Shown here: positions 1 through 64,000 of the stretch, piece after piece | Layout of the letters: each line of letters starts with the position of its first letter | How positions within the stretch are numbered: position 1 is the stretch's first letter | Origin: a virus | Direction: 5' to 3' (one strand) | Length of the DNA stretch: 64,000 nucleotides | IMG/VR virus record: IMGVR_UViG_3300020410_000948 | Coordinates: 29,807-93,806 of that record | Made by a program: the position numbers and the translations under genes | The notes under the pieces: generated by a model | What the model saw: only the letters and a program-made list of their open reading frames with translations | Told to the model about the DNA's origin: nothing | The model's database searches: none

Positions 1-2
1 TG

Positions 3-278
3 CCTAATGGGTCGGCTAGCCTTGAGAGTTTTAGGTTCTTTGAGGCTGCAATGGCGGGTTGCGTAATAGTTAGTCAGCAAATGCCGGTTGTCCCGATGTA
101 CAATGTGGCTCCAACAATTACTGTAGATAATAATTGGACTAACCTTCCAGATGTTATAGATATGATTTTAGATAACAGGGAGGAGATGGAGTATTACTCA
201 CACGCAAGTAAAGTATGGTACGAATACTTCTGCTCTCCAGAAGGTCTAGCCGGCTACATGAAGAAAAGGCTGGTTTGA
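3..278 (+). CDS. C-terminal part of an exostosin/GT47-like glycosyltransferase (starts before the window)
   Basis: The frame is open from nt 3 and reads PNGSASLESFRFFEAAMAGCVIV, matching the exostosin PxG...R..EA...GC.P motif also seen in the next gene. Confidence 0.65.
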   Translation, partial: PNGSASLESFRFFEAAMAGCVIVSQQMPVVPMYNVAPTITVDNNWTNLPDVIDMILDNREEMEYYSHASKVWYEYFCSPEGLAGYMKKRLV

Positions 279-282
279 CTAT

Positions 283-1047
283 ATGGATTTTGTTGACGGA
301 GAAAGATTCCAGTCAATCTGTGACTTTGAACTTGGTCAAGAAATGCCTAAAAAATCGCAGTTGGTAATGTATGCGCCCTCGGAAAATTATCTAGAGGCGC
401 TAGTGTTCATTAAACAAAACACTGATACACAATTCAAGCTTGTAACACATAATGGCGATATCGAAATTTATTTAGATGACAGGGTTCTGCCTGATAACCT
501 TATACACTGGTATGCACAAAACCTGTGTACCAAATCGAATAAGATGTCTTCGCTTCCTATAGCGATGGAGAATACCCACTGGCATCCAACAAAGCGCCCA
601 GCAATGCTCTCTATAGAAAAGCAATCCGAAAGGTTTCTTAAGCCGTTCACTCAATTTAATCCCCGCACACATCCATCTAGGTTGGATCTAGTAAGATTGA
701 TACAGCAAGGAGAAATTGATGTTGATTTTGCTCCTTCAATTAATGGGACGGGGTTTGATCAATATGTATACAATCTATCTAAATACGCATTTTGTATTTG
801 CCCGAGGGGTAACGGCATTGATACTCATAGGATATGGGAAGCCTTACATATGGGCTGTGTGCCAATAGTAAAGAGGCATGTTACGCACGAATGTTTGTTA
901 GATTTGCCGGTCTTGTTCGTAGATGACTGGAGAGAAATAACTCATGAAAAGCTTGTGCAATTTATTGAACAAATACCCAACAATATATATAACATGCAGA
1001 AACTTTCTTTTTCCTACTGGGAGAATCTGATAAAAAATGACATCTAA
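283..1047 (+). CDS. Exostosin/GT47-like glycosyltransferase
   Basis: FCICPRGNGIDTHRIWEALHMGCVPIV motif. Confidence 0.75.
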   Translation: MDFVDGERFQSICDFELGQEMPKKSQLVMYAPSENYLEALVFIKQNTDTQFKLVTHNGDIEIYLDDRVLPDNLIHWYAQNLCTKSNKMSSLPIAMENTHWHPTKRPAMLSIEKQSERFLKPFTQFNPRTHPSRLDLVRLIQQGEIDVDFAPSINGTGFDQYVYNLSKYAFCICPRGNGIDTHRIWEALHMGCVPIVKRHVTHECLLDLPVLFVDDWREITHEKLVQFIEQIPNNIYNMQKLSFSYWENLIKNDI

Positions 1048-1927
1048 GTTGAGAATTAAATTTGATAACTTTTGGGGTGGGTTTCCCCTGTATGACAATA
1101 TAATAACAGTAGCTCTAAGTCTAAAACACGATGTAGAGATTGTTCAGCATGACCCAGATATTTTAGTGCATCAAGGCCAAACTTCCCACAAGCATGATGG
1201 CGCAATTACAATAGCTTGGTTTATAGAGTCTATGAATAGAATAGGGGAACCTGACTATAGTAAATGTGACTATTCTTTTAACAGTTGTAATCTTGATGAT
1301 GAGAGAAACTATAGGATTCCCTTTTGGTCTACACAAATAAACTGGAATGGGGCTCCTGCGCATGACCTTAATCGAGGACCAACATACTATATATCAATAG
1401 ACGAGTTATCTAATAGGCAGATAGCTAATAGAGACAGGTTGTGTTGCTCAGTAGCGTCTGGAACGCTTGGTAGGAGAGCAGAGTTTTATCCTTACATATC
1501 CTCAAGAATGGATGTAGCACATGGAGGAGACTTCCTAAGAAATACAACAGAGATGATTGAAAAGCCGGGAAACAGTGACTACTTAGAGAAGATAGAGTTT
1601 ATTTCTAAATTTAAATCGAACCTATGTTTTGAGAACGATGACAGACAAGGATACGTATGTGAGAAGATACTACATGCTTTTTATGCTGGTTGTCTGCCCA
1701 TATACTGGGGACCAGCAAATGTAGGTGAAGACTTCAATAAGAAAGCGTTTATTGATGTTAGTGATTTTGAGTCTAGCGAAGAGGCTGTTAATTATATACA
1801 CGATGTGCTTTTAAACGATACAAAATTATTAGAATATCTAGAGCAACCAGTATTTGAAAATGGACAGGTGCCATATCACTCAACACCGGAGTCACTATTA
1901 GAGTTCTTAGAGAAAAAGGGTATATAA
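1037..1927 (+). CDS. Alpha-1,3/4-fucosyltransferase-like protein (GT10)
   Basis: GT10 signature K.EFISKFKSNLCFEN...GYVCEKILHAFYAGCLPIYWG. Confidence 0.85.
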   Translation: MTSKLRIKFDNFWGGFPLYDNIITVALSLKHDVEIVQHDPDILVHQGQTSHKHDGAITIAWFIESMNRIGEPDYSKCDYSFNSCNLDDERNYRIPFWSTQINWNGAPAHDLNRGPTYYISIDELSNRQIANRDRLCCSVASGTLGRRAEFYPYISSRMDVAHGGDFLRNTTEMIEKPGNSDYLEKIEFISKFKSNLCFENDDRQGYVCEKILHAFYAGCLPIYWGPANVGEDFNKKAFIDVSDFESSEEAVNYIHDVLLNDTKLLEYLEQPVFENGQVPYHSTPESLLEFLEKKGI

Positions 1928-2502
1928 TGGCTGGAGAATTTTCTTACAACCGCAAAAAGTATTTTTTTCTTCATATCCCGAAGACTGGCGGTAAGATGTG
2001 GGAGCATGTATTTAGCGGTATTGGGCTGACTTCTGGACATGGTTTCGTAGAATCTAAACCAGAAGGATATTCATTTACTGTAATAAGAAACCCATTTGAT
2101 AGATTGGTCAGCTGTTTCTATTACCTCAAGGCTGGCGGGTGCTGGTCGGGTGACGCAAATGATGCGTTAAAGTATGATATTACAAACAATACTTTTGAAG
2201 ACTGGCTCAAGCTAGCTAGCAAAAACCCTCAGCACTATCTAGAACAGCAACACGTTATGCCTATGATGCGTAGGATTGGCAGAAAAGAACACTTCGATCA
2301 TATTGGATTGTTTGAAAATTTAGAACGGGAAACTAGAGATCTATATTCTATTATATATGGCCATAAAATTGATGAAGTGCCTGTGATTAACAAAAGCACC
2401 CATCGTCACTTTGAAGATTGTTACACCGAAGAAACAAAAGCTATAGTTTCAGAGCTATACAAGGATGATATAAAACTATATGAGGAGCTATTAAATGCAT
2501 AA
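1927..2502 (+). CDS. Carbohydrate sulfotransferase (Sulfotransfer_2-like)
   Basis: 5'-PSB motif FLHIPKTGG, 3'-PB motif FTVIRNPFDRLVS, C-terminal LYKDD. Confidence 0.85.
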   Translation: MAGEFSYNRKKYFFLHIPKTGGKMWEHVFSGIGLTSGHGFVESKPEGYSFTVIRNPFDRLVSCFYYLKAGGCWSGDANDALKYDITNNTFEDWLKLASKNPQHYLEQQHVMPMMRRIGRKEHFDHIGLFENLERETRDLYSIIYGHKIDEVPVINKSTHRHFEDCYTEETKAIVSELYKDDIKLYEELLNA

Positions 2503-2902
2503 GATATATAAAGACGAGAAGCTTTACCACTGCTACTTCAACGCCGACGAATACCAAGAGGGTAGGTTTGATGCTACCGACGCTGGAGAATATTTGCAGT
2601 GCGCTATTATAAATATGGATGACGGCAAGAAGTTTGATCCGCATGTCCATATCCCCTGTGAAAGAACAACTGACACAACTCAAGAGGCATGGGTTGTGCT
2701 TAAGGGCAAGATAAAAATAACATATTATGACGAAGATAAAAATCAAATGGATGAACCGGCTATAGTCTCTGCCGGAGGGTGTACTATAAGTTTTTGGGGT
2801 GGCCATAAATATGAATGCCTAGAAGACGGAACTGTAGTCTATGAATTTAAGACTGGTCCATACTTTGGTAAAGATGCGGATAAGGTGGTATTTGATGCGT
2901 AA
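2495..2902 (+). CDS. Cupin-fold protein (WbuC-like, sugar-cluster associated)
   Basis: PHVH...QEAWVVLKG and GGHKY...YEFKTGPY cupin metal-site motifs. Confidence 0.7.
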   Translation: MHKIYKDEKLYHCYFNADEYQEGRFDATDAGEYLQCAIINMDDGKKFDPHVHIPCERTTDTTQEAWVVLKGKIKITYYDEDKNQMDEPAIVSAGGCTISFWGGHKYECLEDGTVVYEFKTGPYFGKDADKVVFDA

Positions 2903-3539
2903 TATTGTACAATATAGTCTGCCTCGAACAGGCTCTACACTTATCTGTAGGGTGTTAGATAGTCTGTTCCCTGAAGAGCTGGAAAACCTTGCACAACATC
3001 CTCCGCTCCATTATAACTCCCGTGACGCTTTGATTGTGAGCTCCTGTAGGTATCCGCTGGATGTTCTGGTATCGTATGCTAGAGTACACCACTGTGAACA
3101 AGGTTATGAGCTCGGTGGGATTGATGAGGATTTACTTGCACATCATGCAAAAAGGATAAAAACACTATATCAATGGTATTTTAAAGACTTAGACCATCAT
3201 AGGGGTCACATTCTACAAATCAAATATGAAAAATTTTGGAACAACTATGATTATATTTTCGATAACCTTGAGACCTTTTTTTCAATAGAGATTGATGATA
3301 ATAAAAGACATGATATAACACAAGAATGTGGAATAGAAAACTCCAGAAAGATACAGGCAGAATTGGTTGGTGAAGAAGGAACAGAGGACTTTGGTTGTGT
3401 TGATCAAAAGACATCTCTGCACGGCAACCATATATTTGCGCCAGAGCCATTTGGCTACAAAAAAGTTTTAACACGCACGCAAACAGCTTCTATGAAAATG
3501 TTTTTAAAGGACGCTATTAAAGAATGGGAAAAAATATGA
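2895..3539 (+). CDS. Sulfotransferase-domain protein
   Basis: YSLPRTGSTL PAPS loop, RYPLDVLVS, IKYEKF. Start moved to ATG 2895, which overlaps the end of the cupin gene. Confidence 0.75.
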   Translation: MRNIVQYSLPRTGSTLICRVLDSLFPEELENLAQHPPLHYNSRDALIVSSCRYPLDVLVSYARVHHCEQGYELGGIDEDLLAHHAKRIKTLYQWYFKDLDHHRGHILQIKYEKFWNNYDYIFDNLETFFSIEIDDNKRHDITQECGIENSRKIQAELVGEEGTEDFGCVDQKTSLHGNHIFAPEPFGYKKVLTRTQTASMKMFLKDAIKEWEKI

Positions 3540-4087
3540 GGCTTCACTTAGGATGTGGATGGAGAAATTTTGGAGGTGACTGGATTCATGTTGATGGTGG
3601 TGATTATGAACACTTAGACCACAATGATATTACTAAGCTTCCATACGAAGATGAAACAGTTGATTTAATATATGCCTCTCATGTGTTGGAGTACTTCGAT
3701 AGAGAAGAAGCTGTTGACATTCTTACTGAATGGACGAGAGTATTGAAAAAGGGTGGAGTATTAAGAATAGCTGTGCCAGATTTTGAGTCTATGGCTATTA
3801 TGTATGTAATGGGCAAGAATACTCTTGATAATACAAAATTAAGTAACTTTCTCGGCCCGCTTTACGGTAAGATGCAGATGGGTGATGATATTATTTATCA
3901 CAAAACAGTCTATGACTTTGAAGAGCTATCAACGCTTTTATCATCTGCAGGAATACAAAACATTGCTAGATATGATTGGAGAGATACGGAGCATCATAAC
4001 TTCGATGACCACTCTCAAGCCTATATCCCGCATATGGATAAAGACAATGGAACACTAATTAGTTTGAATATAGAGGGAACAAAATGA
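3536..4087 (+). CDS. Class I SAM-dependent methyltransferase (type 11-like)
   Basis: LHLGCG motif I, DLIYASHVLEY, RVLKKGGVLRIAVPD; ATGA overlap at 3536. Confidence 0.85.
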   Translation: MRLHLGCGWRNFGGDWIHVDGGDYEHLDHNDITKLPYEDETVDLIYASHVLEYFDREEAVDILTEWTRVLKKGGVLRIAVPDFESMAIMYVMGKNTLDNTKLSNFLGPLYGKMQMGDDIIYHKTVYDFEELSTLLSSAGIQNIARYDWRDTEHHNFDDHSQAYIPHMDKDNGTLISLNIEGTK

Positions 4088-4668
4088 GATTAGAGAAATG
4101 GGAAGGCGTACATATAGATACGGTTTATAATGATGTAGTTACTAAGATAGCGCCTAAAGGCAAGGTTCTAGGCGTTGGAGATAGTGCATTTCCTCATGCT
4201 GTTCTAAACATGCAATATTTTCATGACAATCCAGTAGAAGAAGGCGTTGCGGTTAATACTAACGAAAAGGATTTAGGACATCTAAATGGGTTTGATGTTA
4301 TACTATGTAACGGCAATGATATCTGCTATGAAGACAATTACTTTGACTTTGTATACACTGTGATGATGCTTGAGCATGATCCTAAGTTCTGGCTGTCAGT
4401 ACAAGAGATGCACAGAGTTTTGAAGCCCGGATGCCCTTTAATGATAGCTATTCCCGGATTTGTAGGAGAGCCAGAGTACGCTGTTGTAGACAATAGAGAC
4501 CATTGGGGACATGGCACTAGTTGTTATGAGAACCATACCGACTGTGACTGCTATAGATTTAGTCCCGATTTCTTTAAGTTTTTCGCGCTCAAAGACTTCG
4601 ATGATGCTGTCGTGTATCACAGTATGTTTCCTCCAAGACTTATAGGAGTTGGATATAAACCTAAATGA
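4084..4668 (+). CDS. Class I SAM-dependent methyltransferase
   Basis: YEDNYFDFV...LEHD...EMHRVLKPG motifs. Confidence 0.8.
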   Translation: MRLEKWEGVHIDTVYNDVVTKIAPKGKVLGVGDSAFPHAVLNMQYFHDNPVEEGVAVNTNEKDLGHLNGFDVILCNGNDICYEDNYFDFVYTVMMLEHDPKFWLSVQEMHRVLKPGCPLMIAIPGFVGEPEYAVVDNRDHWGHGTSCYENHTDCDCYRFSPDFFKFFALKDFDDAVVYHSMFPPRLIGVGYKPK

Positions 4669-5270
4669 GCACAATACCTGATGTAAAACTACTTGAACAG
4701 AAAGTGGCTAAATTTTTTGGCGCTCCTTATGGAGTAGCTGTAGATTGCTGCACTCATGGCGTTGAGTTATGTTTGAGATACGTAAAAGCCAAGCAAGTAG
4801 AATCTCCCCATAGAACTTATCCTTCTATTCCATTCTTGGCTCGTAAACTAAATATCCCTTTGGTTTGGAGAGAAGAAGACTGGCAAGATTATTACCAAGC
4901 AGGCGTGGGCGAATCAGGAGAAGTGGTTTATGACGCTGCGGTTCTATGGAAAGAGAATAGCTATATACCAGACAGCTTCATGTCACTGAGTTTTCAGTTT
5001 CAAAAACATCTAAGTCTCGGTCGTGGAGGTATGATACTTACCGACAATGAAGAAGCAGCAAAACAACTAAGAAGAATGGTTCACGACGGAAGAAAACCTT
5101 TTATTCCTTGGCGCGAGCAGAACATAGACTGTGAAGGATACCATTACTATATGACGCCAGAAACAGCTGCTTTAGGTCTACAAAAACTTCCTGAAGCAAT
5201 TAATAGAGAACCTAGACAGTGGGTCATTGAAGACTGGCCCGACTTAAGAAACATGGAGATTTTTAAATGA
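4665..5270 (+). CDS. Short DegT/DnrJ/EryC1/StrS PLP-dependent sugar aminotransferase
   Basis: GVAVDCCTHG, YDAA, SLSFQFQKHLSLGRGGMILTD (PLP lysine present); only 201 aa. Confidence 0.8.
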   Translation: MSTIPDVKLLEQKVAKFFGAPYGVAVDCCTHGVELCLRYVKAKQVESPHRTYPSIPFLARKLNIPLVWREEDWQDYYQAGVGESGEVVYDAAVLWKENSYIPDSFMSLSFQFQKHLSLGRGGMILTDNEEAAKQLRRMVHDGRKPFIPWREQNIDCEGYHYYMTPETAALGLQKLPEAINREPRQWVIEDWPDLRNMEIFK

Positions 5271-6241
5271 GAAAAGTTGCATTAATAACAGGTATTTCTG
5301 GACAAGATGGAAGTTACCTTGCGGAACACCTGTTAAATCAAGACTATAAAGTTTATGGAATTATCCGTAGGCAATCCGTAGCAGAAAACCAAGAGTCTAG
5401 GATAGATCATATTATAGATCATGTAGAAACCCGCTATGGAGATCTGATGGACTGGTGTTCGTTGGAAAGAGTTGTTAGGGAATGTAATCCCACTCATATT
5501 TTTAATTTAGGAGCGATGAGCCACGTTAGAGTTAGTTCCGACGTACCATCCTTTACTATTAAAACCAACGCAGAAGGTGTTCTAAACTTATTAGAAGTCT
5601 ACAAAAATTATTGTCCCGAAGCTAAATTTTATCAAGCAAGCTCGTCTGAGATGTTTGGGAACAGCGTCGATGATGATGGATTCCAAAGAGAGACGACGCC
5701 AATGACTCCTGTCAGCCCTTATGGTTGCTCAAAGCTTATGGGGTATTCCTTAGTTAGGCATTATCGACACGCTTATGGTCTGCATGCTAGTAATGGTATA
5801 TTATTTAATCACGAGTCTCCACGAAGAGGCTCTAACTTTGTTACAAATAAAGTTGTAAAGACAGCGGTAGAGATTTCTTTAGGTATGAGAGATAAACTCT
5901 TCTTAGGCAATATGGATTCTTACAGGGATTGGGGACATTCCAAAGACTACACAAGAGCTATGATTGATATTATTAATCATGACACTGCTGATGATTTTGT
6001 AGTGGCTACAGGAGAAACACACTCAGTACGAGAACTATGTGAGGTAGTGTTTAACTGCTTAGACATGGACTATAATGATTACGTTGAACAAGACCCTAGA
6101 TTTATGCGTCCAGAAGAATTGAAATACCTGAAAGGCGACCCAACAAAGACAAGAGAGACTTTCGGATGGAAGCCAGAATACACCTTCCAATCCATGATGG
6201 AAGAAATGGTTAGACATTGGCAAGACTTCTATAGCAAATAA
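5267..6241 (+). CDS. gmd: GDP-mannose 4,6-dehydratase (copy 1)
   Basis: ALITGISGQDGSYL, YQASSSEMFG, SPYGCSK (YxxxK), GILFNHESPRRG, RDWGH. Confidence 0.95.
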   Translation: MRKVALITGISGQDGSYLAEHLLNQDYKVYGIIRRQSVAENQESRIDHIIDHVETRYGDLMDWCSLERVVRECNPTHIFNLGAMSHVRVSSDVPSFTIKTNAEGVLNLLEVYKNYCPEAKFYQASSSEMFGNSVDDDGFQRETTPMTPVSPYGCSKLMGYSLVRHYRHAYGLHASNGILFNHESPRRGSNFVTNKVVKTAVEISLGMRDKLFLGNMDSYRDWGHSKDYTRAMIDIINHDTADDFVVATGETHSVRELCEVVFNCLDMDYNDYVEQDPRFMRPEELKYLKGDPTKTRETFGWKPEYTFQSMMEEMVRHWQDFYSK

Positions 6242-6242
6242 A

Positions 6243-6938
6243 ATGTATAAGACCTATGTAATGCACTATAGCCCTCTCTGTGAAAGGAGAGGGTTTATTC
6301 TCAATCAACTATCTTCTGCTGGAATTAGCCAATTCGAGTTAGTCACAGAATTCGATAGAGAAGATCTGACACATGAAGATCTTTCTAGATACAATGATGA
6401 CCCAGACTTTCACCGTCAGGTTTGTGAAATATCAAGACAGCCACATGGGTTTGCGGGACTGACGCCATACACATATCAAAAAATGACACTGGCGTCAATA
6501 TCTTTAAATCTAAAACACCTAGAATCTTTCAATAGGTTCATCAATCAAGAAGTAGAATTTGCATTATTTTTAGAAGATGACTGTAGTTTTTATGGGCATC
6601 CTTTCGATATAAATGATATAATTAATAGGGCACCGCATGATTGGGACGTAATATTACTAGGTGGAGCATTTGATCATGGGATCATAACTCCTTTAGCAGT
6701 ATATGGCGACATGGATAAGGGCTATATATTAGCCTCACATCCTGCCACTAACACTACATCATCAATAATTTATAATAAACAGAGTGCTAAAAAAATAGTT
6801 CCATATTTGGAAACCTTTTGTGTTCCTATTGATTGGCAGCTAAACTATGCTTTTCACGAAGCTAAATTAAAAGTGTACCATGTATATCCTTATATATGTG
6901 GTCAGGGTACATTTAGGAGTACAGCAAAAGATGAATAA
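6243..6938 (+). CDS. Glycosyltransferase family 25-like
   Basis: ER at the N-terminus, H...ALFLEDD, WDVILLG, PIDWQL. Confidence 0.75.
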   Translation: MYKTYVMHYSPLCERRGFILNQLSSAGISQFELVTEFDREDLTHEDLSRYNDDPDFHRQVCEISRQPHGFAGLTPYTYQKMTLASISLNLKHLESFNRFINQEVEFALFLEDDCSFYGHPFDINDIINRAPHDWDVILLGGAFDHGIITPLAVYGDMDKGYILASHPATNTTSSIIYNKQSAKKIVPYLETFCVPIDWQLNYAFHEAKLKVYHVYPYICGQGTFRSTAKDE

Positions 6939-7404
6939 ACAATCAAAGAACCTAGCGGTTTTAACAGAGGACTTGGGCTTGTCTCAGAGGTCTTTTTATC
7001 TCATAGATAACCTTAATAAGTTCTGTAGAGATAGGAGTGCTGCGGTGACTTGTTATACAACCTCAGTAATCCCTCCGGTTATGAAGGCTCTTTTTCCTTT
7101 TATGAATCAGTATTACTTCTCGTCTTTTAATGGTACTGCTATAGCTACCAGTATAGACACAGCTAAAGCACTGATTAAGACAAAGAACAATACTAAGAGA
7201 TTCCTTTACTTATGGGACTTAGAATGGATTAGAAAGCCTGTAGACTTTGATGATACCTGTTCTGTGTTGAGGAATCCAGATATTAATATAATTACTAGAA
7301 GTGAGTCTCATAAAAAAATGGTTGAAAACTATGCGAATACTACAGTGTGTGGTATAGTTGACGACTGGGATATGGCACAATTGGAGGAGTTGATATGGAA
7401 TTAG
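6931..7404 (+). CDS. Hypothetical protein resembling the N-terminal half of a GT-B glycosyltransferase
   Basis: AIATSIDTA...RFLYLWDLEW resembles the IAT.W.TA...Y..QD.E segment of WsaF-like GT4 enzymes; AGGAG upstream of ATG 6931. Confidence 0.45.
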   Translation: MNKQSKNLAVLTEDLGLSQRSFYLIDNLNKFCRDRSAAVTCYTTSVIPPVMKALFPFMNQYYFSSFNGTAIATSIDTAKALIKTKNNTKRFLYLWDLEWIRKPVDFDDTCSVLRNPDINIITRSESHKKMVENYANTTVCGIVDDWDMAQLEELIWN

Positions 7405-8165
7405 AAAAGATTATCAATATGTATGTTGAGGATGGCATGAGCACCAAAGCTATTGCCGAAGAGTTTGGTACTTACCCTAATAAGATCCGACGAGCACTTG
7501 TTTCTTCCGGAGTTGAATTGCGTAGTAAAAGCGCAGCACAAAAGAAAGCCTTAGAAAATGGACGAGCCAAACATCCCACTAAAGGCAAGAAAAGAAGCGA
7601 GGAAGAGAAAGATAAGATCAGTGCTTCCCTAGAAAAGTCTTGGTCAAATGTAACCAAGAAAGAGCGCAGTAGAAGATCTCAAATGGCCAAAGATCAATGG
7701 GAGAATATGCCTGAAGCAGATAAGCTGGCACTAAGAAAGAAAGCCGCAGAAGCGTTATTGATGACAGTGAAGCATGGCTCCAACCCAGAAAAGCTACTGT
7801 ATGAAAAATTAACTGAGGCTGGCTATGAGGTTGAGCTTCATAAAAAAGATATGATTGAGGGTAAGAAGTACGAGATGGATCTGTATTTGCCTGAATTATC
7901 TACGGTTATAGAGGTCGATGGGCCTCAACATTTTAAGCCACTTTTTGGAGAAAAGGGGTTGCGAGAATATGTTAAACATGATATAATTAAGAACGGAATA
8001 CTCCTTAAAAGGGGTTATTGTGTAATTAGAGTGAAGTATTTGTGCAGCAACTATAGTCGTGCTGTCGGAAGAAGATTGTGGGAGCTTGTTGAGCCTGTTG
8101 TAAATAGGGTTAACAAAAAGTTTCCCACTAAGGAAAACAGGTTAATTGAATTGGAGATAACATAA
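7395..8165 (+). CDS. Putative homing endonuclease: HTH + basic NUMOD3-like segment + Vsr/DUF559-like nuclease
   Basis: N-terminal HTH (STKAIAEEFG), KGKKRSEEEKDKIS, DLYL...VIEVDGPQHF, GYCVIRV. Confidence 0.7.
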   Translation: MELEKIINMYVEDGMSTKAIAEEFGTYPNKIRRALVSSGVELRSKSAAQKKALENGRAKHPTKGKKRSEEEKDKISASLEKSWSNVTKKERSRRSQMAKDQWENMPEADKLALRKKAAEALLMTVKHGSNPEKLLYEKLTEAGYEVELHKKDMIEGKKYEMDLYLPELSTVIEVDGPQHFKPLFGEKGLREYVKHDIIKNGILLKRGYCVIRVKYLCSNYSRAVGRRLWELVEPVVNRVNKKFPTKENRLIELEIT

Positions 8166-8938
8166 TGCCAGAAGTTGAATTAGACATTTTTGATGTTGAC
8201 AGTATTGATGAAGAAAACCTACTTGAAGAAGATTCACAAGAGTCTCAAGTGCCCCCATATGGTACAAAAGAATGGAACGAATATGTTATGGGACATTTTC
8301 GTAAAGATGAACTGATTGATGGAAATCCTATCTGTGCTGGTCTTAGACGTGTAGCTAACTTATTGTTAGGTGACATTCTAGAGTCTGGTCCAGATCAAGT
8401 TTTTCCAGCGACTGAGGGGAATGGTCCCGGCAGAGCTACTGTTGTTTACCAAGTTGTTATCAACTGGTTTAATAGTGGCCAAGCTAGGATATTTAAAGAA
8501 GTTGCGGATGTGTGGCATGGGAATACAGATGATTTATTCTGTGCTCATCCTGTGGCTACAGCAAGCACTAGGGCAGAAGGACGAGCTTTGCGTAAGGCTT
8601 TAGGTTTACGATGTCTAGCCGCTGAAGAATTGGCAAGAAAAGATATTGTATCTATTGTACAGCAGAGTGTAAAAAAGGATAACCCCACCGATGGAGCGTG
8701 GGACGAGGCAGCTATGATTAGCTCCTCACAGATCAATTTTATTGATAATAAGTGTAGACAGTTAGATATTAATGTTTTGGCATTTGTCAACTCTGGAGAG
8801 GGTGTTTACGAGTCCATTGAGGATGTAGAAAAAAGTAAAGCCTCTGCAATGCTTGGTGTGCTAAACAAATATCAAACTAAACAAAACGAGGTGCCAGAAG
8901 GCATCGTGGGTTATAACAAGAATTGGAGAAATGCATAA
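8165..8938 (+). CDS. Conserved phage protein, possibly a Rad52/Sak-like ssDNA annealase
   Basis: HPVATASTRAEGRALRKALGL helix motif and C-terminal S..Q..FI segment; acidic N-terminus. Confidence 0.5.
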   Translation: MPEVELDIFDVDSIDEENLLEEDSQESQVPPYGTKEWNEYVMGHFRKDELIDGNPICAGLRRVANLLLGDILESGPDQVFPATEGNGPGRATVVYQVVINWFNSGQARIFKEVADVWHGNTDDLFCAHPVATASTRAEGRALRKALGLRCLAAEELARKDIVSIVQQSVKKDNPTDGAWDEAAMISSSQINFIDNKCRQLDINVLAFVNSGEGVYESIEDVEKSKASAMLGVLNKYQTKQNEVPEGIVGYNKNWRNA

Positions 8939-9267
8939 TGAAAGTTAACTACAATGCAGGTAAACTAAACGTCGCTTTTGAAGGCGAAACCGTCCGTGAA
9001 CTATGGAAGCAGATCGCTGTCTTCCAAGAAGTGTTTGGTGAAACCAAATGCGGAAAGTGTGGCTCAGAAAACCTTAGATTCGTCGTGAGAGAAAACGACG
9101 GAAATGAATACTATGAGCTTCGCTGTATGGACTGTGGAGCTAAGTTGTCGTTTGGCGCCAACAAGAAGGGTGGCGGACTGTTCCCTAAACGTAAGGATGC
9201 CGATGGAAATTGGCTACCTGACGGCGGGTGGCAGAAATGGAACCCAAAAACAAAGTCCCTTGAATAA
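8938..9267 (+). CDS. Zn-ribbon protein
   Basis: CGKCG...CMDCG; TAATG coupling to the previous gene. Confidence 0.65.
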   Translation: MKVNYNAGKLNVAFEGETVRELWKQIAVFQEVFGETKCGKCGSENLRFVVRENDGNEYYELRCMDCGAKLSFGANKKGGGLFPKRKDADGNWLPDGGWQKWNPKTKSLE

Positions 9268-9286
9268 GGGTGCTCCGGTTAAGGCG

Positions 9287-9320
9287 ACCTCGCTCAGGGA
9301 AACTTGGGCGAGGTTTCTTT
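9287..9320 (+). terminator. Intrinsic terminator ending the + strand block
   Basis: Stem ACCTCGCTCAGG-GAAA-CTTGGGCGAGGT followed by TTCTTT. Confidence 0.75.
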
Positions 9321-9327
9321 ATGGCAT

Positions 9328-9359
9328 AAATAAAGCCCCGCACGAAGCAGGGCTTTTTT
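9328..9359. terminator. Bidirectional terminator between convergent blocks
   Basis: AAAGCCCCGC-ACGAA-GCAGGGCTTT hairpin flanked by A- and T-runs. Confidence 0.7.
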
Positions 9360-9382
9360 AATGGACTTAAAGGCTCAAGTCT

Positions 9383-10312
9383 TTATAGGTACTCTAGAGA
9401 TACATACAGTCCATATGATGTTTTCGATCCAATACTTAGCGGTGAAGCCGAGATACCAACATACCAAGTATGTCGCTTAGCTAACCCAGTACCACCATAA
9501 GTGTTAGTCGTAGTCTTTGCTCCAAGATTAGGACAGTCGTCAGGACGATTGCTATTATCATAGTATTGTAACCATTTAGGTTGCACAGCAGAGACAGTAC
9601 TATTAATCGAGTTAAGGAAAAATCCTCCACTTCCGGGAGAGTTAAACAAAGGCACAACAACGCCAGTACCACCAACAGTTTCGGTGTCACCAGTTACAGT
9701 GCCAAGTCTAGAGTCTCCATTACCCTGCCCAGCAGTAGCTTCTGTCTGAGTAAAGTTTGAGAATTTAACTCCAGAAGAGTTTGTGTAGAAATCTTGACCT
9801 GCTCTAACTGGACCAGAATCTGGCCAAGGAGATCCCCACCAAAACATGTCACCAGAACCGTAAAAGTTACTGTTCATAGCTACGTTATCTTGACCATTAG
9901 CTGATATCCAAGCGCTTGTTGTTTTGCCATCAAAGTTTACGAGCTCACAAACCTTAGTGACAACACCAGAAGCTGGATTATTAATATTAACTCTATCGTA
10001 TATTTTTAGTTGGCAATTCTGTACATTAACATCAGACGTGTGGTCGAAGTTAATATGGAAGGTTCTATTACCAGAATTTATCTTGCTTAAAGGAATACCA
10101 GATCCTACAGCTTGTGAGTTACCAGTAGCTGGAACTTCGTATTTAATGTTGTTTGCTGCTGGGCCTTGAGAGGTTCCCGCAGAATTAGTTACAAATGTTC
10201 TGTCTTGGAAAGACCCAATTTGAACTGAGGAGCCAAACGTTGACCCATAGAAGCCCAGTCCTGAGCCGACAATATTCTCTTGATTGTCTATACCAAATGT
10301 TATTTCTGCCAT
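9383..10312 (-). CDS. Gly/Ser/Thr-rich probable virion protein
   Basis: 309 aa, strong RBS (AAGGAG), its own copy of the TGTGTAT motif upstream. Confidence 0.6.
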   Translation of the reverse strand: MAEITFGIDNQENIVGSGLGFYGSTFGSSVQIGSFQDRTFVTNSAGTSQGPAANNIKYEVPATGNSQAVGSGIPLSKINSGNRTFHINFDHTSDVNVQNCQLKIYDRVNINNPASGVVTKVCELVNFDGKTTSAWISANGQDNVAMNSNFYGSGDMFWWGSPWPDSGPVRAGQDFYTNSSGVKFSNFTQTEATAGQGNGDSRLGTVTGDTETVGGTGVVVPLFNSPGSGGFFLNSINSTVSAVQPKWLQYYDNSNRPDDCPNLGAKTTTNTYGGTGLAKRHTWYVGISASPLSIGSKTSYGLYVSLEYL

Positions 10313-10348
10313 TATATTCTCCTTATGATATCTAGAAGCACCTATGTA

Positions 10349-10362
10349 TTATAATACACAAT
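10349..10362 (-). promoter_or_regulatory. Putative late promoter
   Basis: TTGTGTATTATAA on the - strand, about 40 nt upstream of the 10312 start. Confidence 0.6.
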
Positions 10363-10388
10363 ATGCCTGCCTTAACTCCATTTTTTTT

Positions 10389-10805
10389 CTATTTTCGACC
10401 GCAATTACACCCTCCTTCGGTGCGACTGTATGGGCCCCATTTAGCAAGAGGACATGCCTCAGACGCCCAACCTGCCTTCATTTCAACGAAACACCCACAT
10501 TCAGAGCACCTAGATCCCTCAAGCTTGTCACAAGAACTGCATATTTCCAACCTACTGTTCTTAACATGTTGAGGGGCGCTTTGCGCACCATTAGCTACGT
10601 GTTTGGTCACAGATGTAGCAAAGTTCTTAGCCTGCCTAATCAAAGATGGCATCTTTTTCTTTTTGTTTGTCTGGCTTGGCTGTTTTGGCTTCTTCGTGGT
10701 TTTTCGCCCAGATGCGCCGGGCGATATAACAAAACCACAGTTCTCACACCTGCAAGACTGTCCAACCTGACATGAGTTCCTATAATTGCATCGTTTGCAT
10801 CTCAT
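10389..10805 (-). CDS. Small Cys-rich metal-binding protein (DUF6171-like C-terminus)
   Basis: 14 Cys; RLEICSSC...CSECGCFV.MKA....ACPLAKW. Confidence 0.6.
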   Translation of the reverse strand: MRCKRCNYRNSCQVGQSCRCENCGFVISPGASGRKTTKKPKQPSQTNKKKKMPSLIRQAKNFATSVTKHVANGAQSAPQHVKNSRLEICSSCDKLEGSRCSECGCFVEMKAGWASEACPLAKWGPYSRTEGGCNCGRK

Positions 10806-11122
10806 TCCTGATATTCTCCAAATATGTCTGGCCTAAATAAGTCTGTGTCCGAAAAGTCGGGAATCACTATAAACTCATTGTTTTCATCTAATATATAACC
10901 TGTAAGAAGCATGCCACGGGCTTGTGAGAGACTTATAGTATATCTGCCTCCTCCATCTACCACCTTAAAATTTATTAGATCCCTACCGTAAGATTGCACT
11001 GTACACGCTCTAAGCTGGTTTACCTGCCCACTAGCAAGATTAGTGTCCATTATTTTGACCTGTCTTCCTATTGGGAGGTTAGAATAAATAAAACCTTGAT
11101 AAAAGTTTATTTCTTTTGCCAT
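10802..11122 (-). CDS. Hypothetical protein
   Basis: 106 aa, GGAG RBS, ATGA overlap with the next gene. Confidence 0.6.
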   Translation of the reverse strand: MAKEINFYQGFIYSNLPIGRQVKIMDTNLASGQVNQLRACTVQSYGRDLINFKVVDGGGRYTISLSQARGMLLTGYILDENNEFIVIPDFSDTDLFRPDIFGEYQE

Positions 11123-11130
11123 TGTATCTC

Positions 11131-14100
11131 CTAATGAAGTCTTATGTCTAAGGGTATAGAATCAATAATTTTTATAGTCTTGTCTATCTCCACTTTGCTT
11201 AGTGTTCCTATATCAACAGGGACTATATTACACTTAACATTTAAGGCACAGCAAGTGTCAATTGTTGTTCCGCTTCGTATAGTGTTTCCGAAACACTCCC
11301 CCATACACTCATTACCAAACTCATCAAAAACGGCATTTCCTGATGTGGTTTGACGTTGTAATCCTCTATACCAAACATATCCATCTTTATGAGGAGATGA
11401 TTCTTCCCCACACACATAGTAGGTAACAAAACATGTATCTAGTTGATTGTCAGGAGGCTCGTCTGTATCCATGCAGACATCACAACAGGTTCCGGGCATA
11501 TCGGGCCCACCAAATTGTTGTAGCCATGGTACCGCTATATCGAACTGCTCTGACCCAGCGCACTTCATCTTACATGCAGCAACCTCGTCAGTATCGTTGC
11601 CATCCGCATCCTTTTTATAAACACACTCGGCCTCATAGTTAGGCGCACATCTACTACAATGATATAAATTCAAATCAAAGTCATCAATAGTGCTGAGTGT
11701 TGCTAGTGGGTAGGTTTCTGTACAATAGTTACCACCTATAGGTATGTATTGGTCAGGGTCGCTAACAGTGTCTTTTAAATTGCCGGCTTCGTCAAAAGCA
11801 TCCTCATCAAGCTTATGACTAAAATACATTTTTGTTCCACAAGCATACACATACTTATCTTCTGGCTCTGGAAATTCCTCCCAACACCTTTTGCCATTAG
11901 CGCCTATTTTACCCAAGTCTTCTCTATTGTCACCGAACCCTACAATTGGGGGCTTCATAGGAGCAGGGAATATCTGTTGTATATTTTCTCGATGTATCAC
12001 ATAGATATAATTGTCTTTGGCGCATATCTCTTTTACCTCTTCTCCTTCCTCATCCTCTTTTGTGCAGACCATCTCCTCTGGAACGCTATCTTTGACTTTG
12101 CCATCTTCGTCATAAATACATCTTTTAATAATATTACTATCTGGGTTTAGTTCTCCGAATGCTCCTGTTGGAAACATAAAGACATCATCTACAATTATGT
12201 CGCAATCAAAGATTCTCTGCCCTGTGTCAAAATAGGGCGGAGCGGGCGTGTAGAAAGATGAGGTAGCGCCAAGAATATCATCACGGCTATTGTACTGCCC
12301 TACGAAGAACTCTAATGATCCCTCATTACATGTCTCTACCTTGTCCATTGGGAAGCAAGAACCCTCAACTCTCAACTGATACGGCTCGCACGTAGCGTCA
12401 TTAAAGATAGCCGCGTCACAATTCTCCCAGTCTCTGGTAAGATATGGCCAACTTCCACAATGACCAAGCGCGCTTATATCATGTATATCATAACAGCCCT
12501 GTTCCTCCTCAACATTAGTCCAAGGATTTTTGCGCATTACTTTCCCGCAACGGGATCGCCCCGACAGATAGGCAAAATCTGTATTGGCTCCGAATCCAGC
12601 ACCAATCGTGTTTCCATAATGATCATAATATGTTGTATCATCACCGACTAGAAAAGGGTCATTGGCATATAAATATGTGCCAGCTTTATGAGCTTTATAT
12701 ATGTACTCTACAGCGCCGAGGCCTCCAATTAAGGTAGCTCCGTGAGCTCCGACTCCTCCGGCTGCCAATCCGAAATACCAGTCTTTGACTAGCCCCTCAA
12801 TGGTTGTGCTGTCAAAACCGCCTTTGCCTACATCTTCAGGTATTTGATTAAGTGACTGAGTAAAAGCTTTTTGGTAAATTTCTTTTAATACTACATTCAA
12901 TTCGCCTGTTTGTGTTTGCATAGCATCTACATCGACTGTATAGAAAGTTATGCCTATAAGTTGGTCTATGCCTTTGCCTGAAACAAATCCTGAGTTAGAT
13001 GTGTTGCTGTCAGATAAACTTCCATACCAATCACAAACTGTATGTGTACCGCATCTACCTCCAAAAAACTCTTGGGAGCCAGAGGTTTCGGAATCACTGG
13101 TATCGAAGCTAACCGAAATGTCATTATTTATAAGGTAGTCTAGTTTAGTTAATTCAAAAGTATCACCATCACCACCTTTTATTCTATGGCCGACTGTATC
13201 AAAATCCGTTGGGTTAGTTCTCGCATCACCACTGTCATTTTGCGCATGTAAGTGAACTCTATCGTCCTGTTCTTGTGAAGAGCTGCCACCTGAAGGCGTT
13301 CCCCTTTCCGTGTCTGTCATGGCTATATTACCATAAATGACAGGCTTACAAACTCCAACAATCTTATCTATAAGCTCTCTGTTTTGTTCGGAACAGTTCT
13401 CATCAATTGCATCTACGGGAAAATCATGCACATACGCCTCACCCCAATTACCATATTCTCCTGTTGGTTCATCCGTCTCTGGGTCTATAATTTCATTCCT
13501 AGAAAATGGCAGTAAAACACCTGTCCCGCAAGCTATGCTACCTGTTCCGGTTCCACATGAGCCACCAAACCCATCAGCACTTTCGCCAAAGCTGTCTGTT
13601 ACGTCACCGTCATGGCCTGCTATATTGGATCGCTGACCACATCCCGGTATAAACTCTTTCTCTTTGTAATCTTCCAAAAAGGCTTCAATCGCAGCCCCTG
13701 CACTCTCAAACTGATACTGCTTTTGCTGCTCACAAAAATCGCTCGCTCTTTTAACAAAAGGAGAGTCAAAAGAAGTATATGACTTACATACTGTGTGGCT
13801 AGTCATATTGCGTCCTGAAACCAGCGTTGAACATGGGACTAGATTGTAATAATGTTCTTCTGGCAGCTTAGGAAATTCTAGCACCCCACAAGCTATGCCA
13901 TTAGCGTTTTCATTAGGTTCTTCGTCTTCGTCTTCTTCGTTTACAGCAAGCTCCTCTTTGCAAAACTTACAGCAATCCTTAATCTCACCCAATGAGCCTT
14001 CGTCTTCATCTTCGTCGCAATTTTCAGGGTATTTAGGCGGCCCTAAAGAAGTTGTTGATTCTAAAGGATCTATAGTTGTCCAATATTCTTTACCTCCATC

Positions 14101-15366
14101 TCCGGGCTGATTAACCATAGCCTCACCCCAGCCCGCTTCGTGGATAACCGTGTGGTAGATTTCCCCTATTTTAGTAAATCTAGTTTGCCTTTGAACACCA
14201 AGTTGTTTTTTATATTGGGTGTTATGAAAGTATCTACCTTGACTATTCTGGTCACTACCAGCGCGTCTAGTTGGATGAGATCCTATAACATGCGGATGTT
14301 TTGAATTGCCAGATATTTGAAATTCTTGTGAGCCATCTATAGATTCACACTTACTGCGAACAAACAAGAAAAACCCTTCACCCTTATATCTATTATAGCT
14401 CTTCTCGTCTTCACTATCTTCATCCTCTTCATCGTCAGGATCGTCCTCGGTAGTATCTCCATTATCGTCTGGATTGTCTGGATCTCCGCCAATGTCTTCG
14501 TCGCCACCATCGCCTTCACCTCCAAGCTCAGCACCGCCATCGCCCAGATCTTCCTCACCATCACCTTCTTCTGTTTCTCCGGGACTATCGTCGTCAGACG
14601 AATCTTTAATCTCTTCAAGATGATCAAAGCCAAATCCGGGACTTTCCTCTACAACCAGCTCTCCACAAACGGGGAAAAAACTAAATATCTCAACTGGAGC
14701 GTAAACACTTATTGTCTCTATAGTGGTTGCAGTATTTATCATATTCTGATAGATAGTGCCCATGATAGTATCGACATCGACGAGCTTCATCTCGTTACCT
14801 TCGTCAGAAGCTACACAGTCTTGACAGCCGCCCAAAGTAATATCTTGCTCGTTAGACACTCTCTTATTATATGTCCTAAGCCATGTACAATAGCACTCTA
14901 TCTCGTCTTCTGTTGGGGGATTGGTAAATTCTCCAAATAAATGTTGGTAAATAATAGAAAGATTATACTTCGCAAATTCCCTACCTCTCGACCAAAAGCC
15001 AAGCCCAACATCGGTTGAGTACTCACAATCTTGGATGCTTTCAGCTGCAGATAGCGAGTCGCTCAGCCTTCCGCTATCTTCAAATTCTATACGTATATCA
15101 CCAAAAAAAGTGCGCACTTGGTTTTTAACTGTAACAACATCCCCTGTTGTATATCCTCCGCCAATAGTAAACTGAGGCGAAGGTGTTGACTGCATTGGCG
15201 TTTTTTCACCTATCAAACCAGTATCGAAAGCCCAAAAGTTAAACTTGTCAAAAATGTTTTTTATCTCATCGAAACACTCTGTTGTGCATTGGGGACACGG
15301 ACCAGTAAAGTCTTCTGGTCTAATTCCTGTTTGTCCATATCTAAAATATTTGTCGCCTGTTTTCAT
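11131..15366 (-). CDS. Very large acidic, Cys-rich protein (probably virion or tail associated)
   Basis: About 1411-aa ORF; ATG 15366 follows the upstream stop; dozens of Cys and a long D/E/G low-complexity linker. Confidence 0.65.
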   Translation of the reverse strand: MKTGDKYFRYGQTGIRPEDFTGPCPQCTTECFDEIKNIFDKFNFWAFDTGLIGEKTPMQSTPSPQFTIGGGYTTGDVVTVKNQVRTFFGDIRIEFEDSGRLSDSLSAAESIQDCEYSTDVGLGFWSRGREFAKYNLSIIYQHLFGEFTNPPTEDEIECYCTWLRTYNKRVSNEQDITLGGCQDCVASDEGNEMKLVDVDTIMGTIYQNMINTATTIETISVYAPVEIFSFFPVCGELVVEESPGFGFDHLEEIKDSSDDDSPGETEEGDGEEDLGDGGAELGGEGDGGDEDIGGDPDNPDDNGDTTEDDPDDEEDEDSEDEKSYNRYKGEGFFLFVRSKCESIDGSQEFQISGNSKHPHVIGSHPTRRAGSDQNSQGRYFHNTQYKKQLGVQRQTRFTKIGEIYHTVIHEAGWGEAMVNQPGDGGKEYWTTIDPLESTTSLGPPKYPENCDEDEDEGSLGEIKDCCKFCKEELAVNEEDEDEEPNENANGIACGVLEFPKLPEEHYYNLVPCSTLVSGRNMTSHTVCKSYTSFDSPFVKRASDFCEQQKQYQFESAGAAIEAFLEDYKEKEFIPGCGQRSNIAGHDGDVTDSFGESADGFGGSCGTGTGSIACGTGVLLPFSRNEIIDPETDEPTGEYGNWGEAYVHDFPVDAIDENCSEQNRELIDKIVGVCKPVIYGNIAMTDTERGTPSGGSSSQEQDDRVHLHAQNDSGDARTNPTDFDTVGHRIKGGDGDTFELTKLDYLINNDISVSFDTSDSETSGSQEFFGGRCGTHTVCDWYGSLSDSNTSNSGFVSGKGIDQLIGITFYTVDVDAMQTQTGELNVVLKEIYQKAFTQSLNQIPEDVGKGGFDSTTIEGLVKDWYFGLAAGGVGAHGATLIGGLGAVEYIYKAHKAGTYLYANDPFLVGDDTTYYDHYGNTIGAGFGANTDFAYLSGRSRCGKVMRKNPWTNVEEEQGCYDIHDISALGHCGSWPYLTRDWENCDAAIFNDATCEPYQLRVEGSCFPMDKVETCNEGSLEFFVGQYNSRDDILGATSSFYTPAPPYFDTGQRIFDCDIIVDDVFMFPTGAFGELNPDSNIIKRCIYDEDGKVKDSVPEEMVCTKEDEEGEEVKEICAKDNYIYVIHRENIQQIFPAPMKPPIVGFGDNREDLGKIGANGKRCWEEFPEPEDKYVYACGTKMYFSHKLDEDAFDEAGNLKDTVSDPDQYIPIGGNYCTETYPLATLSTIDDFDLNLYHCSRCAPNYEAECVYKKDADGNDTDEVAACKMKCAGSEQFDIAVPWLQQFGGPDMPGTCCDVCMDTDEPPDNQLDTCFVTYYVCGEESSPHKDGYVWYRGLQRQTTSGNAVFDEFGNECMGECFGNTIRSGTTIDTCCALNVKCNIVPVDIGTLSKVEIDKTIKIIDSIPLDIRLH

Positions 15367-15367
15367 T

Positions 15368-18300
15368 TTATTCCTCTTCCTCCACTCCCCAATCCAAAGC
15401 GGGTGATAGCTGCTCAAGCTCAAACTCTAGTGTTAAATAAGTTCCAAATAGATACCCAAAGTTTGGTTTTTGCGAACCCTTAAACTTTACATTGGAAGTA
15501 AATTCGGGTTCACCTTCTCCATCAAATGTCATATTATGAGCTAAATCAATTTCTCTAAGAACATTCATTATGCTAACGGCACCAGTCTGGTATACTATAT
15601 TATCAGCGTAAAACTTCTCAAATGCATCCTCCCCCGGACTATTTACGTCAGGAACAATGCAAGGAGGAATTATAGGATTTCCCAATACATCTGTTGCCTC
15701 CCTTTGTTCCTTTGTGGCAAACTTGTAGTCACAGCACGCACTTGTTGCAGACTTTTTGACGTGTTTAAAAGATATGCGAGGAGTGACAACTGCAGTGTTG
15801 TCAGACAGCAGGCATAACTTTCCAAAGCCATCATTGCTTTCTTTATCAAAAAGACCATGCAGAGGAAAAGGCTCTAACACAAATGAGTGCGGAATTTCTT
15901 TATAGTCAAGCCCGTCTGTTTTGGCAAACTCATCAAAACACTCTCTACCCCCAGCAAGAATAGTATTTCCGTCCTGCCTAGCTAGTACCTTTGCGTACTC
16001 TAAATCTTCAGGTTCAGGTGGGTCTTCTGGGCAGCGCGTTTCTTCTGGTATCTTATTCCAAGATAGGGAAGAGGTTAGTTTTATTCGAGTTGGATTTAAG
16101 TGTTCTTTTCCATCATGTGTTATGACAATAGAACCTCTTTGCAGGTCTTCTTTAACATAAGCTATGTCCTCTAAGTGTACATGTTGCCTCCTGCTCCGAT
16201 TATAGTATAAGTCTTTTTCTGGATTAATAAGGCTAATAGATCTCACTCTATAATAAAATGGATTTCTAAACATTCCATGCAAATAAGTTGTTTGTAGCTG
16301 GTATGTGCTATCGCCCATAGGATATGAAAATACATCGCTTGCAGATTCAACCTCAGACACATCAATCGGCTCATTTTCACCTCGAATATTTAGCTTCTGC
16401 GGAAGTCCCGAAGGCCCAAACTCGGCAACGCTCTGTATCTCTTTTGTTTCACATCCGCCAATAGGATACCAAACTAGGCCGTGCTCCATCATGTCCTCTA
16501 TCTTGTCAGTGGGAACCTTCCTCATGCTGCGACTCTTTACTACTATTATATCTCTAAGTCTATCATCATCAGTGGGCTCATTCATACTAGGGTTTGAAAA
16601 ATTGTTTGGAGAAGGCAACCCTGTCTTCAGATCATGACCATTAACAAGCAATGAAAGTAAAGATTGGGGCAAATAAAATGCTTCCTCGCCGTTACGCCAC
16701 AAGGGTAATAATTCATCTTTATTCTTCTCCCTTATTGTTCTTTGTTTAGTCATCTGATTTGGTGGTTCATTTTTGTCAAAAAGAAATCGCTGACGAGGGA
16801 AGGTAATATTAGTAGCAGTATCTCCAGCACCGCCGATGGGGGTGTCTATTGTTCCTGACTGTGGTTCTTCTGGCTTATTTAAATCGTCCCGATCAGGGCT
16901 CGTAGCATTATCATTCCACAGCCCAAGAGGAGCATAGGAAGTGACCATCCTTTGTGGTATATCTTTTTCAAGGTTTATCTTAACATCTGTGTAAGTAAAT
17001 GGTGCGCCTCCAAGCCAAGGCTGTTTAATTATATTATAATTATTAACAAGATCTTTCACATATTGCTCGTATTTTTCTCTTTTTTCTGTCCAGTCTTCAA
17101 GAGCCTCGGCAAAGTCATCATCTCCTCTTCTATCAATCACGGAACCTTCAGGTCCCTGCATGAAGTCTTTTCTTTCGGGTTTGTCTCCCGGATCTGGTTC
17201 TGGCCTTAAAACTCTATCTGGCTTTTGAAGAACTTTTCTATTGGGAATTATTCCGTCTCTTAATCTGCCGGAGCTATCGCTTTTTTCCCCATCATTGTAA
17301 GTTAGCGTCGAATGTCTTGGATAACGATACCCATAATGTTCAAAATCTTTCGAGGGAATCTGAGCCATTGTAGTGACATAAGGGTTAAATACGCGGAAGT
17401 CCTCACTTATAATTTCAATGCATTTAAAAGCGTGTTCATCGAGATGTCTGGCTATAACTGAATCTCTTCTAGGTATATTAGTTATAGAAATGCCTCGACG
17501 CCTTTGGCCAGATAGGACTTGGATATAATCTTCCGGGGCTGAATTGCTAGGCATCGACTGGCTCATTTGAGGTCTATTAGATGTTGTTTTGGGTCCACTC
17601 TGTCTTGGATAATCACTATAAGTAGGTCCCCAAGATGTACCATCACTGTGTTTCATAAACGGATGAGTTAGACACCAATTAAAAACATCATAACCTAAGT
17701 TAGACATTGCACTTCCAGCAACAACGCCAAATTCCTCCATAGCATTTTTGGCCGGCTCATTAATCTGCCAGCTGCTGTCAGAATCTTTTCCACCAACAAA
17801 TCTCCAGCAGAAGAGCTCGATTTTATTATCTCTCATCTCTCCCTGATAGCCGAAACTTTCACGTTCCTGTGGCTGTGGATTATATAAAAGCACATCGTCT
17901 ATTTCCATCTCCTCTACTTCGCCACCATCAATCCGCTCTAGTTTGAGCTCGTATTGTATTCTGCAAGGGATCATCCTTTTGGAACTACTAAGGATTCTCC
18001 CAACAGGCTCAAGTTGCGTTATGGTTCTTGTAGCACTTCTAAAGGTAACTCTTTTAATAACCTGTATCCGGGTTTTTACGTCATCTTCATCTTCGGGATT
18101 TATCGCATCAAGGTATGCGTCTTCCCATAACTTTAAAAGAGGTGCAGGAATTTCATTCTTTCTTGAACCAGTTCTACTTAGACATGTTCTTTCGCCTTGT
18201 AGATCTTTAAAACCAAACTGCTCGCCATGAAACCTAAATTCGATTACCTGTGGCTTTGGATTATAAGCATGGCTTACAATTATCCCTCTTTCTTCGCCAT

Positions 18301-18838
18301 TATCATCTTCAAGAGTAAGTTTTACTTTCCATCTTATAGGCATATGTTTGCCAGTACGGGCCGGACGGTTACTGGTGTCAATAGTATAATAGGAAAAATA
18401 TTCTTCTTCAAATATCTTCCAAGGAGGGTTTAGACCTTGGGGAGCAAAAGTAATCTCTGGATGGAGCCAAGGACCGCCTCGGGATTGGTATTCTGCAAAG
18501 TCTTTTTTGCACTCAGAATACTTAACTTTGCTTCTATGGTTAAACCGAAAACCTCCATGATCAAACTGTTTCTCTATGAGGCTCTCTATATACTTTCCAT
18601 AGTTCGGAAGTTTTCTAGGTAGCTCTTCTTGATTGTTGTCATCGTCAGCAGCTTGAGCGGCTTCTGCATCTTTTTCAGGATCTACATTTTCACACAGATA
18701 CCCAGCAGATTCGATCTCTATTCTGTTTTCACCTTGAACCCGTCTACCTACACGGTGCTCATAACAGACATCATATGTATCAATGATACATCCTTTTTCT
18801 GATTCTTCGCAACAGGAACTACATCCGGGCCTTCCCAT
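15368..18838 (-). CDS. Large protein with a Cys-rich N-terminus (probably virion or tail associated)
   Basis: 1156 aa, starts MGRPGCSSCC, GGAG RBS. Confidence 0.65.
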   Translation of the reverse strand: MGRPGCSSCCEESEKGCIIDTYDVCYEHRVGRRVQGENRIEIESAGYLCENVDPEKDAEAAQAADDDNNQEELPRKLPNYGKYIESLIEKQFDHGGFRFNHRSKVKYSECKKDFAEYQSRGGPWLHPEITFAPQGLNPPWKIFEEEYFSYYTIDTSNRPARTGKHMPIRWKVKLTLEDDNGEERGIIVSHAYNPKPQVIEFRFHGEQFGFKDLQGERTCLSRTGSRKNEIPAPLLKLWEDAYLDAINPEDEDDVKTRIQVIKRVTFRSATRTITQLEPVGRILSSSKRMIPCRIQYELKLERIDGGEVEEMEIDDVLLYNPQPQERESFGYQGEMRDNKIELFCWRFVGGKDSDSSWQINEPAKNAMEEFGVVAGSAMSNLGYDVFNWCLTHPFMKHSDGTSWGPTYSDYPRQSGPKTTSNRPQMSQSMPSNSAPEDYIQVLSGQRRRGISITNIPRRDSVIARHLDEHAFKCIEIISEDFRVFNPYVTTMAQIPSKDFEHYGYRYPRHSTLTYNDGEKSDSSGRLRDGIIPNRKVLQKPDRVLRPEPDPGDKPERKDFMQGPEGSVIDRRGDDDFAEALEDWTEKREKYEQYVKDLVNNYNIIKQPWLGGAPFTYTDVKINLEKDIPQRMVTSYAPLGLWNDNATSPDRDDLNKPEEPQSGTIDTPIGGAGDTATNITFPRQRFLFDKNEPPNQMTKQRTIREKNKDELLPLWRNGEEAFYLPQSLLSLLVNGHDLKTGLPSPNNFSNPSMNEPTDDDRLRDIIVVKSRSMRKVPTDKIEDMMEHGLVWYPIGGCETKEIQSVAEFGPSGLPQKLNIRGENEPIDVSEVESASDVFSYPMGDSTYQLQTTYLHGMFRNPFYYRVRSISLINPEKDLYYNRSRRQHVHLEDIAYVKEDLQRGSIVITHDGKEHLNPTRIKLTSSLSWNKIPEETRCPEDPPEPEDLEYAKVLARQDGNTILAGGRECFDEFAKTDGLDYKEIPHSFVLEPFPLHGLFDKESNDGFGKLCLLSDNTAVVTPRISFKHVKKSATSACCDYKFATKEQREATDVLGNPIIPPCIVPDVNSPGEDAFEKFYADNIVYQTGAVSIMNVLREIDLAHNMTFDGEGEPEFTSNVKFKGSQKPNFGYLFGTYLTLEFELEQLSPALDWGVEEEE

Positions 18839-18850
18839 ATTATTCTCCTA

Positions 18851-21800
18851 TTAAGCATTATCGCAACTTATATAAACGATTCGCCACTCATAATTTATCC
18901 TAACAGCCATAACATAAATATCATAATCCGCATTTCCGGGGTCTACTGACAGTGAAGGATCTCTATTCGTTAGTGTTATTTCATCAGGAGCTTCGTGCTT
19001 CCATTCTGTATCATATGCAGTTGGCCTACCTTTGTTATCAAATTCAGTGGCTTTGCGGTTTCTTCTGTATACTTGCATTGTGGCTGTCGTAGGTTCTCCA
19101 CCCTCAGCGGGCTCTACAGCGGTAGTAAGCTTGCCCTCTAGGAATTGAAGACCTCCTGCCCAAACCTGTCTTTCATCATCCCACATAACATGAAGTGGGC
19201 CGGTCTTCCAAAGAGATCTATTCTTTGCGGCATTCTCAACAAGGGTATTGGGAAATGGGTCAGTATTTTCAGATGGCGCATGATTACCACATATATCGTA
19301 TCCCCATCCGGACAGAAGCATAGGAGTTCTCATACCATATGTTCTTACTTCTGCATTAGCTGGAGTTGGAATCTTTCCATCATTATTTTGTATGTGTATA
19401 TTATTTTTGTCGCCCGCAAACCATTCATAGTCATTCATGACAACAGCACCATAATCAATCACACCGCCTTGTCTTTGTGGATAGAAATATGGATCTAGTT
19501 CGTGAGATGTAGGAAGAGCGTTACCCTCAAGAAAGCCACCCTTGGAGTCCTCTTCCCCGTCTATGTTTGTGGTCTTTTTGGTTTTTAAGACATATGGTAA
19601 TAACTCATATCCTAATTTTGTGTCGCCTCTTTTCCCTTCATTAGGCGTATTCTTTATGCCGACAGGCGTAAATATTTGCTCAGGAGTACAGCCAAACATT
19701 CTGTCGTATGTCTGATAATATTCGGGAATACTATTGGGATCAGGAGAGTTGGCTCTAAGTTCGGGAAGATAGTTTCCCTCTTCATCATAGTAATCTCTGT
19801 TCACAAAATCTGGATGTGCAGCACCACCAAAGATCATACTCATATCCCAAGAGGTTCTTCTCTGATGAAACGGATTAGCATTTGCTCCGGCAGCGTTTAA
19901 TTTTCCTTCTTCAGGGAAAGCAAATCCAGTGAAGAAGTTACTGCCATTCCTATTTCTTACAACCTCCTGATTGTTCATATCATTAGTTCTGGTTGAACCT
20001 GCCGCACCATGTCCAGAAACACCTAAAGATCCAGCTCCGCCCTCTCTAAATCGCTTGATTCTGGCCTTATTAATATCAGCGATTCTTTCTATATTATATT
20101 TGGCAATTTTCCCAAAATTTCTTGTCCAAGTAGAAAACGTATAATTAGTCGTCATGCCTCCTGTACCGACAGAAACATCCATCTTGGTTATGTATGGACC
20201 ATTTACATCGAACCTCTCTGCCATATTGTACTGAGGAAAAGCAGCAAGAGATAAGCTACCGCTTTCGGATGCATACATATCTGCAGTAGCGGCATTCACG
20301 AGACTAAATGCGGCCTTGTCCAAAGTTTCAACATCTCCAAAGACTTCTGGTCTAAGATTTTCGTCTTGTTCTACCTCAGCCTTTCCATATTTTGTCTTGC
20401 CATAAGCGTACCAAGGCCCCCAAGTATACATATTACTTTCTTGAGGTATGCAGACAAAACTAGGGTATACTAATCTTGGAGCCTGTCTAATCCTTGACAA
20501 GCCACTATCGTTTTCATTGTTCTGCCATAGCGCGGCGTTGCTGAGGTTGGTGCCGCCTGCTATTACTTGATCTTGAACCTGATTAGCCAAGTTTCCAATA
20601 TAATTCCAAACGTATGTATTTCCGTCCGCCTCATAGACCCGAGGGCATGTGACATGAACATATGCCTCTAAAAATCTTTCGTCACAAGGGTCATAATTAT
20701 TATAAGTCTTACCGCGTACTTGCACCTTTAGTCTTGCTGGTGTCGGCAAATAGTGAATTTGCTTATCTATCTGCACATCCGTGGTTCCAATGGTCACATC
20801 GCCGGGATCAACCCGAAAACAACCCTGCTGGTTTATTAAGGGAAACGTTGAGCCTAACTCTGAAAAGTCTGTTTTTATAAGTGGGTTTTCTTGAGGTTTC
20901 CAGCCAGCGCACGCTTTAAGCTTTCCTTCATCAGTATAGGCAGCGTTAAAGTTCCCCTTCGCTCTAAAAGTATGGTCCCAACCACTTTCAGAAATTTCCC
21001 AAGCTGATTCAAAGTTGTGCTTGTCGTCATCTTTAAATCTTATATTGTTGTCCCTACCGCCGGGCTCTACAGGAAGTCTTACAAAAAAGGTTTTACCGTA
21101 ATAGTTTTGAGCATAGTGAAGAATTGTATCCCATCTGGATTCATATCCTACTCGTTTGGTAACATCACTTCTGTTCGTAAGGTCGTCAGGATGAAAGTAA
21201 CTATCAGTCATCGAAGTGACCATACCACTATAACCAGATAGTGCGGAATTCATGCTACTGAAACCCTTCTTTATTTTATTAAATAGGTCTAGCCCGGCAA
21301 GAGAAAATCTGCTGTGAACACCTATGTTTCGTACTGCATCTAGCCCATAGTTTGTCCTGAGTGAGTTATAAAGAACCCAAGTATCTTCGCCCGCTAAAGC
21401 ACACCTTAATTCAAGAATAGTAACATCTTCAAACACAAGACCGGCGTTAGCATCGTAAGCCGTTAATACGTCGCTATCGGAAAAACCTGTTCCAACATTC
21501 CAATTTCCATTAGGTTTTTTACCAAAAGAAGGAATATAATTCAATGCGCAAGCTTCAAATATCCGGCTAGCCTTTCCGCCTAGAAGAAGCTTCTGAGTTA
21601 CCACATTGGAAAGTTCGGCGCCGTGACTAGAACTCATATAAAAATTCTGATCATTAGGCTTGCCTTTATGTTCATTTATAATTTTTTCAATTACACCAGA
21701 TTCTGTTGGTTTTGATTTATCCAGTATCTTGAAGGATATAGCTGGTCCAATAATAGGTTTGTCTGGATCGTTATCTTCGTAAAGCTGTGGTATCACTCCG

Positions 21801-23176
21801 TTGACAATATCACCCTTGTTTGCAAAGGCGATGTTCCCAGTCCCGGTGGCTGCAAGGTTAGGTGTAACTAAATCAGTGGGAGCCGGAACAAGATCTAAAA
21901 TACAAACATAATCGGCAACTATCATCTCGCATGCTTCTTGCACAATAGCATTAACGTTTTGGATTGGCCCCTTCATTCTTAGAAAATCACTATCTGTAAT
22001 AACCTCAGCTATCTTCTCCTTTAACATTGTGAAATCTATAGTCATTAAAGATTCGCCATAGTGAACAGGGCCTCCAATAACTTCAGAGTCATCATACTTA
22101 GGGACTACATATGCGTCAGAACTAGGTATTTCAGGAAGGCCCACAGTATTGACGTTTGTCATCTTGGTTGGTGAAGATGTACTACTATTTAAAGTATATG
22201 GTGTATACCTGTATCCAGACTTAGATATGTTTTCTATTAAAGTAAGCAACCCTAACCCCCGAAGAGATGTGTTGGCATCCATCAGTCGCATACCATATTT
22301 ATTTATGTCTGGCTGACTGAAGAAACCTCTTCCTGTGGTTATGTTGTCATCATCAAAAATAAATCTGTAATTAGACAAAATACCATACGGATTATATACA
22401 TTTCTTATCTGACTAGTAAACAAAGGGGAACCATAAAAATCTTTACATTCATAGGCACAAAGTGTTCCATCTGGCATTTTAACTTGATTACAAGCAGCGT
22501 TACCCCATTGGGTTACAGTAAAACCCGCAGGGTCAAGCATATTATTTTGCTGAAAAGACGAACCATTGAAGTCCGCCATAATAACCTGAACACCCTCAAG
22601 AGCCTTAGATGGCGACTCAAAAACAATATCATATGTTCTGCCGCCAGTGCTTTCGCTATAGGTATGTCTCTGGAAAATACCAGCAAACTGAAAACCTTCT
22701 ACTTTTTTTCCAGTATCGTCTTTGAGCCTGTTGCCCGGAAACATAAATTGACAGGCTGTTCCAACTGCAGGAAAGCCCTCAACTCTTTCCATAATGAACT
22801 CACCCGCCGCAGTTTTTTGCGGCACGCCATCAGCATCTTTTTTGTAGACGTAATGATGTATCAATACAGGGTCAGACTCCATGACTTTAGTGTTTGTAGC
22901 ACTTGTAGCTTCGTCTGTCGCATCTGTAGTGGTCTGGGCAGTATCGTCAGTGCCGTCTGCGTTTTTAGGAAAATATAGAGGTTCGCCGTCTGCATTCCTT
23001 GACTGAACCATATTGTTCGGGTCTTCAGCTATTTTCATTTGTAGGGTGCTTGATTCAGCCCCATAGCCAACAGAAGAAGTAAAGTCTAAAACATACGCTC
23101 CAAACATACGTATAGGCTCAGTGATTGCTTGCCCTGCTTCAGGTTGCCACTTTGATACTTGATTTGCTTCCGCCAT
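18851..23176 (-). CDS. Large tail tip/hub-like virion protein
   Basis: 1441 aa; position downstream of the tape measure; hub-like N-terminal beta segments. Confidence 0.55.
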   Translation of the reverse strand: MAEANQVSKWQPEAGQAITEPIRMFGAYVLDFTSSVGYGAESSTLQMKIAEDPNNMVQSRNADGEPLYFPKNADGTDDTAQTTTDATDEATSATNTKVMESDPVLIHHYVYKKDADGVPQKTAAGEFIMERVEGFPAVGTACQFMFPGNRLKDDTGKKVEGFQFAGIFQRHTYSESTGGRTYDIVFESPSKALEGVQVIMADFNGSSFQQNNMLDPAGFTVTQWGNAACNQVKMPDGTLCAYECKDFYGSPLFTSQIRNVYNPYGILSNYRFIFDDDNITTGRGFFSQPDINKYGMRLMDANTSLRGLGLLTLIENISKSGYRYTPYTLNSSTSSPTKMTNVNTVGLPEIPSSDAYVVPKYDDSEVIGGPVHYGESLMTIDFTMLKEKIAEVITDSDFLRMKGPIQNVNAIVQEACEMIVADYVCILDLVPAPTDLVTPNLAATGTGNIAFANKGDIVNGVIPQLYEDNDPDKPIIGPAISFKILDKSKPTESGVIEKIINEHKGKPNDQNFYMSSSHGAELSNVVTQKLLLGGKASRIFEACALNYIPSFGKKPNGNWNVGTGFSDSDVLTAYDANAGLVFEDVTILELRCALAGEDTWVLYNSLRTNYGLDAVRNIGVHSRFSLAGLDLFNKIKKGFSSMNSALSGYSGMVTSMTDSYFHPDDLTNRSDVTKRVGYESRWDTILHYAQNYYGKTFFVRLPVEPGGRDNNIRFKDDDKHNFESAWEISESGWDHTFRAKGNFNAAYTDEGKLKACAGWKPQENPLIKTDFSELGSTFPLINQQGCFRVDPGDVTIGTTDVQIDKQIHYLPTPARLKVQVRGKTYNNYDPCDERFLEAYVHVTCPRVYEADGNTYVWNYIGNLANQVQDQVIAGGTNLSNAALWQNNENDSGLSRIRQAPRLVYPSFVCIPQESNMYTWGPWYAYGKTKYGKAEVEQDENLRPEVFGDVETLDKAAFSLVNAATADMYASESGSLSLAAFPQYNMAERFDVNGPYITKMDVSVGTGGMTTNYTFSTWTRNFGKIAKYNIERIADINKARIKRFREGGAGSLGVSGHGAAGSTRTNDMNNQEVVRNRNGSNFFTGFAFPEEGKLNAAGANANPFHQRRTSWDMSMIFGGAAHPDFVNRDYYDEEGNYLPELRANSPDPNSIPEYYQTYDRMFGCTPEQIFTPVGIKNTPNEGKRGDTKLGYELLPYVLKTKKTTNIDGEEDSKGGFLEGNALPTSHELDPYFYPQRQGGVIDYGAVVMNDYEWFAGDKNNIHIQNNDGKIPTPANAEVRTYGMRTPMLLSGWGYDICGNHAPSENTDPFPNTLVENAAKNRSLWKTGPLHVMWDDERQVWAGGLQFLEGKLTTAVEPAEGGEPTTATMQVYRRNRKATEFDNKGRPTAYDTEWKHEAPDEITLTNRDPSLSVDPGNADYDIYVMAVRINYEWRIVYISCDNA

Positions 23177-23177
23177 A

Positions 23178-24878
23178 TTAGTATGCCCACTCCACGCTAA
23201 TTGTTAATGCTCCTGTCGATTCATTCCACCCTTCGCTATAACTCTGCTGCCAGAAGTTTGTGCCTTCAGTTCCTGCAGGTTTATATGAGTTGACAGCACT
23301 CTCTGCCGATTCAACTTTTGATTTTCCTAAACTAATGTGAGTCCCACTATTTTTAATATAGTTAGTAATTGCCTCTCTTACGTTCACAGTCGCTCCTTCG
23401 TGATCAATTTCTTTCTTAAATGTCCAGTTCAATGAGACACTTCTTCTCTGTTCCCCAGAAGTTCCCATGTCTTGAATAACCGGACCATTGTCTTTCCCTA
23501 TAACAGCAAGCAAAGCTATGACTCTGTTTGTGTGCCCTTTATTGTTGTCTGTGACCTCTATGCTCTCCTCAATAGTATCATCATTTTCCTGCGGCTTATC
23601 ATTATAGGTCATTGAGACAGTAATTACACCACTAATTCTGTTCTTGCTAATACTGATTGCCTGCTCCACTGTGGCTAATGTATCAGCTCCCTCTGCGTCA
23701 GGATCAATAGATTTTCTTTCTTGATAAAAAGTATTAGAAAGAGAATACGAGTCATTTAAAACACCTGCCAGCGCCGTCTCTGCATTAGTAATCTTGTTCT
23801 GCTCTCTAACGTCAACAGAATTGCTTAGTCCTGTAATGGTACAGTTAAAATTAACAGTAGATACACCCTCTTCATCTGTGTCAAATGACATATCAAAATC
23901 TACAGTATGATTCTGTTTTGACAAAATCCAAGTTTCTGTTATAGCGTAAGTTCCACCTGTGGTGTCAGGACTAAACTCTTTCTTGTAATCATACGCAGTA
24001 TATGTAGACAGATCTATCATAGAAATATTATCTGCGGACTCATCTACCTCGGTCGTGCTAGTATCGTCTGCCACATCTACAAGCATACCCATCCTATCCA
24101 CCTTAAAAGATGTGGCTGTATTGCCTGCCTCATCAGTGGTAATAGTTTTGGCTATTGGGTTTGTTACCAGTCTTGAGTTAACCCACTTCTGAGCCTCTGC
24201 CCACCCAGAAACACCCCATGTTCCAGAAGTATACTTGTCATATCCCGTAGCACTAATCGTATGAGTTAGAGTGTAGGTTTTAAATAAAGTGCCAGAAAGC
24301 CCCGATGTAGCGTCGGCAGATTCATCTTCTGCTTCTGTGGTTGGATCGTCTTCAACACTGGCTGTTGAGTTAACGAAAATTTGCCCTTCATTTTCAGCAA
24401 GACTCCAGTTTTCTTCAGCAGAACTTAAGTAGTATATGGAGCCCTGTTTTCCACTATCGGCAGCATGCGCTTCAAAATTGAATGTGTACTCTGCGGTTTG
24501 AGTCCCGCCAGTTTCGTCGTCTCCTTCGGGAAAATCTACGGAAACTAATCTTGCGTCACTAAAGGTGAAGTTTTTGCCAGTTGAACCTGATCCATAGGGA
24601 TCTATATCTAATGTCCCGGTAGGTCGCTTGTTTTCAAGCAATGCTAAGAGCGCATTTTGCCTTGCCATTAAGTTGCCCTGACGGGCGCCGAGCGTGGTTA
24701 TATTTCCGCTTGCAAGCATTGAGCCAGTAACAGTGATATTGTATATAACATCAAGCAAGATGCCCTGTTCGCTTTGCACTCTCTCTGCAGAGATACTGTA
24801 CTTAGGGTTTGGCCCAGTGGCATCAGTGCCCCCTATGACTACTGAGTCTCCACCATCTGGATTAAATGTTACCGCCAT
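23178..24878 (-). CDS. Putative distal tail/baseplate-type virion protein
   Basis: 566 aa, beta-rich, Thr/Ser/Asp-rich; tail module position. Confidence 0.5.
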   Translation of the reverse strand: MAVTFNPDGGDSVVIGGTDATGPNPKYSISAERVQSEQGILLDVIYNITVTGSMLASGNITTLGARQGNLMARQNALLALLENKRPTGTLDIDPYGSGSTGKNFTFSDARLVSVDFPEGDDETGGTQTAEYTFNFEAHAADSGKQGSIYYLSSAEENWSLAENEGQIFVNSTASVEDDPTTEAEDESADATSGLSGTLFKTYTLTHTISATGYDKYTSGTWGVSGWAEAQKWVNSRLVTNPIAKTITTDEAGNTATSFKVDRMGMLVDVADDTSTTEVDESADNISMIDLSTYTAYDYKKEFSPDTTGGTYAITETWILSKQNHTVDFDMSFDTDEEGVSTVNFNCTITGLSNSVDVREQNKITNAETALAGVLNDSYSLSNTFYQERKSIDPDAEGADTLATVEQAISISKNRISGVITVSMTYNDKPQENDDTIEESIEVTDNNKGHTNRVIALLAVIGKDNGPVIQDMGTSGEQRRSVSLNWTFKKEIDHEGATVNVREAITNYIKNSGTHISLGKSKVESAESAVNSYKPAGTEGTNFWQQSYSEGWNESTGALTISVEWAY

Positions 24879-24893
24879 CTATATTGCTCCTTC

Positions 24894-27800
24894 CTACAGT
24901 TGATAACCTTTTGTATATAACGAAGCGTCTTTGTTTATAGCTCCAAAAACTCCTGAAATAGCGACATTCATATCGCCATTAACTATGTTCGCCCCACTAG
25001 TATACACATTTACGTTAGAACTGACAGTAATATTAGTCAGCGACATATTCATAGTCTTTTCAATTTCTTGACCTCCACTCAAGCCCTTTCTATATAATAC
25101 TAAATCTACCCCTGAATTAGCAGGACCAGCAGCATTCATTACTATATCTAGACCTTTTCTTGTGATTATACCGCCAACAAGAGAATCTCTTGGTATTGAA
25201 GTTTGCGTGTTCTGCAACATTAAGTCATTAGCTTTAGCGTCTGTACCGCTAGGCTCATCAACTCTAAGTAGAATGTCCATGTCGCCAGACCCTACCAGAA
25301 ATTCAGGCCCTTTCATTACAGCGGTGGTTATTCCACTAGCAGGACCAAAGTCTCCAGCTCCAAGATAAAGTGACCTAAGTCCAGTTATGTTTCCTGTTCC
25401 GGGGCCTATCGCATTTGCAATCTGTAGATTCTGTTGGCCAGAGGCATCAAATATGTCTACTTGCGGCAAGAACAAATCGAACCCAAGCTGTTCTGAGTTG
25501 CCCACAGCGCCAAGCAAAGAAAGGTCCGCTTGTTTAGTAGCTGCCGCGTGAGGCTCAGCCATCAAATTCATAGCTCCAGTTAGTCCGGATGGGCCAGACA
25601 TATATGTGGTTAGAATTCCGCTAGAGGGTCTTCTTTCAGCAGTTATGAATAATGGGAAGTCTAGCTCTGTGCTCGCCCTCATGTGTAATGGTATTATTCC
25701 AGTAGAGCCTCCGGGAGATGCCATATACAATGTTGTAGCACCCGTTACACCATATGCTGCGAACGTAACGCTCATATCGTTATTGGCTGTACCAAATGTC
25801 TGCATAGACAAGTCTACTATGCCTGTTGATTGTAGAGGGCCTTGAAGCATAAGTGTTCCACTGAGATCGGAAAGATTCATCAATGAAATTTTCTGGATCG
25901 TTACCTTCTTACCTAAAGCATACGTAGCTGAGAAGTCTCTTCCTACCAGAAGAACAGCAGAGCCGAGAAGGTCAAACTTTTTACACATAGTTATTGTCTC
26001 TGTAGAGCTGGACACCTTTTCTCCGGCTATGTATTGTTCTATTTCCGAACTTATATTACTAGAAGAGTAGCTAGTGCTGCTAGAGTTTCTTGGGTCTTGA
26101 ACTTCAGATGCTGTATTTGTAAACAGGCTACTTGAAGACGAACTCACGAATGAACCAAACCTATTACTGGTAGATGTGTAAGATTTGTCCAGTCTTGGAG
26201 TGCCATCAGAGTCAACAACAAACTGATAAGCTTTTTTAGATACAGGTTCTCCCACAGACAGGAACTCACTAACAGAATCATAGTCTATATCATATCCAAA
26301 CAGTTTGGGCTCATATCCGCAAGATCCTTCGCCGGCAATATTGGTAGAAGTGAATCCTCCCGCATACACCGAATCAGTATTTGACCAGCCTCCATCGTTT
26401 TTGAATATATAAACTGCACCGTTTGGCGAAGAAGCGTTTGTGGCTGACAAAGTATTATTCGCAACGTAGTTGTCCATAAGTGGAGCCGAGACAAACGCGA
26501 GGTCTCCGGAAACGATTATTCTACTGCCAAATCCAACCTTTGTGCCTTCTGGCAAGTTGTATCTGTTATCGTAGTATCCTGTGCCGTCTGAAGTGTCACT
26601 AAAAGAAAAGGCAGTGGTGTAGCCAGAATATGAGTCAGAAGCCAGCATTACTTTAACTGAGGCATATCTATTACTCTGCTTATCAAAGTACAAGTCTTCC
26701 CCATTCCAAGCGACTGATGTGCCCATAATGATATTTAATTTTTCATCTAAACGAGTGTCAGCCGTCCAGCTTTTAGATGACACGGCTTTAGTTAGCTTCC
26801 ATCCATCAACAGAAGATGTAATAATTTCCTTAGTTACAATCGGATTTAAAGCGCATATATCTGTTATATCTGAGCTTACAGTAGATGTAGTTATTGTAGA
26901 AGGCTCTAATATACAAACAATATCTTTATAAGAAGAAGATACTTCAACCCGTATTGAAACAGCAATTTTATGAGCGGGCGAAATCTTGACATCTTTATAA
27001 AATATCTTTATAAAATTCTCGTCACTATTTATTACGCCAGCAGCCTTGAGTTCCTCTAGAAAATTGTCGTATGTATATTTCAGTTTGACGGAAGAGGAGT
27101 TTACTACCTCGAATATTTGCAAAGCATACTGCGTAGATAGCACACTAGTGTTTGATCCTATTGCTAAATAAGTGCCGTTAGAGTCAATAGATGTTCTACT
27201 TGTCTCATTCTCATAGAAGCTGTCAGCGTAAAAACCACTGTATTGAGCTATGGTAGAACCAATGCTAGAAATTCTTCTATATCCATAATCCATGCTGCTT
27301 TCAAGAAGTTTATTTCTGGATATCGAGTTAGAGTTTGTTGGCGATATTACAGCCTCTGCACTTGTACTGGTGTCAAATGGAGCAGTTGAAAGAGATGGCA
27401 ACGACTGATGTGAAAAGTTGTTACTTAAGGAATTTGCGGAAGGCGCTATGCTTCCAGAAGCGTACAGTGTAGTGTCGGCAACTGCTGGCTCAGGAGCTTG
27501 CATAAATAGATCAAGGTCTTCACTCATATTCCTATCGTTAAGGAATAGAGTCGTGTTGGAGGAAGCGAGAGCGTGCCCGTGCTGGTCTAAATCAATTCCA
27601 CTACCGAAAAACTCCGTGTTCAAAACAAGAGGCATGTCTGCATTTACAGGATCTGGTGAACCCATGTATAAGGGAGGCGCACCAGTCGCAGAGTTTCGGT
27701 TTATATGTAGCGTCATATTATTATTTAATATGTTAGCTCCGAAAGTGCGTAAATTACCTTCAGCACAAGGTATACTGTTTACCGCGCCATGAACACCAGA

Positions 27801-28163
27801 AAAAGCAATGTTCATATTAGCGTTATCAGGTGCAGGCTGTCCAATAGCTAAGTTTAGCGCGCCTGTAGCAGAGACATTTCCTATATTCAAGTCGATGCCT
27901 TGAGTGACGCCAGAGCCTCCAGCAAACTGAAGATCAAGAGCAGAGTTAACTCTACTACCAAGCGGTGTAGGTGTGAAAAGGCCCATACCATCGCATCTAA
28001 AACCAAGAACTTCAGGTACGCTCAATGTTCTAAACGTCGAAGACCTAGTAGCTCCTATCTTCAATGGCATGTCGCCAACAGAGGAGGCTATCCCCTTTAC
28101 ATATGCTATAGTATCTCCGCTAGCTGGCACAGAGCCAGTTAGGAATAAAGTTCCTTTACTCAT
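24894..28163 (-). CDS. Virion protein with a central FG-GAP-like propeller and flanking short beta repeats
   Basis: GFGSRIIVSGDLAFVSAP...NGAVYIF, LFGYDID...SVGEP, RFGSFVS; many xxL(F/Y)xxG repeats at both ends. Confidence 0.6.
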   Translation of the reverse strand: MSKGTLFLTGSVPASGDTIAYVKGIASSVGDMPLKIGATRSSTFRTLSVPEVLGFRCDGMGLFTPTPLGSRVNSALDLQFAGGSGVTQGIDLNIGNVSATGALNLAIGQPAPDNANMNIAFSGVHGAVNSIPCAEGNLRTFGANILNNNMTLHINRNSATGAPPLYMGSPDPVNADMPLVLNTEFFGSGIDLDQHGHALASSNTTLFLNDRNMSEDLDLFMQAPEPAVADTTLYASGSIAPSANSLSNNFSHQSLPSLSTAPFDTSTSAEAVISPTNSNSISRNKLLESSMDYGYRRISSIGSTIAQYSGFYADSFYENETSRTSIDSNGTYLAIGSNTSVLSTQYALQIFEVVNSSSVKLKYTYDNFLEELKAAGVINSDENFIKIFYKDVKISPAHKIAVSIRVEVSSSYKDIVCILEPSTITTSTVSSDITDICALNPIVTKEIITSSVDGWKLTKAVSSKSWTADTRLDEKLNIIMGTSVAWNGEDLYFDKQSNRYASVKVMLASDSYSGYTTAFSFSDTSDGTGYYDNRYNLPEGTKVGFGSRIIVSGDLAFVSAPLMDNYVANNTLSATNASSPNGAVYIFKNDGGWSNTDSVYAGGFTSTNIAGEGSCGYEPKLFGYDIDYDSVSEFLSVGEPVSKKAYQFVVDSDGTPRLDKSYTSTSNRFGSFVSSSSSSLFTNTASEVQDPRNSSSTSYSSSNISSEIEQYIAGEKVSSSTETITMCKKFDLLGSAVLLVGRDFSATYALGKKVTIQKISLMNLSDLSGTLMLQGPLQSTGIVDLSMQTFGTANNDMSVTFAAYGVTGATTLYMASPGGSTGIIPLHMRASTELDFPLFITAERRPSSGILTTYMSGPSGLTGAMNLMAEPHAAATKQADLSLLGAVGNSEQLGFDLFLPQVDIFDASGQQNLQIANAIGPGTGNITGLRSLYLGAGDFGPASGITTAVMKGPEFLVGSGDMDILLRVDEPSGTDAKANDLMLQNTQTSIPRDSLVGGIITRKGLDIVMNAAGPANSGVDLVLYRKGLSGGQEIEKTMNMSLTNITVSSNVNVYTSGANIVNGDMNVAISGVFGAINKDASLYTKGYQL

Positions 28164-31100
28164 TATTCATCCTCCGAACTAACTGTTGGATAAGATCGTA
28201 TAAACAATGGTAATATCTCTGGTTTCTGTACATCAAAATTTCCATACCTATCTAAGCCACCACTACCTGTGAGACCATGATTTACAAGGCCGTTGTAGTC
28301 ACCATCTGAGTTATAGTACAAAACCTGAATAGAATCACTGCTAGTTCCACGACTAATAGTGTTTTCTTTATCAAAATACGCAGCCGATTTTGAAGAGCCT
28401 ATTCTTATAATTCCCGGAGCTTCTCCTGACGGCGTATCTTCAGAGCTGGTGCAGTCAAGTCTTCTGTTCAAAGTGTCCTCATATGCTGAACAATGAAATC
28501 TTCTTATGACTCCAAGATCATAATCACGGTAAGATAGCTTAGCAGAAATAACCCTAACATCGCTTACAAATGAATGCTGGTTTGCAACCGCATCATAAGG
28601 CTTGCTGTAAGGAACAAAATCTAACTCTTGCTGTCTCATGTCGGATGTCCATTTTTGTCGGTATTGGTCTGGATCTATGGAAATATTTTGATTGACAAGA
28701 CCAACAATAAGGCTGTCTTCTATTGATGCTTCCGAATTAAAGCTAGGTTTGTTCTCATCGTCAAAGTTCAATGTGTAAGTGTTTATCTCTCCTGCCAGAG
28801 TAGCTCTACCGTTTCCATCATTATATCTAAATGTTCTGTCGTCAGAACTGTTTTTTAACACACTTCCCGATCTTATAAATCTAAATAGTTCCGCTGTCGT
28901 GAAGGAGTATGTGCCTCTCCATTCAAGTATAGCTTCGCCTAAAGCAAGAGACTTCTGCTGGAATGTACCCTCTCTTGCTACGTCATAACTATCCTGCATA
29001 CCATCAGTATAAAGGGGAGCTCTTGTCGCAGTTTTTGCTCCGTACTTCAAATTTATTCCGGACAGATGACCCTTCTGTGTTATGGTTTTTCTTGGGTCTT
29101 CATTGTAAAGTGTCATCACAGGGAATACTGCATCTGCGCCTATATCGACACCAGCCTGCAAGCAAATATTATTACCTATATCGACAGTGAATTCAGCGCC
29201 GACTAACTTTCTTATGATCTGTTCTTCATCCGAAACATTATCAATATTATATACTAAACATAAACCTTTATGATCTTCACAAACATCAAATATATTATCA
29301 GCAGATGAGACTCCTGCGCCATCCCTGTAAGAGAACATATTGTTTAAATTGTAAGGTTTTTTTGAATCGAACTTTTCTGTGAAGCTAAAATACGGTGATG
29401 AAAAGTAAGTTTTGCCTACATTCTGGAAGTCTATTCTTTTACTCCTGCCTGAGTCAGAAAATACAGCATGCCCAATAGGTGTCTTCAAAACTATTTTTCC
29501 ATCTAAGACATCAAACATATCATCCATAAGATATGCGATAGAAAGACTATGGTCGCAATTCTCAGAAAACGTTAGCGTGCCTTCTCTAAAATACTTTATG
29601 TAACTTAAGTCTGAAGCAGTCCCTCGATCTGAGCGACTGTCTGGGCTATTAATGGCGGGCGTAATCTTCTGAAATAGATTGACGCTTTTTAATGAGTCGC
29701 TAATCTCATAAAGATATAGTCTCTGAGCCAAAACATCTACAGATACATCAAACTCACTATTGTAGGACGTTCCATTTGTTGCTAAAATATGTCCGTCTGA
29801 TCTAAAGTTGTGACCAAAAGGAGTTCTTAATAATATGTTATCGTCTTCAATGTCTGAACTATTGACAGTTGCAAAGTTATTTCCTGCGTTAACACTATAC
29901 ATGTTACCTAAGCCGGGATACAGTCTAAAGAAAGTTACAGATGTATCGGCAAAACCTTGAGCTTCTTGAAACGATGGAGAGTTATAAGAAGTGCCCGAAG
30001 ATGAGGGATAGTAAACACTTTGAGAATTGCCATCGTGTACTTTTGAAAATTCCCAGAATTGCATAGGATCAGAGTAAAGATTGCTATTCACATTGTATAT
30101 GTTGTAATCATCATTCTCTAGCTTTTGTGCCGCTGTAAAATTTTGATATTCTTCTGAGCCAGATTCTATTTGAATATCTAAATTAAATGTGTCAAACTCG
30201 CTTCCACTTAAAGTAGAGGAGCTTTTATATAAGGTTGTGTTGTCACCCTCAAAAAATACTTTTATCCCATCGCCATCTGTTCCGGCAATAATCTTACCAT
30301 CTACATACTGCATAGAGAAAGGCTTGCCATACCATCCTACCATGTTTCTGTATCTTGTGGAGAGGTCATTAGAGGCATTGAAATAGTTTTGCTCAACAAC
30401 CTTTTCTCGCAATCTAGTTGTGTGATCCAAAAACTTAGAATTGTATTCTTGGTTTGGATTATATACATATATAGATCCACATCTAAATTTATTACCAAGA
30501 TTGTCTGAGTTGGTTCCATCAGTACAAAAGTCCATTATGAACTGATTTGTCTTAGTGTTTCTTTCATAGAAATCAAGCGAATCTCTATCGTCATATCCAG
30601 CATCTGTCGCTGAGTCTATCTTATTTTTTAGTTCCTCTAGCTGACTATCTGCAGACTGACTGACTGATGCTATGTGGGGAAATGTCCTATTAGCAATTGC
30701 GACTATAGGCTTTAATTCTGAGCCAGTAAGGTTTGGTAAATGGTTTTCTTTAAGTGCTATGCTATAGCCAAAGCCATCCGCAAATTTATAGCCGTCTGTA
30801 AGCCACCTAAATGAAATAGCATCTTTTTTCTGAAAGTATGGGAGCGTGTTGTCTTTTACATATTTTACTATATTCTCTCTATAGAATTCAGAGTCCCATC
30901 TCCTCTTAAAGGAAGCTCTTTTGCTACCATCAGTCTTCAAGAAAAACTCATCATTTTCAAAGGCTTCCTCAAGACTTTTATTCGAGTTTTCAACCGTAGA
31001 AAAAACTCCAGATGTATTATCAGCAATAGCATTTGCCACAGCTGCTCTATACCAATACAAATTTCTATAGTCTGTGAAGACATCCATTGTAACACCAGAG

Positions 31101-32848
31101 TCTTGAAATGGTGCAGTATTGACGTAAGGATTGGTAGTTGATGCGTCTATTTGATCTGGCGTTGATATGTCACTCAAAAAATCATTTGTTGTGCTAAGCT
31201 TGTATAAAAACACTTTGCCAAAGGGCTTGCTATCGGGCTCTACAAATTTGAATCCGCCTTCGTTTTCATAGGATCTAAACAAAGTGCTTGAATCGCCCAC
31301 ATCAGCTCTCTCATCTACTATGACAGGACTAGCCTTTCTTTTATTGCCATAGTAATCAATACCCTCTAGACAGGAATAAGGCGCACCAACTTCGCTGATG
31401 GCCAGCCAGTAAAAATCTTGATCGGACTGTCGGACTATATCTACAGACTGTCCAAATCTATATTTATCAGCAACAACAGAAGTGCCGTCATAATCTACTA
31501 CAGTTTCAGATGTAGGAGCAGAAAAGGTGTGATCGGTTGGAATAAGCATATCATCTTTAAAAACCGACTGACCGTTCAATCCATTCGGAGAAAAGAGAGT
31601 CGTGTAGTAGCGCCAAGAACCAGTAAGGTCTTGGGTTGAGCCATAATGAGTCCATGTTACACCGGACACACTTCTAAGAGAAGACGTGTCTGTAGGTTCA
31701 TACATCCTTTCATCATCAAACACAAAGTATTGAGTATCACTAATTCTTTTTACATACTTGATACCGTTGGCTGGATGATTGGTAGCGACAGTGTTATTAG
31801 TATTTACTGCGCCAGATATTTTAATTATATCTCCATCTTGAAGTAGCTTTGTATCATATGTGCCATCACCGCTTGGCCCAGATAAAGTTATTTTATTTCC
31901 ATCGACCGCAGTAACAGAACCCTTACGTCTTTCATATATATCTACTCTGCCACATCTATTATGTACTCCTGTTTTACTAAAAAACGAACTACTAGATACG
32001 TCAAACAATACTTTAATAAAACTAATATTTTGTGAAGAATCGCTAGGATTTACAAAAGAAAATATAGTTTCTCCTTGATTAGCAAAAGAAGTGAGGTTGG
32101 CGGAAGTGGGTGAAAAGTTAACAGCCAGACCTTTGTAATTACTACCTTCAATTTTTGCTATAGATGTCGTCGTAGGAAAGAATATAATATCCATGCTAGG
32201 ATTATATCCTAATGAATCTGTAATATAACTATCTTTTTTGACTGCCACTTTACTAACATCAGTGTCAACCGAATAAGATGTTTTTGATAAAACTGAAGTT
32301 GTGGAGGAATCGCCATCTACTAGAGTAAAATCTATACGAGAATCTTTACCCGCATTAGAATTCACAAAATTAGAAATATCATCATTAGAAGCTCCGACAT
32401 TCATAAATACTAATCCTGTCTGGAGTTCGTATTCAGTTGTGGTAGACTCATATCCAACAGTGTATGTTTTCTTAATTATAAAAAACTTTTCTGTATTATC
32501 CAGAGATCTATTCGCCAGAAAAACTTTTTGGCTATGGTCTTTATAGGAGACTATAGCAATGTCGTCGAGTATCTTTATGTCACTGGGAAATTTGCTGCAT
32601 GTATCGTCAGAAAAATCTCCGAATATAGAGGGGGCATTGTCACGATAAGGACTGCTCGTAAAGGCGGAGAGAGGCGTTCTGCCTCTGTTTATAGAGGTTA
32701 TTCTATCATTAAAGTTAGTAAAGCATTCTATTCCGCCGGGACCTTGTAAAAATAAGTCCATCTCAGAATTTCTCTGCGAAACACCATTAGTCCCTGTCTC
32801 ATCATTTTGTATGAATAGGGATGTGTTTTGGTTAGGTTTACAACTCAT
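28163..32848 (-). CDS. Large virion protein with FG-GAP-like segments
   Basis: CGRVDIYE, RFGQSVDI, FGKVFLY, GFGYSIAL, GSIYVY; TAATG coupling to the tape measure stop. Confidence 0.6.
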   Translation of the reverse strand: MSCKPNQNTSLFIQNDETGTNGVSQRNSEMDLFLQGPGGIECFTNFNDRITSINRGRTPLSAFTSSPYRDNAPSIFGDFSDDTCSKFPSDIKILDDIAIVSYKDHSQKVFLANRSLDNTEKFFIIKKTYTVGYESTTTEYELQTGLVFMNVGASNDDISNFVNSNAGKDSRIDFTLVDGDSSTTSVLSKTSYSVDTDVSKVAVKKDSYITDSLGYNPSMDIIFFPTTTSIAKIEGSNYKGLAVNFSPTSANLTSFANQGETIFSFVNPSDSSQNISFIKVLFDVSSSSFFSKTGVHNRCGRVDIYERRKGSVTAVDGNKITLSGPSGDGTYDTKLLQDGDIIKISGAVNTNNTVATNHPANGIKYVKRISDTQYFVFDDERMYEPTDTSSLRSVSGVTWTHYGSTQDLTGSWRYYTTLFSPNGLNGQSVFKDDMLIPTDHTFSAPTSETVVDYDGTSVVADKYRFGQSVDIVRQSDQDFYWLAISEVGAPYSCLEGIDYYGNKRKASPVIVDERADVGDSSTLFRSYENEGGFKFVEPDSKPFGKVFLYKLSTTNDFLSDISTPDQIDASTTNPYVNTAPFQDSGVTMDVFTDYRNLYWYRAAVANAIADNTSGVFSTVENSNKSLEEAFENDEFFLKTDGSKRASFKRRWDSEFYRENIVKYVKDNTLPYFQKKDAISFRWLTDGYKFADGFGYSIALKENHLPNLTGSELKPIVAIANRTFPHIASVSQSADSQLEELKNKIDSATDAGYDDRDSLDFYERNTKTNQFIMDFCTDGTNSDNLGNKFRCGSIYVYNPNQEYNSKFLDHTTRLREKVVEQNYFNASNDLSTRYRNMVGWYGKPFSMQYVDGKIIAGTDGDGIKVFFEGDNTTLYKSSSTLSGSEFDTFNLDIQIESGSEEYQNFTAAQKLENDDYNIYNVNSNLYSDPMQFWEFSKVHDGNSQSVYYPSSSGTSYNSPSFQEAQGFADTSVTFFRLYPGLGNMYSVNAGNNFATVNSSDIEDDNILLRTPFGHNFRSDGHILATNGTSYNSEFDVSVDVLAQRLYLYEISDSLKSVNLFQKITPAINSPDSRSDRGTASDLSYIKYFREGTLTFSENCDHSLSIAYLMDDMFDVLDGKIVLKTPIGHAVFSDSGRSKRIDFQNVGKTYFSSPYFSFTEKFDSKKPYNLNNMFSYRDGAGVSSADNIFDVCEDHKGLCLVYNIDNVSDEEQIIRKLVGAEFTVDIGNNICLQAGVDIGADAVFPVMTLYNEDPRKTITQKGHLSGINLKYGAKTATRAPLYTDGMQDSYDVAREGTFQQKSLALGEAILEWRGTYSFTTAELFRFIRSGSVLKNSSDDRTFRYNDGNGRATLAGEINTYTLNFDDENKPSFNSEASIEDSLIVGLVNQNISIDPDQYRQKWTSDMRQQELDFVPYSKPYDAVANQHSFVSDVRVISAKLSYRDYDLGVIRRFHCSAYEDTLNRRLDCTSSEDTPSGEAPGIIRIGSSKSAAYFDKENTISRGTSSDSIQVLYYNSDGDYNGLVNHGLTGSGGLDRYGNFDVQKPEILPLFIRSYPTVSSEDE

Positions 32849-35800
32849 TATGCTACTCTGCCATCCTGTTCTCGCTGCCACATTGTGATTGCATTGTCTA
32901 TCTTGGTTGCCGTGCTTGAAGCGACCGAATCTCCGATAATATTAACCAGCTTGTTAATTGCCTCCTGAGTAAATCCGGGTATCGCTAAACTTCCGCTAAC
33001 ATTTACATTGTGTGTTATCTGCATGTTTCCAAACTGTGTTGCTATATCCTGTAGCGCATTAGCTACAGTATTAAAGGCTGACATAGCTTGAGAAACATTA
33101 TCTAAAGCCTCCATCAGTGCGTTTCTACCGCCGAAGATACCTCCGCCGTTTTGCCTATACTGAACTCCAGCAACAGAGCCGCCTCTAGCAAATCCGGGAA
33201 CCTTGCCCCTGTTAACCTGTTTCATGAATCCAGTGCCGTGCTTTTTGACAGCAGCAGTACTCATAACAAACTCTCCGGGAGTCAACATAGCTGGCACAGA
33301 ATCTACAGAACCACCCGAGGCAAAGCCTCGAAAGTTTGCCATGGCAAAGTCACTAGTACCTCGAAATCTTTGCCCAAACCCTGTCGCAAAAGCATCCCTG
33401 AGTGCAACCATGTCTGCATAAAATTGAGGATTATAAAGGGCGTTTAGTAGCCCCTCTGTCCCGCTTTGGGCGTTATTAAACGCGATCACAGTAGACCCAA
33501 TTTTACCTTTGGTGTTATCGTCCTTTCGAGCCTTGATAGCCGTATGATAAACTCTTCGCTTGTATAGTCCACTATTTTCGCCTGCCTTTCTAACAGCCTC
33601 GTGGGTGAATGGTGTGCCCGCAAACGGGTCTTGATTACCACGCTTTCCGAATATAGCCCTGTAAAAATCTGATGGTACGACAAATGTGCGTTTTTGCCCA
33701 AGCGCCGGGTTCATGTAAATATTCCCGTCTCCGCCCATCGCCATTAGTTGGCCCTCTTTAGCTACGACTCTTCCAAAATTTATTCCTTCACTATTCGTAT
33801 TCGATCTTACTGCGCCATAACGTGAAGCATAATCCTGTAAGCCCTTAATAGCCCAGATTGTATCGGGGAAAAGCTTCGCTATTGCTCCCTGCGCCCCCTG
33901 TAACGCCATCGCATAGAGTTTACGAAAGTTCTTGACGTTGGGGTCTTTTGCTGCTGCATTTTTTTGCTTTTTGTTTAAAAGATCTCCTTTCGCCACGAAT
34001 GAGCCTTTAAGTAATTTAGTTAAACCTTGTTCTATGAATCCTCCGCCGGCTGCATATACAGTAGAAGCGTTACCGTTATTTAAAGCACTTAGAGCTCCTA
34101 CACCAATTTTGTCTACAGCACTTTTCCTAATAACAAATTCACCCGGCGTTAACATTGCTGGCACTGTGTCTGTGCCTCTTGGCTTGAATACATTACCTCC
34201 TTTAGCAAAGCCTCTAACAGGAACAAAACCTCCTCTAGCGGCACCGCCCGCATTATCAGCCTCCTCAACTGCTGTATCGGTATTGTCTTTTAGCCATTGC
34301 AAAAGATTTTCCGCAGCAGTCTTCATGGAGGTAAGAGCTTCTATTTGAATGTTTGCTTCCTGTTCCTCAAGCTTTCTAAGTGCTGCAGCAGCGTCCTGCT
34401 CCTCTTTGTTTATTTGACGAAGGTCATTAATAAGTTTTTCTTCCTTTGTGGTAGCTTCAAATATAGCTTTTACTAGCTGGGGAGGTACACCTTGTTGTCC
34501 GCCTGACATCATTCGGAACTGTTGCTCCATCTGTCTGATTTGAAGGTTTTTAGAAACATCACCACCAGTCATGCCACCAAATATTGGGACATCTTTAAAC
34601 TGATCTAAAAGCTTACCTACGGCAGCTCTAAACTTATCAGGTATTGCATTTATGTTTCCTGTCTGTAACACTTTTTGCAAGGCCATAAACTCTTGGTTCA
34701 TTCCTTGTCGCTGTTCATTAGTGGCAAAGGTAAAGTCCTTTATGGCTCCCTGCATTGCTTCTCGGGCGCCCTTTTCTTTGTCTATCTCCTCCATAACAGC
34801 TGCGGCTTCATCAGACCTGTCAGCCAAAACCTTAAGCGCATCTTTAGTTCTGGTTATCTCGTCTTGTAATAACTTTTGGGCGTTGGCCATATCTTGGTCA
34901 CGCTTTATGGCCGCTGTTCCTACTACTGGGCCAGCAGCATTTCTGGCCTGCTGTATTTGATTTACCCGAGCATTCATTGCCTGACCTCGGGCCGCAAGAC
35001 CAGCTACATTTACTGGGCCACGCATTCCAGCTGCAGCGGCAGCTTTTTGATTGGTCATTCCTCTAGCCATACGCGCAGTCATTTCTTGACCAGTAGCTTT
35101 TAGTATTCTGTTGATACCTTTGTGTCTGACATCAATCTCGAATTTGTACGCATCGACTATCTCTTTCTTGTTCTTCCTTACGGCATCGCCAATAGCAGAA
35201 AGAACATTGACATAATCACCTTGGGCTTTAGCTAATTTCTGTAGTAGCTTTACTTGGTGACCTACCTCGGCGCCTAATATCTCCGTAGCTTCTGCAATAT
35301 CTGTGGAGTCAAATCCATCATCAAACAGCTTTAAGAGTTTTTCTTGCATAGCATCTGAAAGGCTTGTAAAATCTATGCCCGCATCGCTGAGCGCTTGTTT
35401 CCTCTGTGTGTTACTTAGGTTTTCTCCTGCGAACTGCTCAACCAAACTATCCAAAGCGCCTTCTAATTTCTTGTTCTTCGCTAAGCCTGATCTTATACTC
35501 TCAGCTATTTCTGGACTAATTCTTCTTGCTGCAGCAAACGCTTCTGGGCTAAATCCATCTTTCAGGGTTGCTATAAGACCGCCAACATTTACTTTAGCAT
35601 CCTGTATAGACCCAGAGAAGCCCTTGACAGCACTATCAATTTGACCCATTGCTACACTTGCCAACTCAAATCCGCGATTGGCTTTATTTATAGCTTGAGT
35701 TCTCGCCCTTTCAAGTCTCACTAATTCTAACTCGGCAGCCTTCAATGCCTTCAATTCGCGGATACGCTCTTCTTCTGCCGCCGCAGCCTCTTTGTTTGCT

Positions 35801-38800
35801 TTATCCAAGTTCTCGGCAGCTTCCTCTGCTTGTTCTTGACCTTTGGCTTTTGCGATTGCTTTCTCTCTAGTTTTTACCAGTTCTTTTTCTGCAGCTGAAA
35901 GATCTTCAAAGCTTCTGCTGCCAAAACCAGCACCAGACATGGCTTCATCACGAGCTGATCCTGAAGCAAGAATTTCTTTTTCAAAGCCCTTCGATAATGT
36001 TTGGGTCAATTGATCTAATTGTGCTTTGTATCTTGGGTCTGCAAATATATCATCAAAAGATCTGCCAGATTCGCGCATACTTTCAATCATAGTTGATATG
36101 CCTTCTCTGACCCTTGCAGCTGCTTCAAAGTTTGCTTTTGCTAATTCTTCTCTAGAGTTTTGAAGCTGCTCTCTAGCCGCTTCAAACTCTTCGCCCTCAA
36201 AAATATTTTGATCGCCAAGCTCTTTAAGTTTCTGTTCATATTTTGCCATTGCTTTATCAGCCCTAGACTGTCCGCCAACAAAATCACTAGTAGCTTTTAT
36301 GTTTGCATTAACAGCTTTCATGCCTTTTAATTGCAGCTGCTCGTTCTTTTTTATTGCTGCATTATAGTTGCCTAAAGTTTCGGCAGTTTCTGCTGACGCG
36401 TCTACAAAAGATTCGATAGCCTCCTTTTGCGCAATGATCTTCCTGTATTTTTCTGACTGCTCTTGAGCACCCTTGACAGCTCTTGCGAAGGGAGAAAATA
36501 CGGCTACTGTGCTATAGAGAGCTCCTGCGAAGTCTCCCTCCATCAAAGCTTTTCCCGCATCTATCGCATGGCCGAAACCTGTAAGTTGATTAAAGGCTAC
36601 ACTAGCGACATTACCTAAGCTATACATTTCCGCAGCCGCTGACTCGTCTACAAAAGTTCCTAGTTCATTTGTAACCCTAGTTCTATCAAACTTGCCTCCG
36701 CCTTCTATTACTCTCTTTGATTCTTCTGCGGCAGATTCAGCCATAGCTTTTGCGGCTTCTGAGGCTTGCATCGACAAGAACTGAAAGACGCCTATAAGAG
36801 CTATAACAACAACAGCCAGCGCAGCCATTGGAGCGTTAGCAATAGTTTGCGCTATTGTGTTCTTCACGGTTGCTAAAGTATTGGCTCCAGTAGCTACAGT
36901 TTCAGCTATTTTAGCTTCCATTTGTGCAATCATAGGAACTATAATCATTCCTAGTACACCAGCAAGCATAAGTGCTCCACTGGCGGCTTTTTTAGTGGCC
37001 TCCGAAAGGTTAGTAGCTTCCAGCGCCATAGGAGCCATAAATGTAGCCATCATAGCAGCATTGCCTATTCCGCCCATGCCTCCTCCGGCGGCTTTCTGAG
37101 TTTTAGCGTTTTGAACAGGAGCTGTACCTGTGGGAGCTACTCCGGTAGGGGCAGGACCTTTAGGAGCAAATGCAGCGTACTTACCTCCGGCGGTTTGAAT
37201 TTGAGTTCCGGCTGCCTGCGTCTGCTGGCCTGTCACCTGCCCCTTTTGCGCCAGCTGCTGGAAGGCTTTTCCGCTCAGGTTGAACGCTCCATCCATAAGA
37301 CCAAGCGGACCCAAAGTCCTAAGTACGCCACCTCCAAGTTTTTTTGCAGTAGTGCCAGCCATTGTGAGTCCAGACTTCATTTGAGCAAGAATGGGCGTAG
37401 CGCTTTTTAGCTGGCCAGCAAACGCCGTTAAAGATGGACCTAAAGTCGCACTTCCCATCATGCCCTGATTTCCACCGCCCCCCATAAATGATTGGCCTCC
37501 CCTCATAGCCGATGCAGGGCCTACTCCGCCACCCATATTAAAGTGAGCGACTCCGCTTTTGTTCATTCTGTTTAGATTGCCATAGCCTATAGACTGGGCT
37601 GATGATTTATTTATTACATACTCGCCGGGAGTTAACATGGCAGGAACAGTGTCTACTTGACCGCCTTTGTTGAATCCTGTTACATTAAATAAACCTTGTG
37701 CAAAGGCTAGAGATGGATTTTGTGCGATATAGTTGCCTAACTTCTTAGGAATCCCCGTAGGTCTAGCTGCCTCAGCTTTGCTCCTTTTTACCTCCATAAC
37801 TTTAGCTAAAGACATGTTGTCACCATAAAGAGCGGTAAGACTTTGCCTGTTGCGTGACACCTCTCCAAACCCGAGGTCAAAGCTAGCCTTACCTCTAGAT
37901 GGAATGGCTCCGGTCATTGCGGAAATAACACCTTCTTGTATAAAACCTTCCATTGACTCTACAGCCGTGTCATCTAAAGCGGATGAGGTCCTTGCTGCAG
38001 CAATTTTGCTCTCATTCACGTTAAGAGCTGGTAAAAGATCTAGCAGTCCAGACGATCCTATCGTTGTTGATGCTTTAGCAACACCAGTACTTATAGCATC
38101 CATAGCTGCGGCCTGAATGATGCTAGCGAATCTCCCTCCTCTTAACTTTTGTGGCTGAGGTGCAGATATTGGATAAGATCCAGAGCCTACATTAAAAGGA
38201 ATACGCTGCTTCGCAAGCAAGCTTCTATCTCCACCCATATATTTCTGTGCAAGTGTATTTTGTACGTTGGCGGGAAGCTGATTACCCAAAACCATTTGGT
38301 TACCGCCTTTACCTGCAAATCCGCCTCCGTGAGTATATGTGGTGAGGGTTCCTACCGGAAGCATCACCGCCCCACCAATAGCTCCAGCTTTAGGCGACAT
38401 TGTTAGAGGAGGAATATTAACTGCTTTCTTAGTGGCAGCACCCTTCTGTTTCGACATAGCTGATGCGGCGGCGACTGCAGGCACTCCTGTTCCAGCCGTA
38501 CCGTTTGCGTACTTATTTGCTCTAGCAAGATTTTCAGCTCCGATAGACTGTACACTACTTTTCTTAATTACAAACTCGCCCGGACTAAGCATTGCTGGCA
38601 CAGTGTCTCTATTACCACTTCCGGGGACTAAGCCTCCTCTATTAAAGCCATATATTTTGCCGCCCTGATTCTTGCCGGCAAGTCCAGAAAATCTACCAAT
38701 TGCGGGAACAGCAATCTTACCTAGCTGAAACGCCGCCAAAGCTGTCATGAGAGGCAGTAGGGGCTCTAGAGCATCTACTACATTTAGTATAGCCTCTGCA

Positions 38801-40062
38801 AATCTAATAGCTCCTCTAGCTAAAGTCTGGAAAGTATCACTGCCAGCAATATCACGTATTGTTTTGTCAAACTCTTCTTTGAGTTTTGCGAAGGCGTTGC
38901 CCAAACCTAGTTGTGCTGTAGCGGCATCTCTAGCTGTTGATCCAGATGAAAGATTAGCTAAGGCAAGAGCTTCTTGTGTTGTGCCGAACTGCTTTAATAA
39001 TGGAATGACTTTACCGACCTGTCTAAAACCACCAAGCTGTTCAACAACTTCTTGGAATCTAAAGTCCGTAGCCGAAAGACCGGAAAGACCTATTTGCAAC
39101 CTTTTAATTGCTTCAAGCGGACCAACAAACTCACCCTTTGCATTTCTAAGCTCTATACCAAGTTCTCTAAGCTGTTCAACAGTCTCAGTTCTTTGTATAC
39201 GAGTGAAGATAGTTCTAAACCCAGTCGCGATAGTCTCTGCAGTTTCACGGGTCGTGGCTCTCACTGAAGTGAACAAGGCTATCAACTCATTGATTTTACC
39301 TCCGGCAGCTTCAAACACACCCCCAGTTCTACGAACCGCAGAAATCAAGTCGGCAGATTCGACAGCAAAGTTCTTAGAAACTGTATTGATTGCATCCAAA
39401 GATTTTTCAAGAAACGCTAGGTCTCCACCTGTCGCCCTAGCCTCATTCCTAAACTGCCTAAGTATAGCAATCGCACCTTCTGTAGTGTCAGCCAAGTTAT
39501 CAAAGGTTGCTCCCAGATCTGTCCTAGCCAGTATAGCTAACGCCTTCTGTGTTTTGCTTGCAGAAAAACCTGCCTGAGAAAGTGTCCTCGCTACATTAAG
39601 TAATTCGCTAGAAGAGACACCAAGACTCGTAGATAGTTTACTAACCTCTCCAGTTAGGCTCTTCATCCCCGACATGGTTTTGCCGGTGACCTGACTTATC
39701 TTTAACAGTTCTTTCTCGAAATCTACAGCTCTACCAAACGCCTCGGTTATACCTCTAGCCAAAGCCAAGAAAGCTCCAGTAGCAATAGTAATAGACGCAA
39801 ATCTTCTTGCTGCTGCGCCAAGAGCAGAACCAAGGCTGGTTGCTGATCTAGAAGCTGTTTTTAAATTGGCACTAGCTGATTTAGCTGAGTTCGCAACATT
39901 CTGAACTTGTTTATTCGCATTAGCTAATGCCTGAGTATTTATTGTTGGGTTAATAGTTATATTTGCTTGCGAAAGCTGACGGCGTACCTGCGTAATAACC
40001 TGACGGGTATTCGTAGGTGCTTGCAACTGCATTTGTGCCGTTAGTACAAATCTGCCTGCCAT
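32848..40062 (-). CDS. Tail tape measure protein (TP901-type core) with four internal repeat motifs
   Basis: 2404 aa, Ala/Gly-rich helical; PhageMin_Tail-like N-terminal region; hydrophobic central segments; follows the tube and chaperone genes. Confidence 0.92.
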   Translation of the reverse strand: MAGRFVLTAQMQLQAPTNTRQVITQVRRQLSQANITINPTINTQALANANKQVQNVANSAKSASANLKTASRSATSLGSALGAAARRFASITIATGAFLALARGITEAFGRAVDFEKELLKISQVTGKTMSGMKSLTGEVSKLSTSLGVSSSELLNVARTLSQAGFSASKTQKALAILARTDLGATFDNLADTTEGAIAILRQFRNEARATGGDLAFLEKSLDAINTVSKNFAVESADLISAVRRTGGVFEAAGGKINELIALFTSVRATTRETAETIATGFRTIFTRIQRTETVEQLRELGIELRNAKGEFVGPLEAIKRLQIGLSGLSATDFRFQEVVEQLGGFRQVGKVIPLLKQFGTTQEALALANLSSGSTARDAATAQLGLGNAFAKLKEEFDKTIRDIAGSDTFQTLARGAIRFAEAILNVVDALEPLLPLMTALAAFQLGKIAVPAIGRFSGLAGKNQGGKIYGFNRGGLVPGSGNRDTVPAMLSPGEFVIKKSSVQSIGAENLARANKYANGTAGTGVPAVAAASAMSKQKGAATKKAVNIPPLTMSPKAGAIGGAVMLPVGTLTTYTHGGGFAGKGGNQMVLGNQLPANVQNTLAQKYMGGDRSLLAKQRIPFNVGSGSYPISAPQPQKLRGGRFASIIQAAAMDAISTGVAKASTTIGSSGLLDLLPALNVNESKIAAARTSSALDDTAVESMEGFIQEGVISAMTGAIPSRGKASFDLGFGEVSRNRQSLTALYGDNMSLAKVMEVKRSKAEAARPTGIPKKLGNYIAQNPSLAFAQGLFNVTGFNKGGQVDTVPAMLTPGEYVINKSSAQSIGYGNLNRMNKSGVAHFNMGGGVGPASAMRGGQSFMGGGGNQGMMGSATLGPSLTAFAGQLKSATPILAQMKSGLTMAGTTAKKLGGGVLRTLGPLGLMDGAFNLSGKAFQQLAQKGQVTGQQTQAAGTQIQTAGGKYAAFAPKGPAPTGVAPTGTAPVQNAKTQKAAGGGMGGIGNAAMMATFMAPMALEATNLSEATKKAASGALMLAGVLGMIIVPMIAQMEAKIAETVATGANTLATVKNTIAQTIANAPMAALAVVVIALIGVFQFLSMQASEAAKAMAESAAEESKRVIEGGGKFDRTRVTNELGTFVDESAAAEMYSLGNVASVAFNQLTGFGHAIDAGKALMEGDFAGALYSTVAVFSPFARAVKGAQEQSEKYRKIIAQKEAIESFVDASAETAETLGNYNAAIKKNEQLQLKGMKAVNANIKATSDFVGGQSRADKAMAKYEQKLKELGDQNIFEGEEFEAAREQLQNSREELAKANFEAAARVREGISTMIESMRESGRSFDDIFADPRYKAQLDQLTQTLSKGFEKEILASGSARDEAMSGAGFGSRSFEDLSAAEKELVKTREKAIAKAKGQEQAEEAAENLDKANKEAAAAEEERIRELKALKAAELELVRLERARTQAINKANRGFELASVAMGQIDSAVKGFSGSIQDAKVNVGGLIATLKDGFSPEAFAAARRISPEIAESIRSGLAKNKKLEGALDSLVEQFAGENLSNTQRKQALSDAGIDFTSLSDAMQEKLLKLFDDGFDSTDIAEATEILGAEVGHQVKLLQKLAKAQGDYVNVLSAIGDAVRKNKKEIVDAYKFEIDVRHKGINRILKATGQEMTARMARGMTNQKAAAAAGMRGPVNVAGLAARGQAMNARVNQIQQARNAAGPVVGTAAIKRDQDMANAQKLLQDEITRTKDALKVLADRSDEAAAVMEEIDKEKGAREAMQGAIKDFTFATNEQRQGMNQEFMALQKVLQTGNINAIPDKFRAAVGKLLDQFKDVPIFGGMTGGDVSKNLQIRQMEQQFRMMSGGQQGVPPQLVKAIFEATTKEEKLINDLRQINKEEQDAAAALRKLEEQEANIQIEALTSMKTAAENLLQWLKDNTDTAVEEADNAGGAARGGFVPVRGFAKGGNVFKPRGTDTVPAMLTPGEFVIRKSAVDKIGVGALSALNNGNASTVYAAGGGFIEQGLTKLLKGSFVAKGDLLNKKQKNAAAKDPNVKNFRKLYAMALQGAQGAIAKLFPDTIWAIKGLQDYASRYGAVRSNTNSEGINFGRVVAKEGQLMAMGGDGNIYMNPALGQKRTFVVPSDFYRAIFGKRGNQDPFAGTPFTHEAVRKAGENSGLYKRRVYHTAIKARKDDNTKGKIGSTVIAFNNAQSGTEGLLNALYNPQFYADMVALRDAFATGFGQRFRGTSDFAMANFRGFASGGSVDSVPAMLTPGEFVMSTAAVKKHGTGFMKQVNRGKVPGFARGGSVAGVQYRQNGGGIFGGRNALMEALDNVSQAMSAFNTVANALQDIATQFGNMQITHNVNVSGSLAIPGFTQEAINKLVNIIGDSVASSTATKIDNAITMWQREQDGRVA
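33235..38650 (-). repeat. Four copies of the GG...D(T/S)VPAML(T/S)PGE(F/Y)V motif inside the tape measure
   Basis: Copies at about 38539-38650, 37585-37678, 34100-34212 and 33235-33327. Confidence 0.9.
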
Positions 40063-40078
40063 TTATCAACCTTTCAAT

Positions 40079-40123
40079 AAAAAAAATAGGGGCAGCACGA
40101 TACCTTAGTATTTTGCTACCCCT
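40079..40123 (-). terminator. Intrinsic terminator-like hairpin just upstream of the tape measure gene
   Basis: - strand AGGGGTAGCA...TGCTGCCCCT stem followed by A and eight T. Confidence 0.7.
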
Positions 40124-40141
40124 TTTTAAGACTGTCCAAAG

Positions 40142-40156
40142 TTATATACACAAAAA
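40142..40156 (-). promoter_or_regulatory. Putative late promoter
   Basis: TTTTTGTGTATATAA. Confidence 0.6.
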
Positions 40157-41119
40157 CTATGTAATTTCTTCAGTCTTTTTAGGTCTACCTCTTTTTTTAG
40201 GTTTTTCTGCTACTTCTTCAACCTCTTCTTCCGAAGCTTCCTCTTTACTAGGGACATCTACAGGCTTTCCGCTGTCATCTAAAAACGGACTGAATGCGCC
40301 AGCAACAGTGCCTTCTTCGTCAACTTCTTCACCATCAATGTTAACAAAATAAGCTTGTTCAGGATCTTGATTTTTGTATCCTTCATCAGTTTTATAAGCA
40401 ATATATCTGCCGTCTTCGTTGATTAGCCTTTCTGTTACACCGTCTTCATCTAAAGCAATTCGATGACCGTCAGTATTAATTAACTCATAATTTTCATTAG
40501 CAAAGTTATAAGTAGACAAGAACTTGTTTTCTTCAAGAGTATCGTCATAATTAGGATCTAACTCATATATCAATCCTGCAAGCTTAGATGCTGCTTCTGC
40601 AGCAAACGGTTCTGCAGCACGTTTATCATAATCTTCCTGAGTAGCAAAGAAAGGTCCTGACTGATTCTCTTTTAGAATACAGAGACTAACTAGAGCATTA
40701 AACCTAGCATTATCTGCCTGACCCTCAACAGTGTTTGCGTCTAAGACGGTTCTTTCTGCAACAAGAGATCTAAATCTGCCTCTTACCTTTCTAAGATCTA
40801 AAGCTGTTTTTCTAGCATCCTTAAGTGGGATACCTCCTGACTTAAGAACTTTTTCAAGAGACATCATTTGGTCTACAAGCTTTTGCTCTTCGCTCTCTTT
40901 TTCATCGTCCCATAGTCCTTGATCACGCATGTACTCATTTAGCTTTTTCTTAAGCACAGCTCCGCTATCTAAAGCCGATCTAAATGCTTTGTTATAACTA
41001 ATTTGTGAGTCCCTGTATTCCTTGACTGTGGGCTTTTTGACATAAACAGTTACATCATTTCCATCTGCATCCTGTCCTGTAAAAAGGCCTTCTCTTTTAT
41101 CTTGTTCTTCTTTAGCCAT
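40157..41119 (-). CDS. Putative tail assembly chaperone (paralog B)
   Basis: Lies between tail tube and tape measure; similar to 41487..42545; GAAGGAG RBS before ATG 41119. Confidence 0.55.
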   Translation of the reverse strand: MAKEEQDKREGLFTGQDADGNDVTVYVKKPTVKEYRDSQISYNKAFRSALDSGAVLKKKLNEYMRDQGLWDDEKESEEQKLVDQMMSLEKVLKSGGIPLKDARKTALDLRKVRGRFRSLVAERTVLDANTVEGQADNARFNALVSLCILKENQSGPFFATQEDYDKRAAEPFAAEAASKLAGLIYELDPNYDDTLEENKFLSTYNFANENYELINTDGHRIALDEDGVTERLINEDGRYIAYKTDEGYKNQDPEQAYFVNIDGEEVDEEGTVAGAFSPFLDDSGKPVDVPSKEEASEEEVEEVAEKPKKRGRPKKTEEIT

Positions 41120-41480
41120 TTTCTTCTCCTTCTTTCTTATTAACAACTGGTAGTGTTAAGCTGTATTTTTTCCAATTAATATCGTAGTTAACAAACTCTG
41201 CTTTTAGGTTTCTCATTTGAGCATTTCCCCGATCCAATATCTGAGATCTGGCTTCTTCAAATATTTTCTTTAGTTGGGATTGTTCTGGAGTAAGTTCCCC
41301 ATCAGCTTCCCAAAGAAAACCAAAACTCTTCTCTATTGTATCAAGAGCCCCAATCATAGTAGTTTGTATTTTCTTTCTAGAGATTTCATAAAGTCTCGTT
41401 TTAGAAATTTCTTTATATCTCTCCTCTCTTTTTGCCTTCAAGTCTAATGACTGTCTTAGCAAACTATTAAAATCATCCAT
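41112..41480 (-). CDS. Hypothetical helical protein in the tail chaperone region
   Basis: 122 aa, closely packed with its neighbours. Confidence 0.6.
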   Translation of the reverse strand: MDDFNSLLRQSLDLKAKREERYKEISKTRLYEISRKKIQTTMIGALDTIEKSFGFLWEADGELTPEQSQLKKIFEEARSQILDRGNAQMRNLKAEFVNYDINWKKYSLTLPVVNKKEGEENG

Positions 41481-41486
41481 TTTTCA

Positions 41487-42545
41487 TCACCTTCCTCCTT
41501 TAAATCTATCAGCAACTGCTTGCTGTCTCTGCATTTGAATATCCAACTTAACATCAGGCATAGCTGTATGTTTTAAGTCTTCTCCATCTGTATCTTTAAT
41601 TCTATTTTGTCTTTGTATAATAGTTCCTCTAGCAACAGGATCATTTACTTCAAATATTTCTCCGGCCTCTTCTGGAGTCCTAGCCATCACAAACATCTCG
41701 TTAGAATTTTTAATCTTGTCATTAGAGGTCATGGATTCAATTTCTCTCTCTTTTCTTTCTTTCTTTGCTTTACGCTTTTGTGCTACAAACCATCCATCTA
41801 GAGCGATATCATCCTCTATAATTTTTTCGTTGGGATGTTCAGGATGCTCTAATACATTATCATACATTCTACTGTAAGCGACAAGTCTAGCTTGTGGGGC
41901 TGTTATTTCCATAGCCGGTTTACCAAATAGATTGCATCCTCCAGACTTAAACAACGTCCACATTCCTTTCCATTCATCACACCTAGCTATGGTTCTTGTG
42001 TCTTCTAGACTTATAGCGTTTTTAGTATAATAATTTAATACCTTTGGTATTGTAAGTAAAGACCAGTCATAAAGCTGACCATCTCTGGTTTTTACAGTCT
42101 GTGAGATTATCCATTGCGTTCTAGCTAACTCTGCCGCACCTTCGCAGGTTAGATGTTTAAGAGAGCTCTTTTTACCTATCGCTTTGGACCATTTCTTTTC
42201 TAAACCAATGGCTTTTCTTTTTAACCTGCTAAGTTCTTTTTTATTATAAAAGTTTTTGAAAGCTTGATACTTGGTTTCCTCTACGTCTTTTTTAATTTTT
42301 TCAACCTCTCTGTCATCCAAAGGGTTCCAAAATCCATATTCTATAAGAATGGGAAGTATTTCTGCTTCGACATATGAGCCCTGTCTGTACGCCTCATCGT
42401 AAGCCTCATCGTATATTTCGTGTGAGTGTTCTATGATTTCAGAATCAGGTTCGTATATATATAAAAAGAGGCCGTCACGAGCTTTAAAACTCATGCGACC
42501 TCTTATGATTCTATATAATAATTTTTCGATACGAGCGTCCGCCAT
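41487..42545 (-). CDS. Putative tail assembly chaperone (paralog A)
   Basis: Directly after the tail tube gene; shares G(F/L)W and EGxA..AR motifs with 40157..41119. Confidence 0.55.
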   Translation of the reverse strand: MADARIEKLLYRIIRGRMSFKARDGLFLYIYEPDSEIIEHSHEIYDEAYDEAYRQGSYVEAEILPILIEYGFWNPLDDREVEKIKKDVEETKYQAFKNFYNKKELSRLKRKAIGLEKKWSKAIGKKSSLKHLTCEGAAELARTQWIISQTVKTRDGQLYDWSLLTIPKVLNYYTKNAISLEDTRTIARCDEWKGMWTLFKSGGCNLFGKPAMEITAPQARLVAYSRMYDNVLEHPEHPNEKIIEDDIALDGWFVAQKRKAKKERKEREIESMTSNDKIKNSNEMFVMARTPEEAGEIFEVNDPVARGTIIQRQNRIKDTDGEDLKHTAMPDVKLDIQMQRQQAVADRFKGGR

Positions 42546-42620
42546 ATCACCTTCCTTATATCCCAGCTTTGTGCTTGCCGCTTTGTCCCAAAGTGTACGA
42601 CTATCGCACGATCAAAATAA

Positions 42621-43718
42621 TTATGAATCCACAGTAGCAGATTCTACTACTTTCAAATCATTAAATGTTGAGTAAGAGTAAGTAATACTTGCATTACCAC
42701 CGCCAGTGTCTCCACCAGAGTATGATACTGAAGTTAACTTATTCTTAGTTCCAAGGTTCAAAAATGTTCCAGCATTATCAGCGATAGTAATAACCTGATC
42801 TGTTAGGTTTTGAGCATCGCCCGAAACATTGATCAAGTCACCACTAGTTGCAATAACTTCAAATTCAGAAGTAATTTCAAATGGGAACGTTGCATACTTA
42901 TAGTAAGGCCCAAATCGACCCAACTCTAAGATGTTTTCACGACCAAAATCAGCACTAACGCTAATATTCTGGAGGTGAGCATCAACTGCGCTTTGTTTAC
43001 TTGCTTCGGCTGCTGAGATTGAAGCAGCAGGAGCCTGTCTAATAACTTCCGTAGGGAGGTTAGTAGAAAGAGCTGCAGCTGCGGGGGATTGCATGTCAAT
43101 TTCGACCCTAACACCAGCATGTCGTCTTTGAAGACCGGAAGCTGGAGTATCAGTACCATCAATAGCTGTAGCTAAGTTATTGACCCACATGCCGCCAGTA
43201 CCAGTATCATCAATATAAGCTTTCTTGGCAGATGATGCAACGCTAGCATTATTCCAATATTTGTCATTACCAACCAACGTAATAGACGTAGTGGCATTAC
43301 CATCTACTGGATAAGTCCAAGAACAGCTACTTACGTACATTCCGGAACACCAAACAACACTCTTAGCTGCAGTTGAAGCAACACTACTTGCAGTGTCGTC
43401 ATATATAGCTAAATAAACATCTGACTTAACAGCTGATGCATCTACAACTCCAGCCGCCGCAGGACTAGCCCCAACAGCTAAAGAATAAAGGCCTTTTCTA
43501 CCGTCAATCAATTTTTCAATAGTGACTTCTACTTCGGCAATTTCTTCTGAGTTTTCGTATATTTCAACTTGACCCAGTTCAAATGCCTGTTCTAAGCTGA
43601 AGTTAGTGTTAATCCCTACGGATTGAACACCTTTAGCAATATGAGCAGCAGCGGGCGTAACACCCGTTGGCACAATCGCTACAGCTTGGCAGGCATAGAA
43701 AATTCTATTATTTGCCAT
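42621..43718 (-). CDS. Major tail tube protein
   Basis: 365 aa; GVQSVGINTNF...ELGQ tube-like N-terminus with an internal repeat (LQNISVSADFGRENILELG); position; two promoter motifs upstream. Confidence 0.7.
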   Translation of the reverse strand: MANNRIFYACQAVAIVPTGVTPAAAHIAKGVQSVGINTNFSLEQAFELGQVEIYENSEEIAEVEVTIEKLIDGRKGLYSLAVGASPAAAGVVDASAVKSDVYLAIYDDTASSVASTAAKSVVWCSGMYVSSCSWTYPVDGNATTSITLVGNDKYWNNASVASSAKKAYIDDTGTGGMWVNNLATAIDGTDTPASGLQRRHAGVRVEIDMQSPAAAALSTNLPTEVIRQAPAASISAAEASKQSAVDAHLQNISVSADFGRENILELGRFGPYYKYATFPFEITSEFEVIATSGDLINVSGDAQNLTDQVITIADNAGTFLNLGTKNKLTSVSYSGGDTGGGNASITYSYSTFNDLKVVESATVDS

Positions 43719-43735
43719 GATTAAAATCTCCTTGT

Positions 43736-43793
43736 AATATACACGTATATATTGTATCTGTCTCTGGCTTGGTTACTATTATATACACAAAAA
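43736..43793 (-). promoter_or_regulatory. Two tandem putative late promoters
   Basis: TTTTTGTGTATATAAT at about 43779-43793 and CGTGTATATT at 43736-43745. Confidence 0.6.
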
Positions 43794-43806
43794 ATGCGAA
43801 AGATGG

Positions 43807-44796
43807 TTAGATTGCCTTAACTTCCGTGCCAAATCTTACCGTCGCCATATAAAGATTAGGAGCTATTTGGGTTATTTGGCTAGCTCTTGCGTCTCCTATG
43901 TAGCACTTCCTGTATCTAAAGTTATAAGAAGCGTCTGACGCATTTGGTGCCTCATCTACAAGTTGAGGATATAGACCGCTAGGCAAAGCATTTGCATTGA
44001 GCTCGCCCCTATAATTTAAAGGATATACTCCAGAAAGTGCGATCTTATTGGTATCAAACAACCATATAGCCCTATCGTTTTGGAATGATACCTGATCTAT
44101 AAGGTTGTTGCACTCCCAGTGTGTCTCAGCTATTACATAGAAAAGCATGTCTGAGTTAACAAACTGACCTCCGCCAAGTTGGTATCCATTGAAAGACTTA
44201 TTTGGTACAGTCTCTACAGCAATTGCAGGTAACTGAACTCTAGTCTGACCGAGTTGAGCCCAATCGCCAGAACCAAACTGCGTAAAGGTGCTATTGTCTA
44301 AACGTGAAGCTCCCTGCTGTATTTGTCTAAACCAAGGCACACCCTCTGCAGGAATGACATTAACCCACTTGTGGGAGTACTCTAGTTTTACTTCACTAGT
44401 TGTTGAAATAGCGCTATCAAAAATAATCCTTCCGTCTGGATAATTTATATGAAAAGGTTGCTCTACGTTACCAGTCGCCCTGAATGTGCTTCCCAGAAAG
44501 ACTCCAGATATTTGTATAGGCTGTTCTGGATTCTGCACACCTGTCTCCCAGACCCAGTTACTTCTAAAGCCCTCCCAAACCTGACCGTCATTATAGTTAG
44601 GATCATCAACAGCTCTAAGCTTATGCTTATCTCCACCATAAAGTCCAACTTCTGGAATTTCTACGCTATAAAATCCACCGAGATCAACAAGACCCCAATC
44701 AAAAAACATTATGAAGTTTTCTAAGAGCAGATTAGAAAGAGTGGCATCTTGGGTGTTCTCTACTCTTTTTAAATGTTTGTAGTCTTCATCTGGCAT
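43807..44796 (-). CDS. Putative tail terminator/neck protein
   Basis: Position just before the tail tube gene; QLPAIAVE...GGG segment. Confidence 0.5.
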   Translation of the reverse strand: MPDEDYKHLKRVENTQDATLSNLLLENFIMFFDWGLVDLGGFYSVEIPEVGLYGGDKHKLRAVDDPNYNDGQVWEGFRSNWVWETGVQNPEQPIQISGVFLGSTFRATGNVEQPFHINYPDGRIIFDSAISTTSEVKLEYSHKWVNVIPAEGVPWFRQIQQGASRLDNSTFTQFGSGDWAQLGQTRVQLPAIAVETVPNKSFNGYQLGGGQFVNSDMLFYVIAETHWECNNLIDQVSFQNDRAIWLFDTNKIALSGVYPLNYRGELNANALPSGLYPQLVDEAPNASDASYNFRYRKCYIGDARASQITQIAPNLYMATVRFGTEVKAI

Positions 44797-44797
44797 T

Positions 44798-45421
44798 TTA
44801 TATGTACCTCGCTAATATAGCCATTATTTCGTTGTTAGCGGATTCAATAGACTCTGTAATAAAGTTGTTGGTTGATGTCCCAGAAAACTGGCTATCAACC
44901 TTGTATGGTGCATTGTAGTTAAGTTTCATCGTTGCTTGACCGCTTCTACCAGTGCCACCTTTATATTTGACTCCATACCTAGCGACTATGATAGTATCCC
45001 CCTTCAGTAAAAGCCAGTCTAGCCAAGGTAAAACTTCACCTTTCTCTGTGACTACTGTACTAGTGGGCAAGGATAAAACATTCATATAGTCTGATGGCTG
45101 TGCTGTAAGAGTAATACCGCCCTTCAATACACCTCTCCCAGCAGTAACAGGAACAACCGTCATGTCAACAGAGCTAGTCACCGACTCTATAATTGCGGTG
45201 ACCACATCTACTCCACTAGGTATACCAAAATCTCCTCTAAGTTTTCCCCCAGAAAGGGAAGATATTGCAGGGTGTGAAGACAATGAAGATCTTATTGCCT
45301 GCTTTATAGGTCCGAGAGCCTTGGTCTTCAACTTAGAAAAACTCCGATTGACTTCACGAGCAATTTCTCGAAGTATCATCCTCTCTATCTGAGCATCAGA
45401 TTCTAGTATTCTAAATGACAT
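44798..45421 (-). CDS. Putative neck/tail-completion protein
   Basis: 207 aa in the neck module; coupled to the upstream gene. Confidence 0.45.
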   Translation of the reverse strand: MSFRILESDAQIERMILREIAREVNRSFSKLKTKALGPIKQAIRSSLSSHPAISSLSGGKLRGDFGIPSGVDVVTAIIESVTSSVDMTVVPVTAGRGVLKGGITLTAQPSDYMNVLSLPTSTVVTEKGEVLPWLDWLLLKGDTIIVARYGVKYKGGTGRSGQATMKLNYNAPYKVDSQFSGTSTNNFITESIESANNEIMAILARYI

Positions 45422-45933
45422 TACGAAGTCCTTTGCCAGAATGTAACCGCATACTTTTCGGGATTTTGCTTGAAGCCTTGTGGGTAAGAGCCTCCAGCTC
45501 TCGTATATCTCATAGTATGATAGTTAGCTATGTTCCCATAGCTTTTAGGTATAAGGTACTTAGCTCTTTCCAGCTTTGGAAGGTCTGTCATGTTGCATAT
45601 AGTTTGGATTGATCCTTCTGGTAAATCAACCGCAAATCCAACGTTATACCACTTTGATGGCTCCCAATATATACGAAGCTCAATCTCCTCTTCAGTTTCT
45701 ATTGCTTTATATCCAAGCCCATCACAGTAAGGACATGGCATACCTCTACCGAAAGGATAAGGACCGCCGGGCTTATAAACAGCAACAGACCTAGTTCGCG
45801 TACCCATAGTATCTAAGTAACAGTTTGGACACTGCTCCTTTTTTTCTGGATAAACTAACGTGACTGTTCTTTCAAAAAGCTCGACAGCTTCGTTATATAT
45901 ATTAAATACCCCTGTGGGAATTACAATAGGCAT
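45421..45933 (-). CDS. Putative head-closure/neck protein with a Zn finger
   Basis: CPNC...CPYCDGLG; neck module position. Confidence 0.5.
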   Translation of the reverse strand: MPIVIPTGVFNIYNEAVELFERTVTLVYPEKKEQCPNCYLDTMGTRTRSVAVYKPGGPYPFGRGMPCPYCDGLGYKAIETEEEIELRIYWEPSKWYNVGFAVDLPEGSIQTICNMTDLPKLERAKYLIPKSYGNIANYHTMRYTRAGGSYPQGFKQNPEKYAVTFWQRTS

Positions 45934-45934
45934 A

Positions 45935-46231
45935 CTACACCGTTATGAAAAATACCTTTGAACTACTACCGCTTGCTGCTCTAACATAAATTGTTGACGG
46001 GTCTATAACAGGAACTACTACACTTTCTCCTGCAGCCAAAGGAAATCCATCTGTGGTATCTGCAGAGTCTGCTGTTACTGTAGATATTCCAATATACACG
46101 GCAACACTATTTCCGGAGGCGGCTACAATTTGAACGCCTCTCTTAGCATGGACATGTGTTGTTGTAAGTTGGGCTGCACTGGTTCCAATGCTGCTTTTTC
46201 TTCCTGTGGCAAAACTTGGTACTGCTGCCAT
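45935..46231 (-). CDS. Small beta-sandwich virion protein
   Basis: 98 aa; VYIG...GFPLAAGES...IYV pattern common in small phage structural proteins. Confidence 0.55.
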   Translation of the reverse strand: MAAVPSFATGRKSSIGTSAAQLTTTHVHAKRGVQIVAASGNSVAVYIGISTVTADSADTTDGFPLAAGESVVVPVIDPSTIYVRAASGSSSKVFFITV

Positions 46232-46242
46232 TTTAATCCTCC

Positions 46243-46470
46243 TTATGCACTATAAGTATTATAATCATCAAACCTATTTTTTAGGTTATCAAAAATTGTT
46301 GTTATTGTTTGATCTATCTTTGCTGAGCTGATAGGTGGATCTAGAGTATGATTAGAGTCAATCTTCTGAGCCGATGTTAAGCCTCTAGCTCCGCCGACAC
46401 CGACAACACCTCTCCCACCTTTGGGCTGGTCGTCACCATCTACTACCTTTTGAACTACATCAATCGCCAT
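46243..46470 (-). CDS. Hypothetical small protein
   Basis: 75 aa, AAGGAG RBS. Confidence 0.6.
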   Translation of the reverse strand: MAIDVVQKVVDGDDQPKGGRGVVGVGGARGLTSAQKIDSNHTLDPPISSAKIDQTITTIFDNLKNRFDDYNTYSA

Positions 46471-46482
46471 TTTAAATCTCCT

Positions 46483-46998
46483 TTATTGGTTTTCAAATAT
46501 AGTACCAGAACGACTATATCCGTATTGGAACTGTGTATTAACAATAGAACTTCCGGGGCTGTAAGGTCCAAGAACAGCTTGGCCATGAAGACTATTGGTT
46601 GCTTTATATGTATTCATTAAGTCTTCAAACTTAGAACACAAATCTTTATACATTATATTCAAACTTCCCGTTACGCCTCTAAGGTCAATAGCAGAAGGGC
46701 CATCTTTGAGCATTAGAGAGTTTGCAGCTTCTGTCTTTACTTCACTACCAACAATTATGCAGGCGGCTTGATAAGCTGTCAAAACAGTAAAGTCTGTATC
46801 AGTGTTTGTTACTGGATCTGGGCTAATAGAACTATCGCCAATATCTACAGTATAAGTGTAGCTAAAATCTGCTTGGTCATTCACCTTATACGCTGCGACA
46901 GCAATGATTTGCTGAAGTCTAGCGTCGGCGTATTTTGAGCTATCAAGATCACCGATTAAGGTTCTGACAAAAAGAACCAAATCTGTTGTCCAAGCCAT
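46483..46998 (-). CDS. Head-tail adaptor-like protein
   Basis: VRTLIGD...Y.D..L adaptor-type N-terminus. Confidence 0.6.
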   Translation of the reverse strand: MAWTTDLVLFVRTLIGDLDSSKYADARLQQIIAVAAYKVNDQADFSYTYTVDIGDSSISPDPVTNTDTDFTVLTAYQAACIIVGSEVKTEAANSLMLKDGPSAIDLRGVTGSLNIMYKDLCSKFEDLMNTYKATNSLHGQAVLGPYSPGSSIVNTQFQYGYSRSGTIFENQ

Positions 46999-47036
46999 TT
47001 TACTGCCCTTTCATAAAAAATATACTAATACAAATA

Positions 47037-47049
47037 GATATACACAAAA
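47037..47049 (-). promoter_or_regulatory. Putative late promoter
   Basis: TTTTGTGTATAT. Confidence 0.55.
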
Positions 47050-47070
47050 TCAGGGCCTAAATAAAGAAAA

Positions 47071-47601
47071 TTAAAATACCTCTAAATAAAAGTCATCAAG
47101 TTCATGATAATCTTCATACCCTAGACAGAAGTTACGACGATTTTTAACTGAAGTATCACCGGAATTAGTTACAGTACCTCTTTCAGCCTCGCTATATGCA
47201 ACGACTGTTATGTTCGGAATACTCATACTATTAGTTCCGCTAACAGTAGATCCAACTGCAGTAGCTTCAACATTTGATATCAGCTCGGCGTTAGATATCG
47301 TACCGTTGGCGGAAGAGCCTATAGCGTTTGCAACGGCATTCGGAATACTCATAGAGTTTGTTCCAGCGACAGCGGAACCTATAGCGCCAGCGACAACATT
47401 AGAGATGGGTAAATTATTAGTGAATGTTCCCGCTACGGCAGACCCTATAGCTGTGGCCTCTACGTTAGGTATACTCATAGAGTTCGTTCCACTAGCGGAA
47501 GAACCGATAGCGGTAGCTTCGACATTACTTATAGTAATATCGGATACGCCCCCATCATCAGCATAGGTGAGCGATCCTATAGGACCACCGGAGTAAACCA
47601 T
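47071..47601 (-). CDS. Ser/Thr/Ala-rich repeat protein
   Basis: About six units of I(S/P)NVxAxA(I/V)GSxxxGT. Confidence 0.7.
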   Translation of the reverse strand: MVYSGGPIGSLTYADDGGVSDITISNVEATAIGSSASGTNSMSIPNVEATAIGSAVAGTFTNNLPISNVVAGAIGSAVAGTNSMSIPNAVANAIGSSANGTISNAELISNVEATAVGSTVSGTNSMSIPNITVVAYSEAERGTVTNSGDTSVKNRRNFCLGYEDYHELDDFYLEVF

Positions 47602-47612
47602 TTTTTACCTCA

Positions 47613-48113
47613 TTAATCTTCGATAGCCAAAGCGCCTTTGACTGTGATATTTGGATTTGTCGCATCAAACACGGAAAAATCTACACTATAATTTTCAATA
47701 TCATCTAAAGTGGTTTCTGACTCAAGTGCGGCCTCTGAGGAAATAACCAAAGAAACGACCGTCTTTACCCAAGTGAGAAGTTGATTAATATAATTAAGTC
47801 TGTTCGTCAGTCCTGTGTTTCTAGCCTCTTCAGCGAGTGCTATAAAAAGTTCTCTCCTAAAAGATGGGTAGTATACCTCTATGTAAGAGTTTGCCTGCTG
47901 AGATATAGTATTATTCTTATGCTCTCTAGCCGGCTGAAGCAGATAAGCCTCAAGGTTAGACATGTAGGTAGCAAGTGCGGCCTCTAAGTCTTCTTGCGAA
48001 ACGCCATCTACTTGAATTCCTCCATCCCTATATAGAGTAGAAGACATACTACCACCTGCTATAGCAACTATAGAGGATAAGTTTTGTTCTGGTGAAACTT
48101 CTACAAAAGCCAT
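47613..48113 (-). CDS. Hypothetical protein, possibly a fibre assembly chaperone
   Basis: Coupled downstream of the fibre-like gene; helical C-terminus. Confidence 0.45.
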   Translation of the reverse strand: MAFVEVSPEQNLSSIVAIAGGSMSSTLYRDGGIQVDGVSQEDLEAALATYMSNLEAYLLQPAREHKNNTISQQANSYIEVYYPSFRRELFIALAEEARNTGLTNRLNYINQLLTWVKTVVSLVISSEAALESETTLDDIENYSVDFSVFDATNPNITVKGALAIED

Positions 48114-49705
48114 TATCTAATCTCCTCAACTTCTAAAAACGGTTTTCCACCATTGTTTGCAACGAGAGTCACTTCACTACTTCCGTCATCTTGGTAGGTA
48201 TATAATGTAATAACATCATCGACAGCACAGTCCCTTATAAAGCTTGTTTGTGGAGCAGGCCTCTTGTCATAATCAGAGCTCATTGTCCAGTTAGCCGCAG
48301 TCCCAATTTTGTAATAATCAAGAGCACCTCCATCCGGCGTTATTCCAATCATAACAACTGCAGCCGAGCAGCAATTGTCCAAGCTAACATACTTGATATA
48401 CCCAGTTATTCTGTAAAGACCAGCCCTTTTAATTACTATTTTATTATTGCTATGGTCTGCATCAGCACCTCGCTCAATAGTATCTTCATCAAAAGTGACT
48501 TGTGTTAAAGTTTTATTTGCTATTGTTTGCTGACTAGTTTGAGTGATCGTAGCAACATGAGGCTTGATACCCTTAGCCACTTCTGCCCATATATAATCAT
48601 TGGCCACAGAAGGGTTTCTCATGCACTGCAGCTCGACAAAATCGCCATACAAAAATAACTTCATTGTAGAACTAAGCGTTCCTGCTTCGGTTACAAAGTC
48701 AGTTGCGCCAGAAGAAATCGTCAGAGCGTTTGCGTCATTCGTCATCTTTTTGATCAAGTATCTAAGACCCAAATACGTTGCTCCTGCAGTAGGCAAGGTC
48801 AAAGTCCAAGCAGCAGACGTGTCACAAAGAATTGTTGAGTCATTATCATCAGCTGTGTAAGTTCCGCTTTTTATAACGTAGTCTGCGCCCTCCATCCTTG
48901 AAGGCGAACCACAAAAAACAGTAGATGTGCCAGTTAGAGTTATACCCGCATTTGAATTGCTTGAGGAAATTATTGTAGATCTAGTTAGAGTGTCACTACC
49001 CGAAGTCGGGTCGGTTACAAGACCAATGCCAACTTCCCAATTGTTACCACTCTCAATAACATAGTAAGTATAATTTCCACCTCCTACTCCTGCTGCGAAA
49101 GTTTGGTAGCCATCTTCTGCACCGGCAAGAGTTATTGTAGTATTATCGCCATAAGCACCTGTATCGGTCGTGGTCTCTTTGACTCTATCTCCAACTTTGA
49201 AATCATAGTTGTTTGAAGCGTCCGGAGTTTCAAACCAAGCTTCAGAAACAAGGTTAGTTTCACTGGCACTACCGCCACTAGCTCTAACAAACCTAATCCT
49301 TAGATCACTATAGTCAGTGATAGCATTAGCTTCAGACGAACTTAGAGTAAAGCTGTAATCAGCAAAGGAGGTAGTTAGCGAAGAATTGGTGGCCGTAGCT
49401 ATTTCCGTGCTAGTGCCTTGGCGTAGGGATACCGTCAGGCTTGGTATTCCATAAGAGCCCGATGGATCACTACCCTTTGCTCTGTATCTAACTATATGGC
49501 TACTAGAACTTTGAGGGTCGCTAATATCACTTAATCCAACCTCCATAGTGTCAGACGAACTAGAGCTATCCGTAGAGATAACATAGTCACTGTCATTCTC
49601 TCCGTCAGCCTCGTCTATACTCTGGAATAAGTTACTACCGCTTCCGGCTTGGTTTACCCATGAGCCGGCTGATACATCTGAATCTGGTCTTGCGTATTGA
49701 GTCAT
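48113..49705 (-). CDS. Mosaic fibre/appendage protein
   Basis: VGDRVKETTT...WEVGIG...TLTRST domain, KSGTYTA...TLTLPTA segment, C1q/TNF-like C-terminus (IKRAGLYRITG). Confidence 0.6.
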   Translation of the reverse strand: MTQYARPDSDVSAGSWVNQAGSGSNLFQSIDEADGENDSDYVISTDSSSSSDTMEVGLSDISDPQSSSSHIVRYRAKGSDPSGSYGIPSLTVSLRQGTSTEIATATNSSLTTSFADYSFTLSSSEANAITDYSDLRIRFVRASGGSASETNLVSEAWFETPDASNNYDFKVGDRVKETTTDTGAYGDNTTITLAGAEDGYQTFAAGVGGGNYTYYVIESGNNWEVGIGLVTDPTSGSDTLTRSTIISSSNSNAGITLTGTSTVFCGSPSRMEGADYVIKSGTYTADDNDSTILCDTSAAWTLTLPTAGATYLGLRYLIKKMTNDANALTISSGATDFVTEAGTLSSTMKLFLYGDFVELQCMRNPSVANDYIWAEVAKGIKPHVATITQTSQQTIANKTLTQVTFDEDTIERGADADHSNNKIVIKRAGLYRITGYIKYVSLDNCCSAAVVMIGITPDGGALDYYKIGTAANWTMSSDYDKRPAPQTSFIRDCAVDDVITLYTYQDDGSSEVTLVANNGGKPFLEVEEIR

Positions 49706-49721
49706 AGTTTATCCCTCAAAA

Positions 49722-50168
49722 TTAACTTTCGGTTATTTTAATCTTAAAACCTGTAAGGGTTAATGTTGCTCCATCTGAAACTGCCTGTGTGCTTCCTAAG
49801 TCCCAGTAGCACAAAACATTGTTACTTGCATGACCACCGCTACCGCCGGCATCATCTGTTATAATTGCATATCTAGCATTTGCTATTGCTGAACCGCTGG
49901 CAGTCCATGCGCAGTCTGGCACTGTGATTTGCCCAAAGTTGCTGCTATCATCTTCAGAGATAAGGAAGCCTGTGCCTCTAGCCTTGGTTAATTCTCCATA
50001 ACTGCCACCAGTAGATTCGGCTGAACTTACATCACTAAACGTGTTTGTGTCGTCACTAAGGCTCGCTGAACTTGTTAGGAGGTGAACATAAAAATTAGTA
50101 GGCTCATCTTGAGCCCTGAAAGCCATAGACAAAATAATCTTTTTGCCTCTATTTGTCATTCCTGCCAT
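49722..50168 (-). CDS. Small virion structural protein
   Basis: 148 aa; MTNRGK...W.ASG..I..ARYAII.D pattern. Confidence 0.55.
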   Translation of the reverse strand: MAGMTNRGKKIILSMAFRAQDEPTNFYVHLLTSSASLSDDTNTFSDVSSAESTGGSYGELTKARGTGFLISEDDSSNFGQITVPDCAWTASGSAIANARYAIITDDAGGSGGHASNNVLCYWDLGSTQAVSDGATLTLTGFKIKITES

Positions 50169-50203
50169 AATTATTCTCCATTTGTAGGTAAACTATACTC
50201 TAT

Positions 50204-50218
50204 ATTATATACACAAAA
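50204..50218 (-). promoter_or_regulatory. Putative late promoter
   Basis: TTTTGTGTATATAAT, downstream of the capsid terminator. Confidence 0.6.
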
Positions 50219-50223
50219 TACAT

Positions 50224-50260
50224 AAAAAAACCGCCTCACTATCGAAATAATGAGACGGCT
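50224..50260 (-). terminator. Intrinsic terminator after the major capsid gene
   Basis: - strand AGCCGTCTCATTAT-TTCG-ATAGTGAGGCGG followed by a T-run. Confidence 0.8.
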
Positions 50261-50280
50261 TATGGATATAGTGCCTAGAA

Positions 50281-51288
50281 TTAGAATGAGCCAGCGATAA
50301 CTCTTCTATTGTCAAGAACACCAAAGCCAATTTCGGCCCATCCGTAATAACCTTGACGCTGATGTCTGTGAAGAGCTTCGTCTTCATAAACTTCAACTTC
50401 TTTCTTGACAGGCATTACAAAGCTGTCGTTGCTTGCTTGGTCAATACCAATAACAAGTTCAACGTCGCCATTAGGTCCGAGGCTACCGCCAAGATCGTCA
50501 TCAAAGTATGTTTGATACTCTTGATTTGTGCCAAACTCGAACAAGTCGTGTAGGTTGACACCGAATAGGCGGGTAAGAGGAGCACCGTCGTCAGCTGCCA
50601 CGTAGATTTCACGACGTGAAACTTCGTCAAGCTGATCAACACCCCAGTTGCGAATATCTTCAATAGCTTCTGGAGACATGTACAAGTCAGTCAAACGACC
50701 GTTAGCAGTAACGCTGTTACCGCCGCCGTTTCTTCTCATAACAGTCTTCATGAGCGATACAAGACGCTTAGTGAACTGACCAGCAGCTGCATCAGCATCG
50801 TATACCAAGATATTTCTGTCAACAGCAGCAGCTAGCAATGTATGCCATCCGTCGTCGTTGATTTTCTTTACAAATGATGCTTCCAAAACTTGCATTGCGC
50901 GAGCAATAACGTTCCAGTTAGCTTCACGGGCATACTTCAGCAAGAAGTCAATCGAGCTGGTAATTCCGTAAGTGTTAACCATGACGTAATCGCCTTCGAC
51001 GCTACGTTCTGGAATACGACCATGACCGGGATTAGTATAAGCAACATGCTCATTTTCTGTTCCCGGAGCAAGTAGGTCGAGAGGAAATTCAGGTGTTGCA
51101 CCCGGCTCAAGAGGCATAGCTTCATAAATAGAAGTAACCACATCACCAAATAATACACCTTTACGTAGTGGCAATTCTAGCGCTTTAGCGATTTCTCGCT
51201 GAGCTTCAATAGCCACTGCTTTATCAGAACTGCCAGATTGCTTTAGCAGAGCGATAAAATCTTCAGAAGGACGTTCTTTCATATTCAT
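50281..51288 (-). CDS. Major capsid protein (HK97 fold)
   Basis: 335 aa after protease and decoration genes; AAGGAG RBS before ATG 51288; followed by a terminator; C-terminal GYYGWAEIGFGVLD. Confidence 0.8.
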   Translation of the reverse strand: MNMKERPSEDFIALLKQSGSSDKAVAIEAQREIAKALELPLRKGVLFGDVVTSIYEAMPLEPGATPEFPLDLLAPGTENEHVAYTNPGHGRIPERSVEGDYVMVNTYGITSSIDFLLKYAREANWNVIARAMQVLEASFVKKINDDGWHTLLAAAVDRNILVYDADAAAGQFTKRLVSLMKTVMRRNGGGNSVTANGRLTDLYMSPEAIEDIRNWGVDQLDEVSRREIYVAADDGAPLTRLFGVNLHDLFEFGTNQEYQTYFDDDLGGSLGPNGDVELVIGIDQASNDSFVMPVKKEVEVYEDEALHRHQRQGYYGWAEIGFGVLDNRRVIAGSF

Positions 51289-51319
51289 CTTTATATTCTC
51301 CTTATGAGGTTGTGGTTTA

Positions 51320-51847
51320 TTAGATAATAGTTGTATTACCTGAACCGTACGGTACGTAAGCCCAAGCGCTTGGTAGATCAACTTCGACCTTGGCATATCC
51401 ATCTTCGTCTACTCCAGACAAGAATCGTCCAACAATTGGCACCATGTCTTTGAAACTATCACCTTCAGCGATCGCACTTTGTGAAACATTACCACTATGA
51501 GCTAAAAATGCAGGTCTACCAGCTAAGCTAGTCGTAGAACCTTCAATAGCATTAGTAACAACAGTTCCCTTACGAAGAATAGTAACTTTACCACCCTTCT
51601 GAACTTCATCTTTGTGTTGGTTAATATGTTGACGAGTGAGGTCAAGATTAACCATATCATTAAGCAAAATACCCATAGGCACAACTCGTGCTCCTGATAC
51701 AGCATAAGTAACCAAGGCAGAACCTTGGTCCATTGCTGCACCACTACCACCAGTGCTTAAAGAAACCACACCACCTCTAGTAGCAACTTCATTCATGAAG
51801 AAGCTAATATCAGTTTGCACTTCATTTCTATCTGATTTAAGAGCCAT
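51320..51847 (-). CDS. Capsid decoration/stabilising protein
   Basis: 175 aa between protease and capsid genes; PMGILL...VTILRKG...VGRFL beta-clip-like pattern. Confidence 0.6.
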   Translation of the reverse strand: MALKSDRNEVQTDISFFMNEVATRGGVVSLSTGGSGAAMDQGSALVTYAVSGARVVPMGILLNDMVNLDLTRQHINQHKDEVQKGGKVTILRKGTVVTNAIEGSTTSLAGRPAFLAHSGNVSQSAIAEGDSFKDMVPIVGRFLSGVDEDGYAKVEVDLPSAWAYVPYGSGNTTII

Positions 51848-51866
51848 TATATCTTTCTCCTTTTAA

Positions 51867-53393
51867 TTACTTATTAAGGTTAGCAGTTGTTTTAAGAAGA
51901 GAGCCGAACCATTCGCTTGCAGTAGAACGTAGTTCCGTAGATGGATCAAGATCGTCAGCGGCTTCAGCCATTGCAATATCTTCTTCAACTTCTACTTCTT
52001 CTAATTCTTCAGCGCTAGCTTCAGCTTCGTCAGTTTCTTCATCAAGAAGTTCATCTTCAGCTTTGACCTTTTTAGGAGCCATTGCAGCTGGAGCTTCTTC
52101 TTCTTCTTTTTCGTCTTTTTTCTTCATCTCAGCTTTTTTGTTGTACATCTTAGCAACAACAAACTCGAAAGTGCTGTCGTCTAGATTTTCAAACTGAGCT
52201 AAAGTTTCCTCAATCTCTTCTTCTTCAATACCAGCTTCTTTAAGGGAAGCAATTCTTCTTTCAAGAGCTGCTGCCTTTTCGATTTCTGCAATCTTAGCAA
52301 CTGCTTCTTCTTTGGCGGCTTCAGCAACAGAAAGAGCTTCTTCAACTTCAGCTAATTTAGCTAAGGCTTCTGTAGCTTCTTCTGACTTCGAGGCAATAGC
52401 CTCATCTTTAGCAGAGATGGTCTCTTCAAACTTTTTCAATTGAGCTTCAATTGCTTCGGCTTTTTGAGATTCCATTTCTTGCTTCATAGTTTCGTTGGTA
52501 AGACGGGCTTCGCTTAATTCAGCCTTTAGATCTTCCAACTGTTTCTGTAAAACATCGGACATATCAGTCTCCTTTATTGATGAAACAGTAATGAATTCAC
52601 TTTTACTTTCACTAAAACTTTTGTTGTCATTCAGTATGACACTTCGAGGATTAGCAGGTTTAGAAACCAAGCCCTTGCCAGAGAAAGATATATTTCTTAA
52701 TAATCGACCTACTGTGTAACCCTCATACTTTCCTGTTCCCCCGTAAGCTCTAAGATGCTTCGTCAAAAATGCCGATGCCTCTTCTCTCTTAACAACCTTG
52801 AACTCTCCCTGTGAATCCTTTAGGGCATAGTCAAAGTTTGGAAACAAACATTCCATGGATACAAACCACTTATTTCCTTCTTCAATTTCCTCTACTATGT
52901 TGTTCATTCTTTCTCGAAGTGATGGGTCACTCCAAGACTTATATAGAACAGCATTTGTAATTATATTGAATTTTTCAGGACTGCCGGCTTCTTCCCATTC
53001 TGCCTGACTATCCATTACGTTTCCGTCAAAGTCAACAATATAATTGCCAGTAATGTGACCGATTATGTCAGCCTCATTGTGCATATAATTAAACTGTTTA
53101 TCTTCAGGAGTTGAACGAGCATCCCACATTTCTTGTGCGTCGAATACATCGTCATTCTTATTCCAGCCAGTACTGACTAAAACAGAGCTAAGATAATACA
53201 AGTCTATTTGTTCTTTGTTTTCTGCCTTAGCACCCATAAACGAAAGAGCTACTTCATGATCGCTCTCAAGTTCAGATGCGGTAGCCTCGATGAGATCTTC
53301 CTTAGACATAACAGGCGAACAATACGCAACAGTATTGTTATTCTGTATAGCATCTTGAAGACCATCTTCGATTTCTTGTGCATAAACTTTCAT
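51867..53393 (-). CDS. Prohead protease-scaffold fusion
   Basis: NKNDD, MHNEADIIGHI, FVSMECLF, FSGKGLVSKPANP protease-like core plus an acidic coiled-coil C-terminus; RBS before ATG 53393. Confidence 0.7.
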   Translation of the reverse strand: MKVYAQEIEDGLQDAIQNNNTVAYCSPVMSKEDLIEATASELESDHEVALSFMGAKAENKEQIDLYYLSSVLVSTGWNKNDDVFDAQEMWDARSTPEDKQFNYMHNEADIIGHITGNYIVDFDGNVMDSQAEWEEAGSPEKFNIITNAVLYKSWSDPSLRERMNNIVEEIEEGNKWFVSMECLFPNFDYALKDSQGEFKVVKREEASAFLTKHLRAYGGTGKYEGYTVGRLLRNISFSGKGLVSKPANPRSVILNDNKSFSESKSEFITVSSIKETDMSDVLQKQLEDLKAELSEARLTNETMKQEMESQKAEAIEAQLKKFEETISAKDEAIASKSEEATEALAKLAEVEEALSVAEAAKEEAVAKIAEIEKAAALERRIASLKEAGIEEEEIEETLAQFENLDDSTFEFVVAKMYNKKAEMKKKDEKEEEEAPAAMAPKKVKAEDELLDEETDEAEASAEELEEVEVEEDIAMAEAADDLDPSTELRSTASEWFGSLLKTTANLNK

Positions 53394-53413
53394 TTTATTA
53401 TTCTCCTTAGTCT

Positions 53414-53427
53414 TAAATACACAAAAA
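53414..53427 (-). promoter_or_regulatory. Putative late promoter
   Basis: TTTTTGTGTATTTAA. Confidence 0.55.
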
Positions 53428-53457
53428 ACGGGATTAATTAATTTTTTTGCACTAAAA

Positions 53458-55563
53458 CTAAGCAAGCGCTGCAAAGGTTGAAGCATAGATGTACCTCATT
53501 TCATCAATGTTAGGTTTTCGTTTTTGATTTTTTACAAAAGAAGCGACAGCCTCTTTAACATTGTTCTTGAATGTAGCCGAAGGTTTTGTATTGCTATCTA
53601 TAATAGATTTTATGACAGACTCATCAATATCCATAAACGGCTCCATGCCTGTCAATATACAAAGCTTAAGATATTCCAATTGATCAAACTCACTTTTTGT
53701 TAAGCTTCTAGCGTTCTTTTTATTGAAGTGATTTAATGCCATTGGAGCAACAAGTTCTGCGATAGTCTTCTGTGACTCGTAAGCCCAAAGAGTTACAGCG
53801 AGAGAGTCTCCAGTTCTAGGAAGAACCCTTTTCTGCTTTCTAGGGCCTGTATCTCTAGAGTTTAAAGGTCTACCACCTCTTGGATCTACAAGGTCACGCT
53901 TTTCTTCCTGCGGTGGTTGTTTGGATTTCTCTTCAAGTTTATTAATCTCGTCAACCTCTGATGGCGGCAAGCCTAGTCCATTCAAATAGATATCCTTGTC
54001 TATTATATCTTTAGTCAAAGCTATCTTAGCAATATCGTCTTTGTGTTGGGGGTTATGATAAGGACCAGCTTTCTTTGGAGATAGCGCATCATTCACTCTA
54101 GCTCTTTCCTCTCTTCGTACACGTATCTTCTCAATAGATGGCAGCTCTCTAAATCTTTCAAGAAGTGTCTCGTGAGATATAATATCTCTGTCTGCCAATT
54201 GAACTAACAATTGTTTTTGGGCCGCTTCATCAGAAAGCACAATAGAATCGAAATGTATTTCGGCAGGAAATCTAAAACCCATAGCTTTTTGCACTAACTT
54301 GATTTCGTGTTGCCAAAACTGTTTTAATACTTCTCTTCCATACTCTAGTCTTTCAATGAGAGTTTTTAGTGATACATAATTGTTTGTGTATCCACCGCTT
54401 GCTCCCGCAGCTCCCGTTAGGGTTGGTGGAATCCCAAGACCAGCGTAAACACTAGTAAGAACTGGTTGATATTTTTCTGAACCTAAGAACTTGTATACCT
54501 GAGTGCTACTTTCTTTGAAGTCAATTTCTGGACCCCAAACCAAATCCATTGTACCTCCGCCAACATTACTAGCCAAGATATCTCTTAGTTTATTAATGGC
54601 AGCTTTAGTAGGAATAATCTTATGATCTAAATCACCAATCCTCCAAAGTCTTACGTTTGAGATTGCGCCATCTAGAGCAGCTAGGTCTGCAAGCTTCATT
54701 TTTTCTAGCATAATGATATCATCGAGAATAGCATAGATCATAGGGTTTGCCCACATGTTCCAGTCGTCTTTCTTGTAATGGAACATCATGACCTTTTCTC
54801 TGTCTAAAGGTATCTCTCTTTCCCCTCCGTTAAACTGCTTTAGCATCGCAGGAGGGAGAGGTTTATTATTACCCTCTCGACCATTATACATCAATAGAGA
54901 ATTTACTGTGGTTTTTGATACCTTGAGGACATACTCCAGATCTCCTGTAAAAGCTGCTGTTTCGCTATTCTTTACGCTAACAGCTAAAGGGTTTAAGAAA
55001 TCATACTTCCAAGGAATCTCTCTTCTAGAAACAGGAATGTCTTCTATCTTCATGTCTGGGGCTGCGCTACTTCTCTTTAGTTCAGCTTCTTTTTTCTTGC
55101 TAATTTTGGCCGTTCTTCTTTTTGCTACAACGTTACCACATCTGTAGAGATAATTTAAAAATCTTTCAGACCGATCTAAGCCATTTACATTTTCAAACCA
55201 TTTTCTATAGAATCTTTCGATGGACTTGTTGGGATGTACTAAAGTAAGCCCTTGAGACGCAAAGTCTCCCATTAGATCAATAACGTTTCTTACAATACCA
55301 ACTTTCTCGTAGGCTTGCATACACATTTTCATTATTCTTTTTTGCTGCTTAGGTACAGCTTCACCCGGACGAAACGCAGTGTAGTCATTTCTATAGAAGC
55401 TCGGACGAACAGAGCGAGATGATTCAACATCTATAAAAGTTCTGTTGTCGTAAGCATATGATTTTTGTATTCCGTCATAGGCATGAACATTGTCAGAAGA
55501 CTGTTGATAGGCCTTACTTTTCTCTAAATCATCAGACCATGTTAAGTAAAGATCGTCGGACAT
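53458..55563 (-). CDS. Portal protein
   Basis: 701 aa directly after terminase; Y...GIVRNVIDLM, portal-like GLGIP segment. Confidence 0.8.
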   Translation of the reverse strand: MSDDLYLTWSDDLEKSKAYQQSSDNVHAYDGIQKSYAYDNRTFIDVESSRSVRPSFYRNDYTAFRPGEAVPKQQKRIMKMCMQAYEKVGIVRNVIDLMGDFASQGLTLVHPNKSIERFYRKWFENVNGLDRSERFLNYLYRCGNVVAKRRTAKISKKKEAELKRSSAAPDMKIEDIPVSRREIPWKYDFLNPLAVSVKNSETAAFTGDLEYVLKVSKTTVNSLLMYNGREGNNKPLPPAMLKQFNGGEREIPLDREKVMMFHYKKDDWNMWANPMIYAILDDIIMLEKMKLADLAALDGAISNVRLWRIGDLDHKIIPTKAAINKLRDILASNVGGGTMDLVWGPEIDFKESSTQVYKFLGSEKYQPVLTSVYAGLGIPPTLTGAAGASGGYTNNYVSLKTLIERLEYGREVLKQFWQHEIKLVQKAMGFRFPAEIHFDSIVLSDEAAQKQLLVQLADRDIISHETLLERFRELPSIEKIRVRREERARVNDALSPKKAGPYHNPQHKDDIAKIALTKDIIDKDIYLNGLGLPPSEVDEINKLEEKSKQPPQEEKRDLVDPRGGRPLNSRDTGPRKQKRVLPRTGDSLAVTLWAYESQKTIAELVAPMALNHFNKKNARSLTKSEFDQLEYLKLCILTGMEPFMDIDESVIKSIIDSNTKPSATFKNNVKEAVASFVKNQKRKPNIDEMRYIYASTFAALA

Positions 55564-55608
55564 TTGTATTACCTCTTAAGCAATAGTATTGATAGTTGTA
55601 TTCATAAC

Positions 55609-55619
55609 AATATACACAG
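55609..55619 (-). promoter_or_regulatory. Putative late promoter
   Basis: CTGTGTATATT between terminase and portal. Confidence 0.5.
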
Positions 55620-55621
55620 TA

Positions 55622-57616
55622 TTAATATATATTGTCCATATTTTCAGTAAACCAAGAGGGTCCCCTATACATCGGACCGTCTTCTTTATTATCAATAGTA
55701 TTGGATTTTTTAGCAAACCCACCATAATGGTCAAACGTTTGTACTGTTTTTTCAACAGACATTTGTCTAGCGGACATGTTAGCCATGATTAAGGAAGAGT
55801 AGCGGTCTTTACGCAATCTTCTTTTCCTTCCTGCCGCAACTTTTACTTCAGGAGTATCCCATCTTTCTCTCCCCGTGCCGGTTTGGGTCATGACTATCAT
55901 AGATAGTTCGTTCTTTAATTCTTCTATCTCCATAACGCAATCTTCCAGAGTATCATACAGTCTCCCCTCTCTTCCGTCCTCCTCTGCTGATAGACCTAAG
56001 CTAACCGCATCAAAATCTGGAAACAGCACAAGTTTGTCCTCGAAGTCCTTTCTTAATCCGTGATTCGCCTCTGCTAGCCAATCGTATTTTGCAAACTGGC
56101 ACATCTTCAAGATATGCAGTCCGGGTTCATTGTCTGTATCTTTAGGCTTATCCCAGTCTATAACGGGCCAGATCTTATGTTCTCCCTCTCTGACTTTATC
56201 TTTATCATGCAAAGCCTCCATTACGGCTATACCGCCGCCTTGAGCATCTAGAGCTATTTCAGCGCAAGGAAATACCCTCATTAAATTTCGTATTTTTCTT
56301 GCACAGTATGAGTAGAAGTCGTCCTCGTCCGCCATATTTGATTTTAGTTGTTCTCTATGTTGGCTTCTGTTTGTAGTCCATACATGTACAACTCTACGAT
56401 GTGTACCGTTTAGCTCTAACACGACAATACTAAAGTTATCAACCTCAGACGCTGGGTCAACTCCAAAAATATATTTTTTCTCAGGATCGCCTTTGAGGAG
56501 TGCCTCAAAATGGACTTCTTCATCATTGAACTTTATATTGTTTGATTCTGAAGCTACGCAGTTTTCTATGAGTGATCTCTTGAAAAAACCCTGACTGTCT
56601 GTTGTAAAACATGCTCCGTACTCCATCTGGAAAATGCCTGCATGAACTGTGGCTCTGGCTCTTGCTATCTGGCCTTCATCCATAAATCCTTCTGGAAGTG
56701 TTGTGACGGGCATCCTAATGACAGAATATTCATCCCAAGCAAAATCTTCTGGAACATCCGGACCAAATACTTCTTGCAGCTTAAATCTATCGCCTCCACT
56801 ATTCACTATAGCTTTATATCTTTTCCAGTAATCAGCAAAGTGATTAAAATCATAATATGCTGTTCCGGAAAGTATGATTTGGTTTGATTTGTCGGTGAGG
56901 GGGTTGTTAGCATCTGCAGTATAGGGGATTCCCAGCTCTTCCGCTTTTTTCTTGCTGGCTTTGGTTTTAACTTTTTCTATTGGTGATGCTGACACTGCCG
57001 CAAAACCCGCAACAACATTCTCAAATATGTCACGAGGTATGGATGCAAACTCGTCAGCAATAATATCGTTTGCACGCTGACCACGAATCTTGCTTCCGTC
57101 ACCGAGAGGTAAACAAGTTATAGTGCTATCGCCAATATGCATTACACATCTATCGACATCTCTTCTGGGGCCGCTATTAGAGCCGCACAGATCCCTCAGA
57201 ATGGGCGCGTTCTTCCAAATGGTGTCCATATACTCAAAAAGCACTTTCGACTGTCTAAACGCTGCACCGACGACGATAATCTTTCTTCTCGGCATAAACA
57301 ATGCTCGAAGTAGTGGATATACAGATAGAATAAAAGACTTACCCATACCACGACTACCAATAAGCATTGGAAACTTTTTATTCCACATTTCTTGCAGTAT
57401 CAGAGATTGAAAGGGGGATACCTCAATGTTTAAGATATATTTACATGCGAACGAAAAATATTCTGGCTGCATAAAGAGCCAAGCTATTCTTTCTAGAATT
57501 TTATCATTGTCGCCATCATGAAATATAAAATCTATCGGATTAAATAAATCTTCTTCTTTTACGCTTATGCCTAGCCATGCGTCTTGTAATACTTTTTCTA
57601 TGTTTTCTTTTTTCAT
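55622..57616 (-). CDS. terL: Terminase large subunit
   Basis: Walker A GSRGMGKS, IRG.RA + Walker B IIADE, RNase H-like GVDPAS, terminal KDRYSS. Confidence 0.92.
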   Translation of the reverse strand: MKKENIEKVLQDAWLGISVKEEDLFNPIDFIFHDGDNDKILERIAWLFMQPEYFSFACKYILNIEVSPFQSLILQEMWNKKFPMLIGSRGMGKSFILSVYPLLRALFMPRRKIIVVGAAFRQSKVLFEYMDTIWKNAPILRDLCGSNSGPRRDVDRCVMHIGDSTITCLPLGDGSKIRGQRANDIIADEFASIPRDIFENVVAGFAAVSASPIEKVKTKASKKKAEELGIPYTADANNPLTDKSNQIILSGTAYYDFNHFADYWKRYKAIVNSGGDRFKLQEVFGPDVPEDFAWDEYSVIRMPVTTLPEGFMDEGQIARARATVHAGIFQMEYGACFTTDSQGFFKRSLIENCVASESNNIKFNDEEVHFEALLKGDPEKKYIFGVDPASEVDNFSIVVLELNGTHRRVVHVWTTNRSQHREQLKSNMADEDDFYSYCARKIRNLMRVFPCAEIALDAQGGGIAVMEALHDKDKVREGEHKIWPVIDWDKPKDTDNEPGLHILKMCQFAKYDWLAEANHGLRKDFEDKLVLFPDFDAVSLGLSAEEDGREGRLYDTLEDCVMEIEELKNELSMIVMTQTGTGRERWDTPEVKVAAGRKRRLRKDRYSSLIMANMSARQMSVEKTVQTFDHYGGFAKKSNTIDNKEDGPMYRGPSWFTENMDNIY

Positions 57617-58275
57617 TAAAGTCTCTTAAGTATATTTTCTACTGAATTGTTTTGGCCTTTACCAAACAATATATCTGCAAAGCCATATTCTACGGCACGT
57701 TCGCCATCAAGTATCCAATCCTCTTTTACATTTAGTCTTCGTTTCAAAATTGATTTTATCTCTACAGGTTTTTTGCCTTTGAAAGCCGAGCCCTTCTTGC
57801 AAGCAGATACATATATATCATACATCATTTCCTTTGACTTTTTAAGGGCCTCAGCGTTCGATATAAACTGCTTTGTGGTTCCACTGGTCTCACAAGACCC
57901 TTCGTGTATTAACCACTCTGTGTGGGGGTGTGTGACCCTTAAACCTTTACCTATGACAGCTTGTGGTATAATGCTTCCCATAGAAGATGCTGAACCATAG
58001 CAAATAAATAAGAATTTACACTTACTTGCTCTTATTGCGTCGTATATTGCAAAGCCTGCATTTTGGTCACCACCAATATTGTACTGATGAATAATTATTG
58101 GGTTACTGTTTAAAGATTCAAGCATTGTTAGATTTTTGATAAACTCTACAGCATGTTTTGACCCCAACCCATCATCTCCTGACTCAAGGAATATTTCTCT
58201 TGTCTGAGAAAGCAGTCCATAGTCGTGCCAGTTTGATAAAGCTGAATATATTTGTGATCTATTCGGTCGGTTCAT
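57616..58275 (-). CDS. clpP: ClpP-family protease
   Basis: IGGD...GFAIYDAI, ASSMG (Ser), LIHE (His), EDWIL (Asp), AVEYGFAD. Confidence 0.85.
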   Translation of the reverse strand: MNRPNRSQIYSALSNWHDYGLLSQTREIFLESGDDGLGSKHAVEFIKNLTMLESLNSNPIIIHQYNIGGDQNAGFAIYDAIRASKCKFLFICYGSASSMGSIIPQAVIGKGLRVTHPHTEWLIHEGSCETSGTTKQFISNAEALKKSKEMMYDIYVSACKKGSAFKGKKPVEIKSILKRRLNVKEDWILDGERAVEYGFADILFGKGQNNSVENILKRL

Positions 58276-58786
58276 GGAACATCTCGTTCAACCTCTTAAA
58301 AATACTATTCGCTACTAAAAAGGCGTTATCTTTGTTATCACAGAAAAGCACGTGTATGCCGTACCAGTTTTGGTATTCCATCAAAGATCTGAGCAGATAC
58401 TTCCCTGTTATGCGCCGCTTCTTTATTTGTGCCTCTACGTAAGCCGGTCTGGTTTGCTTCATGTAATCAGAAAAAATAGAATTTGGATAGTCTACTAAGT
58501 CTGACATAGAAAATTCACAAATAATATATTTAAATGCGAATTCTTGCATCCTCTGCATCTCTTTATCAAAAGCTTTCTTTTTCTTTCCAAGGTTGTTAGC
58601 TATTTCCTCTACGGAAAACTTTCGTTCGATACAGACCATATCCTCAAAACCTTTGATCGTATAGTCTCCGGTCTTTAGTGTTTCCTGCTCCATGCCGGCA
58701 CACTTATCGTATTCACCAAAGTACCATCCTTTTTGTTCTCTGGTATCTTGCAATACTGTATATTTCGGTATAGTCTTTTTAGCCAT
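58259..58786 (-). CDS. ERCC4/XPF-domain nuclease
   Basis: QDTREQ...LKTGDY...IERK motif. Confidence 0.85.
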   Translation of the reverse strand: MAKKTIPKYTVLQDTREQKGWYFGEYDKCAGMEQETLKTGDYTIKGFEDMVCIERKFSVEEIANNLGKKKKAFDKEMQRMQEFAFKYIICEFSMSDLVDYPNSIFSDYMKQTRPAYVEAQIKKRRITGKYLLRSLMEYQNWYGIHVLFCDNKDNAFLVANSIFKRLNEMFHEPTE

Positions 58787-59036
58787 CTATCAGTCCTAAC
58801 AAATAAGCCTCGTAATGCCCCTCATTACCCGTTACTTCCTTGTGACAGTTATAACATAGGGTTATGCCATTGTTTACATCAAACCTCAAAGAAGAAGCGC
58901 TAGCCCATTTTCTAATGTGGTGAACGTATAGCTTTTTCTTTTTGCCGCCCGTCTTACACATCTTACAAGTAAACTTATCTCGCTTCAAGACATCCATCCG
59001 AAACTTCTTGTAAGCTGGATCGTCGTAATTCCTCAT
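58779..59036 (-). CDS. Small HNH endonuclease
   Basis: VLKRD..CKMC...HHI...NGITLCYNCH. Confidence 0.85.
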   Translation of the reverse strand: MRNYDDPAYKKFRMDVLKRDKFTCKMCKTGGKKKKLYVHHIRKWASASSLRFDVNNGITLCYNCHKEVTGNEGHYEAYLLGLIDG

Positions 59037-60021
59037 CTATATCTGCCTCCGTCATTAATTCTGCTAGTCTTCTGAATTTGATTTGTGGTTCCCATCCGAG
59101 CTCTTCTCTTGCTTTGGTCGGGTTACCAAGTAAGTAATCAACTTCAGCGGGTCTAAAGAATTCAGGGTCAATGTACACGTACTCATTCCAATTGTCAATG
59201 CCAGCGTACCCAAAAGAGCATTCCAAAAACTCCTCAACACTGTGTGTTTCTCCAGTAGCGATGACATAATCGTCTGGTTCTTCTTGTTGCAGCATGAGCC
59301 ACATTCCTCGTACATAGTCTTTTGCATGTCCCCAATCTCTCCTTGCTTGTAGGTTTCCAAGTCTTAGTTTTGGGAAATTCTCATCTTTCCCAGAAGCAAC
59401 AAATTTTCCAATCCATTTTGTTATTTTTCGCGTGACGAAGTTTTCTCCTCGTCGCTCGCTCTCATGGTTGAACAGAATCCCGCTAGAAGCATGAATTCCA
59501 TAGCTGTCTCTATAATTTCTTACCAAGTGATGTGCTGCAAGTTTTGCAATCGCGTAAGGCGACTGGGGCATAAAAGCCGTGTTTTCGTCTTGATATTTTC
59601 CACTACTTGTTACGGTAAAGTTTTTGCCAAACATTTCACTGGAAGAAGCCTGATAAAATCTTATTTCGTTACATCTAGGAGAAACTCTGATCGCTTCCAA
59701 TATATTTAGGCATCCGCCAGCAGTAACATCCCAAGTTAGTGTCGGTTGTTTAAAAGATGTCCCAACGTGAGACTGAGCAGCAAGATTGTAAACTTCATCT
59801 GGCTCATACTTATTAATAATGTCAGAGACACAAAATCCATCGGTAATGTCTCCCTCTACCAAAACAAAGTTTTCGTTTTTCTGATGTTCGCCAATTCTTT
59901 CCGTTGTGTCCACGCTACTTCTTCTAGCAACGCCAACTACTTTATAATTTTTAGATATTAGCAAGTCAGTTAAATAACTTCCGTCTTGGCCGGTAACTCC
60001 AAATACAATCGCTGTCTTCAT
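58975..60021 (-). CDS. gmd: GDP-mannose 4,6-dehydratase (copy 2)
   Basis: GVTGQDGSYL, NLAAQSHV, YQASSSEMFG, SPYAIAK, GILFNHES, RDWGHA, FRPAEVDYL; start ATG 60021. Confidence 0.95.
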   Translation of the reverse strand: MKTAIVFGVTGQDGSYLTDLLISKNYKVVGVARRSSVDTTERIGEHQKNENFVLVEGDITDGFCVSDIINKYEPDEVYNLAAQSHVGTSFKQPTLTWDVTAGGCLNILEAIRVSPRCNEIRFYQASSSEMFGKNFTVTSSGKYQDENTAFMPQSPYAIAKLAAHHLVRNYRDSYGIHASSGILFNHESERRGENFVTRKITKWIGKFVASGKDENFPKLRLGNLQARRDWGHAKDYVRGMWLMLQQEEPDDYVIATGETHSVEEFLECSFGYAGIDNWNEYVYIDPEFFRPAEVDYLLGNPTKAREELGWEPQIKFRRLAELMTEADIDEELRRSSLQEVSDGCLEAR

Positions 60022-60022
60022 A

Positions 60023-60838
60023 TTATTCACCTTTAAAAGTATCACTTGTTAGAAACGGTTGGTCTACTTGACCATCTTCATATTTAATGTATTCTGATAA
60101 ACGCTCTTTCTCTGCTGCTGTGGCTAGTCGCATTTTTTCCATCTCTACACCTATCTGGGTTCTGAAAGTAGGATCTGATGCAATCTTTTTCACCAATGAC
60201 GCAAACGTTAACTTAGAATCTTCGATAGCCTTGATTCTTTGTTCCCTAGTACCCTTCAGGTCCTTGAGCATTGTTGCTTTTCGTGCTTGAAGATCCTTAT
60301 AATCCTTAGATAGCGTCTCTTGCGCTGCTCTTTGCATAGCCACTTGCCGCTCTAAGGACGAGATGTAGTCACGGTCCTGATCTTCTTTATCTCTTTGTTT
60401 CTCGGCTATGATGAGAGCCTGAACGCCCTCAATATCTTCTAGATTTTCTTGTTGTGTCGTCAAGATCCTATTCATTAGAATCTCAAGCTTAATTGTATCC
60501 ACGATTTGGATTTCTTCTGTGTGAAACACATCGTCTTTGAACTGCGCCCACATTTTTGTAAAGTGGAACTGAAAAAGCTCTAATTCGGAACTTGAGAACT
60601 GAGTCAAAAGCTCCTTAAAGTATGGCTTACTTTTAAGTTCCTGATGAGCCTCGATTTCTCTCTTCTGACTTTTAGATAAGCCGACATTCGTTTCGATCCA
60701 GCTTTTAACCGAGGATACATTCCTACCTAACTGATCCGCTATGTGCTCAGGAGAAAGAGCCTCGCAATTCTGCTCGATAAATTCAATTTCATCTACTGAG
60801 AACCGCCCCTTCTTTTTGTCTTTGCTAGTTTCAGACAT
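60023..60838 (-). CDS. HTH/Myb-like DNA-binding coiled-coil protein (candidate small terminase)
   Basis: KKGRFSVDEIEFI...IADQLGRNVSSV N-terminus followed by a long coiled coil; upstream of terL in the same operon. Confidence 0.45.
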   Translation of the reverse strand: MSETSKDKKKGRFSVDEIEFIEQNCEALSPEHIADQLGRNVSSVKSWIETNVGLSKSQKREIEAHQELKSKPYFKELLTQFSSSELELFQFHFTKMWAQFKDDVFHTEEIQIVDTIKLEILMNRILTTQQENLEDIEGVQALIIAEKQRDKEDQDRDYISSLERQVAMQRAAQETLSKDYKDLQARKATMLKDLKGTREQRIKAIEDSKLTFASLVKKIASDPTFRTQIGVEMEKMRLATAAEKERLSEYIKYEDGQVDQPFLTSDTFKGE

Positions 60839-60840
60839 AT

Positions 60841-61344
60841 TTACTCCCCATCAACAATCTTTTTAATTATGCTCTCTATTTCAAGCCTTCTCTTTTTAGA
60901 TATAGATACACCAGAACACAATCTGAGATAATCAGCCCTCATGTTTGCTGGTATGTTGTTTTTTACTAGCTCTTTTATTTCTAGATCGGAGATTCTGGAC
61001 AAGATATCCTGATCCTCTCTCATTATACTAAAGTTTTCGATACTGTGTGCTTCAAGAAGGTTCTTCTTCCTCCTCTGGACATTTTCTGCCTTGCCTTCGT
61101 CCTGCCGGTAGTAATTGTCTCTCTTAAAGTTCTTGAGTCTGTTGGCTATATGTACAAACAAAAAGTTTTCTAGTGGTCTGGACTCATTATATCTTTCAAG
61201 AGCTTCCATGCCTATGATAAAAGCCTCCTGCTTAATATCTTCTACCGAATAAAACGCAAACGTATATTTATTGGACAGTTTATCAGCGACTTTAGTAATA
61301 GTATCAACAACTTCCTGTTCTGACATATTACTAGGTATTTTCAT
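60841..61344 (-). CDS. Short phage sigma factor (region-2-type)
   Basis: EDIKQEAFI.GMEALERY...PLENFL..HIANRLKNF.R resembles sigma70 region 2; 167 aa. Confidence 0.7.
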   Translation of the reverse strand: MKIPSNMSEQEVVDTITKVADKLSNKYTFAFYSVEDIKQEAFIIGMEALERYNESRPLENFLFVHIANRLKNFKRDNYYRQDEGKAENVQRRKKNLLEAHSIENFSIMREDQDILSRISDLEIKELVKNNIPANMRADYLRLCSGVSISKKRRLEIESIIKKIVDGE

Positions 61345-61517
61345 TAACTGTCGCCGCCCTCTTCTTCAATAGTTAGTTTCTCAATGATAGCAGCAGCTTC
61401 TTCAGTCGCCGGATCTTCATTTTCTAATTCAGAAGCCACAGACTCCTCTAGCTCCCCGGAAGCGCGCGCCACGAACTCAGATTCTACCTGCTTCGGTTGA
61501 TTTTTATCGTGTGACAT
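61344..61517 (-). CDS. Small acidic protein (57 aa, not in the ORF track)
   Basis: MSHDKNQPKQVESEF...EEEGGDS; GGAG RBS; TAATG coupling to the sigma gene. Confidence 0.65.
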   Translation of the reverse strand: MSHDKNQPKQVESEFVARASGELEESVASELENEDPATEEAAAIIEKLTIEEEGGDS

Positions 61518-61578
61518 ATTATCTCCATTGCACTAAAATGTAAAATTACCTATAATAATAATAGGCTTTTGTAAAAAA

Positions 61579-61592
61579 CTATACACAAAAAA
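61579..61592 (-). promoter_or_regulatory. Putative late promoter at the head of the - strand block
   Basis: TTTTTGTGTATAG. Confidence 0.5.
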
Positions 61593-61698
61593 AGACCTAA
61601 TTTGAAAAATACAAAACAAATAGGATATTAGCAGAGAAGAATTATGGGCGATTTTGACTGTAATCTGAAACTGGAAATTAAAAGGATGGAGAGTATAT

Positions 61699-63081
61699 AT
61701 GCATATAACGGAATTAACTAATAAATTGATTAAAGAACTACGTGAATATATTGAGGTCAACTCTGAGGGTCATGTTATAACAAAGAAAATAAGATTTAGT
61801 CCTCTTCAGACGAGGGGAAGAGCTGTTGTCGGTAAAAGGAGAGGAGGTAAGACAAAATATGGTTACACTTTTAATTTTAACTTTCCAGATATCGGAGAAA
61901 GTATTGCTTGTAAAGCGAGAGAAGTTATTTGGGTTCTGAATAATGGTGTATATGATCCAAAGTATAAGGTGTCTTGTAAAAATGGAGACGTATTTGATGA
62001 TAGAATAGACAACTTGTATCTTGAGAAGAGAAAGAATGGGCGACCAGCTGGATCAAAGGATAAGAAGAAGAGGCAACGGAGAGATACACTGAATGCAAAA
62101 CAAGAAAAGAAGGTAGTTGAACTAAGAAAGTGCGGATTAGCCGTGTATCAAATAGCAGAAAAAATGGAAACCACGACTGATGTTATCAAATATGCGTTAA
62201 AGAGGGCGGTAGGGGCAAAAAAAGTTAAGCCTTTCTTTAATGCAGGGACTATTAAAGAGCCGATAAGTAAGGGCGGGTGCCAAGTGGGGGTATATGCTTT
62301 GTTGGCTTCGTCCTTAGATGGGAAAAATTCAATAAGTAAAGCTTATATTGGTTCATCTAGAAGAACTTGGTCTAGAATTCAGGGTCATTTTAACATGTTA
62401 AGAAAAAATAAACATTATAATACAGAAATGCAGACCGCATACAACTCTGGAAATTACAAATTTGCTGCATTTTGGTTAGAGAGGGGCGATTTTGAGCATG
62501 GGCTAGAGCTGGAGTTGGAAACGGAGCATATAAATAAGTATGAAAACGCTTCATTGTTTAACACATGGTCGCAACCAAGCCTTGAGGAGGTTCGGCCATA
62601 TTTAGATAAGTGTAAACATTACCTAGATGATGAAAGTAGGTACACTGTAGATGAGAACGGATGCTGGAATTGGAACAAACTTCACCCAGCAGGCTATGGA
62701 AAAGACATTCAGTGCAGTATTAAGGGCAAGATTAAGCACATAAAACCTCACAGGTTAAGCTACTACAAGACCTACGGCGAATATCCAGAGCTTATCCGCC
62801 ATATGTGTGACAACAAAGCGTGTGTCAACCCGAAGTGTCTTAAAAAGGGAAGCCATCAACAGAACGGATTAGACAAAAGTAGAGAATTTAGGAAAGAGTT
62901 CGAGTACTGGTGGTTTCATTATGGGGGAAATGGTATAAAATTGACAGAACACTTTGGGTGGAAACCGGATAGAGAACACCCTTGGTCCAATGCTGTATAC
63001 GAATGGGAAAGGAAATTGGGTCTAAGAGAGAAATATAAGCATCTCTATACACGTAGGCTCGACTCGAAACGATCAAGATGA
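61699..63081 (+). CDS. Multi-domain homing-type endonuclease (degenerate HNH, HTH, GIY-YIG, HNH)
   Basis: KNGDVFDDRIDNL; GRPAGSKDKKKR; GVYAL...YIGSS; CWNW...HRLSY...RHMCDNKACVNP. Confidence 0.75.
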   Translation: MHITELTNKLIKELREYIEVNSEGHVITKKIRFSPLQTRGRAVVGKRRGGKTKYGYTFNFNFPDIGESIACKAREVIWVLNNGVYDPKYKVSCKNGDVFDDRIDNLYLEKRKNGRPAGSKDKKKRQRRDTLNAKQEKKVVELRKCGLAVYQIAEKMETTTDVIKYALKRAVGAKKVKPFFNAGTIKEPISKGGCQVGVYALLASSLDGKNSISKAYIGSSRRTWSRIQGHFNMLRKNKHYNTEMQTAYNSGNYKFAAFWLERGDFEHGLELELETEHINKYENASLFNTWSQPSLEEVRPYLDKCKHYLDDESRYTVDENGCWNWNKLHPAGYGKDIQCSIKGKIKHIKPHRLSYYKTYGEYPELIRHMCDNKACVNPKCLKKGSHQQNGLDKSREFRKEFEYWWFHYGGNGIKLTEHFGWKPDREHPWSNAVYEWERKLGLREKYKHLYTRRLDSKRSR

Positions 63082-63181
63082 AGCTAATTTGGAATAAATG
63101 GGGGCTGTCTGAAAGGATTGGGTAAGACATTGAAATATATTTCCTGACTTAATGTTTGAACGCCCCCCGCTAAACCAATAA

Positions 63182-63247
63182 TAGGTACTGCCAATGTGAC
63201 AAAATAGAAAAGTATAGGGTGCCATTATGACAGTAGGCACTGCCAAT
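63182..63247. repeat. Short direct repeats and pseudo-palindromes
   Basis: TAGGYACTGCCAAT twice (63182, 63234); TGCCA-N3-TGACA twice (63189, 63220). Confidence 0.6.
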
Positions 63248-63276
63248 AAAGATATATACTTATTTTGACATTTTAT

Positions 63277-63320
63277 TAAAGGATAATTTGACTCTGGCCG
63301 ATAATATGTAATAATATAAT
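63277..63320 (+). promoter_or_regulatory. Early promoter 1 (nested sigma28-like and sigma70-like)
   Basis: TAAA-N16-GCCGATAA overlapping TTGACT (63288) and TAATAT (63312). Confidence 0.6.
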
Positions 63321-63350
63321 ATACAAATTAATTAATCGAAAGGAAATAAA

Positions 63351-63464
63351 ATGGTAGACAAGATTATTGATGCAATGGCTTATACACTGATTGGCGTTAT
63401 CGTAGTGTATGGCGTTTACTTTTACGGTACAGAATTAATTAGAATTATTTCTGAATTTAGTTAA
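63351..63464 (+). CDS. 37-aa single-pass membrane peptide
   Basis: MVDKIIDAMAYTLIGVIVVYGVYFYGTELIRIISEFS; AAGGA RBS. Confidence 0.6.
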   Translation: MVDKIIDAMAYTLIGVIVVYGVYFYGTELIRIISEFS

Positions 63465-63501
63465 GATTACTATTGACTTTTGACGATACTTAGTATATAC
63501 T
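63462..63501 (+). promoter_or_regulatory. Early promoter 2 (nested)
   Basis: TAAG-N16-GACGATAC overlapping TTGACT-N17-TATACT. Confidence 0.65.
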
Positions 63502-63536
63502 ACTAGTATAACAATTAAACGATTAAGGAATTAAAC

Positions 63537-63707
63537 ATGACACGCAACGAAGCAAAATTAGAACTTTTCAAAGTAGAGCGAAAGATTGAAAAGAAGATCG
63601 TTGAACACGCCAACGAACTAGGACAGTATAATAAAAACTGTGTTTACAACGAATTGCAGTTGTTATGGGATAGAAAAGATATTCTAAAAAAGTTTATAAA
63701 TAGTTAA
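63537..63707 (+). CDS. 56-aa early protein, paralog 1
   Basis: MTRNEAKLELFKVERKIEKKIVEHANELGQYNKNCV...; AAGGA RBS. Confidence 0.8.
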   Translation: MTRNEAKLELFKVERKIEKKIVEHANELGQYNKNCVYNELQLLWDRKDILKKFINS

Positions 63708-63744
63708 AGATAGCTATTGACAATTCCGATAATACTAGTATAAT
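63705..63744 (+). promoter_or_regulatory. Early promoter 3 (nested)
   Basis: TAAA-N16-TCCGATAA overlapping TTGACA-N16-TATAAT. Confidence 0.7.
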
Positions 63745-63779
63745 AAAAGCATAACAAACAACGAACAAAGGAAAACAAA

Positions 63780-63950
63780 ATGACTCGCAACGAAGCTAAA
63801 CTAGAACTGTTCAAAGTCAACCGCAACATTGAAAAGATGATTGTTGCACACGCTAACGAATTAGGACAATACAATAAAAATTGTGTGATGAATGACCTAC
63901 AACGATTGTGGGACAGGAAGAAAACACTACAGAATACAATCAACGGTTAA
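63780..63950 (+). CDS. 56-aa early protein, paralog 2
   Basis: 43 of 56 aa identical to 63537..63707; AAGGA RBS. Confidence 0.8.
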   Translation: MTRNEAKLELFKVNRNIEKMIVAHANELGQYNKNCVMNDLQRLWDRKKTLQNTING

Positions 63951-63961
63951 GGAGATAAAAT

Positions 63962-64000
63962 ATGTCAGTAGTAAAACATAATGCACCGCTTAGAGATGTT
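63962..64000 (+). CDS. Start of the next early gene (runs off the window)
   Basis: AAGGAG RBS then MSVVKHNAPLRDV. Confidence 0.55.
   Translation, partial: MSVVKHNAPLRDV

Follow-up and report, generated by a model that had tools for sequence, protein, structure and literature searches.

What a tailed phage does with a long run of sugar-modifying genes is the question raised by the stretch of DNA analysed here (the window, 64,000 nucleotides), which comes from an abundant, uncultured marine phage of a siphophage lineage whose hosts are probably planctomycete bacteria. On the plus strand of positions 1 to 7404, twelve tightly packed genes encode sugar-building and sugar-decorating enzymes. Neighbouring reading frames overlap by 1 to 16 nt or are separated by gaps of at most 4 nt, and where two overlaps seem to reach about 60 nt, translation starting at the internal ATGs of positions 2895 and 6931 would leave only 8 nt in each. 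The first-pass annotation described these as contiguous, mostly overlapping glycan genes of an operon that continues upstream, and both points hold. All twelve reading frames are real, with intact catalytic motifs, and the genes are under purifying selection (dN/dS of about 0.05-0.1 against a 78-95% identical relative, for genes with unsaturated dS). The whole locus comprises 23 genes over 18.2 kb, from L003:3988, which lies 10,818 nt before the window start, to window position 7404, or about 12.5% of a genome of about 145 kb. It is flanked by replication genes (DnaE, SSB, sigma) on one side and by a conserved trio of unknown genes on the other, and lies outside the structural module, whose late-promoter-like motif is absent before it. 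None of the cluster proteins has a transmembrane helix.

About twelve proteins of the locus resemble glycosyltransferases by sequence or fold: three GT4, a GT2, a GT-A with a zinc ribbon, a CgeB-like and a GT32 enzyme, and the GT10, GT114, exostosin-like, GT25-like and half GT-B proteins; two methyltransferases and two PAPS-type sulfotransferases are also encoded. The window opens with the 3' end (1..278) of g13, an exostosin-like GT-B protein of 279 aa whose reading frame begins at L003:14245, 561 nt before the window, and which is found in 24 of 75 related loci. Its Pfam matches (Glyco_trans_1_2, 21.5 bits; Exostosin_GT47, 16.1 bits) are both below the cut-offs, and Exostosin-1 is matched in PDB at E=0.17. 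Thus, of the two GT47-like enzymes proposed earlier, g13 keeps a weak exostosin likeness. The following gene, g14 (283..1047), is a GT114 glycosyltransferase resembling A075L of chlorovirus PBCV-1: its residues 53-249 match PDB 8q8i, 8avq and 8asa at E=4e-25. It is not a GT47 enzyme; its Exostosin_GT47 score is 27.4 bits, below the gathering cut-off of 33.4. The equivalents of A075L Asp73, Arg158, Asn202 and Arg208 (residues per PMC11571054) are kept, and RXYLT1_C is matched at 33.2 bits (cut-off 27). The likeness to heparan-type synthesis drawn from GT47 fails; the homologue with better support is a chlorovirus capsid-glycan enzyme.

The next gene, g15 (1037..1927), is of the GT10 alpha-1,3/4-fucosyltransferase type, with both Pfam domains above cut-off (Glyco_transf_10, 51 bits, E=1.5e-13; FucT_N, 30.5 bits, E=5e-7), a match to H. 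pylori FucT (2nzw, E=7e-21), the R...EK donor motif and a dN/dS of 0.09. Sulfotransferase A, g16 (1927..2502), belongs to the Sulfotransfer_2 family (50.9 bits, E=3e-13; PHROG 3347, E=8e-17) and has the PAPS motifs HIPKTGG and RNPFDRLVS (dN/dS 0.06); in relatives it is always paired with g17 (2495..2902), a WbuC-family cupin whose score for NCBIfam TIGR04366, 42 bits, is exactly the cut-off. Sulfotransferase B, g18 (2841..3539, probably starting at ATG 2895), is Sulfotransfer_3/1-like (Sulfotransfer_3, 29.2 bits, cut-off 27) with motifs PRTGST and RYPLDVLVS, and has homologues in only two relatives (L004/L186 and L009). Two class I SAM-dependent methyltransferases follow, both matching Methyltransf_11: g19 (3524..4087; E=5e-11, motif I LHLGCG, dN/dS 0.045) and g20 (4084..4668; E=2.5e-8), the latter with a homologue, 100% identical, in the closest relative only. 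All of these calls agree with the first-pass annotation, as do those of Gmd and the half GT-B below.

The DegT call stands as to family, and not as to a full-length enzyme: g21 (4665..5270) is a half-size protein of 201 aa that matches DegT_DnrJ_EryC1 (E=1.4e-15) over profile positions 165-236 of 360 only. In an alignment with perosamine synthetase 3bn1 the PLP lysine is kept, the C-terminal domain is missing, and the length is unchanged in relatives at 67-84% identity. GDP-mannose 4,6-dehydratase copy 1 is g22 (5267..6241), with 366 bits in Pfam, 354 bits for TIGR01472 (below the equivalog cut-off of 415), E=1e-85 to Gmd structures in PDB, and the catalytic S-x-E and YxxxK kept. The GT25-like (GT-A) assignment of g23 (6243..6938; dN/dS 0.10) is weak, since the Glyco_transf_25 score of 17.9 bits misses the cut-off of 24, while PHROG 2835, a glucosyltransferase, is matched at E=4e-10. 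The last gene, g24 (6931..7404; frame open from 6880), corresponds to the N-terminal Rossmann domain of a GT4-type GT-B enzyme, standing alone, as its fold confirms: the AF2 model (52-sequence alignment) has a pLDDT of 93.4, and a fold search (VIA) returned 6eji (Z 16.9, rmsd 2.2 A, 149 residues aligned), then BshA, WaaB and TarM. A second, divergent GDP-mannose 4,6-dehydratase (58975..60045, minus strand; TIGR01472, E=8e-123) lies in the packaging/head module; it is 45% identical to g22 and is conserved in the relative G003 at 84.5% identity. The first-pass annotation advised looking upstream for fcl, and a predicted fcl is present in the part of the locus before the window. With two Gmd copies and Fcl, recognised by sequence or fold, the phage has a complete GDP-L-fucose route.

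Comparison with 75 related marine phage contigs or loci showed how the locus varies. A primer set of two zinc-ribbon glycosyltransferases, a nucleotidyltransferase and the half GT-B (g02, g06, g08, g24) is conserved across the 75 contigs and flanks a hypervariable middle, and in more distant members the locus takes the minimal form sigma-g02-g06-X-g08-c17-g24. Genes g24-g26 occur in 73-75 of the 75 loci, g24 being the universal 3' end (75/75), and the 10 kb upstream of them are filled by 169 protein clusters. The twelve genes of the window constitute the variable half, an exchangeable, 'serotype-like' part that encodes only soluble enzymes. Their place in a lineage-wide locus had been overlooked in the first-pass annotation. 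Window positions of about 794-4670 are 90-100% identical to another phage, as against 75-88% (about 80%) for the backbones of the pair; the GT10-sulfotransferase-methyltransferase block has moved recently between about 80%-identical phages. Cassette variation of this sort is in keeping with selection for diversity in a product exposed at a surface.

The enzymes for a fucosylated, methylated and sulfated glycan are thus encoded, as claimed earlier. The locus very probably builds a complex glycan; that it contains fucose is likely, and that it is sulfated only slightly less so. The best reading, which we put forward tentatively and with an acceptor proposed by analogy only, is a strain-specific glycan coat on virion proteins, made in the cytoplasm. 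GDP-mannose, UDP-sugars, SAM and PAPS would come from the host. The primer set would start the glycan on a conserved acceptor and the variable cassette would then extend it, here with fucose transferred by the GT10 enzyme or with a related GDP-6-deoxyhexose made by g22, the mini-DegT and the cupin; GT114 might act on the fucose, and O-methyl groups and sulfate might be added. The likeliest acceptor would be a virion protein glycosylated before the particle assembles or while it does so, on the model of chloroviruses, mimiviruses and mycobacteriophages, and the resulting particles would carry a strain-specific coat. That this glycan serves as bait for fucan-eating bacteria is pure speculation, coherent with the likely planctomycete host.

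Several observations count for the virion coat: intact motifs and purifying selection, soluble enzymes with no exporter, the lack of any known route to DNA glycosylation, conserved ends with a variable middle, cassette transfer, the share of the genome devoted to the locus, and the action of the closest solved homologue of g14 on the PBCV-1 capsid N-glycan. The second Gmd, conserved inside the packaging/head module, gives a hint as to timing. PAPS synthase is not encoded, but 2-3 APS kinase genes per candidate host genome could supply PAPS. Against the virion coat count the position outside the structural module without the late-promoter-like motif, and a capsid protein that lacks a Ser/Thr-rich tail; Ser/Thr-rich head-proximal proteins without a recognisable family are present. 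Nor can the substrates of the sulfotransferases be read from sequence. The main rival, rather unlikely in our judgement, is that a lipid-linked glycan of the host, be it an LPS O-chain, a capsule, a holdfast or an envelope glycoprotein, is lengthened or decorated by the phage enzymes on the cytoplasmic side and exported by the host's own flippase or exporter; the surface of the infected cell would change, for example to block superinfection or prevent re-adsorption of progeny to lysed cells. GT4, GT2, GT25, GT32, WbuC and, in relatives, WavE are typical of O-antigen/LPS loci, which the conserved flanks and variable middle also resemble, and the locus is predicted to be co-expressed with replication-module rather than structural genes. 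Glycosyltransferases acting on undecaprenyl-linked intermediates are likewise soluble or peripheral, so the missing transmembrane helices do not exclude a host-surface product. However, no flippase or polymerase had been seen in the window, and the upstream check for wzx and wzy found none either, nor was an initiating phosphoglycosyl transferase or ABC exporter found; since neither the phage record nor the 94%-complete G003 encodes a protein with more than four transmembrane segments, neither has a flippase, polymerase or exporter. Unlike in known seroconverting phages, the initiating transferase, flippase, polymerase, ligase and any polytopic membrane protein are absent from four related genomes, and no integrase occurs among the annotated parts (not a systematic search). 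Furthermore, GT10 homologues were found in 16 of 301 sampled Planctomycetota genomes and are all distant (<=34%), and thus the phage GT10 is no copy of a host surface pathway; that the primer module of two zinc-ribbon enzymes is conserved points to an acceptor defined by the phage. Modification of the host surface is nevertheless the published view of cyanophage and pelagiphage clusters (PMC7029224, PMC9602691), and the preference of the pelagiphage-island authors for the host O-chain counts against the virion coat.

Two other explanations have lower probability. It is improbable that the product is a free sulfated oligosaccharide or glycolipid acting as a signal or decoy, or a glycosylated host cytoplasmic protein serving host takeover. 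Every enzyme is soluble, and Nod factors are bacterial sulfated, fucosylated, methylated oligosaccharides made by soluble enzymes (NodH, NodZ); enzymes that modify proteins and peptides are known among the GT32/TcdA-like and SunS-like folds. However, a backbone synthase, an acyltransferase and an exporter are all absent, and with such a product it would be hard to explain why the locus is kept across the lineage while its cassettes turn over to an extreme degree. Still more remote is DNA hypermodification, in which the zinc-ribbon enzymes, whose ribbons could bind nucleic acid, would glycosylate modified bases against restriction and the cassette would diversify the DNA glycan. The locus lies among DNA-metabolism genes, a T4 gp1-type dNMP kinase is encoded, and phage glycosyltransferase clusters add mono- to trisaccharides to 5hmC (10.1101/2023.12.21.572611). 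Yet a thymidylate-synthase-like hydroxymethylase and a C5 cytosine methyltransferase were not found in four genomes, a Tet/JBP search, run without a positive control, gave no match, and intact DNA-modification pathways are usually clustered (Pyle et al.); about twelve glycosyltransferases with sulfation and methylation go far beyond known DNA glycans. The phage has no CCWGG site where about 91 are expected, and G003 none where about 134 are; with bulky modifications on its cytosines a phage would have no need of such avoidance.

Comparable islands are known from the literature on cyanophages, pelagiphages and giant viruses. Bacterial O-antigen and capsule loci share with the phage locus the conserved flanks, the cassette-like variable centre, the enzyme families and horizontal cassette exchange, whereas the phage locus has no initiating phosphoglycosyl transferase, Wzx, Wzy, Wzz, ABC transporter or membrane-embedded protein. 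Soluble mycobacteriophage enzymes glycosylate the phages' own capsid and tail-tube subunits (Freeman et al. 2023, cited in PMC12619734); these are few genes beside structural genes, without sugar-nucleotide synthesis or sulfation, and the glycans, shown there by experiment, sit on C-terminal tails. Marine myophage islands are likewise hypervariable, rich in glycosyltransferases and equipped with the GDP-fucose pathway and fucosyltransferases, for example Gmd, Fcl, three fucosyltransferases and five glycosyltransferases in cyanophage S-SCSM1 (PMC9602691), or the pelagiphage/cyanophage host recognition cluster (PMC7029224). However, they belong to T4-like phages of cyanobacteria or SAR11 and adjoin tail-fibre genes, and sulfotransferases and GT114 have not been reported from them, in contrast to the conserved primer module of a siphophage lineage with genomes of about 145 kb. 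The Megavirinae (Mimivirus, Moumouvirus australiensis, Cotonvirus) have clade-varying clusters of 9-21 genes for bacterial-type sugars, some with sulfate-metabolism enzymes, whose glycan decorates the particle fibrils (PMC9614988); they differ in their viosamine, bacillosamine and QuiNAc-type sugars, one promoter per gene and amoeba hosts, and no primer-plus-cassette layout has been demonstrated for them. In chlorovirus PBCV-1, a giant virus of eukaryotes, the genes are scattered and the capsid is the demonstrated acceptor, whereas here a tailed phage has one tight 23-gene operon with sulfotransferases and GT10. PBCV-1-type viruses encode their own GDP-fucose route (Gmd and GMER) with glycosyltransferase/methyltransferase proteins (PMC11571054, PMC9614988), and the cytosolic A075L xylosylates fucose in the PBCV-1 capsid N-glycan (PMC11571054). 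The two systems thus share virus-encoded soluble enzymes, a GDP-fucose route of their own, an A075L-type enzyme with the same catalytic residues, and a methylated, fucose-centred glycan chemistry.

The twelve genes noted by the first-pass annotation form the variable middle of a larger locus that, as had been proposed, continues upstream: the whole comprises 23 genes over 18.2 kb, starting 10,818 nt before the window, directly after a sigma-factor gene (at L003:3988, in the adjoining upstream stretch of the same record), and ending at 7404. Its upstream half opens with a 555-aa GT4 enzyme carrying a zinc ribbon, followed by two further GT4 enzymes, a 140-aa protein assigned to no family, a 282-aa protein with a GT-A fold behind a four-cysteine zinc ribbon, a GT2, an NTP_transf_3 nucleotidyltransferase, a CgeB-like GT, Fcl (L003:11587-12546), a 305-aa protein also without an assigned family, and a GT32. 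The Fcl, which the annotation had suggested seeking there, matches 1bsv over its full length (E=1.7e-71) with the Ser/Cys, YxxxK and His catalytic residues aligned, and its NF047922 score of 308 bits is below the equivalog cut-off of 500. The ESM Atlas gave weak leads for two upstream genes, g11 (GT2-like, 0.94) and g05 (small methyltransferase, 0.90-0.91), and the BFVD matches of the zinc-ribbon GT g06 were generic viral GT-A proteins. Two related genes lie outside the locus. A second Gmd (58975-60045, - strand), 45% identical to the first, is placed between packaging and head genes and is 84.5% conserved in G003, a 94%-complete relative, and a third A075L/GT114-like gene (L002:5365-6330, further upstream) stands alone beside recA in the replication module and is 33% identical to g14, the GT114 gene of the locus, over the donor-binding part.

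All twelve flagged ORFs are genuine; they run in one direction with translational coupling, and most of their assignments held. The GT10 gene, g15, exceeds the Pfam gathering scores for both the catalytic Glyco_transf_10 domain (51.2 bits, cut-off 23.9) and FucT_N (30.5, cut-off 27.2). Against the H. pylori fucosyltransferase 2nzw (E=7e-21), it keeps the donor-binding R, with which the aligned block begins, and the '...EK...' pair; the GDP-fucose-binding residues of the H. pylori enzyme are R195, E249 and K250. g15 is a putative enzyme of L-fucose transfer from GDP-fucose, and the donor could also be another GDP-6-deoxyhexose. The two sulfotransferases, described as different from each other, are indeed mutually unrelated, and each has both PAPS-binding motifs, a 5'-phosphosulfate loop like P-K/R-x-G-x-T/S and a 3'-phosphate motif R-x-P-x-x-R/V-x-x-S (HIPKTGG and RNPFDRLVS in g16, PRTGST and RYPLDVLVS in g18). 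Since PDB sequence searches with both gave nothing significant, their assignment is based on these motifs and on Pfam, where g16 scored 50.9 bits for Sulfotransfer_2 (cut-off 22) and g18 scored 29.2 for Sulfotransfer_3 (cut-off 27) and 19.8, under the cut-off of 22, for Sulfotransfer_1. Family searches agreed that g17 is a WbuC-type cupin and that g19 and g20 are class-I methyltransferases. The proposed Gmd, g22, is a full-length SDR (Pfam 366 bits; PDB Gmd structures E=1e-85) that keeps S/T-x-E and YxxxK; on the NCBIfam Gmd equivalog, the two Gmds scored 354 and 410 bits, slightly below the cut-off of 415.

Other assignments needed revision. The reading of two genes as GT47 failed, since the Exostosin_GT47 scores of g14 (27.4 bits) and g13 (16.1 bits) fall short of the cut-off of 33.4. 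The latter gene, with its start 561 nt before the window, is only weakly exostosin-like. For g14 (283-1047), GT47 was rejected in favor of a better match to chlorovirus PBCV-1 A075L (E=4e-25), in which residues 53-249 of 254 align to 69-276 of 282, spanning both Rossmann domains, and the catalytic residues are kept: the Asp of the HSD motif (the A075L catalytic base Asp73) has its counterpart in D59, PRGNGIDTHR is conserved, and equivalents of the donor-binding Arg158, Asn202 and Arg208, both Arg being phosphate-binding, are present. A075L, a cytosolic beta-xylosyltransferase acting on fucose O4 in the capsid N-glycan, founded CAZy family GT114 after reassignment from GT47 (PMC11571054). The GT25 label of g23 is a weak one, its Pfam score falling under the cut-off, although the gene matches a PHROG glucosyltransferase family. 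The DegT, g21, keeps the PLP lysine, so that it may be active, and is a miniature of 201 aa lacking the C-terminal domain; of the ~360-aa fold-type-I architecture, only profile positions ~165-236 match. Its relatives have the same small size and low dN; g21 is therefore not a pseudogene. Matches of 66-69% to the mini-DegT and Gmd genes (window 4693-5169 and 5630-6221) were found in the DNA of the huge-phage records LR756502 and LR756511 (595-642 kb); thus, the half-size DegT form extends beyond this lineage. The half GT-B, g24, was substantiated by a high-confidence model (pLDDT 93) that overlays the N-terminal Rossmann domain of GT4 enzymes with a Z of 16.9, a value from an exhaustive VIA search, the E-values of Foldseek against the PDB being weak. 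Against a relative, dN/dS was 0.05-0.1 where dS was unsaturated.

The locus is at the same place in three large relatives, and we gathered 75 loci of the lineage by means of a conserved downstream gene. Among these, g24 and the next two genes are present in 73-75 of the 75, and 169 different protein clusters are spread over the 10 kb upstream of them. The locus of more distant members is minimal and consists of sigma, zinc-ribbon GT4, zinc-ribbon GT-A, a small variable gene, nucleotidyltransferase, c17 and half GT-B; closer members have extra core genes (two GT4, GT2, CgeB-like GT, Fcl and g11) and then the variable middle. Alternative cassettes in other members carry formyltransferase with full-length DegT, FkbM methyltransferases, cupins, and WavE-like or GT25 genes. 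Sulfotransferases occur in two unrelated cassette types (together 6/75 loci), the present type being found here and in five relatives, and the second, of the Sulfotransfer_2 family, in three further loci. The first Gmd, the mini-DegT and the cupin always co-occur with GT10 and sulfotransferase A (g16). In one relative, the backbone DNA is 75-88% identical, and identity rises to 90-100% in the segment spanning GT10 to the second methyltransferase (window ~794-4670), beyond which there is a sharp break. Judged from the DNA comparison, the cassette has been transferred horizontally.

The record (93.8 kb, 61% complete by CheckV estimate, the window being its bases 29,807-93,806) is from a tailed phage, with terminase, portal, ClpP-like prohead protease, major capsid protein, a 2,404-aa tape measure and several proteins of more than 1,000 aa on the - strand. 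PhoH, RecA, DnaB, primase, dNMP kinase, a split DnaE, SSB and a sigma factor are encoded upstream on the + strand; the DnaE halves (L002:14133 to L003:3151) are separated by a 73-aa ORF and an RNase T-type exonuclease gene. There are two small ECF-like sigma factor genes, at L003:3505-3984 and window 60841-61344 (-), the former always directly 5' of the glycan locus, minimal versions included. At the end of the structural block, a 460-aa HNH/homing-endonuclease-like gene (61699-63081) stands by itself on the + strand. Three lineage-universal genes that immediately follow the glycan locus on the + strand (window 7395-9267) form its 3' border: the first encodes a 256-aa HTH/RAP-like protein, another a 257-aa protein whose central motif is very conserved and which matched nothing in the PDB or Pfam, and the third a zinc-ribbon protein. 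A PDB sequence search with g26, a conserved downstream protein, found no match, and our impression of a likeness to Rad52-type annealing proteins makes it at most a putative member of that type. The capsid protein has more than 597 IMG/VR relatives at at least 79% identity, on contigs up to ~145-160 kb, and marine metagenomes from several studies (2014-2025) contain near-identical copies of the flagged DNA. Capsid and terminase tblastn searches found no cultured relative, the best matches being Bacillus phages at ~25% identity.

A marine planctomycete is the likely host, although this is not settled. The main clue is the first gene of the record, a DUF1501 gene (L002:3-854) whose best cellular relatives, 64-81% identical, are almost all from MAGs of Pirellulaceae or other Planctomycetota; the single top cellular match is labelled SAR202. 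Because G003 has a 98.6%-identical copy inside the genome together with three paralogues (four in all, at 100052-100900 and 104568-108876), the gene is phage-borne. The closest cellular loci have 43-47% GC, versus 40% in the phage. Planctomycetes are regarded as specialists of sulfated polysaccharides (PMC12673574). A recent capture of GT10 from the host was rejected, since the gene was not found in five candidate host MAGs and only distant matches were found, in 16 of 301 Planctomycetota genomes.

The earlier remark that no flippase or polymerase is visible was borne out with the upstream half included, and an initiating phosphoglycosyl transferase and an ABC permease are lacking as well: apart from tape measure stretches, neither the whole record nor G003 encodes a protein with more than four hydrophobic or transmembrane segments. 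No cluster protein has a transmembrane helix, the maximum 19-residue hydropathy being below 1.5 for each. The locus thus lacks what defines a Wzx/Wzy- or ABC-dependent surface polysaccharide locus. The phage encodes no APS kinase, and four candidate host genomes have 2-3 such genes each. Building on the observed enzyme families, motifs, solubility, conservation pattern and cassette exchange, we suggest that host GDP-mannose would be converted to GDP-fucose and that the first Gmd, mini-DegT and cupin, which always travel with GT10 and sulfotransferase A, may for that reason make a second GDP-6-deoxyhexose. The primer module (g02, g06, g08 and g24) would begin the glycan on a conserved acceptor, and the cassette would then extend, methylate and sulfate it with host SAM and PAPS.

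As the acceptor we favor virion proteins, tentatively, at somewhat less than an even chance. The machinery is wholly cytoplasmic and self-contained, the sole close characterised homologue, A075L, acts on a viral capsid glycan, and one Gmd sits in the head module; furthermore, giant viruses coat their particles by means of clade-specific clusters, some with sulfate enzymes (PMC9614988). In addition, a lytic-looking phage devotes ~12.5% of its genome to a hypervariable product, which points to that product as a component of the particle. Against virion proteins, the locus lies between replication genes and the conserved trio, on the strand opposite to the structural block, with only the second Gmd in the packaging module; in mycobacteriophages, by contrast, GT genes are in or beside the structural module. 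Modification of the host O-chain is preferred by the authors who described comparable pelagiphage islands (PMC7029224). DNA would be another acceptor, an unlikely one: in four related genomes neither a ThyS-like hydroxymethylase (PF00303) nor a C5-methyltransferase (PF00145) was matched by searches whose positive controls worked, and DNA-modification pathways are usually clustered (Pyle et al.), which we counted against it. Tet/JBP (5mYOX/TET, PF12851) had no match in the phage genomes, nor in any control genome. Also counted against it was CCWGG, with 0 sites versus ~91 expected in the 93.8-kb record and 0 versus ~134 in the 145-kb G003; CCSGG, CCGG, GGCC and GCGC are at expected levels, and the absence of CCWGG points to an EcoRII/Dcm-type restriction site that is strongly avoided.

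For virion proteins as the acceptor, candidates could be two proteins (49722-50168 and 48113-49705, both -) encoded just downstream of the capsid gene at 50281-51402, with 24% Ser+Thr and patches of 47-53%, which may serve in head decoration. No acceptor motif was found, and ten structural-module proteins, including these head-proximal ones, have no Pfam family, so that no acceptor candidate is supported. The late-promoter-like motif TGTGTAT(A/T) is not upstream of the locus and thus gives no evidence of timing. A much more speculative extension, to which we give little credence, is that the particles of this abundant marine lineage wear a phage-made, strain-specific glycan coat, in this sublineage sulfated, methylated, fucose-rich and fucoidan-like, and that this would act as bait, mimicking the algal polysaccharides for which planctomycete hosts forage, so that their capture apparatus pulls the phage in. 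If so, a swap of cassette would change the set of foragers that the phage targets.

Virus-encoded glycan factories are established for giant viruses; those of phages have, to our knowledge, been shown in mycobacteriophages only, and large 'LPS-like' marine phage islands have been known since 2005 without an assigned function. The present locus, which pairs a conserved primer module with a swappable cassette in a marine lineage that recurs globally, is a clean system for the function of such islands; its enzymes are soluble and therefore should be expressible, and a homologue of g14, one that acts on the glycan of a viral capsid, has been characterised. Should the particle carry the glycan, protein sequence would greatly understate the diversity of ocean phages in surface chemistry and, with it, in adsorption, aggregation, grazing and sinking. 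Should the host carry it, this would be a new kind of surface conversion, in which a lytic phage needs to supply no membrane components.

The closest known systems are the glycan machineries of chloroviruses and Megavirinae, mycobacteriophage virion glycosylation, the cluster of cyanophage S-SCSM1 with Gmd, Fcl, three fucosyltransferases and five GTs (PMC9602691), and the hypervariable, GT-rich host recognition clusters of pelagiphages and cyanomyophages (PMC7029224). We found no description of a sulfated phage glycan in the searchable literature. Compared with these systems, the sulfotransferases, the link to GT114, the primer-plus-cassette architecture, the documented cassette transfer and the likely planctomycete host are new here.

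Follow-up and report, generated by a model that had tools for sequence, protein, structure and literature searches.

A single open reading frame (P0001) in the 64,000-nucleotide stretch of DNA from an uncultured marine phage that we analyzed, hereafter the window, encodes a giant tail tape measure protein (TMP). We think it probable that this protein has a constant backbone in which two pairs of junction modules, r1/r2 and r3/r4, fence two bays of folded passenger domains. The gene occupies window positions 32848-40062 on the minus strand and encodes 2404 amino acids followed by a stop codon. Its product matched PhageMin_Tail (PF10145) in Pfam at aa 140-344 (E 1e-22, 81.5 bits against a cut-off of 33.2) and tape_meas_TP901 (TIGR01760) in NCBIfam at aa 99-430 (E 1.5e-24, 86.7 bits against a cut-off of 28.8), and its PHROG matches were tape measure families. 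These matches agree with an earlier note, made from the letters of this DNA, that had called the gene a TMP. As expected of the TP901 type, the protein is very long and largely helical, carries two hydrophobic helices, and is encoded at the position of a tail module. Judged by sequence, it is a genuine TP901-type tail TMP with a predicted role in the tail.

Unannotated small genes flank the TMP gene on one side. On the other is a run of large ORFs on the same strand (1572, 1089, 566, 1441, 1156, and 1430 aa), with the presumed distal-tail genes located downstream of the TMP gene and a major head protein gene upstream of it. The adjoining tail genes are very divergent, and none had a Pfam or PHROG match.

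Layout of the tape measure protein

The TMP evidently belongs to a very large family of giant TMPs whose source phages are uncultured, long-tailed, and mostly marine. A single layout recurs in more than 1,500 protein clusters of uncultured phages: N-domain, r1, bay A, r2, Gly-rich linker, two transmembrane (TM) helices, helical ruler, r3, bay B, r4, and C-terminus. In the window, with all features on the minus strand, the conserved N-terminal domain and its TP901-type core span aa 1-462 (38677..40062), followed by r1 at aa 463-535 (38458..38676), which runs from FNRGG through DTVPAMLSPGEFV to YANG and scored 73.6 bits with a module profile. Bay A (aa 536-785, 37708..38457) is a predicted folded domain confined to TMPs, with a conserved C-terminal half at aa ~663-785. 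Module r2 (aa 786-855, 37498..37707) runs from FNKGG through DTVPAMLTPGEYV to FNMGG (90.9 bits) and leads into a Gly/Met-rich linker with 21% Gly (aa 856-1005, 37048..37497), which is variable among close relatives (28-72% identity). Two hydrophobic, transmembrane-like helices at aa 1027-1045 and 1079-1097 (36772..36984) have Kyte-Doolittle 19-residue means of 2.15 and 2.48, and TMPs typically carry two TM regions (PMC13033339).

The central helical ruler, in which 29% of residues are charged, covers aa 1111-1939 (34246..36732). It is followed by r3 (aa 1940-2016, 34015..34245), running from FAKGG through DTVPAMLTPGEFV to YAAGG (89.6 bits), and by bay B (aa 2017-2234, 33361..34014), an orphan domain whose helical ends are conserved and whose middle is hypervariable. 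Module r4 (aa 2235-2305, 33148..33360) runs from FASGG through DSVPAMLTPGEFV to FARGG (87.1 bits). The conserved C-terminal segment (aa 2306-2404, 32851..33147) has two long helices at residues 378-406 and 427-464 of an AlphaFold2 (AF2) model. We presume it to be the hub-binding end by analogy with the TMP C-termini of lambda and Douge, which bind the hub (PMC12617516, PMC13033339).

Alignment of related TMPs across this family revealed constant repeats and variable inserts, the pattern that the earlier note had anticipated. The N-domain was 94-97% identical in the closest relatives and the C-terminal segment 90-100% identical among close relatives. When relatives were clustered by part, the N-domain, the ruler, and the C-terminus each formed one cluster (in 117 relatives for the N-domain and 109 for the C-terminus), bay A formed two large clusters, and bay B dozens. 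The coordinates that the note had given for its bracketed segments were close to those of our bays, but its description of them as non-helical did not survive modeling, which predicted mixed alpha/beta globular domains. Rather than being invariant and helical, the inserts vary and are predicted to be mixed alpha/beta.

The junction module

The core D[TS]VPAML[TS]PGE[FY]V is present four times in the TMP: at aa 486-498 in r1 (window 38569-38607), aa 804-816 in r2 (37615-37653), aa 1965-1977 in r3 (34132-34170), and aa 2254-2266 in r4 (33265-33303), all on the minus strand. The two bracketing pairs that had been claimed are therefore present. A profile of the ~70-aa unit scored 74-91 bits at each of the four sites, which excludes chance. 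Each unit is ordered as [FY]xxGG, D[TS]VPAMLTPGEFV, two short helices, and a further [FY]xxGG. The flanking motifs reported earlier were all recovered, as FNRGG at 473, FNKGG at 797, FNMGG at 841, FAKGG at 1952, YAAGG at 2003, FASGG at 2247, and FARGG at 2291, while the motif after r1 is YANG at 518, with the second G absent. The modules had pLDDT below 50 when modeled as monomers with AF2.

The flanks are also concentrated at the modules in relatives. Among 506 cores from 120 relatives, an upstream [FY]xxGG lay 5-22 aa away in 65% and a downstream one 30-55 aa away in 78%. Across the same 120 relatives, 79% of [FY]xxGG motifs fell within 11.5% of the sequence.

Bay B is exchanged at module edges

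P0004, P0005, and P0007 were 85-100% identical to the TMP on either side of bay B but only 12-30% identical within it, the drop to 12-30% falling between aa ~2040 and 2200. Among pairs with N-domains at least 95% identical, only 73% had bay B segments that aligned along half their length or more, with a median identity of 58%. Bays A and B swap independently among near-identical backbones, and bay A was 60-80% identical in relatives whose flanks were 95-100% identical. The alleles of bay B align as conserved helical framework ends around a hypervariable middle. In the AF2 model, a mixed alpha/beta globular domain, the helices reach pLDDT ~90 and the middle 53-67.

Comparison with L002 located breaks in identity at the modules. 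In r1, 60 nt were 100% identical up to the PGEFVI core, after which the next 28 aligned codons were synonymously saturated although aa 500-509 were identical. As far as aa ~2000, close relatives matched r3 at 98-100% identity, and the left junction of the bay B cassette is the post-motif STVY..GG of r3. In r4, nucleotide identity with L002 rose from 8/21 to 25/30 exactly at GGSVDSVPAM. Synonymous sites within bay B were saturated (pS of 0.81 against L002), versus a backbone dS of 0.3-0.6 and dN/dS of 0.06-0.17 (0.06 for the N-domain, 0.17 for ruler aa 1201-1939). Strong purifying selection acts on both the backbone and the modules. Together, these sequence comparisons indicate cassette replacement by recombination, in which a distant allele took the place of bay B and the crossovers fell precisely at the [FY]xxGG edges of r3 and r4. 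Since the cassette ends at these edges and is saturated inside, the repeats act as crossover points, which bears out the earlier proposal that they are recombination anchors. Boundaries in identity coincided with modules in 86/288 cases versus 16% expected, a comparison that is partly circular because conserved modules adjoin variable bays. The ruler and the linker after r2 are also mosaic, and recombination is not confined to the modules.

Hypervariability limited to one domain with a conserved framework would also suit hypermutation by a diversity-generating retroelement (DGR) in place of cassette exchange. We regard this as highly improbable, because the record (61% complete) contained no reverse transcriptase (RVT_1) match and the window contained no template repeat of bay B. 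Moreover, alleles differ by indels, and their synonymous sites are saturated along all 220 aa, unlike the outcome of adenine-specific DGR mutagenesis.

Bay B had no Pfam, NCBIfam, PDB-sequence, Foldseek, or VIA match, and none was found outside TMPs. Among 1.84 billion representatives, it matched only its own cluster and P0010. We infer that bay B may be a binding domain that interacts with host or defense factors and diversifies under an arms race.

Bay A retains invariant charged residues

Bay A is predicted by AF2 to be a mixed alpha/beta globular domain, with pLDDT of 80-90 over most of model residues 90-335. In distant homologues, G706, E710, F728, D729, and K759 were invariant and position 757 was acidic, giving an invariant pattern of G..E, FD, and [DE]xK. 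Across 16-42 homologues, E710, D729, E757, and K759 were invariant or conservatively replaced. This conservation suggests a catalytic or ligand-binding role. No stand-alone homologue of bay A was found outside TMPs.

The residue order E ... D ... (D/E)xK is that of the PD-(D/E)xK superfamily, and the G-x3-E (helix), F-D, and [DE]-x-K (strand) elements persist over distant homologues. Bay A is also the last large domain before the N-domain, which by inference from other phages is the end nearest the DNA. We therefore considered whether bay A is a nuclease of the restriction-endonuclease fold, or a DNA-end-binding domain, that travels beside the leading DNA end. This appears unlikely. The Pfam Hjc and UPF0102 models had no match in the record even at E ≤ 10, and the bay A profile returned nothing below E 0.4 against PDB sequences. 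In the AF2 model, D and ExK are separated by three short helices and D lacks a first strand ahead of it, an arrangement unlike the canonical core. Searches of Pfam, NCBIfam, PDB-sequence profiles, Foldseek, and VIA gave no match of any kind, including no nuclease fold in the latter two, which used a model extending beyond the domain itself.

Comparison with known systems

In a search of 177,635 PDB sequences, a profile built from the four modules matched aa 747-793 of lambda gpH (E 9e-4) and two sites in Douge gp16 (E 2e-5). The junction module is recognizably homologous to the single copy in lambda gpH. The latter shares the GEFV core, the two short helices, and a trailing YATGG within aa 747-793, and it sits in a Gly-rich region before the hub-binding C-terminal helix, as r4 does here. 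That the motif usually occurs once, near the C-terminus, as the earlier note had stated, is true of lambda and of short relatives. Unlike the protein studied here, with four modules fencing two inserts, gpH has one module and no bays. Lambda gpH is processed to gpH* and gpHC (PMC12617516; PDB 8IYK). The cut falls at an unmapped position in the Gly-rich region, and gpHC, the product downstream of it, comprises residues ~690-853 (PMC12617516). The module site falls inside gpHC. Such cleavage is shown for lambda only, and gpH 690-817 is without a resolved structure.

In the TMP of mycobacteriophage Douge, gp16 (PDB 8ZDO; PMC13033339), modules at aa 968-1012 and 1406-1462 bracket ~390 aa. Like the TMP described here, gp16 has two TM regions and a C-terminus docked (here presumed to dock) in the baseplate hub (PMC13033339), but the match is distant and only residues 1658-1699 of gp16 are resolved. 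Thermus phage P23-45 gp96 is a 5,002-aa TMP fused to a virion RNA polymerase that acts in the host (PMC10770324). By description, it is likewise a giant TMP with a folded, functional passenger acting in the host after ejection. Its passenger is instead N-terminal and a known enzyme, and neither repeated modules nor cassette exchange are reported (PMC10770324).

Exchangeable domains that differ between relatives on a TMP-derived scaffold are also found in Sle1-type effectors of actinobacterial contractile injection systems, which differ in being bacterial injection-system cargo rather than a phage tail ruler and in having a C-terminal variable domain (PMC13277306). In polymorphic toxins of the Rhs, CdiA, and MuF types, a conserved delivery scaffold carries a variable domain that recombination replaces at a short conserved junction motif (PMC3482391). 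Recombination likewise replaces a variable domain at a conserved junction motif here, but the exchanged domains lie in the interior of a TMP and no toxin fold was found.

Possible roles of the bays

Under the preferred reading of a constant backbone with fenced passengers, the backbone would comprise the TP901-type N-domain, Gly-rich linker, two membrane helices, long helical ruler, and C-terminal end. By analogy with other phages, from which the ejection order and membrane topology are taken, the whole TMP would exit the tail before the DNA with its C-terminus leading. In that order, bay B would reach the host envelope first, and bay A, conserved with invariant acidic and basic residues, would exit last beside the DNA end. 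The modules would be structural joints required for assembly or for packing inside the tail lumen, and as conserved sequences they would be favored for recombination. Cutting at the joints could release the bays, but this reading does not depend on it. By our own estimate, three or six copies of a folded domain of 25-28 kDa would fit tightly in a tail-tube lumen of ~4 nm, which weighs against this reading.

The earlier note had instead described swappable effector domains, delivered with the DNA, in a cargo polyprotein. On such a view, a protease would cut at or near [FY]xxGG during tail maturation or after ejection and free the bays as separate effectors. In lambda gpH, cleavage within the Gly-rich region shortly before the one module yields gpH* and gpHC, T5 pb2 is also processed (PMC12617516), and in the TMP here the xxGG edges coincide exactly with cassette borders and are strongly concentrated at modules. 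Among the bays of 40 relatives, Pfam gave weak matches to ADP-ribosyltransferase in two and to a J-domain in one, all at or below curated cut-offs, which would also suit released effectors. Yet Pfam and NCBIfam recognized no toxin or enzyme domain in bays A and B, and neither resembles a known effector domain or has a free-protein form. Because both occur only in TMPs, they do not appear to be imported effector domains. A cut at r2 or r3 would also part the membrane helices and ruler from the protein ends. Only two peptidase families were sought, and neither Prok-JAB (PF14464) nor NlpC/P60 (PF00877) matched at E ≤ 10 in the 94-kb, 61%-complete record. We consider proteolytic release of effectors doubtful.

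Restriction to TMPs fits integral structural parts as well as passengers. The bays might be purely structural plugs, spacers, or docking knobs that contact the chaperone, terminator, or hub during assembly and have no host action, with their variation arising from co-evolution with other tail parts or from weak constraint. Consistent with this are the lack of enzyme signatures, the position of bay B beside the presumed hub-binding C-terminus, the divergence of neighboring tail genes, and relatives with three modules that manage without bay B. A structural contact under co-evolution is hard to reconcile, however, with bay B alleles that are 12-30% identical beside a C-terminus that is 90-100% identical, and the retention of charged E710, D729, and K759 in bay A at 14-30% overall identity suggests an active or binding site. 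The weak matches to host-modifying enzymes in some relatives also count against it. A solely structural role is conceivable, but we do not favor it over fenced passengers.

More speculatively, the lambda-type junction module may be a general TMP cassette adaptor that lets long-tailed phages exchange virion-delivered passengers, with bay B alleles as injected binders and modules that might mark maturation cuts as in lambda gpH. If so, long-tailed phages would possess a protein-level slot system for passenger domains, and the hypervariable bay B binders would neutralize host exclusion or defense factors or contact the envelope proteins that DNA entry requires.

Module number among relatives

Each of the four module positions keeps its own conserved signature across the family, and the modules are evidently old paralogous copies that interrupt the backbone. 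Four modules were found in 82/120 relatives and five to seven in 31/120, with the first at about aa 485 and the last ~145-165 aa from the protein end. Many relatives have a three-module state in which bay B and one module are absent, and others carry tandem module pairs without an insert.

Architecture of the tape measure protein

The single ORF at window positions 32848-40062 (minus strand) encodes a protein of 2404 aa (P0001) that is, on its family matches, a tape measure protein (TMP). These matches comprised PhageMin_Tail in Pfam (aa 140-344, E 1e-22), TIGR01760 tape_meas_TP901 (aa 99-430, E 1.5e-24), and several tape measure families of PHROG. An earlier note had described four copies of a motif bracketing two inserts, and we recovered both: D[TS]VPAML[TS]PGE[FY]V was found at aa 486, 804, 1965, and 2254 (copies r1 to r4), and the inserts occupy aa 536-785 (bay A, between r1 and r2) and aa 2017-2234 (bay B, between r3 and r4). 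Each motif is the 13-aa core of a junction module of about 70 aa, which consists of [FY]xxGG, 1-8 residues, the core, a two-helix stretch, and a second [FY]xxGG. AlphaFold2 drew the stretch ..KS.V..IG...L...N as two short helices, with low confidence for the modules as monomers. Against a module profile, the four sites scored 74-91 bits each. The flanking (F/Y)xxG(G) motifs likewise proved genuine. In 120 relatives, 79% of [FY]xxGG occurrences fell within the 11.5% of sequence around the cores.

After r2 comes a 150-aa linker with 21% glycine, followed by two strongly hydrophobic segments of 19 residues each (aa 1027-1045 and 1079-1097; window 36772-36984, minus strand) that are likely to form a membrane hairpin of the ejected protein.

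Constant scaffold and variable bays

P0001 resembled more than 1,500 clusters of proteins from uncultured phages, 1,300-4,200 aa in length. Among the best 120 of these, 82 contained four modules and 31 contained five to seven, with the first near aa 485 and the last some 145-165 aa short of the C-terminus. Each of the four module positions has its own signature that is kept across the family, and the copies are therefore old paralogues with separate roles rather than recent duplications. P0001's own copies share about 80% DNA identity across the core and have no long exact runs. In several relatives with three modules, r3 is followed directly by the C-terminal ~100 aa, and thus a bay plus one module behaves as a single unit, kept in some proteins and missing from others.

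The proposal that the repeats are constant and the inserts variable was borne out by aligning related TMPs, using segment clustering and identity windows. When the segments between modules were clustered, the N-domain, the central region, and the C-terminus each formed one cluster, bay A formed two large clusters, and bay B and later bays split into dozens of unrelated clusters. We then compared P0001 by region with its four closest full-length relatives (P0003, P0004, P0005, and P0007). Identity was 94-97% over the N-domain (90-100% in most 40-aa windows), 60-80% in most windows of bay A, 28-82% in the Gly-rich linker and presumed membrane helices, mostly 80-98% in the ruler (lower in parts of P0007), 98-100% in the r3 core, and 80-100% from r4 to the end of the protein. 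At aa ~2040-2200, identity to P0004, P0005, and P0007 was 12-30%. Among family pairs whose N-domains were at least 95% identical, only 73% aligned bay B over at least half its length, with a median identity of 58%; the same pairs had a median of 94% from r4 to the C-terminus. The two bays assort independently, with relatives P0050 and P0054 being 33% identical in bay A and 94% in bay B, and P0011 and P0014 being 34% and 72% identical, respectively.

Exchange of cassettes at the modules

We aligned the P0001 gene by codon with that of one relative, L002. The backbone had a dS of 0.3-0.6 and a dN/dS of 0.06-0.17. In bay B, synonymous sites were saturated (pS 0.81, pN 0.50), which implies different ancestry rather than mere diversification in place. 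The left junction of this cassette lies at the r3 post-motif STVY..GG and the right junction at the r4 pre-motif, where nucleotide identity rises from 8/21 to 25/30 at GGSVDSVPAM. The repeats had been suggested to act as recombination anchors, and the exchange of bay B at the r3 and r4 joints upholds this part of the claim. In r1, a run of 60 perfectly identical nt stops at the PGEFVI core. Beyond it, ten further residues agree at the protein level but only 16 of 30 nucleotides match, and this break in the nucleotide alignment places a second crossover within a module. Across 26 close pairs, 86 of 288 identity boundaries fell at modules relative to an expectation of 16%, an approximately twofold excess that is partly circular and drawn from non-independent pairs. 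The ruler and linker are likewise mosaic among relatives.

A diversity-generating retroelement was considered as the source of bay B variation and rejected, with no reverse transcriptase in the record and no template repeat in the window.

The module in other phages

Searching all PDB chain sequences with a profile of the four copies matched two TMPs: mycobacteriophage Douge gp16 (PDB 8ZDO chain S; two copies at aa 968-1012 and 1406-1462, E 2e-5) and lambda gpH (aa 747-793, E 9e-4). Because it was matched in both, the module is, by profile similarity, old and widespread. The Douge TMP comes from a cultured mycobacteriophage and its two copies are about 390 aa apart; its structure covers residues 1658-1699 only (PMC13033339). 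The module was also present in more than 500 IMG/VR contigs, with one copy in short TMPs (~550-1000 aa), two to six in larger TMPs, and tandem pairs in some, as well as in genomes and MAGs from many bacterial phyla. Directly tandem modules without an insert occurred in many relatives, in the TMP ORFs of L018, L026, L053, L054, L057, L058, L060, L066, L067, L072, L075, and L081. Such tandems may represent vacant bays, or the arrangement from which fenced bays arose. The searchable full-text literature, with subscription journals outside its coverage, held no description of the core peptide or of cassette-type TMPs.

Content of the bays

Neither bay had a usable match in Pfam (E ≤ 10), NCBIfam, or the ESM Atlas. 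Among 1.84 billion representatives, bay B matched its own cluster and one related TMP (P0010) only. Framework motifs at either end are common to its alleles, which differ in the middle by substitutions and indels. AlphaFold2 confidence followed the same division, with a pLDDT of about 90 for the framework helices and 53-67 for the middle, and a fold search with a multi-part segment as the model gave no match. A conserved scaffold around a variable center is what would be expected of a binding domain, not an enzyme.

For bay A, pLDDT was 80-90 across most of model residues 90-335, and the predicted structure runs from beta strands into long helices and short strands. In its C-terminal half, G706, E710, F728, D729, and K759 are kept, as is an acidic residue at 757, among homologues only 14-30% identical. 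The resulting E...D...[DE]xK pattern resembles that of PD-(D/E)xK nucleases, although we give a nuclease low probability: the predicted order of elements departs from the canonical core of that fold, a bay A profile found nothing below E 0.4 among PDB sequences, a fold search with a multi-part segment as the model returned no nuclease fold, and the Pfam Hjc and UPF0102 models had no match in the 93.8-kb record. The conserved half had no stand-alone homologue; a single 212-aa protein matched at 16% query coverage and was taken to be a gene fragment.

Enzyme-type cargo is hinted at elsewhere in the family by domain matches. We scanned 40 bays from other phages for known domains, and two matched ADP-ribosyltransferases. 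One was the first bay of L057 (10226-12700, plus strand; 825 aa), with PF03496, an ADP-ribosyltransferase-exoenzyme-like family, at E 7e-5 and 22.7 bits versus a cut-off of 23.4. A second such family (ART) was matched by one of the 40 bays. An L053 bay (7685-9973, plus strand) matched the J-domain (PF00226, E 1e-5; 25.9 bits, under the cut-off of 27.8), an L038 bay (5228-7597, plus strand) matched SHD1 above its cut-off (PF03983, E 2e-9), and weak matches to glycine-zipper and Med14 each came from a single bay; the remainder of the 40 had no match. The first bay of L057 additionally holds the conserved bay A subdomain.

Proposed mechanism and alternatives

Our comparisons show a conserved scaffold and joints, folded variable bays, and cassette exchange at the joints. 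By extension from lambda, T5, HK97, and Douge, the TMP would fill the tail lumen with its C-terminus seated in the hub and would be expelled ahead of the DNA, its hydrophobic helices helping to build a channel through the envelope. Bay B would then exit first and meet the host envelope, and its hypervariability would fit contact with host-specific, exclusion, or defense factors. Bay A, with its conserved charged site, would exit last, beside the N-domain and the DNA end. The modules themselves are probably structural joints. They may act as hinges or dock to the tube, to a chaperone, or to one another, and being conserved would let them serve as crossover sites.

The earlier note regarded the protein as a cargo polyprotein, with the repeats as processing or docking sites. 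Cutting at the joints is possible by analogy with lambda gpH, in which an unmapped cut in a Gly-rich region frees a C-terminal fragment of ~14 kDa, gpHC (PMC12617516). The lambda module match falls within gpHC, in residues ~690-817, which are absent from every structure (PMC12617516). Against cutting, the 61%-complete record had no match to the JAB and NlpC/P60 models, with which we searched for a protease like lambda gpK. It is also possible that the bays are purely structural. Both alternatives are less likely than the mechanism proposed above.

Significance

TMPs are usually seen as rulers, sometimes bearing a cell-wall hydrolase. That they can bear extra domains is already known: the TMPs of several phages include peptidoglycan hydrolases (as PMC12617516 discusses), a virion RNA polymerase is part of the P23-45 TMP (PMC10770324), and injection systems have TMP-derived effectors with exchangeable domains (PMC13277306). 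The searchable literature held no account of a very large family in which repeated lambda-type joints fence internal bays that can be exchanged. The P0001 ruler combines a constant scaffold, standard joints, and two bays whose content can be exchanged, a design common to the more than 1,500 clusters. P0001 adds a case in which both bays are TMP-only orphan domains, crossovers mapped at the codon level, and tests that came out negative for nuclease, protease, and retroelement alike. For this phage, the value rests on how the protein is built and on the evidence for recombination rather than on a named activity of the inserts. Should the bays prove active inside the host, pre-made proteins would have a general route through the tail lumen, ahead of the DNA, and hypervariable bay B would mark a new front in the conflict between phage and host. 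Through its match to lambda gpH, the module also offers a testable handle on the site and purpose of the gpH cut and on the role of the gpH C-terminal region.

Lineage and neighboring genes

Short matches to the repeat module were all that P0001 had in the INPHARED phage collection, and the whole protein had no solved relative among PDB sequences. Matches in genomes and MAGs were scattered over phyla, the closest being a SAR202 MAG at 31% identity, and point to no particular host. The parent IMG/VR record is 93.8 kb with an estimated completeness of 61%, and the TMP gene is embedded in a long block of genes on one strand. Apart from a weak major head protein match upstream, its neighbors had no Pfam or PHROG matches, which places the lineage far from cultured phages.

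Directly upstream, in the usual place of tail chaperone genes, are ORFs of 352, 122, and 329 aa (window 40157-42545, minus strand), none matching Pfam or PHROG; the latter two overlap by 35 nt. Downstream are six very large ORFs (566-1572 aa), presumably encoding distal tail or baseplate proteins. The first of these, of 1572 aa (window 28163-32881, minus strand), also lacks a Pfam or PHROG match and starts 34 nt within the end of the TMP gene.
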